Shown here: piece after piece, positions 1 to 64,000 of the stretch | Numbering within the stretch: the stretch's first letter is position 1 | How the letters are laid out: each line of letters begins with the position of its first letter | Source of the DNA: Thalia democratica | Taxonomy: Eukaryota | DNA length: 64,000 nt | Assembly: GCA_965202585.1 (NCBI GenBank) | Contig: OZ241826.1 | Span: 36,456,001 to 36,520,000 of the forward strand | Direction: 5' to 3' | Program-made: the position numbers and the translations under genes | The notes under the pieces: generated by a model | Database searches by the model: none | Seen by the model: the letters and a program-made list of their open reading frames with translations, nothing else | Told to the model about the DNA's origin: nothing

Positions 1-618
1 AAGTTGGAGAGAATACCATTCTAGCTGCTAACAAGAAGACATTTGTATCTTTTGTGTATATAGTAAAGTTCTTTTTTAAACAATGTTATTTCATATAAAC
101 AGTTTTTTATAAAAAATTTCAGGTAGTTTAATCTCAGTTACATCATAAACTTTAAAAGTATATTCCTGTTAGATTAAGATCTTGTGTAAACTAAGACTGC
201 AGTAAAAGAAATTTCTTAAGTATAATATTTTTTATATTTGTAAGTGTTTGCAACTGTTCTTTAACACAACATGTTTATTTGAGTCATATCTAGTTTTATA
301 AAGAGTAGCTTTAAGTATCATTAATTATGAGTTTTATTTAGGGTAAAAGCATTAATAATTTTTTAGGGTTTATAGTGTGGGAGTAAAACATAATATAATC
401 ATATAAGTCTAATATTTAAGCAAGCTACATCTATGGGTTACAACTTTTTTCGTACATCAGCTTAAATTTAGTGAAAACAATCAGTAGTACTAATATTTTC
501 ACATGCTTTACAAAAACTTATAGTACCTTTGTAAAATTGGTTTGATTGTACTTTAAGTTACAAACATTTAAACAAATGTACCGCATTAGTTACTTTTTAA
601 TAAAACACCATTTTTTAC

Positions 619-832
619 CTGAAAAATCAATTTCATCTAAGCTTTTTTGATCCGAGATCTTAGATAAGCAGTTTCTTTTACACAATGTAGTCAAACCACT
701 CTCTTTAGTCGTAGAAGCATTAGAAATGGGCTGTTTGTTATGAAAATCAAACAGTTGTTTTTTTCTAACATTTTCCCCTTTGTGATAGTCTTCAGCTGAA
801 GCTTGCTTGCACTTCATTGCACTTTTATTCAT
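619..832 (-). CDS. Possible coding exon of an unidentified host gene
   Basis: Open frame MNKSAMKCKQ...SLDEIDFS of ordinary composition, ending at a plausible donor CAG|GTAAAA (intron would start at 618). No partner exon or domain recognised. Confidence 0.3.
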
Positions 833-1225
833 TTTGTATTTTAAAAGCTTATGTTTTTATTTTAAATTTGTTACCACTGTTTTGAAAAAAATTGTAAAGT
901 TTACTTTCAAACATGTTAGTAAATTAGGAGTCAGTAGCCTACGAGGTACTTTTCTGCTAAAAGCATGCATTTTTAGGCAATACAAATCGTGGTAAATAAT
1001 AATTAATAATGCATTGTTTTTGCAGATTTTATCATAATTTTTTTAAAGTTCTTTTTTAAATTTTCTACGACTGCTTTAAATAGTTGCTGTCTGCTAACAA
1101 CTTTTTCGTAGAAAATAAACCTGCAAGTTATAAAAAGTCAGGTTTCTAAATTCTTAAAACCTTCATACAACTGCTCAACAAAAATTTTATACAAAGGCTT
1201 ATTAAAGGGTGCTTATAAAAAAGAA

Positions 1226-4200
1226 AACTTTGTGTTTTATTTTATATCCAAAAACTCTACATTTAAAAACCAAAAAAAACACCTCGTGCAAAACTCTAGG
1301 TCAGGGTTTCCGAAAGTAGGTTGTATTTCTCCTATTTTTATAACAGTTTGGGAAACTAGTAGAAGAATAGATGTTAAATCTTTAAGTTTTTGGATTGCCG
1401 TTAATTTTTTTTTTCTTTTTAGGTCTTTATTTTACTATTTTTAGATTGGTTTTAAATATGTTATCCTTAGGTAAGATTTAAACTAGGGTTTTCAAAAACT
1501 TTCAGTAAGTCATGGCAATCTTTGATAAAGATGCGAAGTCTAAAAATTTGGCAACTTTTTAAAATTTTTGTTAAGGAGACATTAAAAAGTTGAATTTTTA
1601 AAACCTTGGCGTAGATTATTTAAAACCCTTTTTTTAGGTTAATGGCATTTAGAGCCAAAAAAAGAATCTAAAGAGTAATAAAAAAAATTGTCAATACTTT
1701 TCAAAAATTTTATCACTATTAGGAGCATAAAACAAACAAATTTTAAGTTTTTTTTGAACCCCGTCATAAACAAATAAACTTTAAAAAAATGGTAAAACTT
1801 ATTTAAATGGTAGCATTAATTTTTTTTTTTAATTTCAACTTATACTTCAAAAAAAATACTAAACTTACCAATAGAAAACTATCATGTAAAAATTTTTAAC
1901 AAATAAAACTTTTTTATTTAGTTTTTTTGATGGTAAAAATGCAGAGTTTCAACAAACTTTATTTTGTATCAAAATTTTCTTAGTTCTAACCAAACCACTA
2001 TAGTATGCTAAAATACTCAGACTCTAAAAGTAAAATTTGAATACTATTTTGTAAGTGAAAGAAAAAGACCAAAATGTCAAACTTAATTAGAGCATAAGTT
2101 TTTTAATATAACTTGTTAGTTTTCAGTAGTGAAAATAATTTCAATAAACTGATAAGAAAAAAAAAATAGTTGAGAATAAAAATTAACAAATTTACAAATG
2201 GTTTAAAAGGTTTCAGAAAACGCTAAGTTTAATAAATAATACCTTAAAATGTAGTGCACTGTATTTTTTTTTATTAAAGTAATAGTTATTTTAGTTTTAA
2301 TTTTATAGAGGCTTAATTGAAAATTGAAATTCACAATTAGATAATACTAAGTTCAATAAATTATAGAACAAAATAAAAAAAACTTTGTGTTTTACTTTAT
2401 ATTCGAAATCTCTCCATTTGAAAACCAAGAAAAATACCTCGTGCAAAATTTTTGGTCAGGGTTTCCAAAAGGGGGTTGTATTTCTCTTATTTTTATAAAA
2501 GTTTGGGAAACTAGTAGATGAATAAATTTTAAATCTTTAAATTTTTGTGCTGCCCTTAACTTTTTTTTGCATTTATTTTACTATTTCTAGATTGGTTTTA
2601 AATATGTTATCCTTCAGTAAGATTTAAACTAGGGTTTTCAAAAAATTTCAGTAAGTTGTGGCAATCTTTGATAAAGATGCGAAATCTAAAAAAATGGCTA
2701 TTTTTTTATAGTTTTTGGCAAGGGGAACATTAAAAAATTGAAGTTTTCAAACCCTGTCGTAAACTATTTAAAACCATTTGTTTTTATTATTGTTAGAGGC
2801 AAATCTAGGTTAATGGCAATTAGAGTAAAAAAAAAGAAACTAAAGAGTCATAAAAAACTTATCTATACTTTTCAAAATTTTCATTACTATTAGGAGCATA
2901 ATAAAAAAAAATTAGATTATTTTTGAACCCCGTCATTAACAAATAAACTTTTAAAAAATGGTAAAACTTTTTTAAATAAAAGCATTAATTTTTTTTTTAA
3001 TTTCAACTTATACTTCTAAAAAAATACTAAACTACAATAGAAAACTAGCATGTAAAAACTTTTTAACAAATTAAACTTTTAAATTTAGTTTTTTTGATGG
3101 TAAAAATGCAGAGTTTGAACAAACTTTATTTTGTATCAAAGTTTACTTAGTTCTAATCAAACCACTATAGTATGCTAAAATACTCAGACTCTAGAAAAAA
3201 ATTTTTAATACTATTTTGTGAGTGAAAGAAAAAGACCAAAATTTCCAACTTAATCAGAGCATAAGTTTTTTAATATAACTTGTTAGTTTTCAGTAGTGAA
3301 AATAATTTCAATAAACTGAGTAGGACAAAAAATCAGTTGAGAATAAAAATTAACAAATTTACAAATGGTTTAAAAGGTTTCAGAAAACTCTAAGTTTAAT
3401 AAATAATACCTTAAAATGTAGTGCACTGTATTTTTTTTTATTAAAGTAATAGTTATTTTAGTTTTAATTTTATAGAGGCTTAATTGAAAGTTGAAATTCA
3501 CAATTAGATAATACTAAATACAATAAATTATAGAACAAAATAAAAAAAAAAACTTTATGTTTTATTTTATATTCAAAATCTCTACATTTGAAAACCAAGA
3601 AAAATACCTCGTGCAACATTTTTGGTCAGGGTTTCCAAAAAGGGGTTGTATTTCTCTTATTTTTATAAAAGTTTGGGAAACTAGTAGATGAGTAAATTTT
3701 AAATCTTTAAATTTTTGTGCTGCCCTAAACTTTTTTTGGCATTTATTTTACTATTTCTAGATTGGTTTTAAATATGTTATCCTTTAGTAAGATTTAAACT
3801 AGGGTTTTCAAAAAATTTCAGTAAGTTGTGGCAATCTTTGATAAAGATGCGAAATCTAAAAAAATGGCTATTTTTTTATAGTTTTTGGCAAGGGGAACAT
3901 TAAAAAATTGAAGTTTTCAAACCCTGTCGTAAACTATTTAAAACCTTTTTTTTATTATTATTAGAGGCAAATCTAGTTTAATGGCAATTAGAGTAAAAAA
4001 AAGAAACTAAAGAGTCATAAAAAACTTATCTATACTTTTAAAAATTTTTATTACTATTAGGAGCATAATGCAAAAAAATTTAGATTATTTTTGAACCCCG
4101 TCATTAACAAATAAACTTTAAAAAAAAGTAAAACTTTTTTAAATAAAAGCATTAATTTTTTTTTTAATTTCAATTTATACTTCTAAAAAAATACAAAACT

Positions 4201-4705
4201 ACAATAGAAAACTAGCATGTAAAAACTTTTTAACAAATAAAACTTTTTAATTTAGTTTTTTTTTTATGGTAAAAATGCAGAGTTTAAACAAATTTTATTT
4301 TTAATCAAAGATTACTTAGTTCTAATCATGCCACTATAGTATGCTAAAATACTCAGACTCTAGAAGTAAAATTTGAATACTATTTTGTAAATGAAAGAAA
4401 AAGACCAAAATGTCCAACTTAGTCAGAGCATAAGTTTTTTAATATAACTTGTTAGTTTTCAGTAGTGAAAATAGTTTCAATAAACTGAGTAGGACAAAAA
4501 ATCAGTTGAGAATAAAAATTAACAAATTTACAAATAGTTTAAAAGATTTCAGAAAACGCTAAGTTTAATAAATAATACATTAAAAAGTAGTGCACTGTAT
4601 TTTTTTATTAAAGTAATAGTTATTTTAGTTTTAATTTTATAGAGGCTTAATTAAAAATTTAAATTCACAATTAAGTAATACTAAATACAACAAATTATAG
4701 AAAAA
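1226..4705. repeat. Tandem array of three ~1.16-kb units
   Basis: The unit start AACTTT(G/A)TGTTTTA recurs at 1226, 2381 and 3551 (periods 1155 and 1170), and internal landmarks are colinear (CCTCGTGCAA, GATAAAGATGCGAA, TTTTGAACCCCGTCAT, ATACTCAGACTCT). Units 2 and 3 look more alike than either does to unit 1. Confidence 0.95.
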
Positions 4706-4788
4706 GGTAAAAGAAAAACAAAATAAATAAAACAAGGCATAAAATCAAAAAGTTTATGCATATTTACGAAACTAAACGAATAGAATGG

Positions 4789-4828
4789 ACGCTTAGAAGC
4801 AGAAGCGTTAAAAATTATCTAAATCTAG
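4789..4828 (+). mobile_element. Helitron-like 3' end, imperfect
   Basis: Hairpin ACGCTT-N8-AAGCGT followed by CTAG at 4825-4828. The next base is C rather than the canonical T. Shares sequence with the end at 6909-6956. Confidence 0.3.
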
Positions 4829-5664
4829 CTGTTTTTTACTACTTATTTAAAAAGTTAGAAGCTTTAATGATGGCTATGAGTAATTCACCAAAAGCTGCTC
4901 AACCATAAAATATTAAGTTAAAACGAGCAAATGTTTAATCAGAGTTTTTTTTTATTGAAATTCTGACAACCCTATGTAACCCCATGGTTGTTGTAATACT
5001 GGAGAAGCTTAAACTTTTCGTAACTAAACAAAAACTTAACAAAAGATATTTTATAAGTAATATGCACAACAACTTCACTATGGTTCTTCTATTGTAATAA
5101 AAAGACAAACACATTAAATAAATTAGTGTCACAAAACCATATTAGGTTTAGCTAATTACTTAGGAAATTTACCTCGAAACGAATCTGACTTAACTTAACT
5201 ATCCGCTACATTTTACTTTTTTAAAAGATTTAAACTAGTTTTTATACATGAGGGTACAAACTACAAAGTTAGATAGCTCAATCCTGTGGAAGGACCAAAA
5301 AAATTAAAAAAAAACAATCACATCAAAAATATATCTTCTCCCACTTTTTTAATATCTGTTCCAATGCTTTCTCAGTTTATCTTAACTAAACACTAAACAT
5401 TTCTAATGTAAGATGTTTTAAAAACGTTAGTAAAGTTTTTTTTTCTATAATTTGTTTTTGGTCATAAATTCTTGTTTTCTTTTTAATTTTTACAACATAA
5501 TATTTAATATTGATGTACATGAAATTTCTTTAAAATTTAAAGTTTAAATTTAAAAATTAAGATTCGGATCTTGATTCGGCTGAATTCTGATTTTAAATTA
5601 AGACTCGAATTTGAAATCGGTGGAATTTAAAGTCTTTGGATTCGGTAGATCACTAGTAGATATA

Positions 5665-6025
5665 AATTGGACTTGTAACATATACTTAAATTTCGAAGTA
5701 AAGAGCTATTTTTACTTTTAATTTATAACAATTAATAGTTTACAGCAAAGGATTATTACGAAAAGTTCATGCTTAGATGATTGTTTCTTACCACTAAAAA
5801 CGAACATTTTTAGTTTTGTTGTTACATGTTGCTCTCGTCTGACATGGAAACGTTGAGATCTATGACCTATGTAGCTATCTCCGCAATTACAAACGTATAC
5901 TACTATCGTTTCTGTAATAGGCAACTTACAAAGTCTTATTTCAAAAACATTGATATGACATATATTCATTATTCAATGCGTGTAAAAAAGAAGTTTTGCC
6001 TAAATCATTGTTTCATAGTTTTTTG
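5665..6025 (-). mobile_element. Penelope-like retroelement fragment (GIY-YIG endonuclease region)
   Basis: ORF 5718-5969 reads ETIVVYVCNCGDSYIGHRSQRFHVRREQHV, matching the V-Y-x-C-x-C...YIG...R-x-x-(E/Q)-H GIY-YIG signature of Penelope endonucleases. No RT seen. Confidence 0.75.
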
Positions 6026-6037
6026 CAGTACAAATAC

Positions 6038-6516
6038 CAGGGGCGTCGCATGGGGTGTTGCACTGCCGCGATTGCACCACCTTAAAATTTTAAGAAAATA
6101 TTAAGTATCTATAACGTTTTCGTTACTTTTTAGAACAAAATCTCTTATAAAACTCCAATTTAAAAAACGACTATTTTGCTCACTTTACCGCCGCAAAATC
6201 TTAGCTGACTGCCACAAAATCTTAGCTGACTGCCGCAAATGAACTTAAAAAAGTAAAATTTCTTCAAGAACAACCGCGAAATCAATATCTTGCGTTAAGT
6301 AAGCTCAGTTGAAAATTCCCTAAAACAGTACAGGCTTAAGTATCATTTTACAAGCTATTGTAAACAAAATATGAAAGCAGAATAGAGGTAACTCGAGTAG
6401 AAGCAACGCAAGCAGAGGCGATTCGAGCAGAGACAATTCAAGTAGGGGCAAATCGAGCACCGGCAACTCGTTTTTTTTTTTGCACGACCTAGGAAAAATA
6501 CCACGCGACGCCACTG
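6038..6516. mobile_element. hAT-type MITE, 479 bp
   Basis: Imperfect TIR CAGGGGCGTCGCATGG / CAGTGGCGTCGCGTGG. 8-bp TSD ACAAATAC (6030-6037) / ACAAACAC (6517-6524), one mismatch. Internal 15-bp-period repeats near 6385-6470 and a short tandem duplication near 6190-6238. Confidence 0.85.
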
Positions 6517-6908
6517 ACAAACACCTATTTCTGGTTTTTTTTTTCTCTTTTTTTAAATCTTAAAATACATTAATTGAATATCATATACAACAACAACAAC
6601 CCTGAAGTTAGTTGCTGATGTTCTACAAAAGAATCTAGACTCAGTATTGCTTGCAATTTTCACTTGTTATGAATTGATTTTATTTTGCTTTAATCATCTC
6701 CAATGATCAATTTTCAAACTGTGGACAGTTTTTCTGGGTGGATATATTTAAAATAAACTATGATGTACACTAATACTAAATCATAGATATATGTTTTTAA
6801 TTAATAGTAGCTTCTGGTAATATAAGGTTTTACATATGATAAAAAATCAATGTATTAATTTAATGATGCATAAAAACTTAAAAAATAGTTAACTATCTAA
6901 AAAACCAT

Positions 6909-6956
6909 TTTTTAACGCTTTAGAATATAAAAAGCGTTAAAAATTCTCCAGCCTAG
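6909..6956 (+). mobile_element. Helitron-like 3' terminus
   Basis: 12-bp stem TTTTTAACGCTT / AAGCGTTAAAAA followed about 10 nt later by CTAG (6953-6956) and then T, the hairpin + CTRR|T arrangement of Helitron ends. 5' end not identified. Confidence 0.45.
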
Positions 6957-7285
6957 TATTTTTGAAAGTAGTTAGTTTTAGTTTTTGCTAAATAATGAAC
7001 TTTTATATCATTCTAAAGTTTTTATAAGTAAGTATTAAAATTTTAAAATTTTTAAGTTAAGCTTTTATCTTTCTTTTTTTCATGCAAAGTTTTCTAAAAG
7101 CTAATGATAAATACTTGGCTTCAAAATTTTTATACTTTATATTATTTGTATTATTGTGTGTAATAAAGAACTAAGTGATACTATAATTTTAATAACTTAG
7201 TAATATAAATTAAAGTTAGTGTTTATGATTTTTAAAGTTAACGTTTTATTTGTATAGATTAAAGTTTTACCCCTTTTACTTACAG

Positions 7286-7401
7286 ATACGGCTTCTTTTG
7301 ATTCTTATCAGACGTACTCTGAAAATTTCAATCAATCATACGTATTTAAATCTGCCATATTTGCCTTACAAGGCATCCTAGACAAAAGTTCTGACAACTA
7401 A
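7286..7401 (+). other. Exon-like segment with a decayed local duplicate (~7838-7965)
   Basis: Pyrimidine-rich acceptor CCCTTTTACTTACAG| followed by an open frame (D)TASFDSYQTYSENFNQSYVFKSAIFALQGILDKSSDN*. A diverged copy ~550 bp downstream has an in-frame stop and indels. Confidence 0.3.
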
Positions 7402-9059
7402 TTATATTTCATCTGGGTATTATCTTACTTTTAAATTTTGAATACTTATTCAATTCTAAAACTGTAATAATAGAAAGCAAACAACATTTGCAACCATAAA
7501 AAAAATTATTTTTCTTTGATTTCCTTAAAAAAAGATATTTTTTAGTATAAGTTTGCTTGAAAAAAATATCTCAGCCTACTATTTAAATACTCTACTTTCT
7601 GCTAAATTATAAACATCTATAACTATTTTTTTATATTTGCATGCTGAATAAAAAAAGTTTGTAAGCATAAAAAAAAGTTTGTTAGTATTTTAAACTTAAT
7701 TCAAAATAGTAATCTCAAAGAATAATCTTAATAGTAACTAGATAGAGACTGCTACAAGCTAGACTAAACCACTGCTATTGTAACCAAACAAATTAACTTT
7801 TGAACAAAAAAAAACACTTATACGGCTTAACTGATAAGGCTTCTTTTGATTCTTACCAGACGTTCACTGAAAACTTTTAGCCATCTTACAAATTTAAATC
7901 TGCCACGAGATATTTGCCTGTCAAGGCACCCTAGACAAACGATCTGGTAACTAAATGTCTCTCATCTCGGTTAAGCCACACTTATCTAACTTTTAAAGGT
8001 CATGCTATCATTTTTTTGTATTCAACTCTAGCTTAATGTTTTTTATATTTAACATACCACAACATTTAGTTTAGTTGAACTAGCAAATGGTATGTGTTTT
8101 TTTTTCATAGTTTTTATGCTAGTTTGAGATAACTTTTTAAAACTGGAAGGTCATTAGTTTTGTTCTTGGGGAGATAAATAACAAGTATTCAACTGGTGAA
8201 ATTTATAACAATAGAATTCTAATTATGCTTAAAATAACCTTAAAAGTTAGTGAAAAAGAAGTTAAAATGACTTAGTATATGTTGGTTATTCAAGTATATA
8301 ATTAGTTTATACATAAGTCTATAACATAATATTTTTATTAAGTAACTTGACTAAAAAATTTAATTTTTTTATTTATAAATCCTTTTAATGAAAATGTTAA
8401 TAGGATATGATACAGATTCAAAAAAACTCACTTACTAGTTTACTAGGCTTTTTTGTATACAGGTGTATTCTACTCTAAAAGCTATTTTATATGAATCGTT
8501 TAAAAAACATACTGTATTTAAATAAGTTTTAATTGAAACACAATTAATCTATAAAATTAAGTAATAAGAAATCATAAAATAACTAAAAAATGCAAATTGT
8601 TTTCACAAGTTTTTGTGTTTTAAAATACTAATACTAATCATAGTTTAACCGATGAAAGTAAAAACTTTATTGACATTGCCTATCAAGTGAAAGTATTATA
8701 AAAGTTCAAAACTATTATTTATAACATTGAAAGTTTATTAGGAAAACTTCTGATTTTTTTTAAATCTGTAGAAGAAATAAGCTATAAAAGAACGTTTACT
8801 AAAGCCAGTAAAGATTTAATTTAAAAGAAACTCAAGCTCCTCACCACCGCTCAAAAAGGTTGTAAAACTTAGAGTTTTTCTTACAAATTTAGGTGAAACA
8901 TAAATATGTTTAAACTTCCTAATTGTTTTAAAAGTTAACGGATTTGAATTTTTCTACCCAAATTTACTTTTCATGTCAACAACTAGGATATTTTCTCAAG
9001 CCTTTACTATTTTTGATTATTGGAAATACAAGTTTAAGTTTCTCGACAAACTATTTATG

Positions 9060-9312
9060 GGGTGCACGACTATTCGAAGTCTGATAACTCAAAATACGAC
9101 AACTAACATTCAAACAACTCAAATTCCGATAATTCAAATTTGAACAATTCAAATTTGTACAATTCAAATTTTGATAAGTCGTATTCAGACATTTTAAATT
9201 CCGACAATTCAAACTCCACAACTTTAATGCGACAGTTGAGAATTTGAAATCCAACGATTCAAGTAATGAAAAATACAAACTCTGACTATTCAATTCCTGA
9301 CATTTATAATTC
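9060..9312. repeat. Degenerate 15-bp-period minisatellite (consensus ~GACAATTCAAATTCC)
   Basis: Repeated ACAATTCAAATT units. The minus ORF 9051-9314 (NLNCTNLNCSNLNYRNL) is just the 5-codon periodicity. Confidence 0.75.
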
Positions 9313-9834
9313 AAAAAAGTAACTTTAAAAAAAACAATTTTTTAAATTTTTTTCATAAATTATATATTAGGTTTGAGTTTTAAAACTTTGACCGAACATT
9401 TTTTTCTTTAATTTTTAAAAGTTATGAATGTTTCTCACAAAATTGAGTAAATTAATAAGAAACAAAATTAATACAGTAAATTCTTGCAGATTGTTATCCT
9501 TGCCATACAACCAATCCCAACCTTCATACTTTTTCGCCCACAAGCAAAACTACAGCAAAATGAGTTGTTAATTTCTCATAAGAAAAGTTTCGATTTTTGA
9601 AAACGTAGTAGTAATGTATGGTGCTTTTCTTCATTTATAAAATACGTGTTTCTAGCAAAAGAAGCCAATGATGATAATGAAAAGCTTAGTTATAATACTA
9701 CAAATTTCCTTCAGTTTTACCTCTGTACGAACTATTACACAAAATAAAAATAATAATTTAATATTATTCTTGTGTTATGAATAAATTTCAAAAATTTACA
9801 GCAGGTTTTTTTAATTTTTTTCTGGTATAAAAAC

Positions 9835-10190
9835 ATTGGACTTGTAACACCTACTCAAATGTCAAAGTTAAAAGCTAGCTATTTCTTATTTATAATTAAC
9901 AGTTTTTAAGCAAACAATTTTTAAGCGACGTTTATGCTTAGATGATTGATTTTTGACATTGAAAATGAACATTTTCAGTTTTGTTCGTACATGCTGCTCT
10001 CGTCTGACATAAAAAACATTGATATGCACGACCTACGTAGCCATTTCTGCAATTACTATTAAATACTTATACTACTATCGTTTCTGTAATAAGTAGTTTA
10101 CGAAGTCTTATTTCAAAAACGTTGATATGACATATATTCAATGGATGTAACAAAGAATTTTTTCTATAATCATAGTTCCATATTTTTTCC
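9835..10190 (-). mobile_element. Second, more decayed Penelope-like GIY-YIG fragment
   Basis: Colinear with 5665-6025 (shared ATTGGACTTGTAACA, GCTCTCGTCTGACAT, TACTACTATCGTTTCTGTAATA). The minus strand retains NCRNGYVGR...VRREQHV with a stop and a frameshift. Confidence 0.7.
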
Positions 10191-10426
10191 ATAGTTTGAA
10201 GGAATAAACTAAATAAACTACTAATGTGTTACACAATTTTTCCAAGATTCGTTTGTAAAAACTCCTATAAATTTTTATAATAATAATATATATGTATGTC
10301 TTACAAGCTTAATCTACCTACAAATTAAAAGTTATTTGTTGTAGAATGTATGTACTGATTATTTTTCTAGTGTGCCTTTTAGTTTTGTTTTGTTTTAAAA
10401 AAATGTTGATGTAACCTTTGAACAAT

Positions 10427-10451
10427 TTATTATTATTATTATTATTATTAT
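10427..10451. repeat. (TTA)n microsatellite
   Basis: About eight consecutive TTA units. Confidence 0.9.
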
Positions 10452-13400
10452 AAAGATATTGAAAAAAAGGCTTTAAAATAATCAGCTAAAACTACTTAAC
10501 TTACTTATATTATTTTTTTTGAAATATTTTAGCAAGTAGTTTTTTGAAAAATCTAAGTTCAATCTAAGTTTAAAGTATGGTATAAATTTTGTAGGTTAAA
10601 CTGCAAGTGAAATAAAAAAGAATTTGTGTTGCTTTTATTGTCAGCAAATAACTTGTCTTGAAAAGTTATCATGTTATTAGACTCTCTTATGACAAAGTTG
10701 TTGCTTTAACAGAGTATAAACAAGTGTGGATATTTGGTGATGGTTAAATAAAATCAATTAATATCAAAGTAATTATTGAAACGTTAATCCATAAAAACAA
10801 AACTTAAAATAAATAGTTTGTTCCCTGAATCGTCAGTGTTTTTAAAGTAATAAATGTTAAAATTTATTTTTTACTCCACTCCAAGTTGTTTTCAACTACC
10901 TTTAGTTACATTTAGTTTTATTTTAGTTTTATGTCAACTTGTTTTTATTTATGTTTAAGTTTAGTCAAACTTCAATATTTTCTTTAGTATAATTTTACTT
11001 ATTTTATTGTCTTTTCATGTATTTATGTGTCAACGACTGGGTTTGTATCTTAGAATGTTGAACATAGAGAGTTAAAAGAAAATTAGGCCCCTTTTACCAT
11101 CAGGTAACGCATACAACTATCATTTGATGATATTAAAGGTTATTGTTAAATTTTATTTTTGTATGAGCTGACCATAGGGTTTAGAATTCAAAGTATTTAA
11201 TCAAGATGTTTTCAAAGCCATCATTAGGACTCTTACACCAACAGGCTATACATTTAACATCAATAAGAATATACTTTTATGATACTTTATAAGTTTAATT
11301 AATATATTTTCAAGTGACATTTTAGATTTTTAAAAATAGACTAGAAAAAAATAATTACTTAATAACAAAAGATATTTAAATCGAAAGGAAATTAAAACTT
11401 TAAAAAACATCATCAAAATAAATCTATAAATTTTAAATAAGTGAGTTAACTTTGTAAAAGTTTATTACAGTTTTAATTATTTAGATTTCATAAGATTTAG
11501 TATACGATGTATAACGTTATAACTTTTTTTATGGTTTTTTAGCTCAAGATTTCTAGTTAAGTGTTGCTAATTATTTTGAAATTAATAATATTCTTATGTT
11601 ACTAACATTTAGGCTTAATTTTTAACTTCCAAGTAGAAAAAACAAGATGAACACAGCGTTTATCGGCGTACCAAACCGTCAGTGCGTATTTAAAAAATGC
11701 GTGCCTAGGTGGCAGGTAACAATGACCAAAAATTGTGCGACACCAGTAAAAAAAAGTAGACACGCCCCTGTAAATTATTTTCAACTACTTTTGGATATTA
11801 GTTAAAGTTTAAGCGCATTTTAGACACATTGATGTGCCTTTTAAATTTATTATGCTATGAAGTATTTGATAAAAAAGAATAAACTATTAGAAAACACATA
11901 AGATTGTATTTTAACTGTTACACTTTTTTATGTGTAAAAAGCTAATGACGTCACTAAGCGTGGCAGAGTGCAGTTTGTTTATAGTATGTTTTAAACAGAA
12001 TATATTTGTTTGGTAAGTGAGATTTTACTATATTTGTTAGAAGAACAATAAACTAGATTAATAAGAATATAAAATTATAATATAAACATTTCAAATAGTA
12101 TACTTAACTAAATTTTGTTATGAAATCACCATTGAAAAATTGTATATTGTAAATACTATGTTAATTGATTTTAGTGTTACGAATTTTCTTTGATACTATA
12201 ACTAATGTTTTGAAATTTTAAATTCTAAATGTTAAAAACACAAAAAAAATTGTATAAAAGTTTTCTTTCATGCCGGATTCATTATTGTCTTTTACCACAA
12301 CATTACCTTGCACATTATAACTTTCTTCTAAAACAGATTTGTTCTGAGACCTTGTCTTCTGTTTAATGTTAGCTACAAAAAAAAAACTGTTAGCAAACAC
12401 TTGTAGAATTTTAAATCGTAATTAGAAAAAGCACTTTTAAAGCTTTTAGTGCAAAATGTTGCTTATTCTTTGTTTGAACCAAAAGTAAACACTTGCAAAT
12501 TGAACGACGAAATAGTTGTTAAACTAATTGGTCCACAGACTTGGTGTACGAAAAAAACCTTTTGGAGTCGTACAACAATTCAATACAGTTTAAAGTCTTT
12601 TCAAAGACTAATTTTCAAACACCTAGTTGATATTTAATTTTTAATTTTGTTAAAGTTTTCACCATTTTGTTGTTTTTTTATTGATATTCAGTTTGATTCA
12701 AAAAACTTAGTTTAATTCAACATATTTAACAAATTGTAAAATTTTGAGCCAGAATAATACATAATTAAATAAATTATATGCGACATAAGCTAAAATTTGG
12801 TAGACAAAATAAAAACACTTAAATTTAGATTACATTTTTCAATGCTACAGCTATTAAAAAACGCAACAAAAATTACAAAAATCTATTTTTGTCTCGTGTA
12901 AAAACTAATGTAAAAAATATTTCAACTCTAAACATCAAAAGACCATTTTGTGTAGATTTTTTCCTTAAATTAGTCGATAATTATAATAAAACATTTTTTC
13001 GAATATTTAAGTTTTACTACATTTAGAGTGTAGTGTCAGCTATGGATGAATAATAATAATTATTACAAATTCTTCTTTAATATATATTTTCAGCTAAATT
13101 TTAGCTATACTTTTTTAACTACGGACTTTTGTGACTTTTCTTTTAATAGTAAGACTAAGCTCTTAATATGACTTTATTTCTGGGGTCAGAAACCTTTCAT
13201 AAGTCGCAGGCCAATTTTCCTATTAAAAAGTTACTCACGGGTTTCAGTTATTCAAAATAATTGTTTTTTATCAATAAAAGTTTACGTACTATTTAAGAAT
13301 AACTAAAATACTTAAGTCAAGAATGAATACATGTAACTCTTACTACAATTTAGTATTAGAATCTTGAGTTGTTAAACATTAAAGCTGAGAAATAAAACAA

Positions 13401-14629
13401 ATAATATATTTAAAATAGATTTTTTATGTGTACTTGAAGGTGATATAAACACTTTTAAACAATATTAAGTTGTTTAATAACAGATAGATTCTTAACTAAT
13501 TTAAATTTTTTTAAACAAAAGAAACTCGACTTTTGTTTAGTCTTTTCTGCAAGTCTGGTTAAAATTTATGAATTTACTTAAAATTTCTAAGTGATAACTG
13601 AAATATGTTTAAGATTAAATCCAACTTAACTTTTACTATTAAACTGAAGTATGTGTATCAGTAACAACATTATGCACTTAAAAACAATTCAACATACTCA
13701 AAATGTCTATTCATATTTTATAAAAAGCTGACAAACTTTCCATAAATACTTGTTTTACTTATATATATGACTATAATTATATTTTTCACCGAAACCTGAT
13801 ATCTATAGCTAACTTCATGATGATTGACAAGTAACTTATCCGACAGTAAATGTTTCTTACATTTTGAACTTTTCGCCTAACCAGTTATGGTTTGTTACTT
13901 ATTTCAATTAAGGGTCATTTCTTCATTAGTCAACTTTTTCTGCATGTTTTTCTTTTGTTTGGGTAAAGCAATGATTTTTTCTATTGTAGTACCTGGTAAG
14001 TATGCTTGAGTGCCTCTTCTTGCCTTATCCAGTACTCAGAAATTCCAACTTTTCTTAAGTAAGTTCATTTAAAAAAAATTCATTATAAGTAGTTTAAACA
14101 CAGCTACTTACCTTGAAATATAATCTTCTAAAGATTCTTACATCTTTCGATTTCGGGAACAAAACATGAGGTGTGATATCAGAACTTGTTGGCACAAACT
14201 TTGCTAAGTTACGTCATCGTACTTCAACCAATAAAGTAACATGCTCACACTTTATATACAATTTTGTTCCCTCTAAGAAGTTATGTTCTACAAAGTTTGT
14301 ATAGTTCCCTGTGTATACTTTGCACTAACTACTAAAATTAACTATACATCAGTTTAATGTATGCTTTTTCTAAAGTAGTTTTATCAAAAATTTGATATAT
14401 TTTAATACGTTTTGCTACTTTATATAAACTAATAGGTTCAGCCCAAAAATTTACAGTATTGGTATAAGTTTATTTAGATATAAAATTTAAAAATAAAACG
14501 TGCTACAAGGCCGCAATTTTCCGAACTCTGCAATGGACCTATGAAGTTAAATGTATACTTTCTAAGAAATCAGTAAATTTTTTATCAAATGAGATAGTAT
14601 TTGATATTCTACAGTGAGGATATACAAAT

Positions 14630-14870
14630 ATTCATTTTATCTAGTGTTAAAACAGTTAAGAGAACTTAAAACATGTTATACTCGTAAAGAAATGCATCAG
14701 GAAGGTTTAAGAAAAAAATCATAAATATCAAAGAAGTTAATCTGACTAAATTATTCAACGAAACTGCAAAGCTTCTAACTATTATGTTATAAATACCGAT
14801 GTGCAGTAGTGAAGCTGAAAGAACATTTCCAACTTTTATAATAATAAAACATGTTTAAGAAAAAACATAG
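14630..14870 (+). pseudogene. hAT transposase C-terminal dimerisation-domain remnant
   Basis: IPMCSSEAERTFPTF-type motif (ATACCGATGTGCAGTAGTGAAGCTGAAAGAACATTTCC), shared with 34145-34190. Confidence 0.75.
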
Positions 14871-17800
14871 GTCAGTCAAGGTTAAATTGTTTAAGTGCAA
14901 TTTCCATTGGTAAGGGCTTAGTTAAATATGTGGTATTTTCAGGCTAACTTTTATACTTAGATGTTCAGTATTTAATTTTTCTGAAAGTCTCAAGTTTCAT
15001 TTTCATTAAAATTATTTCTAAACACTAATTTTGTTGAAGACTTATGATATTTAGTTTTTGTAAATTTAGTTTGTGGCCTTCACATAGTCGTTTTTTCACT
15101 TGACAAAATCAAACTGGAGTAAGTTTATTTTGAAGTAAAGTTTAGGCGGTTGTAATTATTTTATAAAATAATTTTAACTATAATAAACATGTACTAGATT
15201 GTACAATTAACAACAGGTCTGCAACATTTGAATTGTTTTTATAAAAAAACTGTTTGTGTTAGAGCCTTTCTTTTTGTTAAGTTTAGCTTTGTCCAGTGAA
15301 ATACAGTTATTGGCTTACACTAACAGTGTAAATTTATTATATTTTCATTATCTTTCTATGTAAAAGGAATTATTAGAAAAACAAAAAATTAAAACAACAA
15401 ATTAAGAAAGTACTTTACCTAGGTTAAAAGCAGACTCTTAACAACTAACGATTTTTCACATTAATAATTTTGTGGTATAAGAATATTTAGAAAACTATAA
15501 ATCAATTTAAATATGATAAAACCGCATAAGTATATAAAAAATACATACTTTTGACGATATTGTAGTGTTTGAACGCCTTCTTTTGTTTAAAATCGTTCCA
15601 AAGTAAAATCGACTTTAACGTTTAGAAAAAAGTATTCTAAGTATAAGTGCAGGAACAAAGCTAGTGGTTGGAATTGGTAAAATTTCAAGCTCGGGTCGTC
15701 AAGCGTTTTGTCATTTCAAATAAAAAATCAAGCATTTAAGGAGGTATTAATACTAGACTCAACAAAGCTTCATTTTTAATGGTCCTGCCACATAGAAAAG
15801 TCAAAAGATACTAATTTAGTTTCAAAGAAACAAAACAAAAATAAATTTATAGCAGAAAACAATATCTTTTAAACCGTGAAGTTTAGAAGTAGTACAAACA
15901 ACACTGTGCAAATATAGTAACGTTTAAAACAAATTATTTACATCAAATTGTATAAAACTAAAAATTTTCAAAACTATAAAAAATGTAATCTCTAAGTTAC
16001 CTGTGTAAAAAGCTTTTAGAAAACATTTTAGCACGAAATTTTAGTAGTTTGGTCGTAGAAATTTAGTTTTACTTTAATTAAAGAAAATTAAATTTTTTGT
16101 CAGCAACTAAATAGTACCGATTGTAAGTTAATCATATCTGTGTCATTTTTAATATTCATTTATAGATTTTTTGTGACAAATCATCGATTACTTATTTTAA
16201 ACTGCTATCATTTTCTATTACTAAGACACTTTCATTCTCAGATTAAATAAAAATTCTGTTTTACAATGGCACTAGCTAAACGTTAGCTATTAAATTGTCA
16301 ACTGTTAAGAAAAAATAGGATTAAATTTTCACTCTAATCTACAAGGAATTGTAGGTAGGGTTATAGTGTACATTAAAGCTACACAATAACACAGAACAAA
16401 CAAATTTTAACATTAAATGATACTTAGGACTACTTTATGTAAAACAAGGCATGACAATGAATGTTAATATTGGATTTAGGAACCATGCAAACAACAAAAA
16501 TAGAAAAAAAAACATTACTTTAGAATGTTTTAAATAAATGGAGTTAAAACCTTTAAACACAATTTAATTTAAGAGAAGATACGATAAGAAGTGTATAAAA
16601 AAATATTATATTTAAGTACTAAGAATTTGTATCAAAAAAACTACTTGAAAGAAATGTCGTTGTTTGAAAAATAACTTAACTATAAGCAACAAATAATACA
16701 AATATCTAAATGAACTACATGATAACAGCAGCAAGGTGGTCTATAATGAATACCTGCTCCAACTGATGAGGGTTTATATATGGCTGTAGTATGCTAATGC
16801 AATCCTGCATCAGTAAACTCGTGAGCGCTCTTTATTTTCTCCTTATCTTTTCTCTTTTAAATTTGCATCAGTATTTTCATCCGTTTCTTTCTGGGATTTC
16901 TTTCTGGGACAAAACGGTTTCAAATACTACATAAGGTACTTCACTAAAAAAAAACGAATTAATAGTTTATTTAAAAACAAATTAAAACATTTAAGTTATG
17001 ATTAAAGCTGGCTGAAAATTGTAATTAGAAGTAATTTTAAATTATATGATAGTTTAATACTAAAACTGTTTGGTAGCACTGAGTTAGTCTGAAACAAACT
17101 CTTTCATTTCAAAAAACCAGCACGCTTTAAGCTAAAATGAAGTATAAACAGAATTAAGAGAAAAATGATAGCTTAAAACTTAATATACTTTATGCAAATT
17201 GCCGTTACAAAAAGTACAGCTAGTAAATAAATATAATAAAGACTAAAATATTTTTGCATCAGAATGTACACATAAAAAACTCAACTTTAGTGAAAGTTTA
17301 TTATTTTTTTAAATTAAGTTTTGCAGTATATAATACTTACTTTTCAGTCAGTAGTAGCACCTAATTAAATATACTAGTTTAGAAAACTATTCAAAAAGTT
17401 TTAGTTTTGAAATAATAATTAATGATAAAGCAATATTGGTAAAGTGTAATACTTTATTGTTTCCATACCACTTAAAAACTTTTAGTTACTTTTTTCTAAG
17501 TAATTAAAACTAAACTTTAATTTTTTCTTACCGTTTTGAATAATACTACAATTCTTTGTTAAAAAGTGTTTAGTTAACTGATTTAAGATACTAAGGTAAA
17601 CTGATTAAAATATCAATACCGTTAACAAATATAAAATTGTTTTTGATTATTTTGAGATCATAAAGTAAGGCAATAATTTTTCTATTTTATAAAACTAAAG
17701 CTTACTAAGTAACAAACACATGGATTTTACATAAAGAACCAAGCAGAAAAGTAGAACATTTTTTACAAAAAATTGTTTAATAGACTCTATTTCTACTTGT

Positions 17801-20800
17801 TAAATATTTCTTGTGTTAATTTTTACCTTTGCTATTGCACAAAATTTATTACAAAATTGTTAAAACACTTTGTAACAAAGACTTATTTTGTTTTATTTGA
17901 AATACACTAAATATGTTTTGCTTCTTTTCAGAAACAAAATAAATTTAAATATTATTAAATTGATAAAAACAAGTGTTTGATTAAAAACAAGTTTGAGTTA
18001 ATAGAACTAATCCTTTTATTTTGACAATTTTAAACTCAATGTTTTACGTAAAAAACTGTAATTTCGATTTTTTATATTATTGTGATTTAGATAGAAATTA
18101 AGGGTTAAGTTAATCCAAATTATATAATAACAAGAGATGCAACGTTTTAAAAATTTATTTCTAGTTAAAGAAAATTAATTAAATTATAAGAGCAAGCCTT
18201 GAAAATAAATATTTATTTTTAAGTTAATAAACAATGAGTATCAATTAAACATGTCTGCTTATTTTACACGATGAAAGTCTCTGAAATTTCAAGTATATTA
18301 TTAAATTAAGACATTTTGTTACAAGTAACAAAGTTGGCGCTCAAATTTTAAAAGTGAAATTTAAAAAGAAACTTGTATTAGTACGTCATAATCCAAAAGC
18401 GCTTTTTTGTTCACAAATTTTCTTAGTGCGAATTCATTAGTTAACAGCAGCCATTGAAAGTACAGAAACTTCTTCTCTTACTATAGTCAAGTTTTGCATT
18501 TAATATTACAAATATCATGTTTTGTTTTCAAATTCAAAAAGTTTATGGTATTAAATAGCTCTACCAGTAATTTTGTGTCTAATTAATTAAAGTTTCCTCA
18601 GGCTGAAAACTTTTATTCATCTATTATGATCAATCGAAACTTGAATGGATAATTTGTAACAGTATTCGCTTTATTTCAGGTTTATAGTCTCTTGCTGATT
18701 AATTATCAAACTTTCTGTATTAGGCTTACAGACAAATTAATAAAACATGTTAAAAAGTGTACAAGCTTTTCAATTTAGCTCATTATTATTGCTTGTTGGC
18801 ACAGCAAGTATTGTGCAATTTTTTGTAGATTACTAACTCAAGAAATTTCAAAAACTTGCATTTCTTAAACATTCCAACCTCAGCAACTTTTGATCTATGC
18901 ACACATTTCAACTGTTGCTTTAAATCCAAACATGTCAATAGTGTGGTTATTTTACCTTTATGTTTAAGTTTATAGACGTTTCTTGTTGGCCAGACTATTT
19001 TTGTCTGAAGATGGCCTTCCATAACGGTCAACTGTATACTGATCGAAGCTAAATATTTTAGTATTTTCAAGTATATTTTGGGTCAGCAGTGTCGTTAAGT
19101 TTCTTGCAAGTTGTGATTTTATTGCTACTTTATTTAAACTAATAAGGTCAAAAAATATACAATTCTTGCTTTCAATTTCTTCTTTTAACTTCATTTGATT
19201 GATCATCTACTAATAAAAATGTCCAATCTAAATTCTTTTCTAAACATCAAGGTTTATAATTGCAAAATTCACCTGAATTATTTGTTAAGTGCTTATGATA
19301 AGATCCTATATATGTAGTTTCTTAGCTCTTAATTCATTGTGTATTTACACTTTTTATGTTTAAAACTATCACTTCAAATATTTCAGTGATATCATCATTG
19401 AAACATTTTAAAGAATCACATGTTACTAATTTTCTTATCTTTTTACTTAAACCAGAGCTATCCACACTACTTGAAATATTTCCCTGTGAGTGGGTAAAAC
19501 AAAAAATACAGTGCTGAAAGGAAAGGATTTTTTAATTCCATTAAATATTAAATTTTCCTGATCAGAGTAAAACAATAACTTATTTTTATAAGTATCTTTA
19601 CAGTTTATTTGAACTGTAATCATGCTTATTGTGTGGAATAACTATTAGGTTAATAGTATTGTAATTCAATGAAGTCTTGAAAACAATAGTTTTTTTTGTC
19701 TTGAACTAGTTTACTGTATGGCTCATGGTATACTTAATTTTTATTTTTTGTACACCAGACCATAGTGAAGTCTTCAAAACTATTTCTCTATATTCTTAAA
19801 AACCTTTGAACCAAAATACAACTAATTTTACTGAGTGTCTCCTAATATTTTACATGCCATTTAAATAAGCAATAAAATGTTTTGAGATATTACCTTACAT
19901 CCCACCAAGTTTTTACAGACTATAAAATTAAATTAATTTTTATTTAACATATACCACTGCAAAGCCTCAGCAGCACCAAAGGTCTTTTGTAAAGTTGATG
20001 GAAAAGATATTTGAATCAAAGTTAAGCTTAAGTTGATAAGGCTAGATCTTAAGATGGTACTTTTTAAATGTCTAATAATTTAAAGAGTAAACATGGTTTT
20101 TTTAATTTACTACTACCTGCCACCAACTGAATATATGAATTTATAATTTCATGATCAAACCATCTGGAAGCTTCAGGCTTTTAATACTTATTAATCACAA
20201 TTCTAAAAAAATAGACTCAACAAATAGCTGGTACCTAGAAAATAAAAAAAAGATTTATGAAACCCCTAGAAGTTTGGACGTGGATTAGTCTTTCTTCTAC
20301 CCGTATGGTTCGGCTTATAAGCCGGACACATGAGCCAAGTAGGATATAATTCCCTTTTATCCGTGGATTGTACAAATTGCCTTCCATCTTTAAGTACCAC
20401 AAATTTGCTTAAAGTGGACTTCTTTGTCTTTTTAGCAGGGACCTCTGGGATAGCAATGTCATTGCACTTATTTAAAAAGTCACTTGAAAAACTATCTAGT
20501 TATTGGCTATTTAATTTGATAAGCCTGATAATGAGGAAACTTAAAATCACCTTCCCCATTAAATGACTTCCTAACATTAGTAAATTGATTTTCAATTAAA
20601 CACCTTTAGGTCAGTCACCAAATCCGTTGGACTCACATATAATCTTCCAACTAAACTGTTATTAAAAGATTCAGCCAATTTTGGCAGGGACCGCTGGGAA
20701 AGCAATGTTCTAGAACCCTTTTACCCAAATTACTTGGGAACCAAAGACATCTACTCTATTAGTATTTGCTAAAATACCTTTGCCTTACAATTACCATAGA

Positions 20801-21146
20801 ATAAATCTTAAACTATCACTTTTATTCATAGATTCTTCATATAGTTTTTCTATGTTTTAAAATATTTTCGAAGTCTTTTTTGAGTTTTTGAAATAGTTGT
20901 GGTCATTGTGCAAACAATGATAGAATTTTTTATTTTGAATGGAATAAAAATTAGCAGGACCAGTCTTCACCTTAGAGGTCGAATAGTATAATGAATATTA
21001 TTGTCATTACAATTTTGAAGCCGGGCAGAGCTATACATGATTTTTTTAAGTTGTCGCTTTTGATAGGTTGTCACTTATAGATTAATGTTTTGTTTAAATA
21101 AACTTGTCTTTCATCTGCTTAAATTCTTAGTTCAGATTAAAGGTTT

Positions 21147-21396
21147 CCGGTACACCATGGGAGAGTGGTTCCTCAATCACGTAATCCTGAAAATGAGTAC
21201 TTACGGTGGGCCCTTACAGAAAACCGAAGAATTAATATAATCTTACATCATCGTGACAAGCGAGCGCGGTAATAGCAATAAAAATCAACACATAAATAAC
21301 AGTAAAACCGAGAATAGCTAACAATTAGGCGTATGACATTGCACTATCATTTGACCTGCCACTCAAAAGAGCGAGAGCCTGGTATATATAACCGAG
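21147..21396. other. 250-bp insertion flanked by a 7-bp direct repeat (AAGGTTT)
   Basis: AAGGTTT at 21140-21146 and 21397-21403. The paralogous unit has the empty site AAAGGTTAGCAG at ~23482. A near-identical copy lies at 46783-47032. Confidence 0.85.
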
Positions 21397-22750
21397 AAGG
21401 TTTGCAGTAATTCTGTACCGCTTGTCTTTAAATATAATTTTTAAATGTGGTAGTTGAAATTACTACCTTTACTTGTCTGTTGATTGCGCGTATGTTTTTT
21501 CATTTATTACTACCAACTTAACCTTAAAATTTATTTTACTAACAGGGTTTATAAAAGGCTCATCTACTGAGTAATTAAAAAAGTCGTCTGAAAATATCTG
21601 ATCATATAAAGAGTTAACATAGTTATTATTGTATTTATTATCAACAATACTTAATTCAAGATTGCCAGCAGAAAAATCAAAAATACCTTGATTTTTAAAC
21701 ATTTCTTTGAAGTTAAGAAGTTGTAGGTTATTTAATTGACATTTCAAGTTCTTCAATTAATTTTAAAGGTCTAAGCAATTGATTATAAAGGAACTGCTTT
21801 ATTTTGCTTCATCGTCTAGCATTTGCAGTGTTTTAATGCCATGGCCTGTAACTAAATCATTACTGCTACAATTAATTTCGTCACTAACACCTTTATTCAT
21901 TGCACAATAAAAGATTTTAAAAATATTATAAAAAGTCTTATAAATTCTAGTAATTGAAAATAATTATGGTCATTGTGCAATCAATGATAGAATGTTTTAT
22001 ATATCTTTAGATATAACGGTAGGTCGAGACTTCACCTTAAGGGTTGAATAGTACAATGATTTTTTTGATAGCCTGATCTAAGCATTTCCTTTTACTCCAA
22101 GTTTCTTTCTCAAAATTGGTGCTCTTCATTTAATTTTCTCAGTTTTTAAAATTAGTTCTTATAATTTCTTGTTTGAAACTACTTTTCTTTCACGTATACG
22201 TGAAATATATGTATTTCTTGGAACTGGAATGACTGTTATTAAGCAAGACTCTTTTTTAATGCAAACAACAGTTAAATTTTCCAACATTAGCAATTGCATA
22301 ATATGCGTATCTGAACTGACAAAGGAACTTAAAGAAAATTCGTAAATTTTTCTGTTGCTGTTGGTATTTTTACGGCTAATGTTGCTGGAATGAAATTTTT
22401 CATGAAAGACTCTTTTAGAACTTCCAGTTTTTATTCTAAATAGCCTTACTTTGAACAACTCGTCTTTGAAGGTTCTCAAGATCGGTTGAAAATGCTTAAG
22501 GTGGATTGCTGTGAGATTTAACTTTTATGTTACTTCACTTTAAACTTCATTCAAACAAATACAACTTTTAATTATTGAACTTTTTGCTAATAGTTGCTGT
22601 GGTCATTGTGATTGCAGTTGCAAAACTTGAAGGAGACCAGTCGCGTACATCTCTTGTAGTTTTTCCACATTTTCAAACTTTCTACCTTGAACATTTAGAA
22701 CAGAATTCTGAACTGTATATACTAAAGTTTTCATTTTCTCTATAACTTAA

Positions 22751-23340
22751 TACTTTATTGGTTATATGCGTCTCATTTGCAAATAACTTCATAAAAAATT
22801 CTAACCACCATTTTATTGATAGGGTAGAGTGATCTGCCAATATGGCGTTACATATGAAAATCTTGAGGAAATGTTCTGGAAGAAGAATCTTTTGTGCTAC
22901 CTAAGGAAACTGAGTAACAAAATGTCCGTCTGTCAATAAACTTATGACTGTTGTATTTGTTTCTAACTAACATCAGGGTAACTTGATAATAACGTATCAA
23001 CGCCATTATTCGCACGTGTGATAACGTAATCATGAGCGTCAACGAACCAACCTATAAAGTCCTCTCGTGTCTGCCCTTCGATGCTTGAAACACCTATTCC
23101 TCTCAAATTATTTTCAAACTGGGTCATATATCGCCCGTTACTGGCCGCCAACATTCTAGCATTTTCAGACGCTTCAATCACCCTGCGCGCAACGGTGCCT
23201 ACATAATCGGCCCATCTTCTAACCCCGTCAGTCATGTAAGTTGTAACTTGACTCATTTTCCAATAATACTGTCAGTGAAGTCTAGGCATTTTTAATGAAA
23301 ATAATAATAAAACAACTTCATAAAGATACCTGCATTCTTA
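22751..23340 (-). pseudogene. Fragment of a diverged Mutator/NOF-like transposase core, interrupted by an insert
   Basis: Minus-strand pieces YEVVLLLFSLKMPRLH, KFIDRRTFCYSVSLGSTKDSSSRTFPQ and CNAILADHSTLSIKWWLEFFMK align by eye with the 27.0-27.2 kb and 54.8-55.1 kb copies (YDVIKKEIEVEKCPNLH...KYTDKREFYYSIAL...DKTSSRTC.Q...CEAILADHTTLSIKSWLEFF). Confidence 0.65.
22963..23256 (-). CDS. 97-aa ORF of unknown function occupying an apparent insertion
   Basis: Uninterrupted ATG-to-TAG frame, visibly more GC-rich than its flanks, with no stops although the surrounding sequence is heavily decayed. No family recognised. Confidence 0.45.
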   Translation of the reverse strand: MSQVTTYMTDGVRRWADYVGTVARRVIEASENARMLAASNGRYMTQFENNLRGIGVSSIEGQTREDFIGWFVDAHDYVITRANNGVDTLLSSYPDVS

Positions 23341-26300
23341 ATTGCAGTACAATTTTGAAGCCGGGCAGACTATACATGATTTTTTTTGAATGTTGTCGCT
23401 ATTTACAGGTAGTTACTTTATAGATTAATGTTTTGTTTATATAAACTTGTTTTTTGTCTGCTCGAACTCTTAGTTCAGAGTAAAGGTTAGCAGTCATTCT
23501 GTACCGTTGGTCTTTAAATATATTTTTTAAATGTGACTGTTGAAATTACTACCTTTTCTGTTGATTGCGCGTACGTTTTTCATTTATTACTACCAACTTA
23601 ACCTTTAAATTTCTTTTTTTAACAGGGTTTATAAAAGGCTCATCTACTGAAGAATTAAAAAGGTCGTCTGAAAATATCTGATCATATAATGAGTTAACAT
23701 AGTTTTTATTGTATTCATTATCAACAATACTTAATTCAAGATTGCCAGCAGAAAAATAAAAAATACCTTGACTTTTAAACATTTCTTTGAAATTGAGAAG
23801 TTGTAGGTTATTTAATTGACATTTCAAGTTCTTCAATTGATTTTAAAGGTCTAAGCTTTTGATTATTAAGGAACTGCTTTATTTTCCTATTTTGCTTCAT
23901 CATCTAGCAATTGCAGTGTTTTAATGCCATGGCCTGTAACTAAGTCATTACTGCTACAATTAATTTCGTAACTATCACCTTTATTCATTGCACCATGATA
24001 GATTTAATAAAATTTTTATAAGTTTAAGAATTTTTAAAATAGTTATGGTCGTTGTGCAACCAATGATACAATGTTTTATTTATCTTTGGATATAACTTGG
24101 TAGGTCGAATCTTCACCTTAAGGGTTGAATAGTACAATGATTTTTTTTAACACCCTGATCTAAGAATTTCCTTTTACTCCAAGTTTCTTTCTCAAAATTG
24201 GAGCTCTTCATTTAATTTTCTCAGTTTTAAAAATTAGTTCTTATAATTTCTTGTTTTAAAACAACTTTTCTTTCACGTATACGTGAAATATATATATTTC
24301 TTGCAACTGGAATGACTGTTATTAAGCAAGACTCTTTTTTAATGCAAACAACAATTAAGTTTTGCAAAATTAGCAATTGCATTATATGCGTATCTGAACT
24401 GACAAAGGAACTTAAAGAAAATTCGTAAATTTTTCTGTTGCTGTTGTTATTCACACAGCTAATGTTGCTAGAATGACAGTTATTAAGACTCTTTCAGAAC
24501 TTCCAGTTTTTATTCTAAAGAGCCTTACTTTGAACAACTCGTCTTTGAAGGTTCTCAAGATTTGAAAATGCTAAAGGTGGATTGCTGTGAGATTTAATTT
24601 TTATGTTACTTCACTTAAATTAACTAAAAGTAATTTTTAATTCAAACAAATACAACTTTTAATTATTGAACCTTTTGCTAATAGTTGCTGTGGTCATTGT
24701 GATTGCAGTTGCAAAACTTGAAGGAGACCAGTCGCGTACATCTCTTGCCGTTTTTCCACATTTTCAAACTTTCTACCTTGAACACTTGGAACTGTATATA
24801 CTAAAGTTTTTCATTTTCTCTTCAACTCAAAACTAATGTTTGATCAGGAACAAATTATTTTAAAAACAAAATTTTGAACTTGTCTTTGATCAATTCCCCA
24901 AGTGCCGTCATACTTTTCATGTATTACTGGTTACAGTTATAATATCACAGTTTAATATTTTTCTTTTATCTTCTCGTCACTTGATATTTTTTAAGGACAG
25001 TAGTGTGTTCCACTTACTAAATTTGAACTTAGTTATTTCTTCAACACCAAAGTTTTTCTCTTTACTTTACAACTTAAAAAACTAGATTTAAAACTCGTTG
25101 TACAGAGGAGTAAAACCTGTCATTTTTTTGTCTGGAAAAAAATTTTTGAAAAGAGAACGGTGCTGTTGTTACAATTAACTAGTTTTTATTTCAGCAAGTT
25201 CATCACGCAACTACTTAAATTTTTCAAAGTGCCATTATGGCAGTACTGAGTTCCAGCAACTTAATTTGAATGTCTTCTGAATAACTTCTTAAATACCAAA
25301 AATACTGCATAAGTTTTCATTTTACTGTACAATTTAAAAAGCAAGAATCAAAACTAGCATCTGTTTAGATTATTTTTTCTAAAACAAATTTGAACGAAAT
25401 GTTGTTCGGTTCCGACATTGAACTGACGTATGCAGTAGTCTTTGTAGTGACTTTCTTTAGTTTTTAAACCTAAAGAACATTCTAATTTTATTTATCTTAT
25501 TCTCATACTGATTGATCTTCTTATTCATCATCGTTCAATTATAATACTTAAAAAATTCAAAGATACCTTGTATGCTATGTTTTTTAAAAAACTGTTTAAG
25601 AAATAAATATCATTAATTATGAGATGTTTCTATCAACAACTTTATTGATTTTTCCTAACAATTTTTTTTTCCTGCTGAGGGTGTTAACTATTCTTTGTGA
25701 TTTTAATAATCATCGTGGCATTCTACCACGATTGATCTTAAACTTGCCTTTGTACTTTTCTTGTTTGCACTGGATAATATCACAGTTATTTATTTTTCTC
25801 TCAACAAACTTACACTTCTTTTCACACAGTAACAAAAACAACGCGGCCTTAATTATCCTGTGATCTAACTAAAATTCTATAACTACCCGAGTTTAATCTT
25901 TTTAAACATTAGAGGCAGTGGTCCAAACAGTAGTGACTAACCTAGGGTTTTCTTTGCCAGACAAAGAACTTTCATAGTAATCGGGAAATCGATTTTGAGG
26001 ATCAGCCAACCTATACATAGGGGTATAATGATGAATATTAATTTTCAGAGCTTTAGAGGCACAAAAAGCAGTTAACCTGCAAGAATAACTAAGACAGCCG
26101 TACGTTTTGCATAGTCTTGCGATTCAATTTTCTAAAGACATATCTAAGTAGTGTTGGATACATTGTAACAGGATATGTACGTAGTTTTTATCATGATATA
26201 ATTATTAAGTATTTTAACGTAATCCAACACTGTTGTGTTTATTACCAAATAATAAGAGAGTCGATGAGTGAAAGAAATTTGAGCTATCAGCAAAGGACTT

Positions 26301-26539
26301 AGCTAAATGAGTAAACTTCAACTCGGAATTCACATTTAATTCTTTGAAATTTAAATCAATTCTATTATTTAAACTTGATAGTTCTAAACTAATAATAAAT
26401 CATCTGTACATTCAAAACACACTTTTAAAGTCATTACAAGCTTCAAATAATTTCTTTCATCTGTTCGAATTCTTAGTTCAGAGTAAAGTTTTTCAGTTAT
26501 TCTGTATCGTTTATCTTTCAATATATTATTTTTAATGAT

Positions 26540-27260
26540 ACGGAACCGATTTTCAATGTTGGTGACCCTGCTTTTAGTCAAGTGGACACTGGGTCATAAT
26601 GAAGAATGGGCAAGATATTTAAAAAAATATTGGGCAATAAAAGCAATTCCGAACCTTACTTATTAAAGTCTCAGCTTCAAAAATACTTTTCAAAATACAG
26701 ATGAAAAGGGTGAGCCGTTGCACACAGATATTTGGAAATTGTTTTGAAAGTCTTAATAATTTTCACCTTGGCTTTCATAGTCATTTTAAAATTTAAACTT
26801 GGATTATTAATTCGGTGGCCAACTATAATTAAACTTTTTTTTAAAAAGATCTGTTTCATATTCTGACAAAAAAACTACAACCAAATTCATGAAATGAAAC
26901 AATGAAATTCACTTGCTTATTAATTTCAACTTTTCGTACTGGGTGCGTTTTAAGAGTTTTTTGTTCAAGTAATTTTATAAAGAATCAAGCCAATATTTAG
27001 TTGAAAAGGTTGTATGGTCAGCCAAAATGGCTTCACATACTGAAATTTGAGGACATGTTCGCGAAGATGTTTTGTCTCGGATGCCTGACACAATAAAATG
27101 CCCGCTTATCAGTATATTTTTGGAAAAGAGATCCGGTGCAGTCTTTGTGTAGGTCAGGACATTTTTCAACTTCAATCTTTTTTTTAATTACATCATAGAC
27201 TTTTCCAACAAAAAAGAAACACTCTCATTATTGGTGAATTATTTTTTTTTCTTCTCTATT
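26540..27260 (-). pseudogene. Decayed Mutator-superfamily (NOF-FB-like) DDE transposase core
   Basis: Ordered motifs across frameshifts: DLHKDCTGSLF (first D, ~27120-27150), EAILADHTT..IK.WL, KVEI(N/D) (second-D region, ~26930) and YLCATAH (CxxH-like, ~26710). This order corresponds to the D-x-TGS...DH(S/T)T...ExD...CxxH core I recall for NOF/MULE transposases. Further decayed coding-like sequence continues to lower coordinates. Confidence 0.62.
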
Positions 27261-30121
27261 AATTTTTTTGTTTCACCTCCGCTTCTTTAAATTTTCCCAA
27301 GCACCATTATTAAGACAATACTGAGTTCAATTTACCAAGTGTACCTTCTATACTACACTTTTCGAATCTTTCAATTTTTTTTATTGCTTACATAGTAATA
27401 TTTTCGAATTAATTAATAGCTATGAATAAATGCAAAAATTGTTTTTGTAATATTTTAACAAAACAACTCATAGACTATGAATTGTAGTAATTATATCTAA
27501 TAATTTATAAAATACTTATGGCTCTCTTGATTTTATATGTTGTTTTTATGTGAACCTTCAAGCGCTAAAAAGGAGTATCTGAAAAAATTTACAAAAAACT
27601 AACTTTTAAAATTATAAAAGTTTCTTCTCACCTTTCAGAAGGATTGTGAGTTTTTACTTTTCAAAATAAAATGCAAGAAAATTTCCATCCTGATTTGTCA
27701 TCCTAGCGAAAAATTTATGTTTTGGGCTAGTACTGCAATAAATTATCTCATCTACAAACCTAAAATTAGTTGCTTTTATTCTTTTGGGTCGAATTGTTAT
27801 GTTTGACAAAACTCTGTATTGATGGTCGAAAAAATACGTTTTTAAAAACATTTCGGTCTAGAACTGACTTAACAATTTAGTTTTTTGACTTTTTTAACCT
27901 CTTAATTTTTATTTTCTATTATTTGATTTAATACTTTTGGTCATTAGACTAATAAAGCGTTTGCATAACCTGATTTTAAGGCATGTTACAATTTATATAC
28001 ATATATAATTTATCTTGTTGTTGTCTTTTTTGTATGAGTAGAATGTATAGTTCAGTAGGTTGGATTTCATATCTAACTAGTTAATCTTCCATTAGGGGTT
28101 TTCTATAATTAGATTTGTGCATTTTTTTGTTAACTTTTTCTACATTGCTTAACTTCTTTTCTACAGCTATTAGTTAGTCCGTCGTCTCTATATAATCCTA
28201 TTATTAAGTTAGGTGAGATATTTTTAGTCCCTGTTAAATGTACAGCCCATTTAACTCACATATTTCTGCCCCGTGTTTTCCACCCTTTGTAATGTCAAAA
28301 AGTTGGTTTTCATCTTTGTTGTTTTTACCCATGCTTCTTCTTGGTTATATAAAACAGATTTTTCTTGTGTTGGAAAAATTTAGAGCATCTTTTAGTAATC
28401 TTTCTGTTATTGATGGATAAAAGTCATTATTTTAGAAAATGTGTCCTTGTTCGAATAATTGAAAAAACTTGAGTTTTAATTATAAATTCAAGGTGTTTCC
28501 TCGATTCTTCTTCGAAGTTTTTCTAAATCAGTATCTTTCATTCCTGGTTATTGAATTATGAAGTTCCTAAATTTAATAGATAGTTTAGTTTGTAAAGCAA
28601 TAGAAAGCTTCTTCAAATCTTTATTTTCTATATAACTACATAAAGTTTATTCGTAAACTATTTATTAAGCTATTTAAGACTTCAAAAACTTCATAGAAAG
28701 TTGTGGCATTATCACTACAAAATATTTCTTTATCATCAACGTTTTTTTTTGACTTTAAACTATTCAATAAACATCTAATAAAACATTGATTTAAGTAATT
28801 TGATTTGTAACTGTAAATATTAATAGTGTTTTCCCTAATTTTTTCCAAAATTAAGTATAGTAGAAACATAATCAAAGCCAGCAATTTTTTTATTTTTTGT
28901 TCAACAAATTTACTGCCGTATCTAAAATTAAGTTCTTTTAGATAAAACAAATTAGCTTACTAATTGGTTAATTTTTTAATGCTTTTGTTGTCGGATTAAA
29001 TTTGAGCCCTTATTAATCAAATTATTGTTTTTATTGATTTCGTTGTAAATTTTAACAGATTGCACCTGTTCTTATTACATTAAACATCAGATAAAAGAAA
29101 ACCATTTATATTTGTTTTATAAACTACAATTATAGTATGGTATACAAGAAACCTAAACAGAAACTTTTTCTTTGATATTATATGTCGATAAAAATATATT
29201 TAGCTTTTGTTGTGTTAGAGTTTAAATCAAAAACTTTAGTACATGGCTGTTTGAAGTATACAAATGTCAATATACAAAATATGAAATAATAAGTATAAAA
29301 ATGTTGTATGCATGTTCATGAAAACATTCAAAAATATTTTCATAGTATAATTTTTGTCATAAGCTTTCAAGAAACATTGATTTTCCAAAATACTTCATAT
29401 TTTTCAACAAAATAACAGCTTTTTCTGTTTTATTTACATTTACAGAATATTTAACAACAACCCTGAAATTAATTCTTAAACATCTGTAATTCGAAAACGT
29501 GCAATCAGCTTCATATACTTACTTTTTATTGTGCGGGATTAGTATTGTATCTCATTTACAGTCTTGATGTTAGTTTGCTAGTCGCTTTCTATTCTTGGTT
29601 CCATGTATTCGAATTGGTTCGTTTGAGAAACCTATTTTTGATGGTCAAAAAGATACAAATTTATAAATAGGTCTATAACAAACTTAATCATTTTCTTTCT
29701 GTATCCTCTTCACTTTTTCTTATTATTCATAGAAAGTATTGTTTTTCTCCATAATTTGATTAAAATTTTGTTGCCTAATCACTTATGTCTAATAAGCTTT
29801 TACGCCAGTTCGATCGGTCTAACTATAGTTGGTCGAATTGAGCAAAACATTCTAAAAAGATACGCTTCTTGGTGTTATTATTATTATTAAAATAACCTCC
29901 AGTAACAATTTAATGTTGTTCTACTGCACCAGAGTTCCAATTTTAACGAAGATAAATGCATAACAGCCAAAACAACTAAGCAGCTCTTTCAGTGCAAATA
30001 CCAAATAAAAAATCTTATAATTTTGCAGATTATGATATATTTGAAAATAAAAGTTATAAAATAGGTATCCGACTACTACTCTTTAGTTAACGTTTTCTGC
30101 TACAAAATGTACTGTGCAATA

Positions 30122-30297
30122 GGGTGCATCCAATGCCCCCACATTGGAATTAAGGTCAGTTTAATTTTATGAGCGTCCAGAATAGTTTAGCACAAAAAAT
30201 TAGCTGTTAGCCAACTAGAGCTGATGTCTTTGAAAATTATGCTTTTTATAAATTTAACAAGGGGAAGGGTCATTTTTTAGTAGCATTGGATGTACTC
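30122..30297. mobile_element. Tc1/mariner-type MITE, 176 bp
   Basis: TIR GGGTGCATCCAATG / GAGTACATCCAATG with TA on both sides (30120-30121, 30298-30299). The copy-B counterpart at ~59010-59173 has lost its left TIR. Confidence 0.7.
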
Positions 30298-32599
30298 TAC
30301 AGTACAGCTTAGCCTCAGACTATCTTGTAGTTTTAGCAACCCGTCAAATAATTAGACAAGCAGTATAAAATAAAACTTTACTTCCGGTTACTTTTGAAAC
30401 TATTTTAGTATGCCCCGATTCGTATACATCTTCTAATTTTAAAACAAACTTATCAAACTTTAGATAGCAATGTATCCAAGTACTGATTTGCAGACCGTTA
30501 TTGAGCTATAAATAAGAATAGAATGGGTTTTTTTAATTTGAATTGCTTTATAAATTTAGATTATAATATTTAATGTAAATATAACTTTAAATTTATTTTA
30601 CAAACCCTTTATCTCAAAATAGCAAAAGTTACAAGTTGATAAGTAGAATCTAATCATCACTAATCATGAGCATGTTTAATGTTTTGATTCTTAATCATTT
30701 AAGTAGTAATCTTGTGCTAAGTCATAAAGTCTTTTTAGCGTTTGACTTTTTGATTGTAAATAGAGATTAAAGTAGTTACGAACACCCAATATGTAACAAT
30801 TTGAACTTAACGGTTTGACATCTTTGTCACTAGAAACAATATACAAACAGCTATAAGTTTACTAAAGTTTGTGCAAAAATTTATGCAAAAAATGTATCAC
30901 TACATAGTGTAATAACATACATTTAATGTTGTAAGAAAAGCATTGAATATTTATATATTAATTACAATTGGTCTATTATTAGTTTATAATTAATAAACAC
31001 AGCTGTTTTCTACTATATTTGACGCTTTAACACAATTAGCAAATATATTATAGAATTAACTAAACACTTACTAAGATTATTATATACAATTAGATTAGAA
31101 ACAAACAAAAAAAATTAACTATGTCTTAAAATTATTTTGTATACATGCTTTATTTTTGAAAGCAGTAATAATAAAAAATATTAGTTGAAATTGGAAAATG
31201 AACGCAATTACTTAAAAAATAAAACTGAGAGTATGCAACTAAAGATGTACACATATTTGAAAAATTGAAAAAGTTCAAATAATAAAATTTTAAAACGGTT
31301 TAAAATTTTCCTAAATTGTTTCAATCTTTCTAATTTCAAGCAAGAAAAGTAAAACTAAACTAAGAGACAACAATACAACTTGTAACATAACAACATAATC
31401 ATTGCCTTCAGTTTTTATATATTAATCGTAACATGAGTACCAAAAACACTAAAAATAAATAAAATACTCTTGTGTCCTCTTACCAGTTTGATGATTAAAA
31501 CAAATTGTTTTAGCAAAAGGAAAAATCCAAACGAACACTTGGAAATAAATGAAATATTTAAGTAAAATTTTTAGAATCTTTGTTTGGTATAATAAACTGT
31601 AGCATGAAATTTAAATAAACTAATACCATTCAAACAATTTTACTTTCCGAAACTTAAGTAAAATAACAAGAGCAATGCTAACATATACTATGCACCATTA
31701 ATTGTCCTTATTAGTTTTTTAAAGCGTTTACTGATAACTTTTTCAGCACCTTGTCTTCATTCTTGAGCCATTGGTTCCTTTTTATAAAAATCTCCAATTT
31801 GAATCATTTTCAAGTGGCCAGCTACAACAGTAGTGCTAGGTAGCTCCTTATGTTGTTTGTTAAGTAAATTTTTAACGAAAAAGTACAATGTTTTTATTGT
31901 AAGATTACAGAGTTTAATAAAAAATCCCAACTGTGTCTTTTCGTCTTAATTAATTTTTAAAAATTTTCAAAAACAGAGAAGACGACTTAACGTTTTACAA
32001 AAATCAATGATATTAAAGTGGCTAATAAGAGATATAGTAAGAGATTTAAAACGAAGCTTGAGGCAGATCACTCTTTTGCATAACTAAACAACTTTGCACA
32101 TTGAGGTTTCAGCATTTTTTATATATGAATTTAAAAGAAACGTTGGTGATCTAATTTAAATGTTGCTATTAGTTTCAATATAAATAGTGTAAGTGATACT
32201 AAGTTTTAAAGTTAACCAACTAAAAATATTTCAAATTAAGATGAACAATGTTATAATTTTATATAAAAAATATGAAAGCATTTATATTTATAAAGAAGTA
32301 TCATTTTACATAGGTTTTATTTCAAAATAATTAAACTAAAAAAAACAAGTACTTTGGAACAATTGTTACTTATGAAAACATTTTCAGTTAATAACATAAA
32401 AAAAAAACTTTAGAACTGTGAGAGCTATGATGTTCGTTTTCAATCAAGATGTTCGTTTTTACTATAACTTCAAACTTCTTATCTTTTAATCTAATTAAGC
32501 AATATCTTATACATATAATTATATATAACACGTTGAGTCTTATAAAACTGTTGGGCTGATCTAATTTTATTTAAATTTTTGTTAAAGGTACAACAAATC

Positions 32600-34260
32600 A
32601 GAGAAAGTTCAACAAAAATTATTACTCCGAGCACCAATGGCTTTGCAGCTGCTCAGAAACAAAATCTTTATTTCGATTCTCATTTTTGCTCATTAGGAAG
32701 AAGGCACTTGGAATAAAATTAACTTCAAGAGCATTTCAACATATCTGTTGACGTTCAGAAAAACAGAAGAAAAAAGTCAAAAACTATATTGGGTATTCCT
32801 TATGCAGTTTGCAAGAGATTGCACTAAAAGGAATAATGAAAAAAACTCACCAAATCCATGTTGTTTCAGACCTTTGCTAAACTTTGCAGGTATTCTAGAT
32901 AAAAATATTGGAGACTACTTGGAAAACTGTAAATTGTTTACAAGAAATTTAGCTACAATACAAAATAAAATACTTGAATGTGTTTTTCAAATTTATATAA
33001 AACAAATTTGTTGCTCAAGTCAGGGAAGGACCTTTCATAGTTATAATTGCTGATGAAACCACAGAAGTTTCTTTCAAAAATCAATTATCATAAGTCATCA
33101 CATATATATACAACTGCAAAGTTGTATAAAGATTTTTTGGATTTTTCCAGCCAGACACAGAATCAATGTAGATGGAATAGCAAATGCTATTATAACAGAG
33201 CTAGAAAAAAAATTGAAATTAGATAAAAAGAAATTAGTTGCGAAGACTTATGATGGTGCTTTAGTCAATCGGGAAAGGATTGAAGGGTAGCATGTAAAAG
33301 TAAACCAAGTATATGAAAATGCTTACTATGTTCACTTTGCTACTCATCAGATTAATTTAGTTCTTTCAAAAGCTGCTAGCTGCAACAAATGTTTTTTGCA
33401 TAGCTAGATCAAATTCCTTCTTTTTTTCATATTCGCCAGAAAGAAGACGTGTTGTAAAAGTGAATATTTCTTCTGGGAGCAGAACTAGGTAGAACTACAC
33501 TTCAAAAATTGTTCTCAGAAATTCAATCAATAAATAGTAATTGTTTACTGGATTTAGTTTTATTATAGGTAACCCAGACCGTTTTCGTTTTTACAGAAAA
33601 GTGGCATCAGAAAACTGCATAAAGACTTCAAATGATTGTAATTTTGATTTTTGGCTGAATTATTTTCAGAAATTATGTCTGCAGCTGAAAACCTGTATAG
33701 TGTCATGCAATGCACAGACTTAACTGTTTAAAAATTTGAACAGCACTTGGAAACTTTTCAAGCTGTAGTCAACAGTGTAAGAAATTCAAGTAGTACAGAC
33801 AATGTTTGAAAAAGCTTTTCTTCTTCAACAATAAAAGTCTGTGAAAGTGTCAGTTTCAATAGTACTAAAAAATTTAAGTTTTTATAGCTTTAAAGAATTT
33901 CACATTTGTTTTTTAGCAAATATTTTACTGTTTATAAGTTTTGTTTACCTTTAAAACTTAAAAAACGGTGAAGAAGTGTTATTCTGTAGTTGAGTGTAAA
34001 TACTTAGAAAGAGAACTGAAAACATTTTATTCACGTATAGAAATGCATCAGGATGGTTTAGTGAAAATACTGTTATATCTTATGGAATTTAACATGACTA
34101 AATTATTTAACGAAAATGCAAAGCTTCAAAGCATTATTATATCAATACCGATGTGCAGTAGTGAAGCTGAAAGAACATTTCCAAATTTTAAAATAATAAA
34201 ACACTTTTAAGAAAAAACATAGGTCAGTCAAGGTTAAATTCTTTAAGTGTAATTTCCAAT
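32600..34260 (+). pseudogene. Degenerate hAT transposase (ZMYM1/DUF4371-type)
   Basis: Motifs in the correct order with stops and frameshifts: NPCCFRPLLNFA...LENCKLF...IQNKILEC (32748-33053), ADETTEVS (33050), KTYDGA (33245), YVHFATHQINLVLSKAA (33325, CxxH region), TR*NY (33485, TRWN) and IPMCSSEAERTF (34145). Confidence 0.88.
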
Positions 34261-37200
34261 GGTAGGGACTTAATTAAATGTATGGTATTTTCAGGCTAAC
34301 TTTTATACTTAAATGTTCAGTATTTAGTTTTTCTGAAAGTCTCAAGTTTCATTTTCATTATAATAACTTCTAAATACTAATTTTGTTGAAGACTTGTGAT
34401 ATTTAGTTTTTGTAAATTTAATTTCTGGCCTTCATATAGTCGTTTTTTCACTTGAATAAATGAACTGGACAAATATAAGTTTATTTTAAAGTAAAGTTCA
34501 GGCGGTTGTAGTTATTTTATAAATTAACTTTAACTATAAAGAACATATACTCGATTGTACAATTAACAACAGGTCTGCAAAATTTGAATTGTTTTTATAG
34601 AAAAATTGTTTGTGGTAGAGCTTTTTTTTTTGTTTAGTTTAACTGTGTCCAGTGAAATGCAGTTTAGGCTTACATTAACAGTTTAAGTTTATTATATTTT
34701 AATTATCTTTTTATGTAAAAGGAATTCTTAGAAAAACAAAAAACTAAAACAACAAATTAAAAAAGTACTCGATGTAGGTTAAAAGTAGACTCTTAATTAC
34801 AAACTTTTTTTTTCACATTGATAATTTTGTGGTTTAAGAATGTTTAGAAAACTATAAATCAATTTAAATATGATAAAACCGCACAAGTATATAAAAAATA
34901 CACACTTTTGACGATATTGTAGTGTTTAAACGCCTTCTTTGTTTAATATCGTTCCAATTTAAAATCGACTTTAATGTTTAAAAAAAGTTATTCCCAGTAT
35001 AAGTGCAGGAACAAAGCTAGTGGTTGGAATTGGTAACATTTTAAAACTTGGATCATCAAGCGTTTTGTAATTTAAAAAAAATCAAGCATTTAAGTATTAT
35101 TTTAGTATTAAAACCACATCCAACCAGCTTCATTTGTAATGGTCCTACCATATAGAAAAGTCAAAAGACACTAATTTAATTACAAAGAAACAAAATAAAA
35201 ATAAATTTTTAGCAGAAAACATTATCTTTAAAACCGTGAAGTTTAGAAATAATACAAACAATACCTTACAAATATAGAAACATAAATTAAAAAAAAAAAA
35301 TTTACATCAAGCTGTATAAAATTTATTTTTTTTACAAAACTCTAAAAGTTTATAATCTCTAAAAGTTTATAATCTCTAAGTTACTTGTGTAAAAAGCTTT
35401 AAGAAAACATTTTAGCACGAAATTTTAGTAGTTTAGTCGTAGAAATTTAGTTTTACCTTGCTTAAAGAAAAAGTAAATTTTTTGTCAGCAACTAAGTAGT
35501 ACTAATCGTAAGTTAATCATATCTGTGTCATTTTTAATATTAATTTATAATTTTTTTTTTGACAAATCATCGATTACTTATTTTAAACTGCTATTATTTT
35601 CTATTACTAAGACTCTTTCATTCTCAGATTAAATAAAAATTCTATTTTACAAAGGCACTAGCTTAACGTTAACTATTAAATTGTCAACTGTTAAGAAAAA
35701 AAAAGAAATATATTTTTACTCTAATCTACAAGGAATTGTAGGTATGGTTATAGTGTACATTAAAGCTACACTATAACACAGAACAAGTAAATAATACCAT
35801 TAACGTAAATGATACTTAGGGCTACTCTATGTAAAACAAGGCATGACAATGAATGTTAATATTGGATTAAAGAACCATGAAAACAACAAAAATAATTTAA
35901 AATTTTACTTTAGTATGTTTTAAATAAATGGAGTTAAAACCTTTAAACACGATTAAATGTAAAAGAAGATACTTTAAGAAATGTATAAAATAATATTATA
36001 TTTGTTTACTTGGAATTTATATCAAAAAAACTACTTGAATGAAATGCCGTTGTTTAAAAAATAATTTTACAATAAGCAACAAATAATACAAATGTATACA
36101 TGTTAGCAGCAGCAAGGTGAATGAATACCTGCTCCAAATGATGAGAGTTTATATATGGCTGTAAAACTAACATTTATTCAACGATTGTCACTTTATTTAG
36201 CTGAAACTGTTTCTCTTTAACGATTTTAGAGCTTTTTAAGTAACAATGTAACATGGCTGTAATATGGAATGCAAACTTGCATCAGTAAACTCGTGACTGC
36301 TCTATACTTTTTTCTTATCCAAACTTTATCAAACTTGCATCAGTATTTTCATCCGTTTCTTTCTGGGATTTGTTTCTGGGACAAAACGGTTTCAAATACA
36401 ACTTAAGGTACATTACATCACGATAGAAAAAAAACGAATTAATAGTTTATTGCAACAAAAAAAAATCAAAATAATTAAGTTATGATTAAAGCTGGCTGAA
36501 AACTGTAATTAGAAGTATTTTCAAATTATATGATAGTTTGTTACTAAAACTGCTCGGTAGCACTGAGTTAGTCTGAAACAGTTTTTTTTTAATTTAAAAA
36601 ACCAGCACACTATAAGCTAAAACGAAGTGTAATTAGAACTAAAAGAAAAATTGTAATTCAAAATTTAATATAGTTTATGTAAAATGTCACAGTTATAAAA
36701 AATACCGCTGGTAAATAATAACAATATTTTTATTATCTTAATACTTACATATCTTTGCATCAAAATGTATATATAAAGTATTTAATTTTAGTGAATTTTT
36801 TTTTTTATTCAACTAGAGTACTGTAATATATAATTTTCAGTCAGTAGTAGCACCTAATTAAGTATAATAGTTTAGTAAAGTATTTAAAAAGTTTTAGTTT
36901 CAAATAATAATTAATGATAAAGCATTTTTGGTAAAGTACTTTATTGCTTCCATGCCCATTAATAAACTTTTAGTTACTTTTTCTAAATTACTAAAACTAA
37001 GCTTTAATTTTTTCTTACCTTTTTTAATAATACTACAATACTTTGTTAAAAAGTGTTTAGTTAACTGATTTAAGATACTAAGCTAAGGTAAACTGATTAA
37101 AATAAGAGTACCGTTAACAAGTATAAAATTGTTTTTATTTATTTTGAGATCATAAAGTAAGGCATGAGTTTTCTATTTTATAATACTAAAGCTTACATAA

Positions 37201-38952
37201 TAACAAACACAATGGTTTTACATAAAGAAACAAGCAGAAAAGTAGAATATTTTTTACAAAAATTGTTTCATAGACTCTATTTCTACTTATTAAATATTTC
37301 TTGTGTTAATTTTACCTTTGCTATTGCAAAAAATTGATTACAAAATTGTTAAAACACTTTGTAATAAAGAGTTATTTTGTTTTATTTGAAATACACTAAA
37401 TATGTTTTGCTTCTTTTTAGAAACAAAGTATATTTTAAAAAGTACGGTTTAAGTTTAAATATTATTGAATTGATAAAAAAAAGTGTTTGATGTTTGTTTA
37501 AAAAGAATCCTTTTATTTTGACAATTTTAAACTCAATGTTTTACGTAAAACCTGTAATTCGATTTTTTATTTATTGTGATTTAGATACAAATTAAGAGTT
37601 AAGTTAATGCAAATCATATATTAATAAGAGATGCAACATTTTAAAAATATAATTCTAGTTAAAATAAATTAGTAAAATTATCAGAGCAAGCCTTGAAAAT
37701 AAATATTAATATTTAAGTTAATAAACAATGAGTATCAATAAAACATGTCTGCTTATTTTCCCCATGAAAGTCTCTGAAATTTAAAGTATATTATTAAATT
37801 AAGACATTTTGTTACAAGTAACAAAGTTGGCGCTCAATTTTTAAAAGTGAAATTTAAAAAGAAACTTTTATTAATACGTCATAATACAAAAGCGCTTTTT
37901 TGTTCACATATTTGCTCAGTAATTTTATTTGTTAACTGCAGCCATTGAAAGTACAGAAACTACTTCTCTTACTATAGTCAAGTTTGGCATTTATTATTAC
38001 AAATATCAAGATTTGTTTTTAAATTCAAAAGGCTCATTGTATCAAATAGCTCTACCAGTAATTTAGTGTCTAATTAATAAAAGTTTCCTCTGGCTGAAAA
38101 CTTTTATTCATCTTTTATGTTCATTTAAAACTTGAATGAATAATTTGAAAAGGTATTCGCTTTATTTCAGGTTTATAGTCTCTTACTGATTAATTATCAA
38201 ACTTTATGTATTAGGCTTACAGGCAAATTAATAAAAAATAACAAAAAGTGTACAAGCTTTTCAATTTAGCTCATTATTATTGCTTGTTGGCACAGTAAGT
38301 TTTGTGCAATTTTTTGTAGATTACTAACTCAAGATATTACAAAAACCTGCATTTCTTAACATTCCAACCTCAGCAACTTTTGATCTATGCACTTCTACTA
38401 CTGTTGCTTTAAATCCTAATATGTCAATAGTGTGGTTATTTTACCTTAATGATTAAGTTTACAGGCGTTTTTTATTGGCCAAACTAGTTTTGTCTGAAGA
38501 TGGTCAACTGTAAACTAATCAAAACTGATTTTTTTTTAGTATTTTCAAGAGACCATTGGGTCAGCAGTGTCAGTTAAATTTCTTGCAAGTTATTAAACAA
38601 CCTGTCAACTTATTGCTACTTTATTTAAACTTATAAAGTCAAAAAGTATACAAATCTTGCTTTCAATTTCTTCTTGTAACTTCAACTGATTGATTATCTA
38701 CTTATAAAAACGTCTAATCTAAATTATTTTCTAAACATCAAGTTTTATTACTGCAAAATTCTCCTGAATTATTTATTAAGTGCTTATAGATGTTAAGGTC
38801 CTATTTATGTAGTTTTTAGCTCTTAATTCATTGTGTATTTACACTTTGTATGTTTGTAAACTATCTTTTCAAATATTTCAGTGATATCATCATTGAAACA
38901 TTTTAAAGAATCACATGTTACTAATTTTTTTATCTTTTTACTTAAATCAGAG

Positions 38953-40139
38953 ACGTTTCTATAGTTAGCGTCATATTTGCATCCTTATATTCATATTTAT
39001 ATCCTAGGGCACTAAACCTTTAATTGAGGTTGTTTAGTTTTAATACTTTATATATGTGTTCTTCTAAGTCGTCTTAACCTTAACTTGAAATTAAAACAAA
39101 GACATTTCTGACGTCATAATCGACACTTAAAGACGAAAAACCCGTAAAAACCGTCTAGTTACGTATACCCTAGGGCACCAAACCTTAAATTGAGGTTGAA
39201 TAGTTTTAATACTTTATATATGTGTTCTTCTAAGTCGTCTTAACCTTAACTTGAAATTAAAAAAAAAAACATTTTTGACGTCATAATCGACACTTAAAGA
39301 CGAAAAACCCGTAAAAACCGTCTAGTTACGTATACCCTAGGGCACCAAACTTTGAATTGAGGTTGAATAGTTTTAATACTTTATATATGTGTTCTTGTAA
39401 GTCGTCTAAACCTTAACTTAAAATTAAAATTTAAAAAAAATATTTCTGACGCTATAATTGACACTTGAAGACGAAAAACCCGTAAAAACCGTCTAGTTAC
39501 GTATACCCTAGGGCACCAAACCTTAAATTGAGGTTGTATAGTTTTAATACTTTATATATGTGTTCTTGTAAGTCGTCTGAACCTTAACTTGAAATTAAAA
39601 TAAAAAAAAAAATATTTCTGACGCTATAATTGACACTTGAAGACGAAAAACCCGTAAAAACCGTCTAGTTACGTATACCCTAGGGCACCAAACCTTAAAT
39701 TGAGGTTGTATAGTTTTTATACTTCATATATGTGTTCTTGTAAGTCGTCTAAACCTTAGCTTGAAATTTAAAATTAAAAAAAAAAATTTCTGACGTCATA
39801 ATCGACACTTGAAGACGAAAAACCCGTATTAACCGTCTAGTTACGTATACCCTAGGGCACCAAACCTTAAATTGAGGTTGTATAGTTTTAATACTTCATA
39901 TATGTGTTCTTGTAAGTCGTCTGAACCTTAACTTGAAATTAAAAATAAAAACATTTCTGACGTCATAATCGACACTTGAAGACGAAAAACCCGTATTAAC
40001 CGTCTATTTACATATACCCTAGGGCACCAAACCTTAAATTGAGGTTGTATAGTTTTAATACTTCATATATGTGTTCTTGTAAGTCGTCTGAACCTTAGCT
40101 TGAAATTAAAATTTAAAAAAAAAACATTTTTGACGTCAT
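38953..40139 (+). repeat. Left inverted arm: ~50-bp terminal segment plus seven ~165-172-bp units (last one partial)
   Basis: CCTAGGGCAC recurs at about 39004, 39168, 39337, 39507, 39679, 39851 and 40018. Unit length varies mainly with a poly(A) tract. Confidence 0.95.
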
Positions 40140-40281
40140 TAAAATAGATTAAACTAATATTTTACTGTTCAAAAATAATAATACTAGTTTTTGTAGTAGA
40201 ATAACAAAAGATACTAATGATGTTATAATTTATTTAACAATATAATATTTAACAATTTTTACAATATTTAACAATTTAATT

Positions 40282-42560
40282 TTATTGTTCATTGGTAGCT
40301 ATATATTTGCAATAACGGCAATAGTATTTTTGAGATTTTAGAACATTGTAAGTCTTGTCCGTCATCTTCAGGCAGCTTTTATGGTACCATTTATTACAGT
40401 TGTCGCAGCCTAACTGTAATAAAGTGGTATACTGTTTAGTTCAAATATATTTAAAATCGTAACTACTTGAAAGTTTTTATTAAATTTACAAACATTTGAT
40501 TTAAATAAAAATCTAACCCATTTTATTTTTTCATTCTCATCTAGGTTCTGTCTTTGAAGCTTAATTGGTTGGTACCATTGGCAAGTGTTACATGCATTCA
40601 CCTTTACAACTGTAGAGTATTTTATTTAAATATTTACTTAATAGTTTAAACATAATATCTTAATACTTTCTTAATTTATCTCTGTGTCAATAAATATTAG
40701 AAAACTTTGTAAAAATCAGTTTTACCTCCATCCCTAATCAAACTCGTCGCTATATATAATCTTTTTAAATGATTTTCCTGACAATCTGTTATTATCTTTA
40801 TTTTTTTTGGGAAAACTGGATACTTCGATAGTATTTGCTCTGCAGCCTGAAAAGTAATACTAATATGAACAATTTAATGATATAGGATACCTATAGTTTT
40901 TATTGTTTTTATACACTAAAATAAATTTTTTTTTTACCTCGATGACATGTAGTCCGCAGCTATTATGATCTTTTTGTCGGTTGTGGGTTATTCTTATAAC
41001 TTTTAACCGTCTAACTTTTTTTAACAACTCACTATTTCTTTTTACCTGTTGCCTAAATTGTAAAAAAAGTGTTACTCATATTTAAAAAAAATATATATTA
41101 ACGTAACGAAATGAAATTAAGTTTTGAAAAAAAAAACATTCTATAATTATGGCTAATAATGTACTAACTTAATGTTATCTACAAACTTTTTGCCTTCATC
41201 TTCTTCTTCATATTGGTTATGGAAGGCATCAAATATATACACATTCTTTTCGATAATAAACTAAAAATTTATTTAAGTTACGCTTATTCTAGAAATTTAA
41301 CTATAAATATTTATTTTTCTATTGAAAACAATTAGATTATTAATATTATTACACAAAGCTTATATTTAAATATTATTCGAACTAACTACATCTCATAAAA
41401 ACTGTCTTTAACTACTTACTTAAAGCTACTGTAGGTAACTTTTACAGTTAAATGCACAATGACTTACTATCAATTAAAGTGCAAAACTCTGTGGTTTAAA
41501 GCACTTAAATACGAGTAACAATCATGATCTACATTTAAAATCTATTAATTCAGACTACAACTAAACTTCTTGACTTTTACAACAAAACATTGTATCAAAA
41601 ATACTTTAAAAATTTTGATAAGTTTTATAAAACGCTTTGCACTACATGAATTATCAAGATTTTACGTAACAAATAAAATAAAGCTAACAAATCCTTTCCA
41701 ATGGTTAGGGTGTTTTTGATGGATAAAACTAACGACTGATTTAGCATTTAAAATCTAAATAATGTATAAAGGTTACAAAATACAGTTTAAACCTTATTAT
41801 ATATTAAATAATAACTTACTTTATCAAGGACGGTCTTATCTACTCGTTCACCATTATTTATCATTCCAGTATACTTGTGTTCTAAATATTCTACACTTTT
41901 AAATCTGGTTGTATTTAAAAGTAAAAACATATACCCACGAATTACCTGTGTTAATTACATAAAGTTAATAAATAAACCTACTTAAAATTGATGTTATATA
42001 AGCAACTTACATTTCCATCTAACTCATTACTTAATGTAAATATGTCGTCAAAAGTTATGCCCATCCAATCTCTAGTACTTTCTTTTCGTATAATTGTAAC
42101 CGGTCCGAATACGTCTTCTGATCCATGTTTCCAAATGTAATCAACCTTTTACGAATTTTAATTAATTTTTTTATATCTCAAACAATAAAAAATAGTATAA
42201 AATTGAATGCTTACTAGGTCCTCAGGTTGTTGAATTGTGTTATTTTCCCACTGTAAAATGTTTTTAATGTTCATATCAAATTGTTAGTCTACAAACTATA
42301 AATATAACTTACAATTGGTTCTTTATCCCATTCTTTTTTTCCCTCTGGGTAAACAATAACATCATTTGATCTTCTTTTTAACTTAAGCTTTTCTGTTATT
42401 TTTGAAGCACTTGGTATCTGAGAATAATTAAAACACATTTTGAAACGAGACTTAGATTAACCAAATAATTAGACAATGCAAAAAAACATAAGTCTAAGTT
42501 ATAAATCCAAAAGTTATAAACTTACGTTAGTTCCGGTACGATTTTCAGCAGGGACAGATT
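40282..42560 (-). CDS. Spliced Ulp1/SENP-like (peptidase C48) cysteine protease with C-terminal PHD finger; 5' end not resolved
   Basis: Eleven exons, all GT-AG, phase-consistent and stop-free: 42526-42560, 42313-42417, 42215-42250, 42011-42145, 41820-41945, 41689-41754, 41169-41260, 40938-41052, 40726-40846, 40518-40609, 40282-40413 (1,055 nt, ~350 codons). Motifs: FTLSNELDGN|VIRGYMFLL (like WLNDEVINFYM), NHWKGF|FIIEKNVYIFDAF (His 41701-41703, Asp 41228-41230), QKDHNSCGLHV (Gln, and Cys 40956-40958), then CNTC...W|LGCDNCNKWYHKSC...YYCRYC (C4HC3). Confidence 0.9.
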
Positions 42561-43828
42561 CTAAGAAAAAAAACAGTCAAAACCTTTTAATATATAGAGT
42601 AGAAATAGCTAAAAATATTCGCTGACCTTTATGTACAAAGTTAAATGTTTTCACTCGAGTTAGTTTAGTTATAATAAAACATTATACAATTACGGGATTT
42701 TTTACAATTTTAACAACGGTACAATGGAGCATATCGGAGCATACTATTTAATTAAAGTTTAGTTTATTTATTGAACTGCTTTAGGAAATTCGAATTTCTA
42801 AACAAATTTTTCTGTAGAGATGGTGTTTATATGGATGTTCTTAATTTTAAAATAGTCATTAATTCAACTTGATTTCTAGTTGTAATGTTTTGTAATGGTT
42901 GTAACTTGATTAAAATGATTTTGCAGTATTCAATATTTAACTAAATGGTAAAAAATAAAACTGATATTACATTACATTGCCACATGTTTAGGAAATCAAA
43001 TTACATTCTTCTGTTTTGATCTAGTAGAAGTCTACAATATAAAAAAAAAGATTAATTTTATACAGTGCACCTTTTTTAAACAAATACCATATATGATTAA
43101 TAAATAAAAGGCCTGAGTTGTATTAAATTTACGTAATTAAGTCTAAAAGATAAAATTCTGTTGTCATATAAATACTTATGAAAAATAATAAACATTTCTA
43201 GCATAAATCAAGCATATAAATTTGAAAACTAAGTCAGCAAAAATAAATTATTTTTGTTTTTTTAAATTTTAACTATAAAAACGTATTTATTTTTTATTAT
43301 TTTTCAATTAGTTTCAGTGACGTAGATTAGGAATAAGGATAAAAATGAGTAAAAAAATAACTGAACCTATAAAAATAATTCTTGACTCAGCAAATCAGGC
43401 TGAGTATTATCTACATTTTACTTATTGAGGTATAATCTAATATAAAACATCAACACCATTTTAAATGTTTGTATACGTTATTCAGCGCTTTTTATATGTA
43501 ATGTACAGAATATTTTTTATTTCTATTTAAACACCAACAAACACACCATATAAATGCTGAAATAGAAGTTTTATTGTAGTATAAATAAATTTAAGATAAA
43601 AACATGCAACTCTAATACAAAGTAACATTCATGTATTTAAAAACTTTGAGGAGAGACTTAAAACTAATGTTTTTTATATTTAAAATAACCACGACTTAAC
43701 AATGTTAAAAGTTGGTTACGCAAATGTGCAATGATAAAAACACCAATGTTTAGTAAAAATTAGTATAAAGTTGATTAAACTCATGGAAAAGACCGTGATA
43801 TGCGACACGATAACCAAAAGGTTCGCCG

Positions 43829-45082
43829 TACGTAACTAGACGGTCAATACGGGTTTTTCGTCTTCAAGTGTCGATTATGACGTCAGAAATGTTTTTTTTT
43901 AATTTTTAAATTCAAGTTAAGGTTCAGACGACTTACAAGAACACATATATAAAGTATTAAAACTATACAACCTCAATTTAAGGTTTGGTGCCCTAGGGTA
44001 TACGTAACTAGACGGTTAATACGGGTTTTTCGTCTTTAAGTGTCGATTATGACGTCAGAAATGTTTTTTTTTTAAATTTTAATTTCAAGTTAAGGTTCAG
44101 ACGACTTACAAGAACACATATATGAAGTATTAAAACTATACAACCTCAATTTAAGGTTTGGTGCCCTAGGGTATACGTAACTAGACGGTTAATACGGGTT
44201 TTTCGTCTTCAAGTGTCGATTATGACGTCAGAAATTCTTTTTTTTAATTTTAATTTCAAGTTAAGGTTTAGACGACTTACAAGAACACATATATGAAGTA
44301 TTAAAACTATACAACCTCAATTTAAGGTTTGGTGCCCTAGGCTATACGTAACTAGACGGTTAATACGGGTTTTTCGTCTTTAAGTGTCGATTATGACGTC
44401 AGAAATGTTTTTTTTTAAATTTTAATTTCAAGTTAAGGTTCAGACGACTTACAAGAACACATATATGAAGTATTAAAACTATACAACCTCAATTTAAGGT
44501 TTGGTGCCCTAGGCTATACGTAACTAGACGGTTAATACGGGTTTTTCGTCTTCAAGTGTCGATTATGACGTCAGAAATACTTTTTTTTTAAATTTTAATT
44601 TCAAGTCAAGGTTCAGACGACTTACAAGAACACATATATAAAGTATTAAAACTATACAACCTCAATTTAAGGTTTGGTGCCCTAGGCTATACGTAACTAG
44701 ACGGTTAATACGGGTTTTTCGTCTTTAAGTGTCGATTATGACGTCAGAAATGTTTTTTTTTAAATTTTAATTTCAAGTTAAGGTTCAGACGACTTACAAG
44801 AACACATATATGAAGTATTAAAACTATACAACCTCAATTTAAGGTTTGGTGCCCTAGGGTATACGTAACTAGACGGTTAATACGGGTTTTTCGTCTTCAA
44901 GTGTCGATTATGACGTCAGAAATGTTTTTTTTTTTTTAATTTTAATTTCAAGTTAAGGTTAAGACGACTTAGAAGAACACATATATAAAGTATTAAAACT
45001 AAACAACCTCAATTAAGGTTTGGTGCCCTAGGATATAAATATGAATATAAGGATGCAAATATGACGCTAACTATAGAAACGT
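43829..45082 (-). repeat. Right inverted arm: seven ~172-bp units plus terminal segment
   Basis: GTGCCCTAGG recurs at about 43989, 44161, 44333, 44504, 44676, 44849 and 45024, as the reverse complement of the left-arm unit. Confidence 0.95.
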
Positions 45083-46782
45083 AAATCAGAGCTATCCACA
45101 CTACTTGAAATATTTCCCTGTGAGTGGGTAAAACAAAAAATACAGTGCTGAAAGGAAAGGATTTTTTAATTCCATTAAATATTAAATTTTCCTGATCAGA
45201 GTAAAGCAATAACTTATTTTTATAAGTATCTTTACAGTTTATTTGAACTGTAATCATGCTTATTGTGTGGAATAACTATTAGGTTAATAGTATTGTAATT
45301 CAATGAAGTCTTGAAAACAATAGTTTTTTTTGTCTTGAACTAGTTTACTGTATGGCTCATGGTATACTTAATTTTTATTTTTTGTACACCAGACCATAGT
45401 GAAGTCTTCAAAACTATTTCTCTATATTCTTAAAAACCTTTGAACCAAAATATAACTAATTTTACTGAGTGTCTCCTAACATTTTACATGCCATTTAAAT
45501 AAGCAATAAAATGTTTTGAGATATTACCTTACATCCCACCAAGTTTTTACAGACTATAAAATTAAATTAATTTTTATTTAACATATACCACTGCAAAGCC
45601 TCAGCAGCACCAAAGGTCTTTTGTAAAGTTGATGGAAAAGATATTTGAATCAAAGTTAAGCTTAAGTTGATAAGGCTAGATCTTAAGATGGTACTTTTTA
45701 AATGTCTAATAATTTAAAGAGTAAACAAGGTTTTTTTAATTTACTACTATCTGCCACCAACTGAATATATGAATTTATAATTTCATGATCAAACCATCTG
45801 GAAGCTTCAGGCTTTTAATACTTTTTAATCACAATTCTAAATTAATAGACTCAACAAATAGCTGGTACCTAGAAATAAAAAAGAAATGATTTATGAAACC
45901 CCTAGAAGTTTGGACGTGGATTAGTCTTTCTTCTACCCGTATGGTTCGGCTTATAAGCCGGACACATGAGCCAAGCAGGATATAATTCCCTTTTATCCGT
46001 GGATTGTACAAATTGCCTTCCATCTTTAAGTACCACATATTTGCTTAAAGTGGACTTCTTTGTCTTTTTAGCAGGGACCTCTGGGATAGCAATGTCATTG
46101 CACTTATTTAAAAAGTGACTTGAAAAACTATCTAGTTATTGGCTATTTAATTTGATAAGCCTGATAATGAGGAAACTTAAAATCACCTTTCCCCTTAAAT
46201 GACTTCCTAACATTAATAAATTGATTTTCAATTAAACACCTTTAGTTCAGTTACCAAATCCGTTGGACTCACATATAATCTTCCAACTAAACTGTTATTA
46301 AAAGATTCAGCCAATTTTGGCAGGGACCGCTGGGAAAGCAATGTTCTAGAACCCTTTTACCCAAAATACTTGGGAACCAAAGACATCTACTCTATTAGTA
46401 TTTGCTAAAATACCTTTGCCTTACAATTACCATAGAATAAATTTTAAACTATCACTTTTATTCATAGATTCTTCATATAGTTTTTCTATGTTTTAAAATA
46501 TTTTCGAAGTCTTTTTTGAGTTTTTGAAATAGTTGTGGTCATTGTGCAAACAATGATAGAATTTTTTATTTTGAATGGAATAAAAATTAGCAGGACCAGT
46601 CTTCACCTTAGAGGTCGAATAGTATAATGAATATTATTGTCAGTACAATTTTGAAGCCGGGCAGAGCTATACATGATTTTTTTAAGTTGTCGCTTTTGAT
46701 AGGTTGTCACTTATAGATTAATGTTTTGTTTTAATAAACGTGTCTTTCATCTGCTTAAATTCTTAGTTCAGATTAAAGGTTT

Positions 46783-47032
46783 CCGGTACACCATGGGAGA
46801 GTGGTTCCTCAATCACGTAATCCTGAAAATGAGTACTTACGGTGGGCCCTTACAGTAAACCGAAGAATTAATATAATCTTACATCATCGTGACAAGCGAG
46901 CGCGGTTATAGCAATAAAAATCAACACATAAATAACAGTAAAACCGAGAATAGCTAACAATTAGGCGTATGACATTGCACTATCATTTGACCTGCCACTC
47001 AAAAGAGCGAGAGCCTGGTATATATAACCGAG
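46783..47032. other. Second copy of the 250-bp AAGGTTT-flanked insertion
   Basis: Differs from 21147-21396 by about two substitutions and has the same flanking direct repeats. Confidence 0.85.
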
Positions 47033-49866
47033 AAGGTTTGCAGTAATTCTGTACCGCTTGTCTTTAAATCTAATTTTTAAATGTGGTAGTTGAAATTACT
47101 ACCTTTACTTGTCTGTTGATTGCGCGTATGTTTTTTCATTTATTACTACCAACTTAACCTTAAAATTTATTTTACTAACAGGGTTTATAAAAGGCTCGTC
47201 TACTGAGTAATTAAAAAAGTCGTCTGAAAATATCTGATCATATAAAGAGTTAACATAGTTATTATAGTATTCACTAACAACAATACTTAATTCAAGATTG
47301 CCAGCAGAAAAATCAAAAATACCTTGACTTTTAAACATTTCTTTGAAATTAAGAAGTTGTAGGTTATTTAATTAACATTTCAAGTTCTTCATATAATTCT
47401 AAAGGTCTAAGCAATTGATTGTTAAAGAACTGCTTTATTTTCCTATTTTGCTTCATCATCTAGCAATTGCAGTGTTTTAATGCAATGGCCTGTAACTAAG
47501 TCATTACTGCTACAATTAATTTCGTCACTATCACCTTTATTCATTGCACCATGATAGATTTAATAATATTATAAAATGTTTTTATAAGTTCAAGAATTTT
47601 TATAATAATTATGGTCATTGTGCAACCAATGATACAATGTTTTATTTATCTTTGGATATAACTTGGTAGGTCGAATCTTCACCTTAAGGGTTGAATAGTA
47701 CAATGAATTTTTAACACCCTGATCAAAGAATTTCCTTTTACTCCCAAGTTTCTTTCGCAAAATTGGAGCTCTTCTTTTAATTTTCTCAGTTTTAAAATTA
47801 CTTCTTATAATTTCTTGTCTTGAAACTACTTTTCTTTCACGTATACGTGAAATATATGTATTTCTTGGAACTGTAATGACTGTTATTAAGCAAGACTCTT
47901 TTTTAATGCAAACAACAGTTAAATTTTCCAACATTAGCAATTGTATTACATGCGTATCTGAACTGACAAAGGAACTTAAAGAAAATTCGTAAATTTTTCT
48001 GTTGCTGCTGTTATTCACACGGCTAATGTTGCTGGAATGACATTTTTCAAGAAAGACTCTTTTAGAACTTCCAGTTTTTATTCTAAATAGCCTTACTTTG
48101 AACAACTCGTCTTTGAAGGTTCTCAAGATTGGCAAAAAATGCTTAAGGTGGATTACTGTGAGATTTAATTTTTATGTTACTTCACTTTAAACTTCATTCA
48201 AACAAATACAACTTTTAATTATTGAACTTTTTGCTAATAGTTGCTGTGGTCATTGTGATTGCAGTTGTAAAACTTAAAGGAGACCAGTCGCGTACATCTC
48301 TTGCCGTTTTTCTACATTTTAAAACTTTCTACCTTGAACATTTAGAACAGAATTCTGAACTGTATATACTAAAGTTTTCATTTTCTCTATAACTTAAAAC
48401 TAATGTTTGATCAGGAGCAAATTATTTTAAAAACAAAATTTTGAACTTGTCTTTGATCTAACCTCCAAGTGCTGTCATACTTTTCATCTATTACTGGCTT
48501 ACAGTTATAATATCACAGTTTATTATTTTTCTTATATCTTAATATTTCTAAAGGACAGTAGTGTGTTTCACTACTTAATTTGATCTTAATTATTTCTTCA
48601 ATACCAAAGTTTTTCTCTTTACTCTACAACTTAAAAAAATAGATTTAAAACTCGTTGTACAGAGGAGTAAAACCTGTCATTTTTTTGTGTCTTGAAAATA
48701 AAATTTGAAAAGAGAACGGTGCTGTTATCACAGTTTACTAGTTTTTATTTCAGCAAGTTCATCTCCCCGCTACTTAATATTTTCAAAGTGGCGTTATGGC
48801 AGTACTAAGTTCCATCAACTTAATTTGAATGTCTTCTCAACTACTTCTTAAATACCAAAAATACTGCATAAGTTTTCATTTTACTCTACAATTTAAAAAG
48901 CAAGAATTAAAACTAGCATTTGTAAAGATTCTGTTTTCTAAAACAAGTTTGGACGAAATGTTGTTCGGTTCTGACATTGAACTGAATTTGAACTGACGTA
49001 TGCAGTAGTCTTTGTACTGACTTTCTTTAGTTTTTTAATCCTAAAGAACATTCTGCTTTTATTTATCTTATTCTCATACTGCTTGATCTTCTTATTTATC
49101 ATCGTTCAACTATAATACTTAAAAAAATCATACTTACCTTGTATCCAATGTTTTTTAAAGAACTGTTTAAGAAATGCATATTTTCAATTTTGAGATGTTT
49201 TCTATCAACAACTATATTGATTTTTCCTAACAGTTTTTTATCCTGCTGAGGATGTCAACTATTTTTTGTGATTTTAATAATCATCGTGGCATTCTACCAC
49301 GATTGATCTTAAACTTTGCCTTTGTACTTTTCTTGTTTGTAGAGAGAGTCAATATCACATTTATTTATTTTTCTTTCACCAAACTCACTTCCTTTCGATT
49401 CGTATTGCCAAAAAAAGAATTTTTATAATAATCAGGAAATCGATTTTGAGGATCGGCTAACCCATGTATAGGGGGATGAATATTTATTTCCAGAGCCTTA
49501 GAGGCGCAAAAAGCAGTTAATCTTCAAGAATAACTAAGACAGCCGTAAGTTTTAGATAGTCTTTCAATACAGTTTTCTAAGCACATATTTAGATAGTGTT
49601 ATAAGATACATTGTAACAGGATATGTACGTAGCTTTTTTTGACGTAATCATAAAATATTTTAACGCTATCCAATACTGTCGTGTTTATTACCTAATAATA
49701 AGAGAGTCATTGAGTGAAAGAAACATCTATCCTGATAAGAGCTATCAGCAAAGCACTTATAAGCTAAATCAGTAAACTTTGAGTAAATCAACAACAGACA
49801 GTTGGGATTCACATTTAATTTTGATATTTGAAACAATTTTATTATCAAAACCTCTTAGTTCTAAAC

Positions 49867-52654
49867 CAGGGGTCGGCAAACTGCGGCCCGCGGGCCAATT
49901 GCGGCCCGCGAGCACGTTATTTTTTTGAATGGAATGCGGCCCGCGAGAGAAAATTTTGTGGCCCGCTGAGCAAAAATATATTTCGAATAAAAATATTTTC
50001 GGTAATTCGATTTAATTTGTTTAGTTTAGTTTTAAGTCTCTGTATAACATTTAGAAATAATTAGAAGAAGTTGCTACTTTAATTTAAAAATGTGAAAAAC
50101 ACAGATTAGCATTCTAACAGGATATTTTTCTGAGTTTTATAATAACTTCTATTTTACAACAGCAAGTAATTATCTGAAAAAAGAGTGCTTGAATTTAATA
50201 AGTTAGTTATATTATACCTATTTATCAAATAAACTAAATGCAAATGTTTTCCATTTTGTACAAAAGTAATGCACAGTAATTAACTAAAGTTTCATTTCTT
50301 TATAGCTTAGATATTCTCTCCAATATATTTTATACCTAAGTTTGTTTTTTCTACATGTAATATCTAAATTTGTACAGACACAACTAAAACGATATATATG
50401 ACATAAACTAATATAGTTTTTGTTAGGTATACATTTCCATTTTTCAAACATTGATTTTGTCAAACTAAGTTAACTTTTGTGCTTTGCATATCAATACACA
50501 CATTTTCTTTTTTTTGGAGCTACCTATTAAATATAAACTAGACTTAGGGATAGTTTTTAAACATTGACACACACTCAGACTATCACTATTTGAAGACTTC
50601 AAATCTCAGGCCAACTAAGTCATTTTATAAGTTTTTGGCTAGAATTGTTTTTTGTATACAAAAATATCAGGAATGTTTTTGTTAATTCAGGCTCGCTTTT
50701 TACTTAAAAGAGTGGCAAATTAAACTTATGATGTAAATTTTGCTCAACCCAAAGTGTTAGTTTCAGTTATAATATATCAAGTTCAAGCTTTGAACTTGAA
50801 ATTTAATGCTTAAAAGTTTTGGAAAAAAACTTGAATTTGAGAATTTTTGAAAAAGACTGGAGTTTCAAACAATTTTTACATGTAAAGTAGTGAAATTTCG
50901 ATTTGACACAAGAAATTTAGCAAATAAACATTTCTTTATTAAAAAATATACTAAAGTAGCTTAACAGTGTTTTTTAATATTGATATACTTTATAAGACAC
51001 TTTTAAAACTTTAGTTAAACTTTATACTAAAAATAAAAGAAAGAATTGTACTTCTAAAAACTTTTGGTGCATTGCACCTTTACTTGTAAAATTTCACCGA
51101 TTGTTGTGCTTCGTGTTTGAACTAAACCAAGAAATTATACTAAAGTGTCAAAGTTAAAAAAACATCTCTAATAAAAATTCTCAGATGAGCAATAGTTTTT
51201 CTGTCAGTGCTCTCATCTTAACATATTGATTAAAGTCATAATTTGATTTATGCGACTTTAATGCATTTCCTAAATAGGACTTTTTGTTGTCATTGAAGAA
51301 ATAAACAAAAGTTTTTCATTACTGCCAACAAAAATTTTTTCAAAAAGTTTTCAATTATAAACGGTATCTCATTATTAATAATAAATTTTGCTACTTTATA
51401 ACTTGCCTTAACAACTTTTTTCTGTAGTTACTGAAGATAATCATGTGCTTTGTTGGAACTGACTTTGGTGATTTGTTTTGTTATCGTTTCTCGCTATAAC
51501 TCCTAACTAACGTTTTTTTTTTGTTGCTCGTTTTTTATTTTACAACTAATATTTTAAACTCTTATTGCAGATAAAGAATTGCTGTAATGCTTAATAAAAA
51601 AGAGGTTTTTCTCTTCGCTAATGACTCAATTAAGTTTTATACTTTTGTTAAAAATGTTTAAGAAAGTTAATTGTCCATTCCAGCTGACTTATGTTTTTTT
51701 GGCATGTAATTTGTTTACTGTTAATAAGTTTTGTTATTTCTTTATGTTGTGAACTTTGTTTTAACTGGGTTGCTACACAAACAGGCTATTTTAAAAGCTT
51801 GAAAACTCAGATGTGTGTGAGACATTTATTTCAAACACTTTAAATAAATCTTAGAATTCCCAGAACAGTTTTTATGACTGTAGTGTAGTTTACTAATTGT
51901 AGTTTTTTCTTGTTTTTTTTTTACACTTAGTGTACTTTTTAATGATGATGATATTTTTACTAGGTACTTGAGCTTGATTTACAACGATTTACTATCTTTT
52001 CAAACTTTTAATGAACTTAGGCTGGTTTGATACAACTCAGAAATTTTTGCATTTTAAGTGACAACCATGTAAAAGACTAGTTACTAATAAGATATTTTAT
52101 TTAAGTATTCGAAAATTAATTATGTTAAAGAATTTGTTCTAGCTTTCTATAATACAAACAATTTTTAATTTTATTAAATTAACTAATTACTAAAATTTTT
52201 TATAAAAGTAAACTATTTAACACGCAAAAACTTTTTTTTGAAGTTAATATTCTTAGAAATATGAAAAAAGGGGTTGATAATATAACAAATATATAAAAGT
52301 AACTAATAAATTGTCTTTTAAGTTTGGTTTTTATAGAGAGTTAAATTGTATGCAAAATTACAAAAGTATTAAATTTAATTTAGTAAGTGCTTTTGAAAGT
52401 ACATAGTTTATTAACACTTAAATATATTAGTCAATGTAAATTTTATTCTAATTTTATTTAATTTAATTAGTCATTCTATGTATAGCTAAAAGTAATTTAA
52501 AATGATAAGGTGAATAAAAGTAAACTTTTCTCTAGTGTGACTAAAACTAAAACCAAAAGACTATTAAAATGTCACTAAAACTAAAACTGCGGCCCGCGAA
52601 GACTTTGTAAACTTGAAATTTGGCCCGCGACCACCAACTGCCTGCCGACCCCTG
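49867..52654. mobile_element. Non-autonomous hAT element (Charlie/Buster-like ends), 2,788 bp
   Basis: 12-bp TIR CAGGGGTCGGCA. Perfect 8-bp TSD TTCTAAAC (49859-49866, 52655-52662) with central TA. GCGGCCCGC subterminal repeats at both ends. Empty site TTCTAAAC at 26382-26389. No long internal ORF. Confidence 0.93.
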
Positions 52655-53599
52655 TTCTAAACTAACAATAAATCATCTGTACATGCAAAACAAACTTTTA
52701 AAGTCATTACAAGCTTCAAATGATTTCTTTCGTCGATTCGAAATCTTAGTTAAGAAGTTTTGCAGTTATTCTGTATCGTTCATCTTTCAATATATTATTT
52801 TTATTGACACAGAACTAATTTAAATGTTGGTGACCCTGCTTTTAGTCAAGTGGACACCGGGTCATAATGAAGAACGGGCAAGATACTTAAACTTAATTAT
52901 TAAATTGGTGGTCAACTATGGTTAAACTTTTTTTTAAATGATCTGTTCATATTCAGACATTAAAACAATGACTTAAGGAAATTTTAATGATATTTATAAA
53001 TATGTAAATTTACAACTTAGCTATTATATAATGTTTCAGGTGTTTTACTTATGGTGAGATCCACAATTTATTAGACACCAACTTCTCCTTAGGGGTCGAA
53101 AAGTTTTTTTCCCCCATTTTATTCTTCAAAGCATCTAATGATATCTAATTTCTAATAAATTTAATCTTGCTGATGGTTATAGCTTTACTTATGTAAACTA
53201 GTCTTTCTATTCTTTCGTCGCTCAGAACAGAGCTTTTCAATGAGCTCGGTTGTTCTTCATCGTTTAGTTAAAAATATTTTATTTTTTACTAGTCGGAATC
53301 ACTTTTCCACATGGCTATTGTTGTCCCTTGTTTATCCCATTTGGACACCAGAACATAATGGAAAAACGGCAAAATATTATTTTAAAAACGGTGTAGAAAA
53401 AAATTCTGGACAATAAAAGCAGTTGATCTTTATACTTTTGGGGGTGGAACCAATTGATGTCTCTGCTTCACAATACACTCAATTAAAATAAAAATTATAA
53501 GGTGACCAATTAATTAATTTAGTTTGGAAGTTCATATAAAATTCATTCAATTTTTCACCTGGTTTCATTATCATTTGAAAAGTTTAAATTAGGATTTGT

Positions 53600-54110
53600 G
53601 AATTTAATATACTTCTGTTCTTTAAACTATTAGTAAAAAAATCATATTCTGACAAAAAACTACAACCAAATTAAATTCACTTTCATATTAATTTCAACGT
53701 TTGGTACTGGGAGCGTTTTAAGAGTTTTTTGTTCAAATAATTTTATAAAGAATTTAAGCTAGGATTTAATTGAAAGGGTTGTATGGTCAGCCAAAATAGC
53801 TTCAGATACGGTAATTTGAGGACATGTTCGCGAAGATGTTTTGTCTCGGTTGTGAGTATATTTTTGGAAAAGAGATCCGGTGCAGTTTTTGTGTAGGTCA
53901 GGACATTTTTTAACTTCAATCTCTTTTTTAATTACATCATACACTTTTCCAACAAAAAAAGAAACACTCTTATTATTGGTGAATGAGTAAATTCTCTATT
54001 AATTTTTTTTGTTTCACCTCCGCTTCTTTAAATTTTTCGCAAGTACCATTATTAGGACAGTACTGTGTTCAATTTACCAAATGTACCTTTTAAACTACAC
54101 TTTTCGAATC
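53600..54110 (-). pseudogene. NOF/Mutator-like transposase core remnant (internally deleted duplicate)
   Basis: ORF 53759-53944 reads YDVIKKEIEVKKCPDLHKNCTGSLFQKY...EAILADHTTLSIKS. Confidence 0.6.
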
Positions 54111-54739
54111 TATCTGTTTTTTTTATTGCTTACATAGTAATGTTTTCGAATTAAGTTATAACTATGAATTATTAGACACAAACTCCACCTTAGGGGTCGA
54201 AAAATAGTTTTTCCCCCATTTTACTCTTCAAAGCATCTCATGTTATCTAATAAATTTAATATTGCTGATGGTTATAGCTTTACTTATGTAAACTAGTCTT
54301 TCTATTTTTTCGTCGCTCAGAACAGAGCTTTTCAATGATCTCGGTTATTCTTCATCGTTTATTTAAAAATATTTTATTTTTTACAAGTCGGAATCACTTT
54401 TCCACATGGCTATTGTTGTCCCTTGTTTTGACCGTGTGGACACCAGACCACAATGGAAAAACGGCAAAATATTATTTTAAAAACGGTGTAGAAAGAAATT
54501 CTGGACAATAAAGGCAGTTGATCTTTATACTTTTTGGGGTCGAACCAATTGCTGTCTCTGGTTCACAATATACTTTATTGAAATAAAAATTATAAGCTGA
54601 CCCATTAATTAATCCAGTTTGGAAGTTCGTATAAAATTCATTTAATTTTTCACCTGGGTTTCATTATCATTTGAAAAATTTAAATTAGGATTTGCAATTT
54701 GAATTTAATATATTTAAACTAGAAGTAAAAATATTATAT

Positions 54740-55260
54740 TCTGACAAAAAAACTACAACCAAATGAAAATGAAATTCATTTGCATATTAATTTCAACTTT
54801 TCGTACTGGGAGCGTTTTAAGAGTTTTTGTTCAAGTAATTTTATAAAGAATTCAAGCCAGGATTTAATTGAAAGGGTTGTATGGTCAGCCAAAATGGCTT
54901 CACATACGGAAATTTGACGACATGTTCGCGAAGATGTTTTGTCTCGGATGGTAGGCAGAGCAATGGAATAATAAAATTCCCGCTTATCAGTATATTTTTG
55001 GAAAAGAGATCCGGTGCAGTTTTTGTGTAGGTTAGGACATTTTTCAACTTCAATCTCTTTTTTAATTACATCATACACTTTTCCAACAAAAAAGAAACAC
55101 TTTTATTATTGGTGTATAAGTAACTTCTCTAATTTTTTTTTGTTTCACCTTTGCTTCTTTAAATTTTACTATAGCACCATTATTAGGACAGTACTGAGTT
55201 CAATTAACCAAATGTACCTTTTAAACTACACTTTTCGAATCTATCTTTTTTTTTATTGCT
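54740..55260 (-). pseudogene. NOF/Mutator-like transposase core remnant (copy B ortholog of 26540-27260)
   Basis: ORF 54776-55078 reads LHKNCTGSLFQKYTDKREFYYSIAL...CEAILADHTTLSIKSWLEFF. The putative catalytic D appears as N. Confidence 0.62.
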
Positions 55261-56659
55261 TACATAGTAATTTTTTTGAATTAAATTATAACTATGAACA
55301 AATGCAAAATTGTTTTTATAAACTTTATCAAAACAACTCATAGACTATAAATTGTAGAAGTTATTTTTAATTAGTTATAAAATACCTATGGGCTATGGCC
55401 ATCTTGATTTTATATATTATTTTTATGTGAACCTTCAAGCCCGTACTATCAAGCGCTGGTGTAAAAAGGGGTACCTTAAAATATTTACGAAATCTAACTT
55501 TTAAAACTGTAAAAATGCTTTGATATCTTTCTGATAGATACATGCTTCAATTCTCATCTTCTAAATGGATCGTGAGTTTTTATTTTTTGCAAGTAACTTG
55601 CTATCTTGATTTGTTCACTTAGCTCAAAAATTTATGTGTTGTGAGCAGTAAATGCAATAAATTATCTTATCTAATATCCTGAAATTAGTTAGGTGGTCGC
55701 TTTCATTCTTTTGGGTCTATATAGTCGAACTGTTCTGTTTGACAAACCTCTGTCTTGATGGTCGAAAAGGTACTTTTTGTATAACAGTTATTTAGGTCTG
55801 AACTTTCGACCCATTGTTATGTCAAAAAGTTGGTTTTCATCTTTGTTATTTTTTCTTTTTATCCAAACTTCTTCTTGGTTATATAAAACAGATTTTGTTG
55901 CGTTAAGGATTATCTTTCTTCTTGTGTTGGCAAAGTTTAGAGCATCTTTTAATAATTTTTCTGTTATTGATGGATAAAAGTCTTCATTTCGAAAACGTTT
56001 GCTTTTTTTGAATTATTGAAAAAAATTGAGTTTTAACTAAAAAGTTAAAACGATTCCTCGATTCCTCTTCTAGGTTTTTATAAATCAGTATCTTCCATTC
56101 CTGTTTATTGAAGTTTCTAAATTATTATAGATATGTTTAGTTTTTATAGCAATAAAAACTTCTTAAAATCTTTAGTTTCTATATAACTGCATAAAGGTTA
56201 TTCGTAAACTATTTATTAAGCTATTCAAGATCTCCTATAATTCTTAAATTTTTTTTTATCCATATGTTGATTCATTACAAATGGTCTTTAGATCAATGAG
56301 TGCATTTTCATTGTCACCCGATTTTTATGTAAGAGGTACATATCAATAGTTATCTGCAGTTTTAGTGCTGTTTAAAGATTTAATTTTTTTTTGTTTACTG
56401 AAATTTTGGTTTAATTTAAAACGTGTACCAATTATAGTTTTTTTCTAATCTTTTAATTTTAATGCATAATTCTTATCATCCTGCGTAAAAGCTTGCAACA
56501 ACCAATGATTTTGTATAATTAGCTTTATGACGAATTAAATTAATAAAATATTTTTTCACATCAAAAAGAACTGACTAGCTAAAAAAACATATTTGTCTTG
56601 CTAGTTAAAATTATTTTTAAAACTAATATTTTCACCAGGACTAGCCTTTCGTTCTACAG

Positions 56660-56934
56660 CAGGGTTTCCCAAACTTTTTTGCTAATGGCCCCCTTTAAAG
56701 AGTTTGAAAAAGTAATGGCCCCCTTCAACATATAGATTACTCATAAACTACGATAAAATACACATAGGACCTTTTTTTTTTTTTTTTTGCTCTTCATCTG
56801 GAACTCAAGAATATCTAGTGTAAGTTTCAAGTTATGGCCTCATGGCCCCCCTGTGGCTCCTTTACTGCTCATGGCCCCCTGAGTATCTGTCATGGCTCCC
56901 TAGGGGGCCACTTGGCCCACTTTGGGAATCCCTG
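56660..56934. mobile_element. hAT-type MITE, 275 bp
   Basis: TIR CAGGGTTTCCCAAA / CAGGGATTCCCAAA. Perfect 8-bp TSD TTCTACAG (56652-56659, 56935-56942). (T/A)GGCCCC subterminal repeats. Confidence 0.92.
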
Positions 56935-58243
56935 TTCTACAGGCTTCTTATAAAATCTGAGCAGGAGGTGTAATTATTAAAAACTGTACATTAAACAAAC
57001 ATTTTAATTGGAATGAAACGATCATTTTTTAATCTAAGCATTAATTCCTCGTTCAACTTGACTTTGCCCATTACAAAGAACTAAAATACATTTTATAACA
57101 TGTGAAAGGGACTCATACTGTTGTACGTTCAACTTATTAAAAAATCTGCTAAAATCTGTGTACCATTATCATAATAGTGAGACATAACAACATATGCTGA
57201 TTAGATGCTACAATTCAATCAAAATTTTATCTCCCACATGACATACAACAGTTTTTAGCGTGACAACTGTTGCACCAATTTTCGAAAACAAAACAAAGCC
57301 TTTTTATAGAATTGACAAGAATGATGGATTAATACAAGTTGTTATGTGAAGAAAAGACGACCAACGAACAATTACGACTTTAACTTTTCGATAACATTAA
57401 CAAAAAATTTTATTGCCTTGTCAAAATTTATTTCAAAATTAACTTTTTCACCTTTTTCAATCATGTGATAGGTACTTTTAGTTGGTCGAGTTAAAATTGA
57501 GTAGAACATCCTGAAAAAATAGTACGTTTCTTCGTATTATTATAATTAAAATTGAAATTTTGAGCTGCTTTATGTTCATGTTGCTCCTGACATCCCTTGT
57601 TTAATAACAATCCTCATCGAACTTTTGATTATGTCAGGCGTATTAACTGCCATTGTTGGCTTCAACGGATCATTGCTCTGATACTTATTTAAATATGATT
57701 TTAATAACGAGGCAAGATAACTGACAAACTTCAGTTTTACTGTAGTCAAAGGGACATCAATTGAATTTTGTTTGAAGCATACATTTAAATCCTCTGCAGA
57801 TCAGTATTTTAGAACCTGCTTTTTAAAACAAAACGAAATACAACTAAAGTTATCTTTTACATTTAGCTTAAAGTTATATTTTTACTGTTACAAAAATCGG
57901 AATAGAAGATTAAGTTTCGCAACTATGTAAATTAAATTATATAACGAACTACAATTGAAAAACATATCCCTTAAACTCCTTATAAAATTGTTATAGTCTT
58001 TTTTTAATTGTGGTAAAGACACAAAAAAAAGTTCTCCGACGTTTAGAAGCAACCAATTACGCTTTTACTTGTATAAGTTACCAGCTTTATAAAAAATCAT
58101 ACAGGATATATAGAATGTTGTGGTGCTGAAAAATACTACAATAAACAAATTGTTATAATTTTCTGATTATAAAAAGGCAAGTTACAAAAATCTAAAATAA
58201 ATTGTTTTCGAATAAAAAGCTGTAACTTGTTTTTAATCAAGAG

Positions 58244-58452
58244 CAGGTTATCCCAAACTTTTATTAGGCCCCCTTTAAAGAAGTAAAAAACTAGGGCCTC
58301 CTCCGACAAGATTATTTAAAAAAAAATACCACTAAATACATCAAAATCCTTTTTTATCTTCTTTTCATCATCAATTTCAGAATATCTAGTGTAAGTTTCA
58401 AATTATGACCTCATTGCCCCTTTTGCTGCTTATGGTCTACTTTGGAAATTTT
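58244..58452. mobile_element. Older, decayed copy of the 56660-56934 MITE family
   Basis: Starts CAGGTTATCCCAAACTTTT...GGCCCCCTTTAAAG and shares AATATCTAGTGTAAGTTTCAA(A/G)TTATG. Right end and TSD eroded. Confidence 0.7.
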
Positions 58453-59578
58453 GAGTTTTCTAAGCAATATAACAACTCAAGAATAAAAATTGATACGTGT
58501 AAAGGAAATTCAATGATCTTCAAAAAATTTTTCAATTAAGAACTGGCTGGATCTTATTTTAAAACTAGGATAAGGAATCTAAAGAGTTATTATCCAACGG
58601 ATCACTAGTTTAATAAAACTTGATTTTAAGTAAATATTCAGTTGACAATTATATGTAATGAGAATCCAACAAAAAACATAATTATTGTATTTAATTGTTT
58701 AAACAAGTTATTTTCAAGATAAAAAACAATCTAATTGATTCTGGTTTAACTCATAACAATTTTTTTCTAATGCAACAGAGATTTTAAAAAGTTAATTATA
58801 TATAAGTCAAAACATTTTCATAAGTTTAATAGTTTCTCATGAAAGACAGTTTTTATACAACAATTAAGCACAGCCCTCTCTGTGCATTTTCCACAGAAAA
58901 AAAAAACTTGTAATGCTGCAGATGTGCTATGGTATACTTAGATATAAGATTAACAAATTGTTTCTCAGACTACGACCGTTATCTCGCTAATTAACGCGCC
59001 CCGCTGAATGTACTGTGCATTAAATGTCCCGACACTGGAAGTGAGCTTAGTTCAAGATTTTGTGTGTGATAAGATAAACAGCACAAAAAATAGCCGTTAG
59101 CAAGTTAGAGCTGGTGAATTTTGAAAGTTACGCTTTTAACAAGTTAAACCGGGAAGGTCATTGGATGCACCTTACTAAAAAATTTACAATCAAACTTTTT
59201 GCGACCCGTCAAATTAGTTTGCGTCAAATGGAGCTGGCAGTATAGTTTATGATAAATCTTGTTGTTTTAAAACTCATTAAACTTTACTTGGCAGTTTATA
59301 CTCGTACTGGTTGGAAGAATTCTAATGATCCTGTAAACAAAACTGAAAACTCATTTTACCCATTTTACTCAAAATGGAGAAGATTAACAAATCAAAAACA
59401 TATGTTAATTATTTCTTATAATAAGCATGTCTAATGCTTTGAATTTTAATCATCAAAGTAGTTAGCTTGTGCAAAGTCATAAAATGTTTTTAGCGTTGAA
59501 ATTTATGATCACAAACGGGAAAAGTTGAGTAATTATGAATACCTAAAAAGTTAGAGCATTTAACCTGTTTGCCATCAT

Positions 59579-61214
59579 CATGGTTGCCACTGATCAAGCT
59601 GAGAAAAATTTCCTGACTTTTTCCTGACTTTCTACTAAAGTTTTCCTGACTTTTCTAAATCAAACTCTTAAATTAAACTTATTCTAAAATACATAATCTA
59701 ATACTTGAAACTATATAAAGCTTTCAATCTAATTTCAATACAGGTTAAAAACAACAGTTTTTTGCTGAATTCTATCATCAAACTTTTAGTACATCACTTA
59801 AACCATATGTGTATGATTGATGTTTGTAATAAACAGCTCTATCAGCAAAATACTTGTATTATTACCTTATAAAAACAGCTTGTCTGAAAAAAGACACAAA
59901 ATTTAGCATTTCCTAGCATAAATGTATCTAGATAAACAAACGACACATAAGGAGCTTTTACAATTAAAACCTTGAATTAATAACGAACTTTCACAACTAA
60001 AATCTTGAAACAATAACAAATTTTTACAATTGAAATCTTAAAACAATTAAGAACAAATTTTTTTAAATTTCCTAGCATAAATGTATCTAAATAAACGAAA
60101 CGACATATAAGGAACTTTTACAATTAAAACCTTAAATCAATAAGGAACTTTCACAACTCAAACCTTAAAACAATAACGAACTTTTACAGTTAAAACATTA
60201 AAATAATAAAGAACTTAGTCAAATACTGTTTTTTTAAATGTAAGTACTAAAATTTATTTTTTTCATTAACTCTTCATCTTATGAAGATATGGTTTCCTTC
60301 ATCTGAACTGCATTCCGCTTCATTTTCTTGGCAGTTAAAATAATTTGTCTAATTTTATTAAATCGCTCTCATCTGCTGCCCCTACACTTGTTGAAGAGAA
60401 CCTTTTCTCTAAATCAAGCCACAACTTGTGGGCTTCATTTCTTTTGGTAATCATTTATTTTTACTTTCATTTATAAAATATTTCCTCTTATCATTTAGTA
60501 TAAAATTTGTAACAAATAAATTTACTTGAAAAACTTAAGTTACTCTACAAAAAATACAAACAATAAGTAAACTTAATCTTGGCATTTACCTCTCTTAAAA
60601 CTTATTTTATAAATTAAAACAACTTCAAAAAAATTATAAAGAGGTAAAGTATACATATTAACTTGTTACATAAAATACTAAATTAACAACTTAGTTATAA
60701 AGAACTCAATTATTTACTTAAACAAAAACACTTTGATTCTAAAATTGTGCTAGATAAACTTTTGTGCATATATCACAGTTTTACTATAGAAGTGTCCTTG
60801 CCACAGATCATCAATACTAAAAAGCTTACAAAATCTGCTTGTTCAAGTAGGGTACTTGTTCAATATGTTAATAGAACATTTTTGCAGTTTTATAAAGGAT
60901 ATTCTACTAATTTATACCAGATGAAGGCTTTGGAAATGAGATTAAATTTGTAAATTTATAGGAAATTTTTGGATTTTTTTTCTGACTTTAAAGGACTTTT
61001 AATTAATTTTTACCATTTGAAGGCTTTGGAAAACAAGGAATTTTGTAAATCTAAACTGACAAAATCTGAACTTTTTTTTAATTTTATCAAATTTCCTGAC
61101 TTTTCCTGACTTTTTTTTCAAAACCCCCCATTTTTTCCTGACTTTACCTGACTTTTGTCATTTTTTTAAATTTTTCCTGACTTTTCCTGATTTCCTGACC
61201 GAGTGGCAACCCTG
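59579..61214. mobile_element. Non-autonomous TIR DNA element, 1,636 bp, with an apparent 6-bp TSD
   Basis: TIR CATGGTTGCCACTG / CAGGGTTGCCACTC. CATCAT lies on both sides (59573-59578, 61215-61220). Arrays of TTTTCCTGAC sit inside both ends. Empty site GA-CATCTT-TGTCAC at ~30817-30830. Confidence 0.85.
59905..60200. repeat. ~157-bp tandem duplication with ~30-bp subrepeats inside the 1.6-kb element
   Basis: TTTCCTAGCATAAATGTATCTA occurs at ~59910 and ~60068. AAC(G/A)AACTTT(C/T)ACAA subunits recur. Confidence 0.8.
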
Positions 61215-64000
61215 CATCATTGTCACCAAAAATTATTAACAAACATGTTTAGTTTTACAAGCAAATATTAAGAATGTTATCATATGACTTTGTCCTCTTC
61301 AAAGAATGTATACAGTTTCACGTAGTGCATTAATATATGTTTAATGTTCCTTGAAAAACATTGAAGACTAATATATTAATTTCAGTAATCCATCACAAGT
61401 TTTAATTAACAGATACAGCTGTTTTATGCTATACTTATAAAGATTATTGTATACAATTAAACTAGAAACCAGCAAAAACATTAAAACTGTGTTTAACTAA
61501 AAACTGCATGTCCTATACTTAGTTTGTTATCATTTTTGTAATATTTTTAAAATTATTAATAATATAAAATATTAGTTGAAATCGGAAAATGAATGCAATC
61601 AATAAAAAAAAATAATTTAAGAATATGCATATGCACACATATTTGAAATATTGAAAATCTTGAAAAATAAAATTTCAAAACTAGTTTAAAATATACCTAG
61701 AAAAAATAATAAAACAGTTCAAAATTCCTAGATTGCTTTAATCTTTCTGATTTCAAGCAAGAAAAATAAAACTAAACCAAGAGACAAGAACACAACAAAG
61801 ACTTGTAACACAATGACAAAATCATTGCCTTCAGTTTTTAAATGTTAAGCACACGAAAAAGCAATAAAATGGAGAAAATACCTCTTACCAGTTTAACGAT
61901 TAAAATAAATTGTTTTATTGAAAGGAAAAATACAAACGCTTAGGATTAAATGAAAAACTTTGGTTATAATTTAGTAACTTAAAATAAATATTAAAATGTT
62001 AAAATAAACTAGTCTTATTCAAACAATTTTACTTTCTGAATCTTAAGTATAAGTACAAGAGTAATGCCAACAAAAAACTATGCGCACTCGATTGTCCTTT
62101 TTAGTTTTTTAAAGCTTTTACAGATAATTCTTTCAGCACCTTATCTTCATTCTTCTGATAATTGTGCCTTCCATATTGAAGTCTACTGCTGGTTTGAACA
62201 TTTCCAAGTGGTCAGCTACAACAGCAAGTTCCTGGGTTGCTCCTTCTGTTATTTGTTTAACTTAACTGTTAACGACAAAGTAAATGTTTTTTTTTTGTAA
62301 AATTACACAGTTTAATAAAAAATCTCGACTGTGTTTTCGTCTTAATTACCTTTCAAAAACAGAGAAGACGACTTAATGATTTACAAAAACCAAGAAGCTT
62401 TAAAGTAGCTCACAAGATATACAGTAAGAGAATTTAAGCAAAGGTTGAAACAGATTATTTTATTGCATAATTAAACAACTTTTCACATTATGGTTTCAAA
62501 ATTTTTTCGGTATATGAATTTAAAAAAGTGACCTTGGTTATCTAATTTATTTATTGTAATTAGTTCCACTATAGAAAGTGTAAGTGATACTGAGTTTTAA
62601 AATTAACCAAATTTTTTTTTTTTAATTACTATGAACAATGTTGTAATTTTTGATAAAACATTTAGGAGCATTTATATTAATAGAAAACTATCATTCTACA
62701 TAGATTTTACTTCAAAATAATAAATTTAAAAAAAACAAGTACTTTTGAACAACTGGAACTTATAAAAATATTTTCAGTTTCAGTTAATAAAAATTTAAAA
62801 AATAAACTTTAAAACTGTGAGAGCTTTGATGTTCGTTTTTACTTCTTTTAATTTTTTATTAAATAATTTGGTCAAAATACAAAATGTCTTTTACATAAAA
62901 TTTTTTGTGAAATACATATTTTTTTAATTAAGGTAAAAAAACTTTAACTACCCGTTCGTGTTTATTAAGAATTCAATTTATAAAGAACTGATAGAACCGA
63001 GAAATTTTCAGAGCAAATTAGAAAAACTGCTTTCTAAAAAAATTTAAGTGAAGTTTAAAAAAAAAATTAGTGCAACGCTTTTAAAACGTGTACTATATAT
63101 AAATACCACTATAACACATATGATACTAAAATAAAAAAATATTCTTTATATAAATTCATAAATACTTACATTTGTACGAAGAAACATTTATGTGATCTTG
63201 AAACATCTCAAGATTGGTAGAGGTGTATGTATGACGTAATAATGCGAAAACAAAGATATGTTCGACCGGCGAATTCCTCATTTGAGATATGTCTTAAAAA
63301 GAGATTAATCAGCTATCACACAAATAAAAACGTTTAAAAGTTTGGCTCATGTGGTAGTGAAAAATCTCAGAATAAAAACAGTAGCAAAAGCTAGCAATTT
63401 AGAGTATAAAAAATTAGTACACATGCTTAACATATATAACATTAAATAATGAAAACGGAGCAACGTTGTTTAGATTAGTGTACTTTCAAAAATTATTATT
63501 TGTGTTACAAATTAATGGTTGAAAAATTATACAAACTTTACAAGAATAAGTCTTTTGTAGGCCTGCAAGTTGCCCTAAACTTATAATACAATTTACCATG
63601 GCTTGATAAAAATTGTATAAAAAAAAAATATATAGCATCTATACTAGTTACCCATTCACTTTTTTGCTTCCTTACTAACTAAAGCGCCCTGCCCCTCAAG
63701 AAGCTATATTGCCCGTTTTGGAAAACGCTTGTCTATAAAGATCAACTCAAAAATTCAAGGATATAATTAAGCTAAAAAATTTTGGACTGTTTAATAATAT
63801 GAATTAGGGTTATGGCCCACAAGAAATCATTCTAAATTTACCTTAGGAGGTTCAGAAACTCTTTCAAATATTCTATCCGCAATCTGGTATTGATGAGCTA
63901 CAACCTTCGGTGCTTCTGTTAATACAACTTGGTTATGTACATTTTGTTTATACAACATTTTTGCTTTTTATGAATTTGATTTTTATAAAAAAACTAATAA

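Follow-up and report, generated by a model that had tools for sequence, protein, structure and literature searches.

The locus at positions 38953-45082 of the window, the 64-kb stretch of Thalia democratica DNA that was analysed, raises the question of what a mobile element with no transposase of its own might gain from a gene for a SUMO-protease-like protein joined to a PHD finger. The first-pass annotation, made from the letters alone, had described a foldback element with a perfect TSD, exact termini and an empty site; all three were found as stated, and the coordinates given for the element hold. The structure is as follows (positions in the window).

38944-38952, no strand: left TSD, 9 bp, AAATCAGAG, identical to 45083-45091
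38953-38997, plus strand: left unique terminus, 45 nt, beginning ACGTTTCTATAG, 100% reverse-complementary to 45038-45082
38998-40139, plus strand: left arm, 6.7 tandem units of ~167-172 bp (TRF period 167, 92% matches; unit alignment)
42561-43828, no strand: internal non-coding region without recognisable transposase (Pfam on open frames)
43829-45037, minus strand: right arm, 7.0 tandem units of ~172 bp (TRF, 96% matches)
45038-45082, minus strand: right unique terminus, 45 nt, pairing with 38953-38997 at 100%
45083-45091, no strand: right TSD, 9 bp, AAATCAGAG, a perfect copy of the left TSD
19449-19457, no strand: paralogous empty site with a single copy, AAACCAGAG, both flanks contiguous

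The two arms, each about 1.15-1.2 kb long and built of units of about 170 bp, lie in inverted orientation, and the inverted-repeat pairs between them are 91-98% complementary; the motif TGACGTCA is present in five of the seven units of the left arm and in all seven of the right. The empty site sits inside a duplicated block of ~10 kb within the same window, and a cut-and-paste insertion into one copy of this block would have produced the 9-bp duplication. The absence of a transposase, which had also been proposed, is borne out by Pfam, which finds no transposase domain in the 10 open frames of the remaining interior, and an Rfam scan of the 64-kb window gave no matches. Other copies of the family diverge from this one at 42742/42743, where loose ends occur in all three sequencing runs.

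Composite tandem-repeat TIRs together with 9-bp TSDs are a hallmark of Mutator/Foldback elements (PMC3169594), and both features of the group, a TSD of 9-11 bp (here 9) and long or composite TIRs with tandem sub-repeats, were found at this locus. A Mutator transposase that shares these termini was not encountered, and the assignment to the superfamily therefore rests on TSD length and arm architecture. The likeness to the Foldback/Tm1/Phantom elements (Drosophila FB, Meloidogyne Tm1; PMC3169594) extends to the sub-repeat arms behind short unique ends, to the 9-bp TSD and to the lack of a transposase in most copies; it is a likeness of architecture, and those elements differ in having sub-repeats of 10-31 bp, against ~170 bp here, and in lacking the Ulp1-PHD cargo. 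The element is real, fairly young, transposase-less and of the Foldback/Mutator type. The arrays of ~170-bp units behind the 45-nt termini probably offer a series of binding sites to a Mutator-type transposase that would be provided in trans.

The only gene of the element lies on the minus strand and would encode, in 10 or 11 exons, a cysteine isopeptidase of the Ulp1-like type that has a PHD finger at its C-terminal end. Its parts are given in the order of transcription.

42526-42560, minus strand: optional upstream exon of the 11-exon model, entered in phase 1, without ATG
42313-42438, minus strand: first coding exon of the 10-exon model, ATG at 42438-42436, A at -3 (listed ORF)
42215-42250, minus strand: short exon, 12 codons
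42011-42145, minus strand: exon 4, upstream of and entering the protease-like domain
41820-41945, minus strand: exon 5, N-terminal half of the protease-like domain (GT-AG borders, phase 0)
41689-41754, minus strand: exon with the putative catalytic His159 (41703-41701), motif NHW (first HMM)
41169-41260, minus strand: exon with the putative catalytic Asp174 (41230-41228), motif IFDAF (both HMMs)
40938-41052, minus strand: exon 8 (Cys exon), with the putative oxyanion Gln220 (40976-40974) and catalytic Cys226 (40958-40956), motif RQKDHNSCG (ESM Atlas, first HMM)
40726-40846, minus strand: exon for the C-terminal helices of the protease-like domain
40518-40609, minus strand: exon with the first Cys-x2-Cys pair of the PHD finger (C279, C282)
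40282-40431, minus strand: last exon, with the main part of the PHD finger (CDNC..H..C...CRYC; Pfam PF00628) and the stop codon TAA at 40284-40282
40140-40281, minus strand: 3' untranslated stretch with AATAAA at 40234-40229 (read from the sequence)

An intact 11-exon frame had been claimed for this gene, with the exon at 42313-42438 entered through an acceptor at 42417. All 11 exons do have GT-AG borders, compatible phases and an open frame; what the longer model lacks is a start codon, and no convincing upstream ATG exon that would splice into the phase-1 acceptor at 42560 was found. It is the 10-exon form, from the ATG at 42438, that gives a complete ORF of 352 amino acids, from ATG to stop and with a poly(A) signal. 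The exons have a GC content of 32%, versus 20% in the introns, and the catalytic residues and PHD ligands are split among separate exons, so that they fit together only once spliced. In most other copies the stop codon is replaced by TTA (Leu), which makes the protein two residues longer.

The PHD finger is the more clearly recognisable of the two domains: with the last exon as query, Pfam PF00628 is matched at 37.7 bits against a cut-off of 24 (E 2.1e-9), in agreement with the C4HC3 finger proposed before, and the ligands are C279, C282, C312, C315, H320, C323, C341 and C344. The motif GCDNCNKWYH presumably places it near the fingers that read H3K4me3.

For the protease-like domain, the claim of a complete His-Asp-Cys triad with an oxyanion Gln was borne out in one respect. 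The four residues follow each other in C48 order and spacing, and in a home-made HMM built from Pfam-verified C48 proteins H159, D174, Q220 and C226, as well as a Trp and a Gly, fall into the catalytic columns, a register in which only 1 of 20,000 shuffles placed His, Asp, Gln and Cys. The spliced protein scores 11.5 bits with this HMM, rank 2 of 2001. A second HMM, made from the full-length alignment, also aligned Asp174 with the Asp of YYDS; its score of -0.7 bits, however, is not above that of shuffles. A Pfam search with nine single exons returned the PHD finger only and no C48 match. A comparison of the single sequence with C48 by hhalign was weak. In the ESM Atlas, the Cys exon has a best match of 0.95 with 185 shared features, and 73 of its best 100 matches are Peptidase_C48 (PF02902) clusters, which were obtained with this exon only, the queries with exons 4 and 5 being uninformative. 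Membership of the predicted domain in Ulp1/Peptidase C48 is therefore only partly supported by these comparisons.

Searches for individual relatives gave little: phmmer against the PDB with exons 8 and 4 found nothing relevant, phmmer with exon 4 against 1.84 billion representatives had 0 matches, and a word-based search with the 71-aa frame of exon 8 yielded no candidates. The Cys exon is possibly a better single query than exon 4 for the search of representatives. When the exon pieces were aligned with a SENP1 protein by MAFFT for a mixed profile, the pieces were scattered, and a profile search intended to widen the C48 set returned only further SENP1-like proteins.

The simplest explanation of these features is that the element is a derivative or partner of an autonomous MULE-Ulp1-PHD element, the transposase part of which would have been lost or never been present in this form. 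A non-autonomous Mutator/Foldback DNA transposon of such descent, carrying a Ulp1-like + PHD gene, is what we regard as the probable identity of the locus. If the protein is made, its PHD finger would bring it to histone H3 tails, and the protease domain may act on chromatin or repair proteins nearby, stripping them of SUMO or a related modifier. The benefit to the element might then be an aid to transposition or repair, or relief from SUMO-dependent silencing.

Other copies of the element allow this explanation to be weighed against its alternatives. The interior is multi-copy, with 338-405 contigs of 90-100% identity in three runs that behave like genomic DNA (the introns are evenly covered and there are no joints that match them). 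A search for RNA-Seq runs gave none. It is possible, albeit rather unlikely, that the gene is a decaying relic, its ORF open only because this copy is young, and that it is unexpressed or non-functional in a family of pure non-autonomous passengers. Such a relic would account for the 11-exon frame without a start codon, for a nonsense variant (E to stop at 41206) and a 1-nt deletion (40327) in other copies, and for a spectrum of 8 synonymous versus 19 non-synonymous changes, which corresponds to a pN/pS of about 0.56 and, with 27 changes, is indistinguishable from neutral; likewise, the ratio of exon to intron substitution density is about 0.64 (p 0.19). There is no clear purifying selection among the copies, and the variation looks nearly neutral. 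Nevertheless, single copies decay after insertion even when a transposon gene is functional, and thus near-neutral variation is compatible with selection on master copies. Moreover, indels are rarer in exons, with one of eight observed there versus ~58% expected (p 0.011), the listed changes all spare His, Asp, Gln and Cys as well as the zinc ligands, and a complete ORF with a poly(A) signal is present. That the gene was instead recently picked up at the DNA level from a host Ulp1-PHD gene, introns included, in the manner of Pack-MULEs and unrelated to transposase-linked modules, seems very unlikely. TIR elements do capture at the DNA level in animals (PMC8277862), and 9-10 short introns in ~1 kb of coding sequence look more like a host gene than like a typical transposase gene, those of Ginger1 having 0-4 introns (PMC2836005). 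However, no parental gene was found, exon 4 being without a relative in the representatives searched; the entire interior, with introns and non-coding parts, is repeated together with the gene, the family copies covering all of these alike; and the same pair of domains already exists inside Mutator and Ginger1 transposases of Hydra (PMC2836005).

Silencing by the piRNA/SETDB1 pathway depends on SUMO. A deSUMOylase targeted by its PHD finger could therefore lift the SUMO-dependent H3K9me3/piRNA silencing of its own family, similarly to VANC/VANC-Ulp1, a role that we hold to be improbable for this gene. In its favour, this copy has the full catalytic constellation and a full PHD finger, and depth is ~4,100-5,200 at the arm edge versus ~300-1,650 inside, a ratio close to that expected from 14 arm units per element, so that the family seems to consist mainly of cargo-bearing elements. 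There is also a precedent in plants, where the VANC genes of VANDAL MULEs that carry Ulp1 form part of an anti-silencing system (reviewed in PMC13317346) and demethylate their own family (PMC13317346, PMC5735166); yet what the Ulp1 domain contributes is not known even there (PMC13317346). Against such a role stand the same 8 synonymous and 19 non-synonymous changes, a nonsense variant among them, with no clear purifying selection, and a PHD motif of the H3K4me3 type would point to active and not to silent chromatin. The more specific proposal that an animal family has detached the Ulp1-PHD module from its transposase, and that the stand-alone, chromatin-targeted deSUMOylase shields the family from SUMO-dependent heterochromatin and piRNA silencing, is to be viewed with considerable doubt. 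If true, animals would have an equivalent of the VANC/KAONASHI anti-silencing system known from plants. Arabidopsis KAONASHI (KI-MULE) and the VANDAL elements with VANC-Ulp1 genes (Hoen et al. 2006 and Sasaki et al. 2022, as summarised in PMC13317346; VANC in PMC5735166) are alike in being Mutator-like and carrying a ULP-like gene, and experiments in that family support an anti-silencing system whose targets are the family's own non-coding repeats. They differ in being plant non-TIR MULEs with Ulp1 fused to VANC, without PHD finger and without foldback arms.

The probable derivation from an autonomous MULE-Ulp1-PHD element agrees with what has been described in other animals. Hydra and lancelet have Mutator transposons for which a Ulp1 domain is reported, and in Hydra the pair Ulp1+PHD stands C-terminally in Mutator and Ginger1 transposases, as aligned in Fig. 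1e of PMC2836005; the MuDR-type Ulp1 elements of Hydra magnipapillata and lancelet go back to Bao and Jurka (Repbase Reports 2008/2009, as cited in PMC2836005). These elements share with the present one an animal DNA transposon setting, the Mutator-type TSD length and the combination of a Ulp1-like protease with a PHD finger, but their module is described within the transposase, whereas here it forms a stand-alone ORF with no transposase domain, flanked by long foldback arms of tandem units. Ginger1-9_HM (PMC2836005) likewise has Ulp1 and PHD in one Hydra transposon protein encoded with introns; it belongs, however, to another superfamily, with an integrase-type transposase, a TSD that differs from the 9 bp found here and TIRs of 44-270 bp. 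The novelty that had been suggested for the Ulp1-PHD cargo must accordingly be narrowed: the domain pair is published in Mutator and Ginger1 transposases, as is Ulp1 in the VANC anti-silencing genes, and the idea thus has precedent and is not new in kind, while the stand-alone arrangement without a transposase does differ. Taken as a sequence feature, the element is nothing out of the ordinary, being a non-autonomous transposon whose family type has been catalogued for Hydra before.

To our knowledge, what the Ulp1-like domains of transposons do has been shown by nobody. They recur in the unrelated superfamilies Mutator and Ginger (PMC2836005). Because the present copy carries only the Ulp1-PHD module between its mobile ends, with the predicted catalytic set complete, it offers a handy natural construct with which to ask whether SUMO is a target of the module, and whether transposition is helped or silencing opposed by it. 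In Hydra, the families regarded as putatively active include MULE-MuDR (PMC12220107).

The foldback transposon occupies 38953-45082, exactly as delimited in the first-pass annotation, with a nine-base target-site duplication, AAATCAGAG, immediately outside both ends (38944-38952 and 45083-45091), and its outermost 45 nt on each side are perfect reverse complements. The base composition is ~26% G+C. The interior, which carries a minus-strand gene, lies between two arms composed of tandem units:

38998-40139, left arm array, 6.7 copies of a ~167-172-bp unit, 92% matches
43829-45037, right arm array, 7.0 copies of a ~167-172-bp unit, 96% matches

According to published work (PMC3169594), Mutator/Foldback elements are recognised by a 9-bp target-site duplication together with inverted arms of composite tandem repeats, and the element has both features in common with them. 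Across the aligned arm units (n=14), mean column identity is 92%. The palindrome TGACGTCA is present in 12 of these 14 units (39109-40138 and 43878-44918) and occurs 13 times in the window, compared with 0.33 expected; we take it to be a CRE/ATF-type site. A palindromic core, CCTAGG, is near-invariant at the start of each unit, and both palindromes may be protein-binding sites.

The gene had been described as an intact 11-exon frame encoding a SUMO-protease-like domain and a PHD finger, a chromatin-reading zinc finger. Eleven segments with GT-AG borders and compatible phases indeed give 356 codons ending at TAA 40284-40282, but a start codon is lacking from this model, whose first exon (42560-42526) has a phase-1 acceptor; a search for an upstream ATG exon splicing into it found none. 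An in-frame ATG at 42438, with A at -3, lies shortly before the acceptor of the second exon, and the 10-exon model that starts there is a complete 352-aa open reading frame followed by AATAAA at 40234-40229; because of this alternative, it is defensible to call the predicted gene intact, with its 5' end unsettled. The predicted splicing is credible, since His159, Asp174, Gln220/Cys226 and the two zinc-finger halves lie in separate exons and fit only once these are joined, and since the exons are richer in G+C than the introns (32% versus 20%).

The PHD assignment holds: the last exon matches the Pfam model (PF00628) above threshold (E 2.1e-9, 37.7 bits, cut-off 24), and all eight C4HC3 ligands are present (C279, C282, C312, C315, H320, C323, C341 and C344). 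The Ulp1/SENP assignment (Peptidase_C48, PF02902) fared less uniformly. In its favor, the spliced model scored 11.5 bits, rank 2 of 2001 sequences including 2000 shuffles, against an HMM built locally from a Pfam-verified Peptidase_C48 ORF of a giant-virus contig (E 2.4e-39) and 57 PF02902 proteins related to it; the catalytic columns of this HMM are occupied by the His, Trp, Asp, Gln, Cys and Gly of the gene, and His, Asp, Gln and Cys fell in register in only 1 of 20,000 shuffles. In the ESM Atlas, the 38-aa exon that contains the Cys adjoins Peptidase_C48 clusters (0.95, 185 shared features, 73/100 matches), and two further exons were uninformative. Against it, single exons had no protease match in Pfam or PDB, a second HMM, from a full-length alignment, gave -0.7 bits with the Asp strand alone aligned, and an hhalign comparison was weak. 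Judged from its motifs, the protein is very probably a clan CE/C48-like protease of divergent sequence in which the catalytic set is complete, although unproven by a curated threshold.

The proposed lack of a transposase was borne out, as the remaining 1.27 kb of the interior contains neither a long frame nor a Pfam match. In three sequencing runs that behave like genome assemblies (~0.97-1.0 Gb of contigs, introns and exons covered evenly), the 3.7-kb interior is represented by 338-405 short contigs at 90-100% identity, and thus the whole interior, not the gene alone, is multi-copy; the variants that can be told apart number some ten or more. No contig joint in these runs matches an intron, and no RNA run was among those listed as containing the interior. 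In all three, some family contigs run into unrelated sequence at 42742/42743, from both sides, ~180 nt upstream of where the 11-exon model begins; therefore, some family members hold an insertion, or extra or different sequence, at this point, which may be where a transposase part was lost.

The exonic differences listed among copies comprise 8 synonymous and 19 non-synonymous changes, including one nonsense and one stop-loss (pN/pS ~0.56), and leave the catalytic residues and zinc ligands untouched. The stop-loss is at 40282-40284, TAA here and TTA (Leu) in most family contigs, where the next in-frame stop, two codons on, would add two residues. The exon/intron ratio of substitution density is 0.64 (p 0.19), and indels are rarer in exons (1/8, p 0.011), with the caveat that introns are richer in homopolymer runs. 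This variation neither shows nor excludes constraint on the gene.

Mutator transposons with Ulp1 domains have been described from hydra and lancelet, and in Hydra both Mutator and Ginger1 transposases are reported to combine Ulp1 with PHD (PMC2836005, which cites Repbase Reports 2008/2009). In Hydra, MULE-MuDR also counts among the families that are putatively active (PMC12220107). On the simplest reading, the element would be a non-autonomous member of a Ulp1-PHD transposon family that has kept the accessory module alone. The first-pass observation was thus essentially right, its domain calls largely so, and the novelty, a stand-alone Ulp1-PHD gene between foldback arms, is modest. As to function, Bao et al. 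suggested that such transposon proteases assist transposition or repair (PMC2836005), and the earlier proposal that the gene counteracts silencing appears improbable. Plant VANDAL MULEs have genes for VANC anti-silencing factors, and a Ulp1 domain of unknown role is present in some (PMC13317346, PMC5735166); because of this precedent, the proposal reasonably extends an established idea to animals and would not represent a new kind of system.

The empty site that had been claimed is real and uninterrupted, but it is a paralogue rather than an allele. The element flanks are part of a duplicated block (34009-38952 and 45083-49866 versus 14658-26389), in the other copy of which both flanks are contiguous around a single AAACCAGAG at 19449-19457, so that the insertion must postdate the duplication. 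Between the block copies (36953-38952 and 45083-47091 versus 17400-21500), identity is ~88-94% left of the insertion and ~97-100% right of it, a step that coincides exactly with the insertion site; one possibility is a gene-conversion tract ending at the foldback insertion, another a rearrangement with one end at the element. The block (14658-26389 and 34009-49866; also 47033-49396 versus 23483-25823) is large, with internal repeats. Related open frames within it, such as 22159-22479, 24227-24454 and 47590-48135, have no match in Pfam. A 97-aa ATG-started frame at 22963-23256 (minus strand) has residues that look unlike its AT-rich surroundings, its sole match being to Pfam B1, below threshold (E 0.0016). 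The open frame of 80 aa at 33968-34210 (plus strand) weakly resembles the hAT C-terminal dimerisation domain, below threshold (E 0.007), and probably represents what is left of a hAT element within the block.
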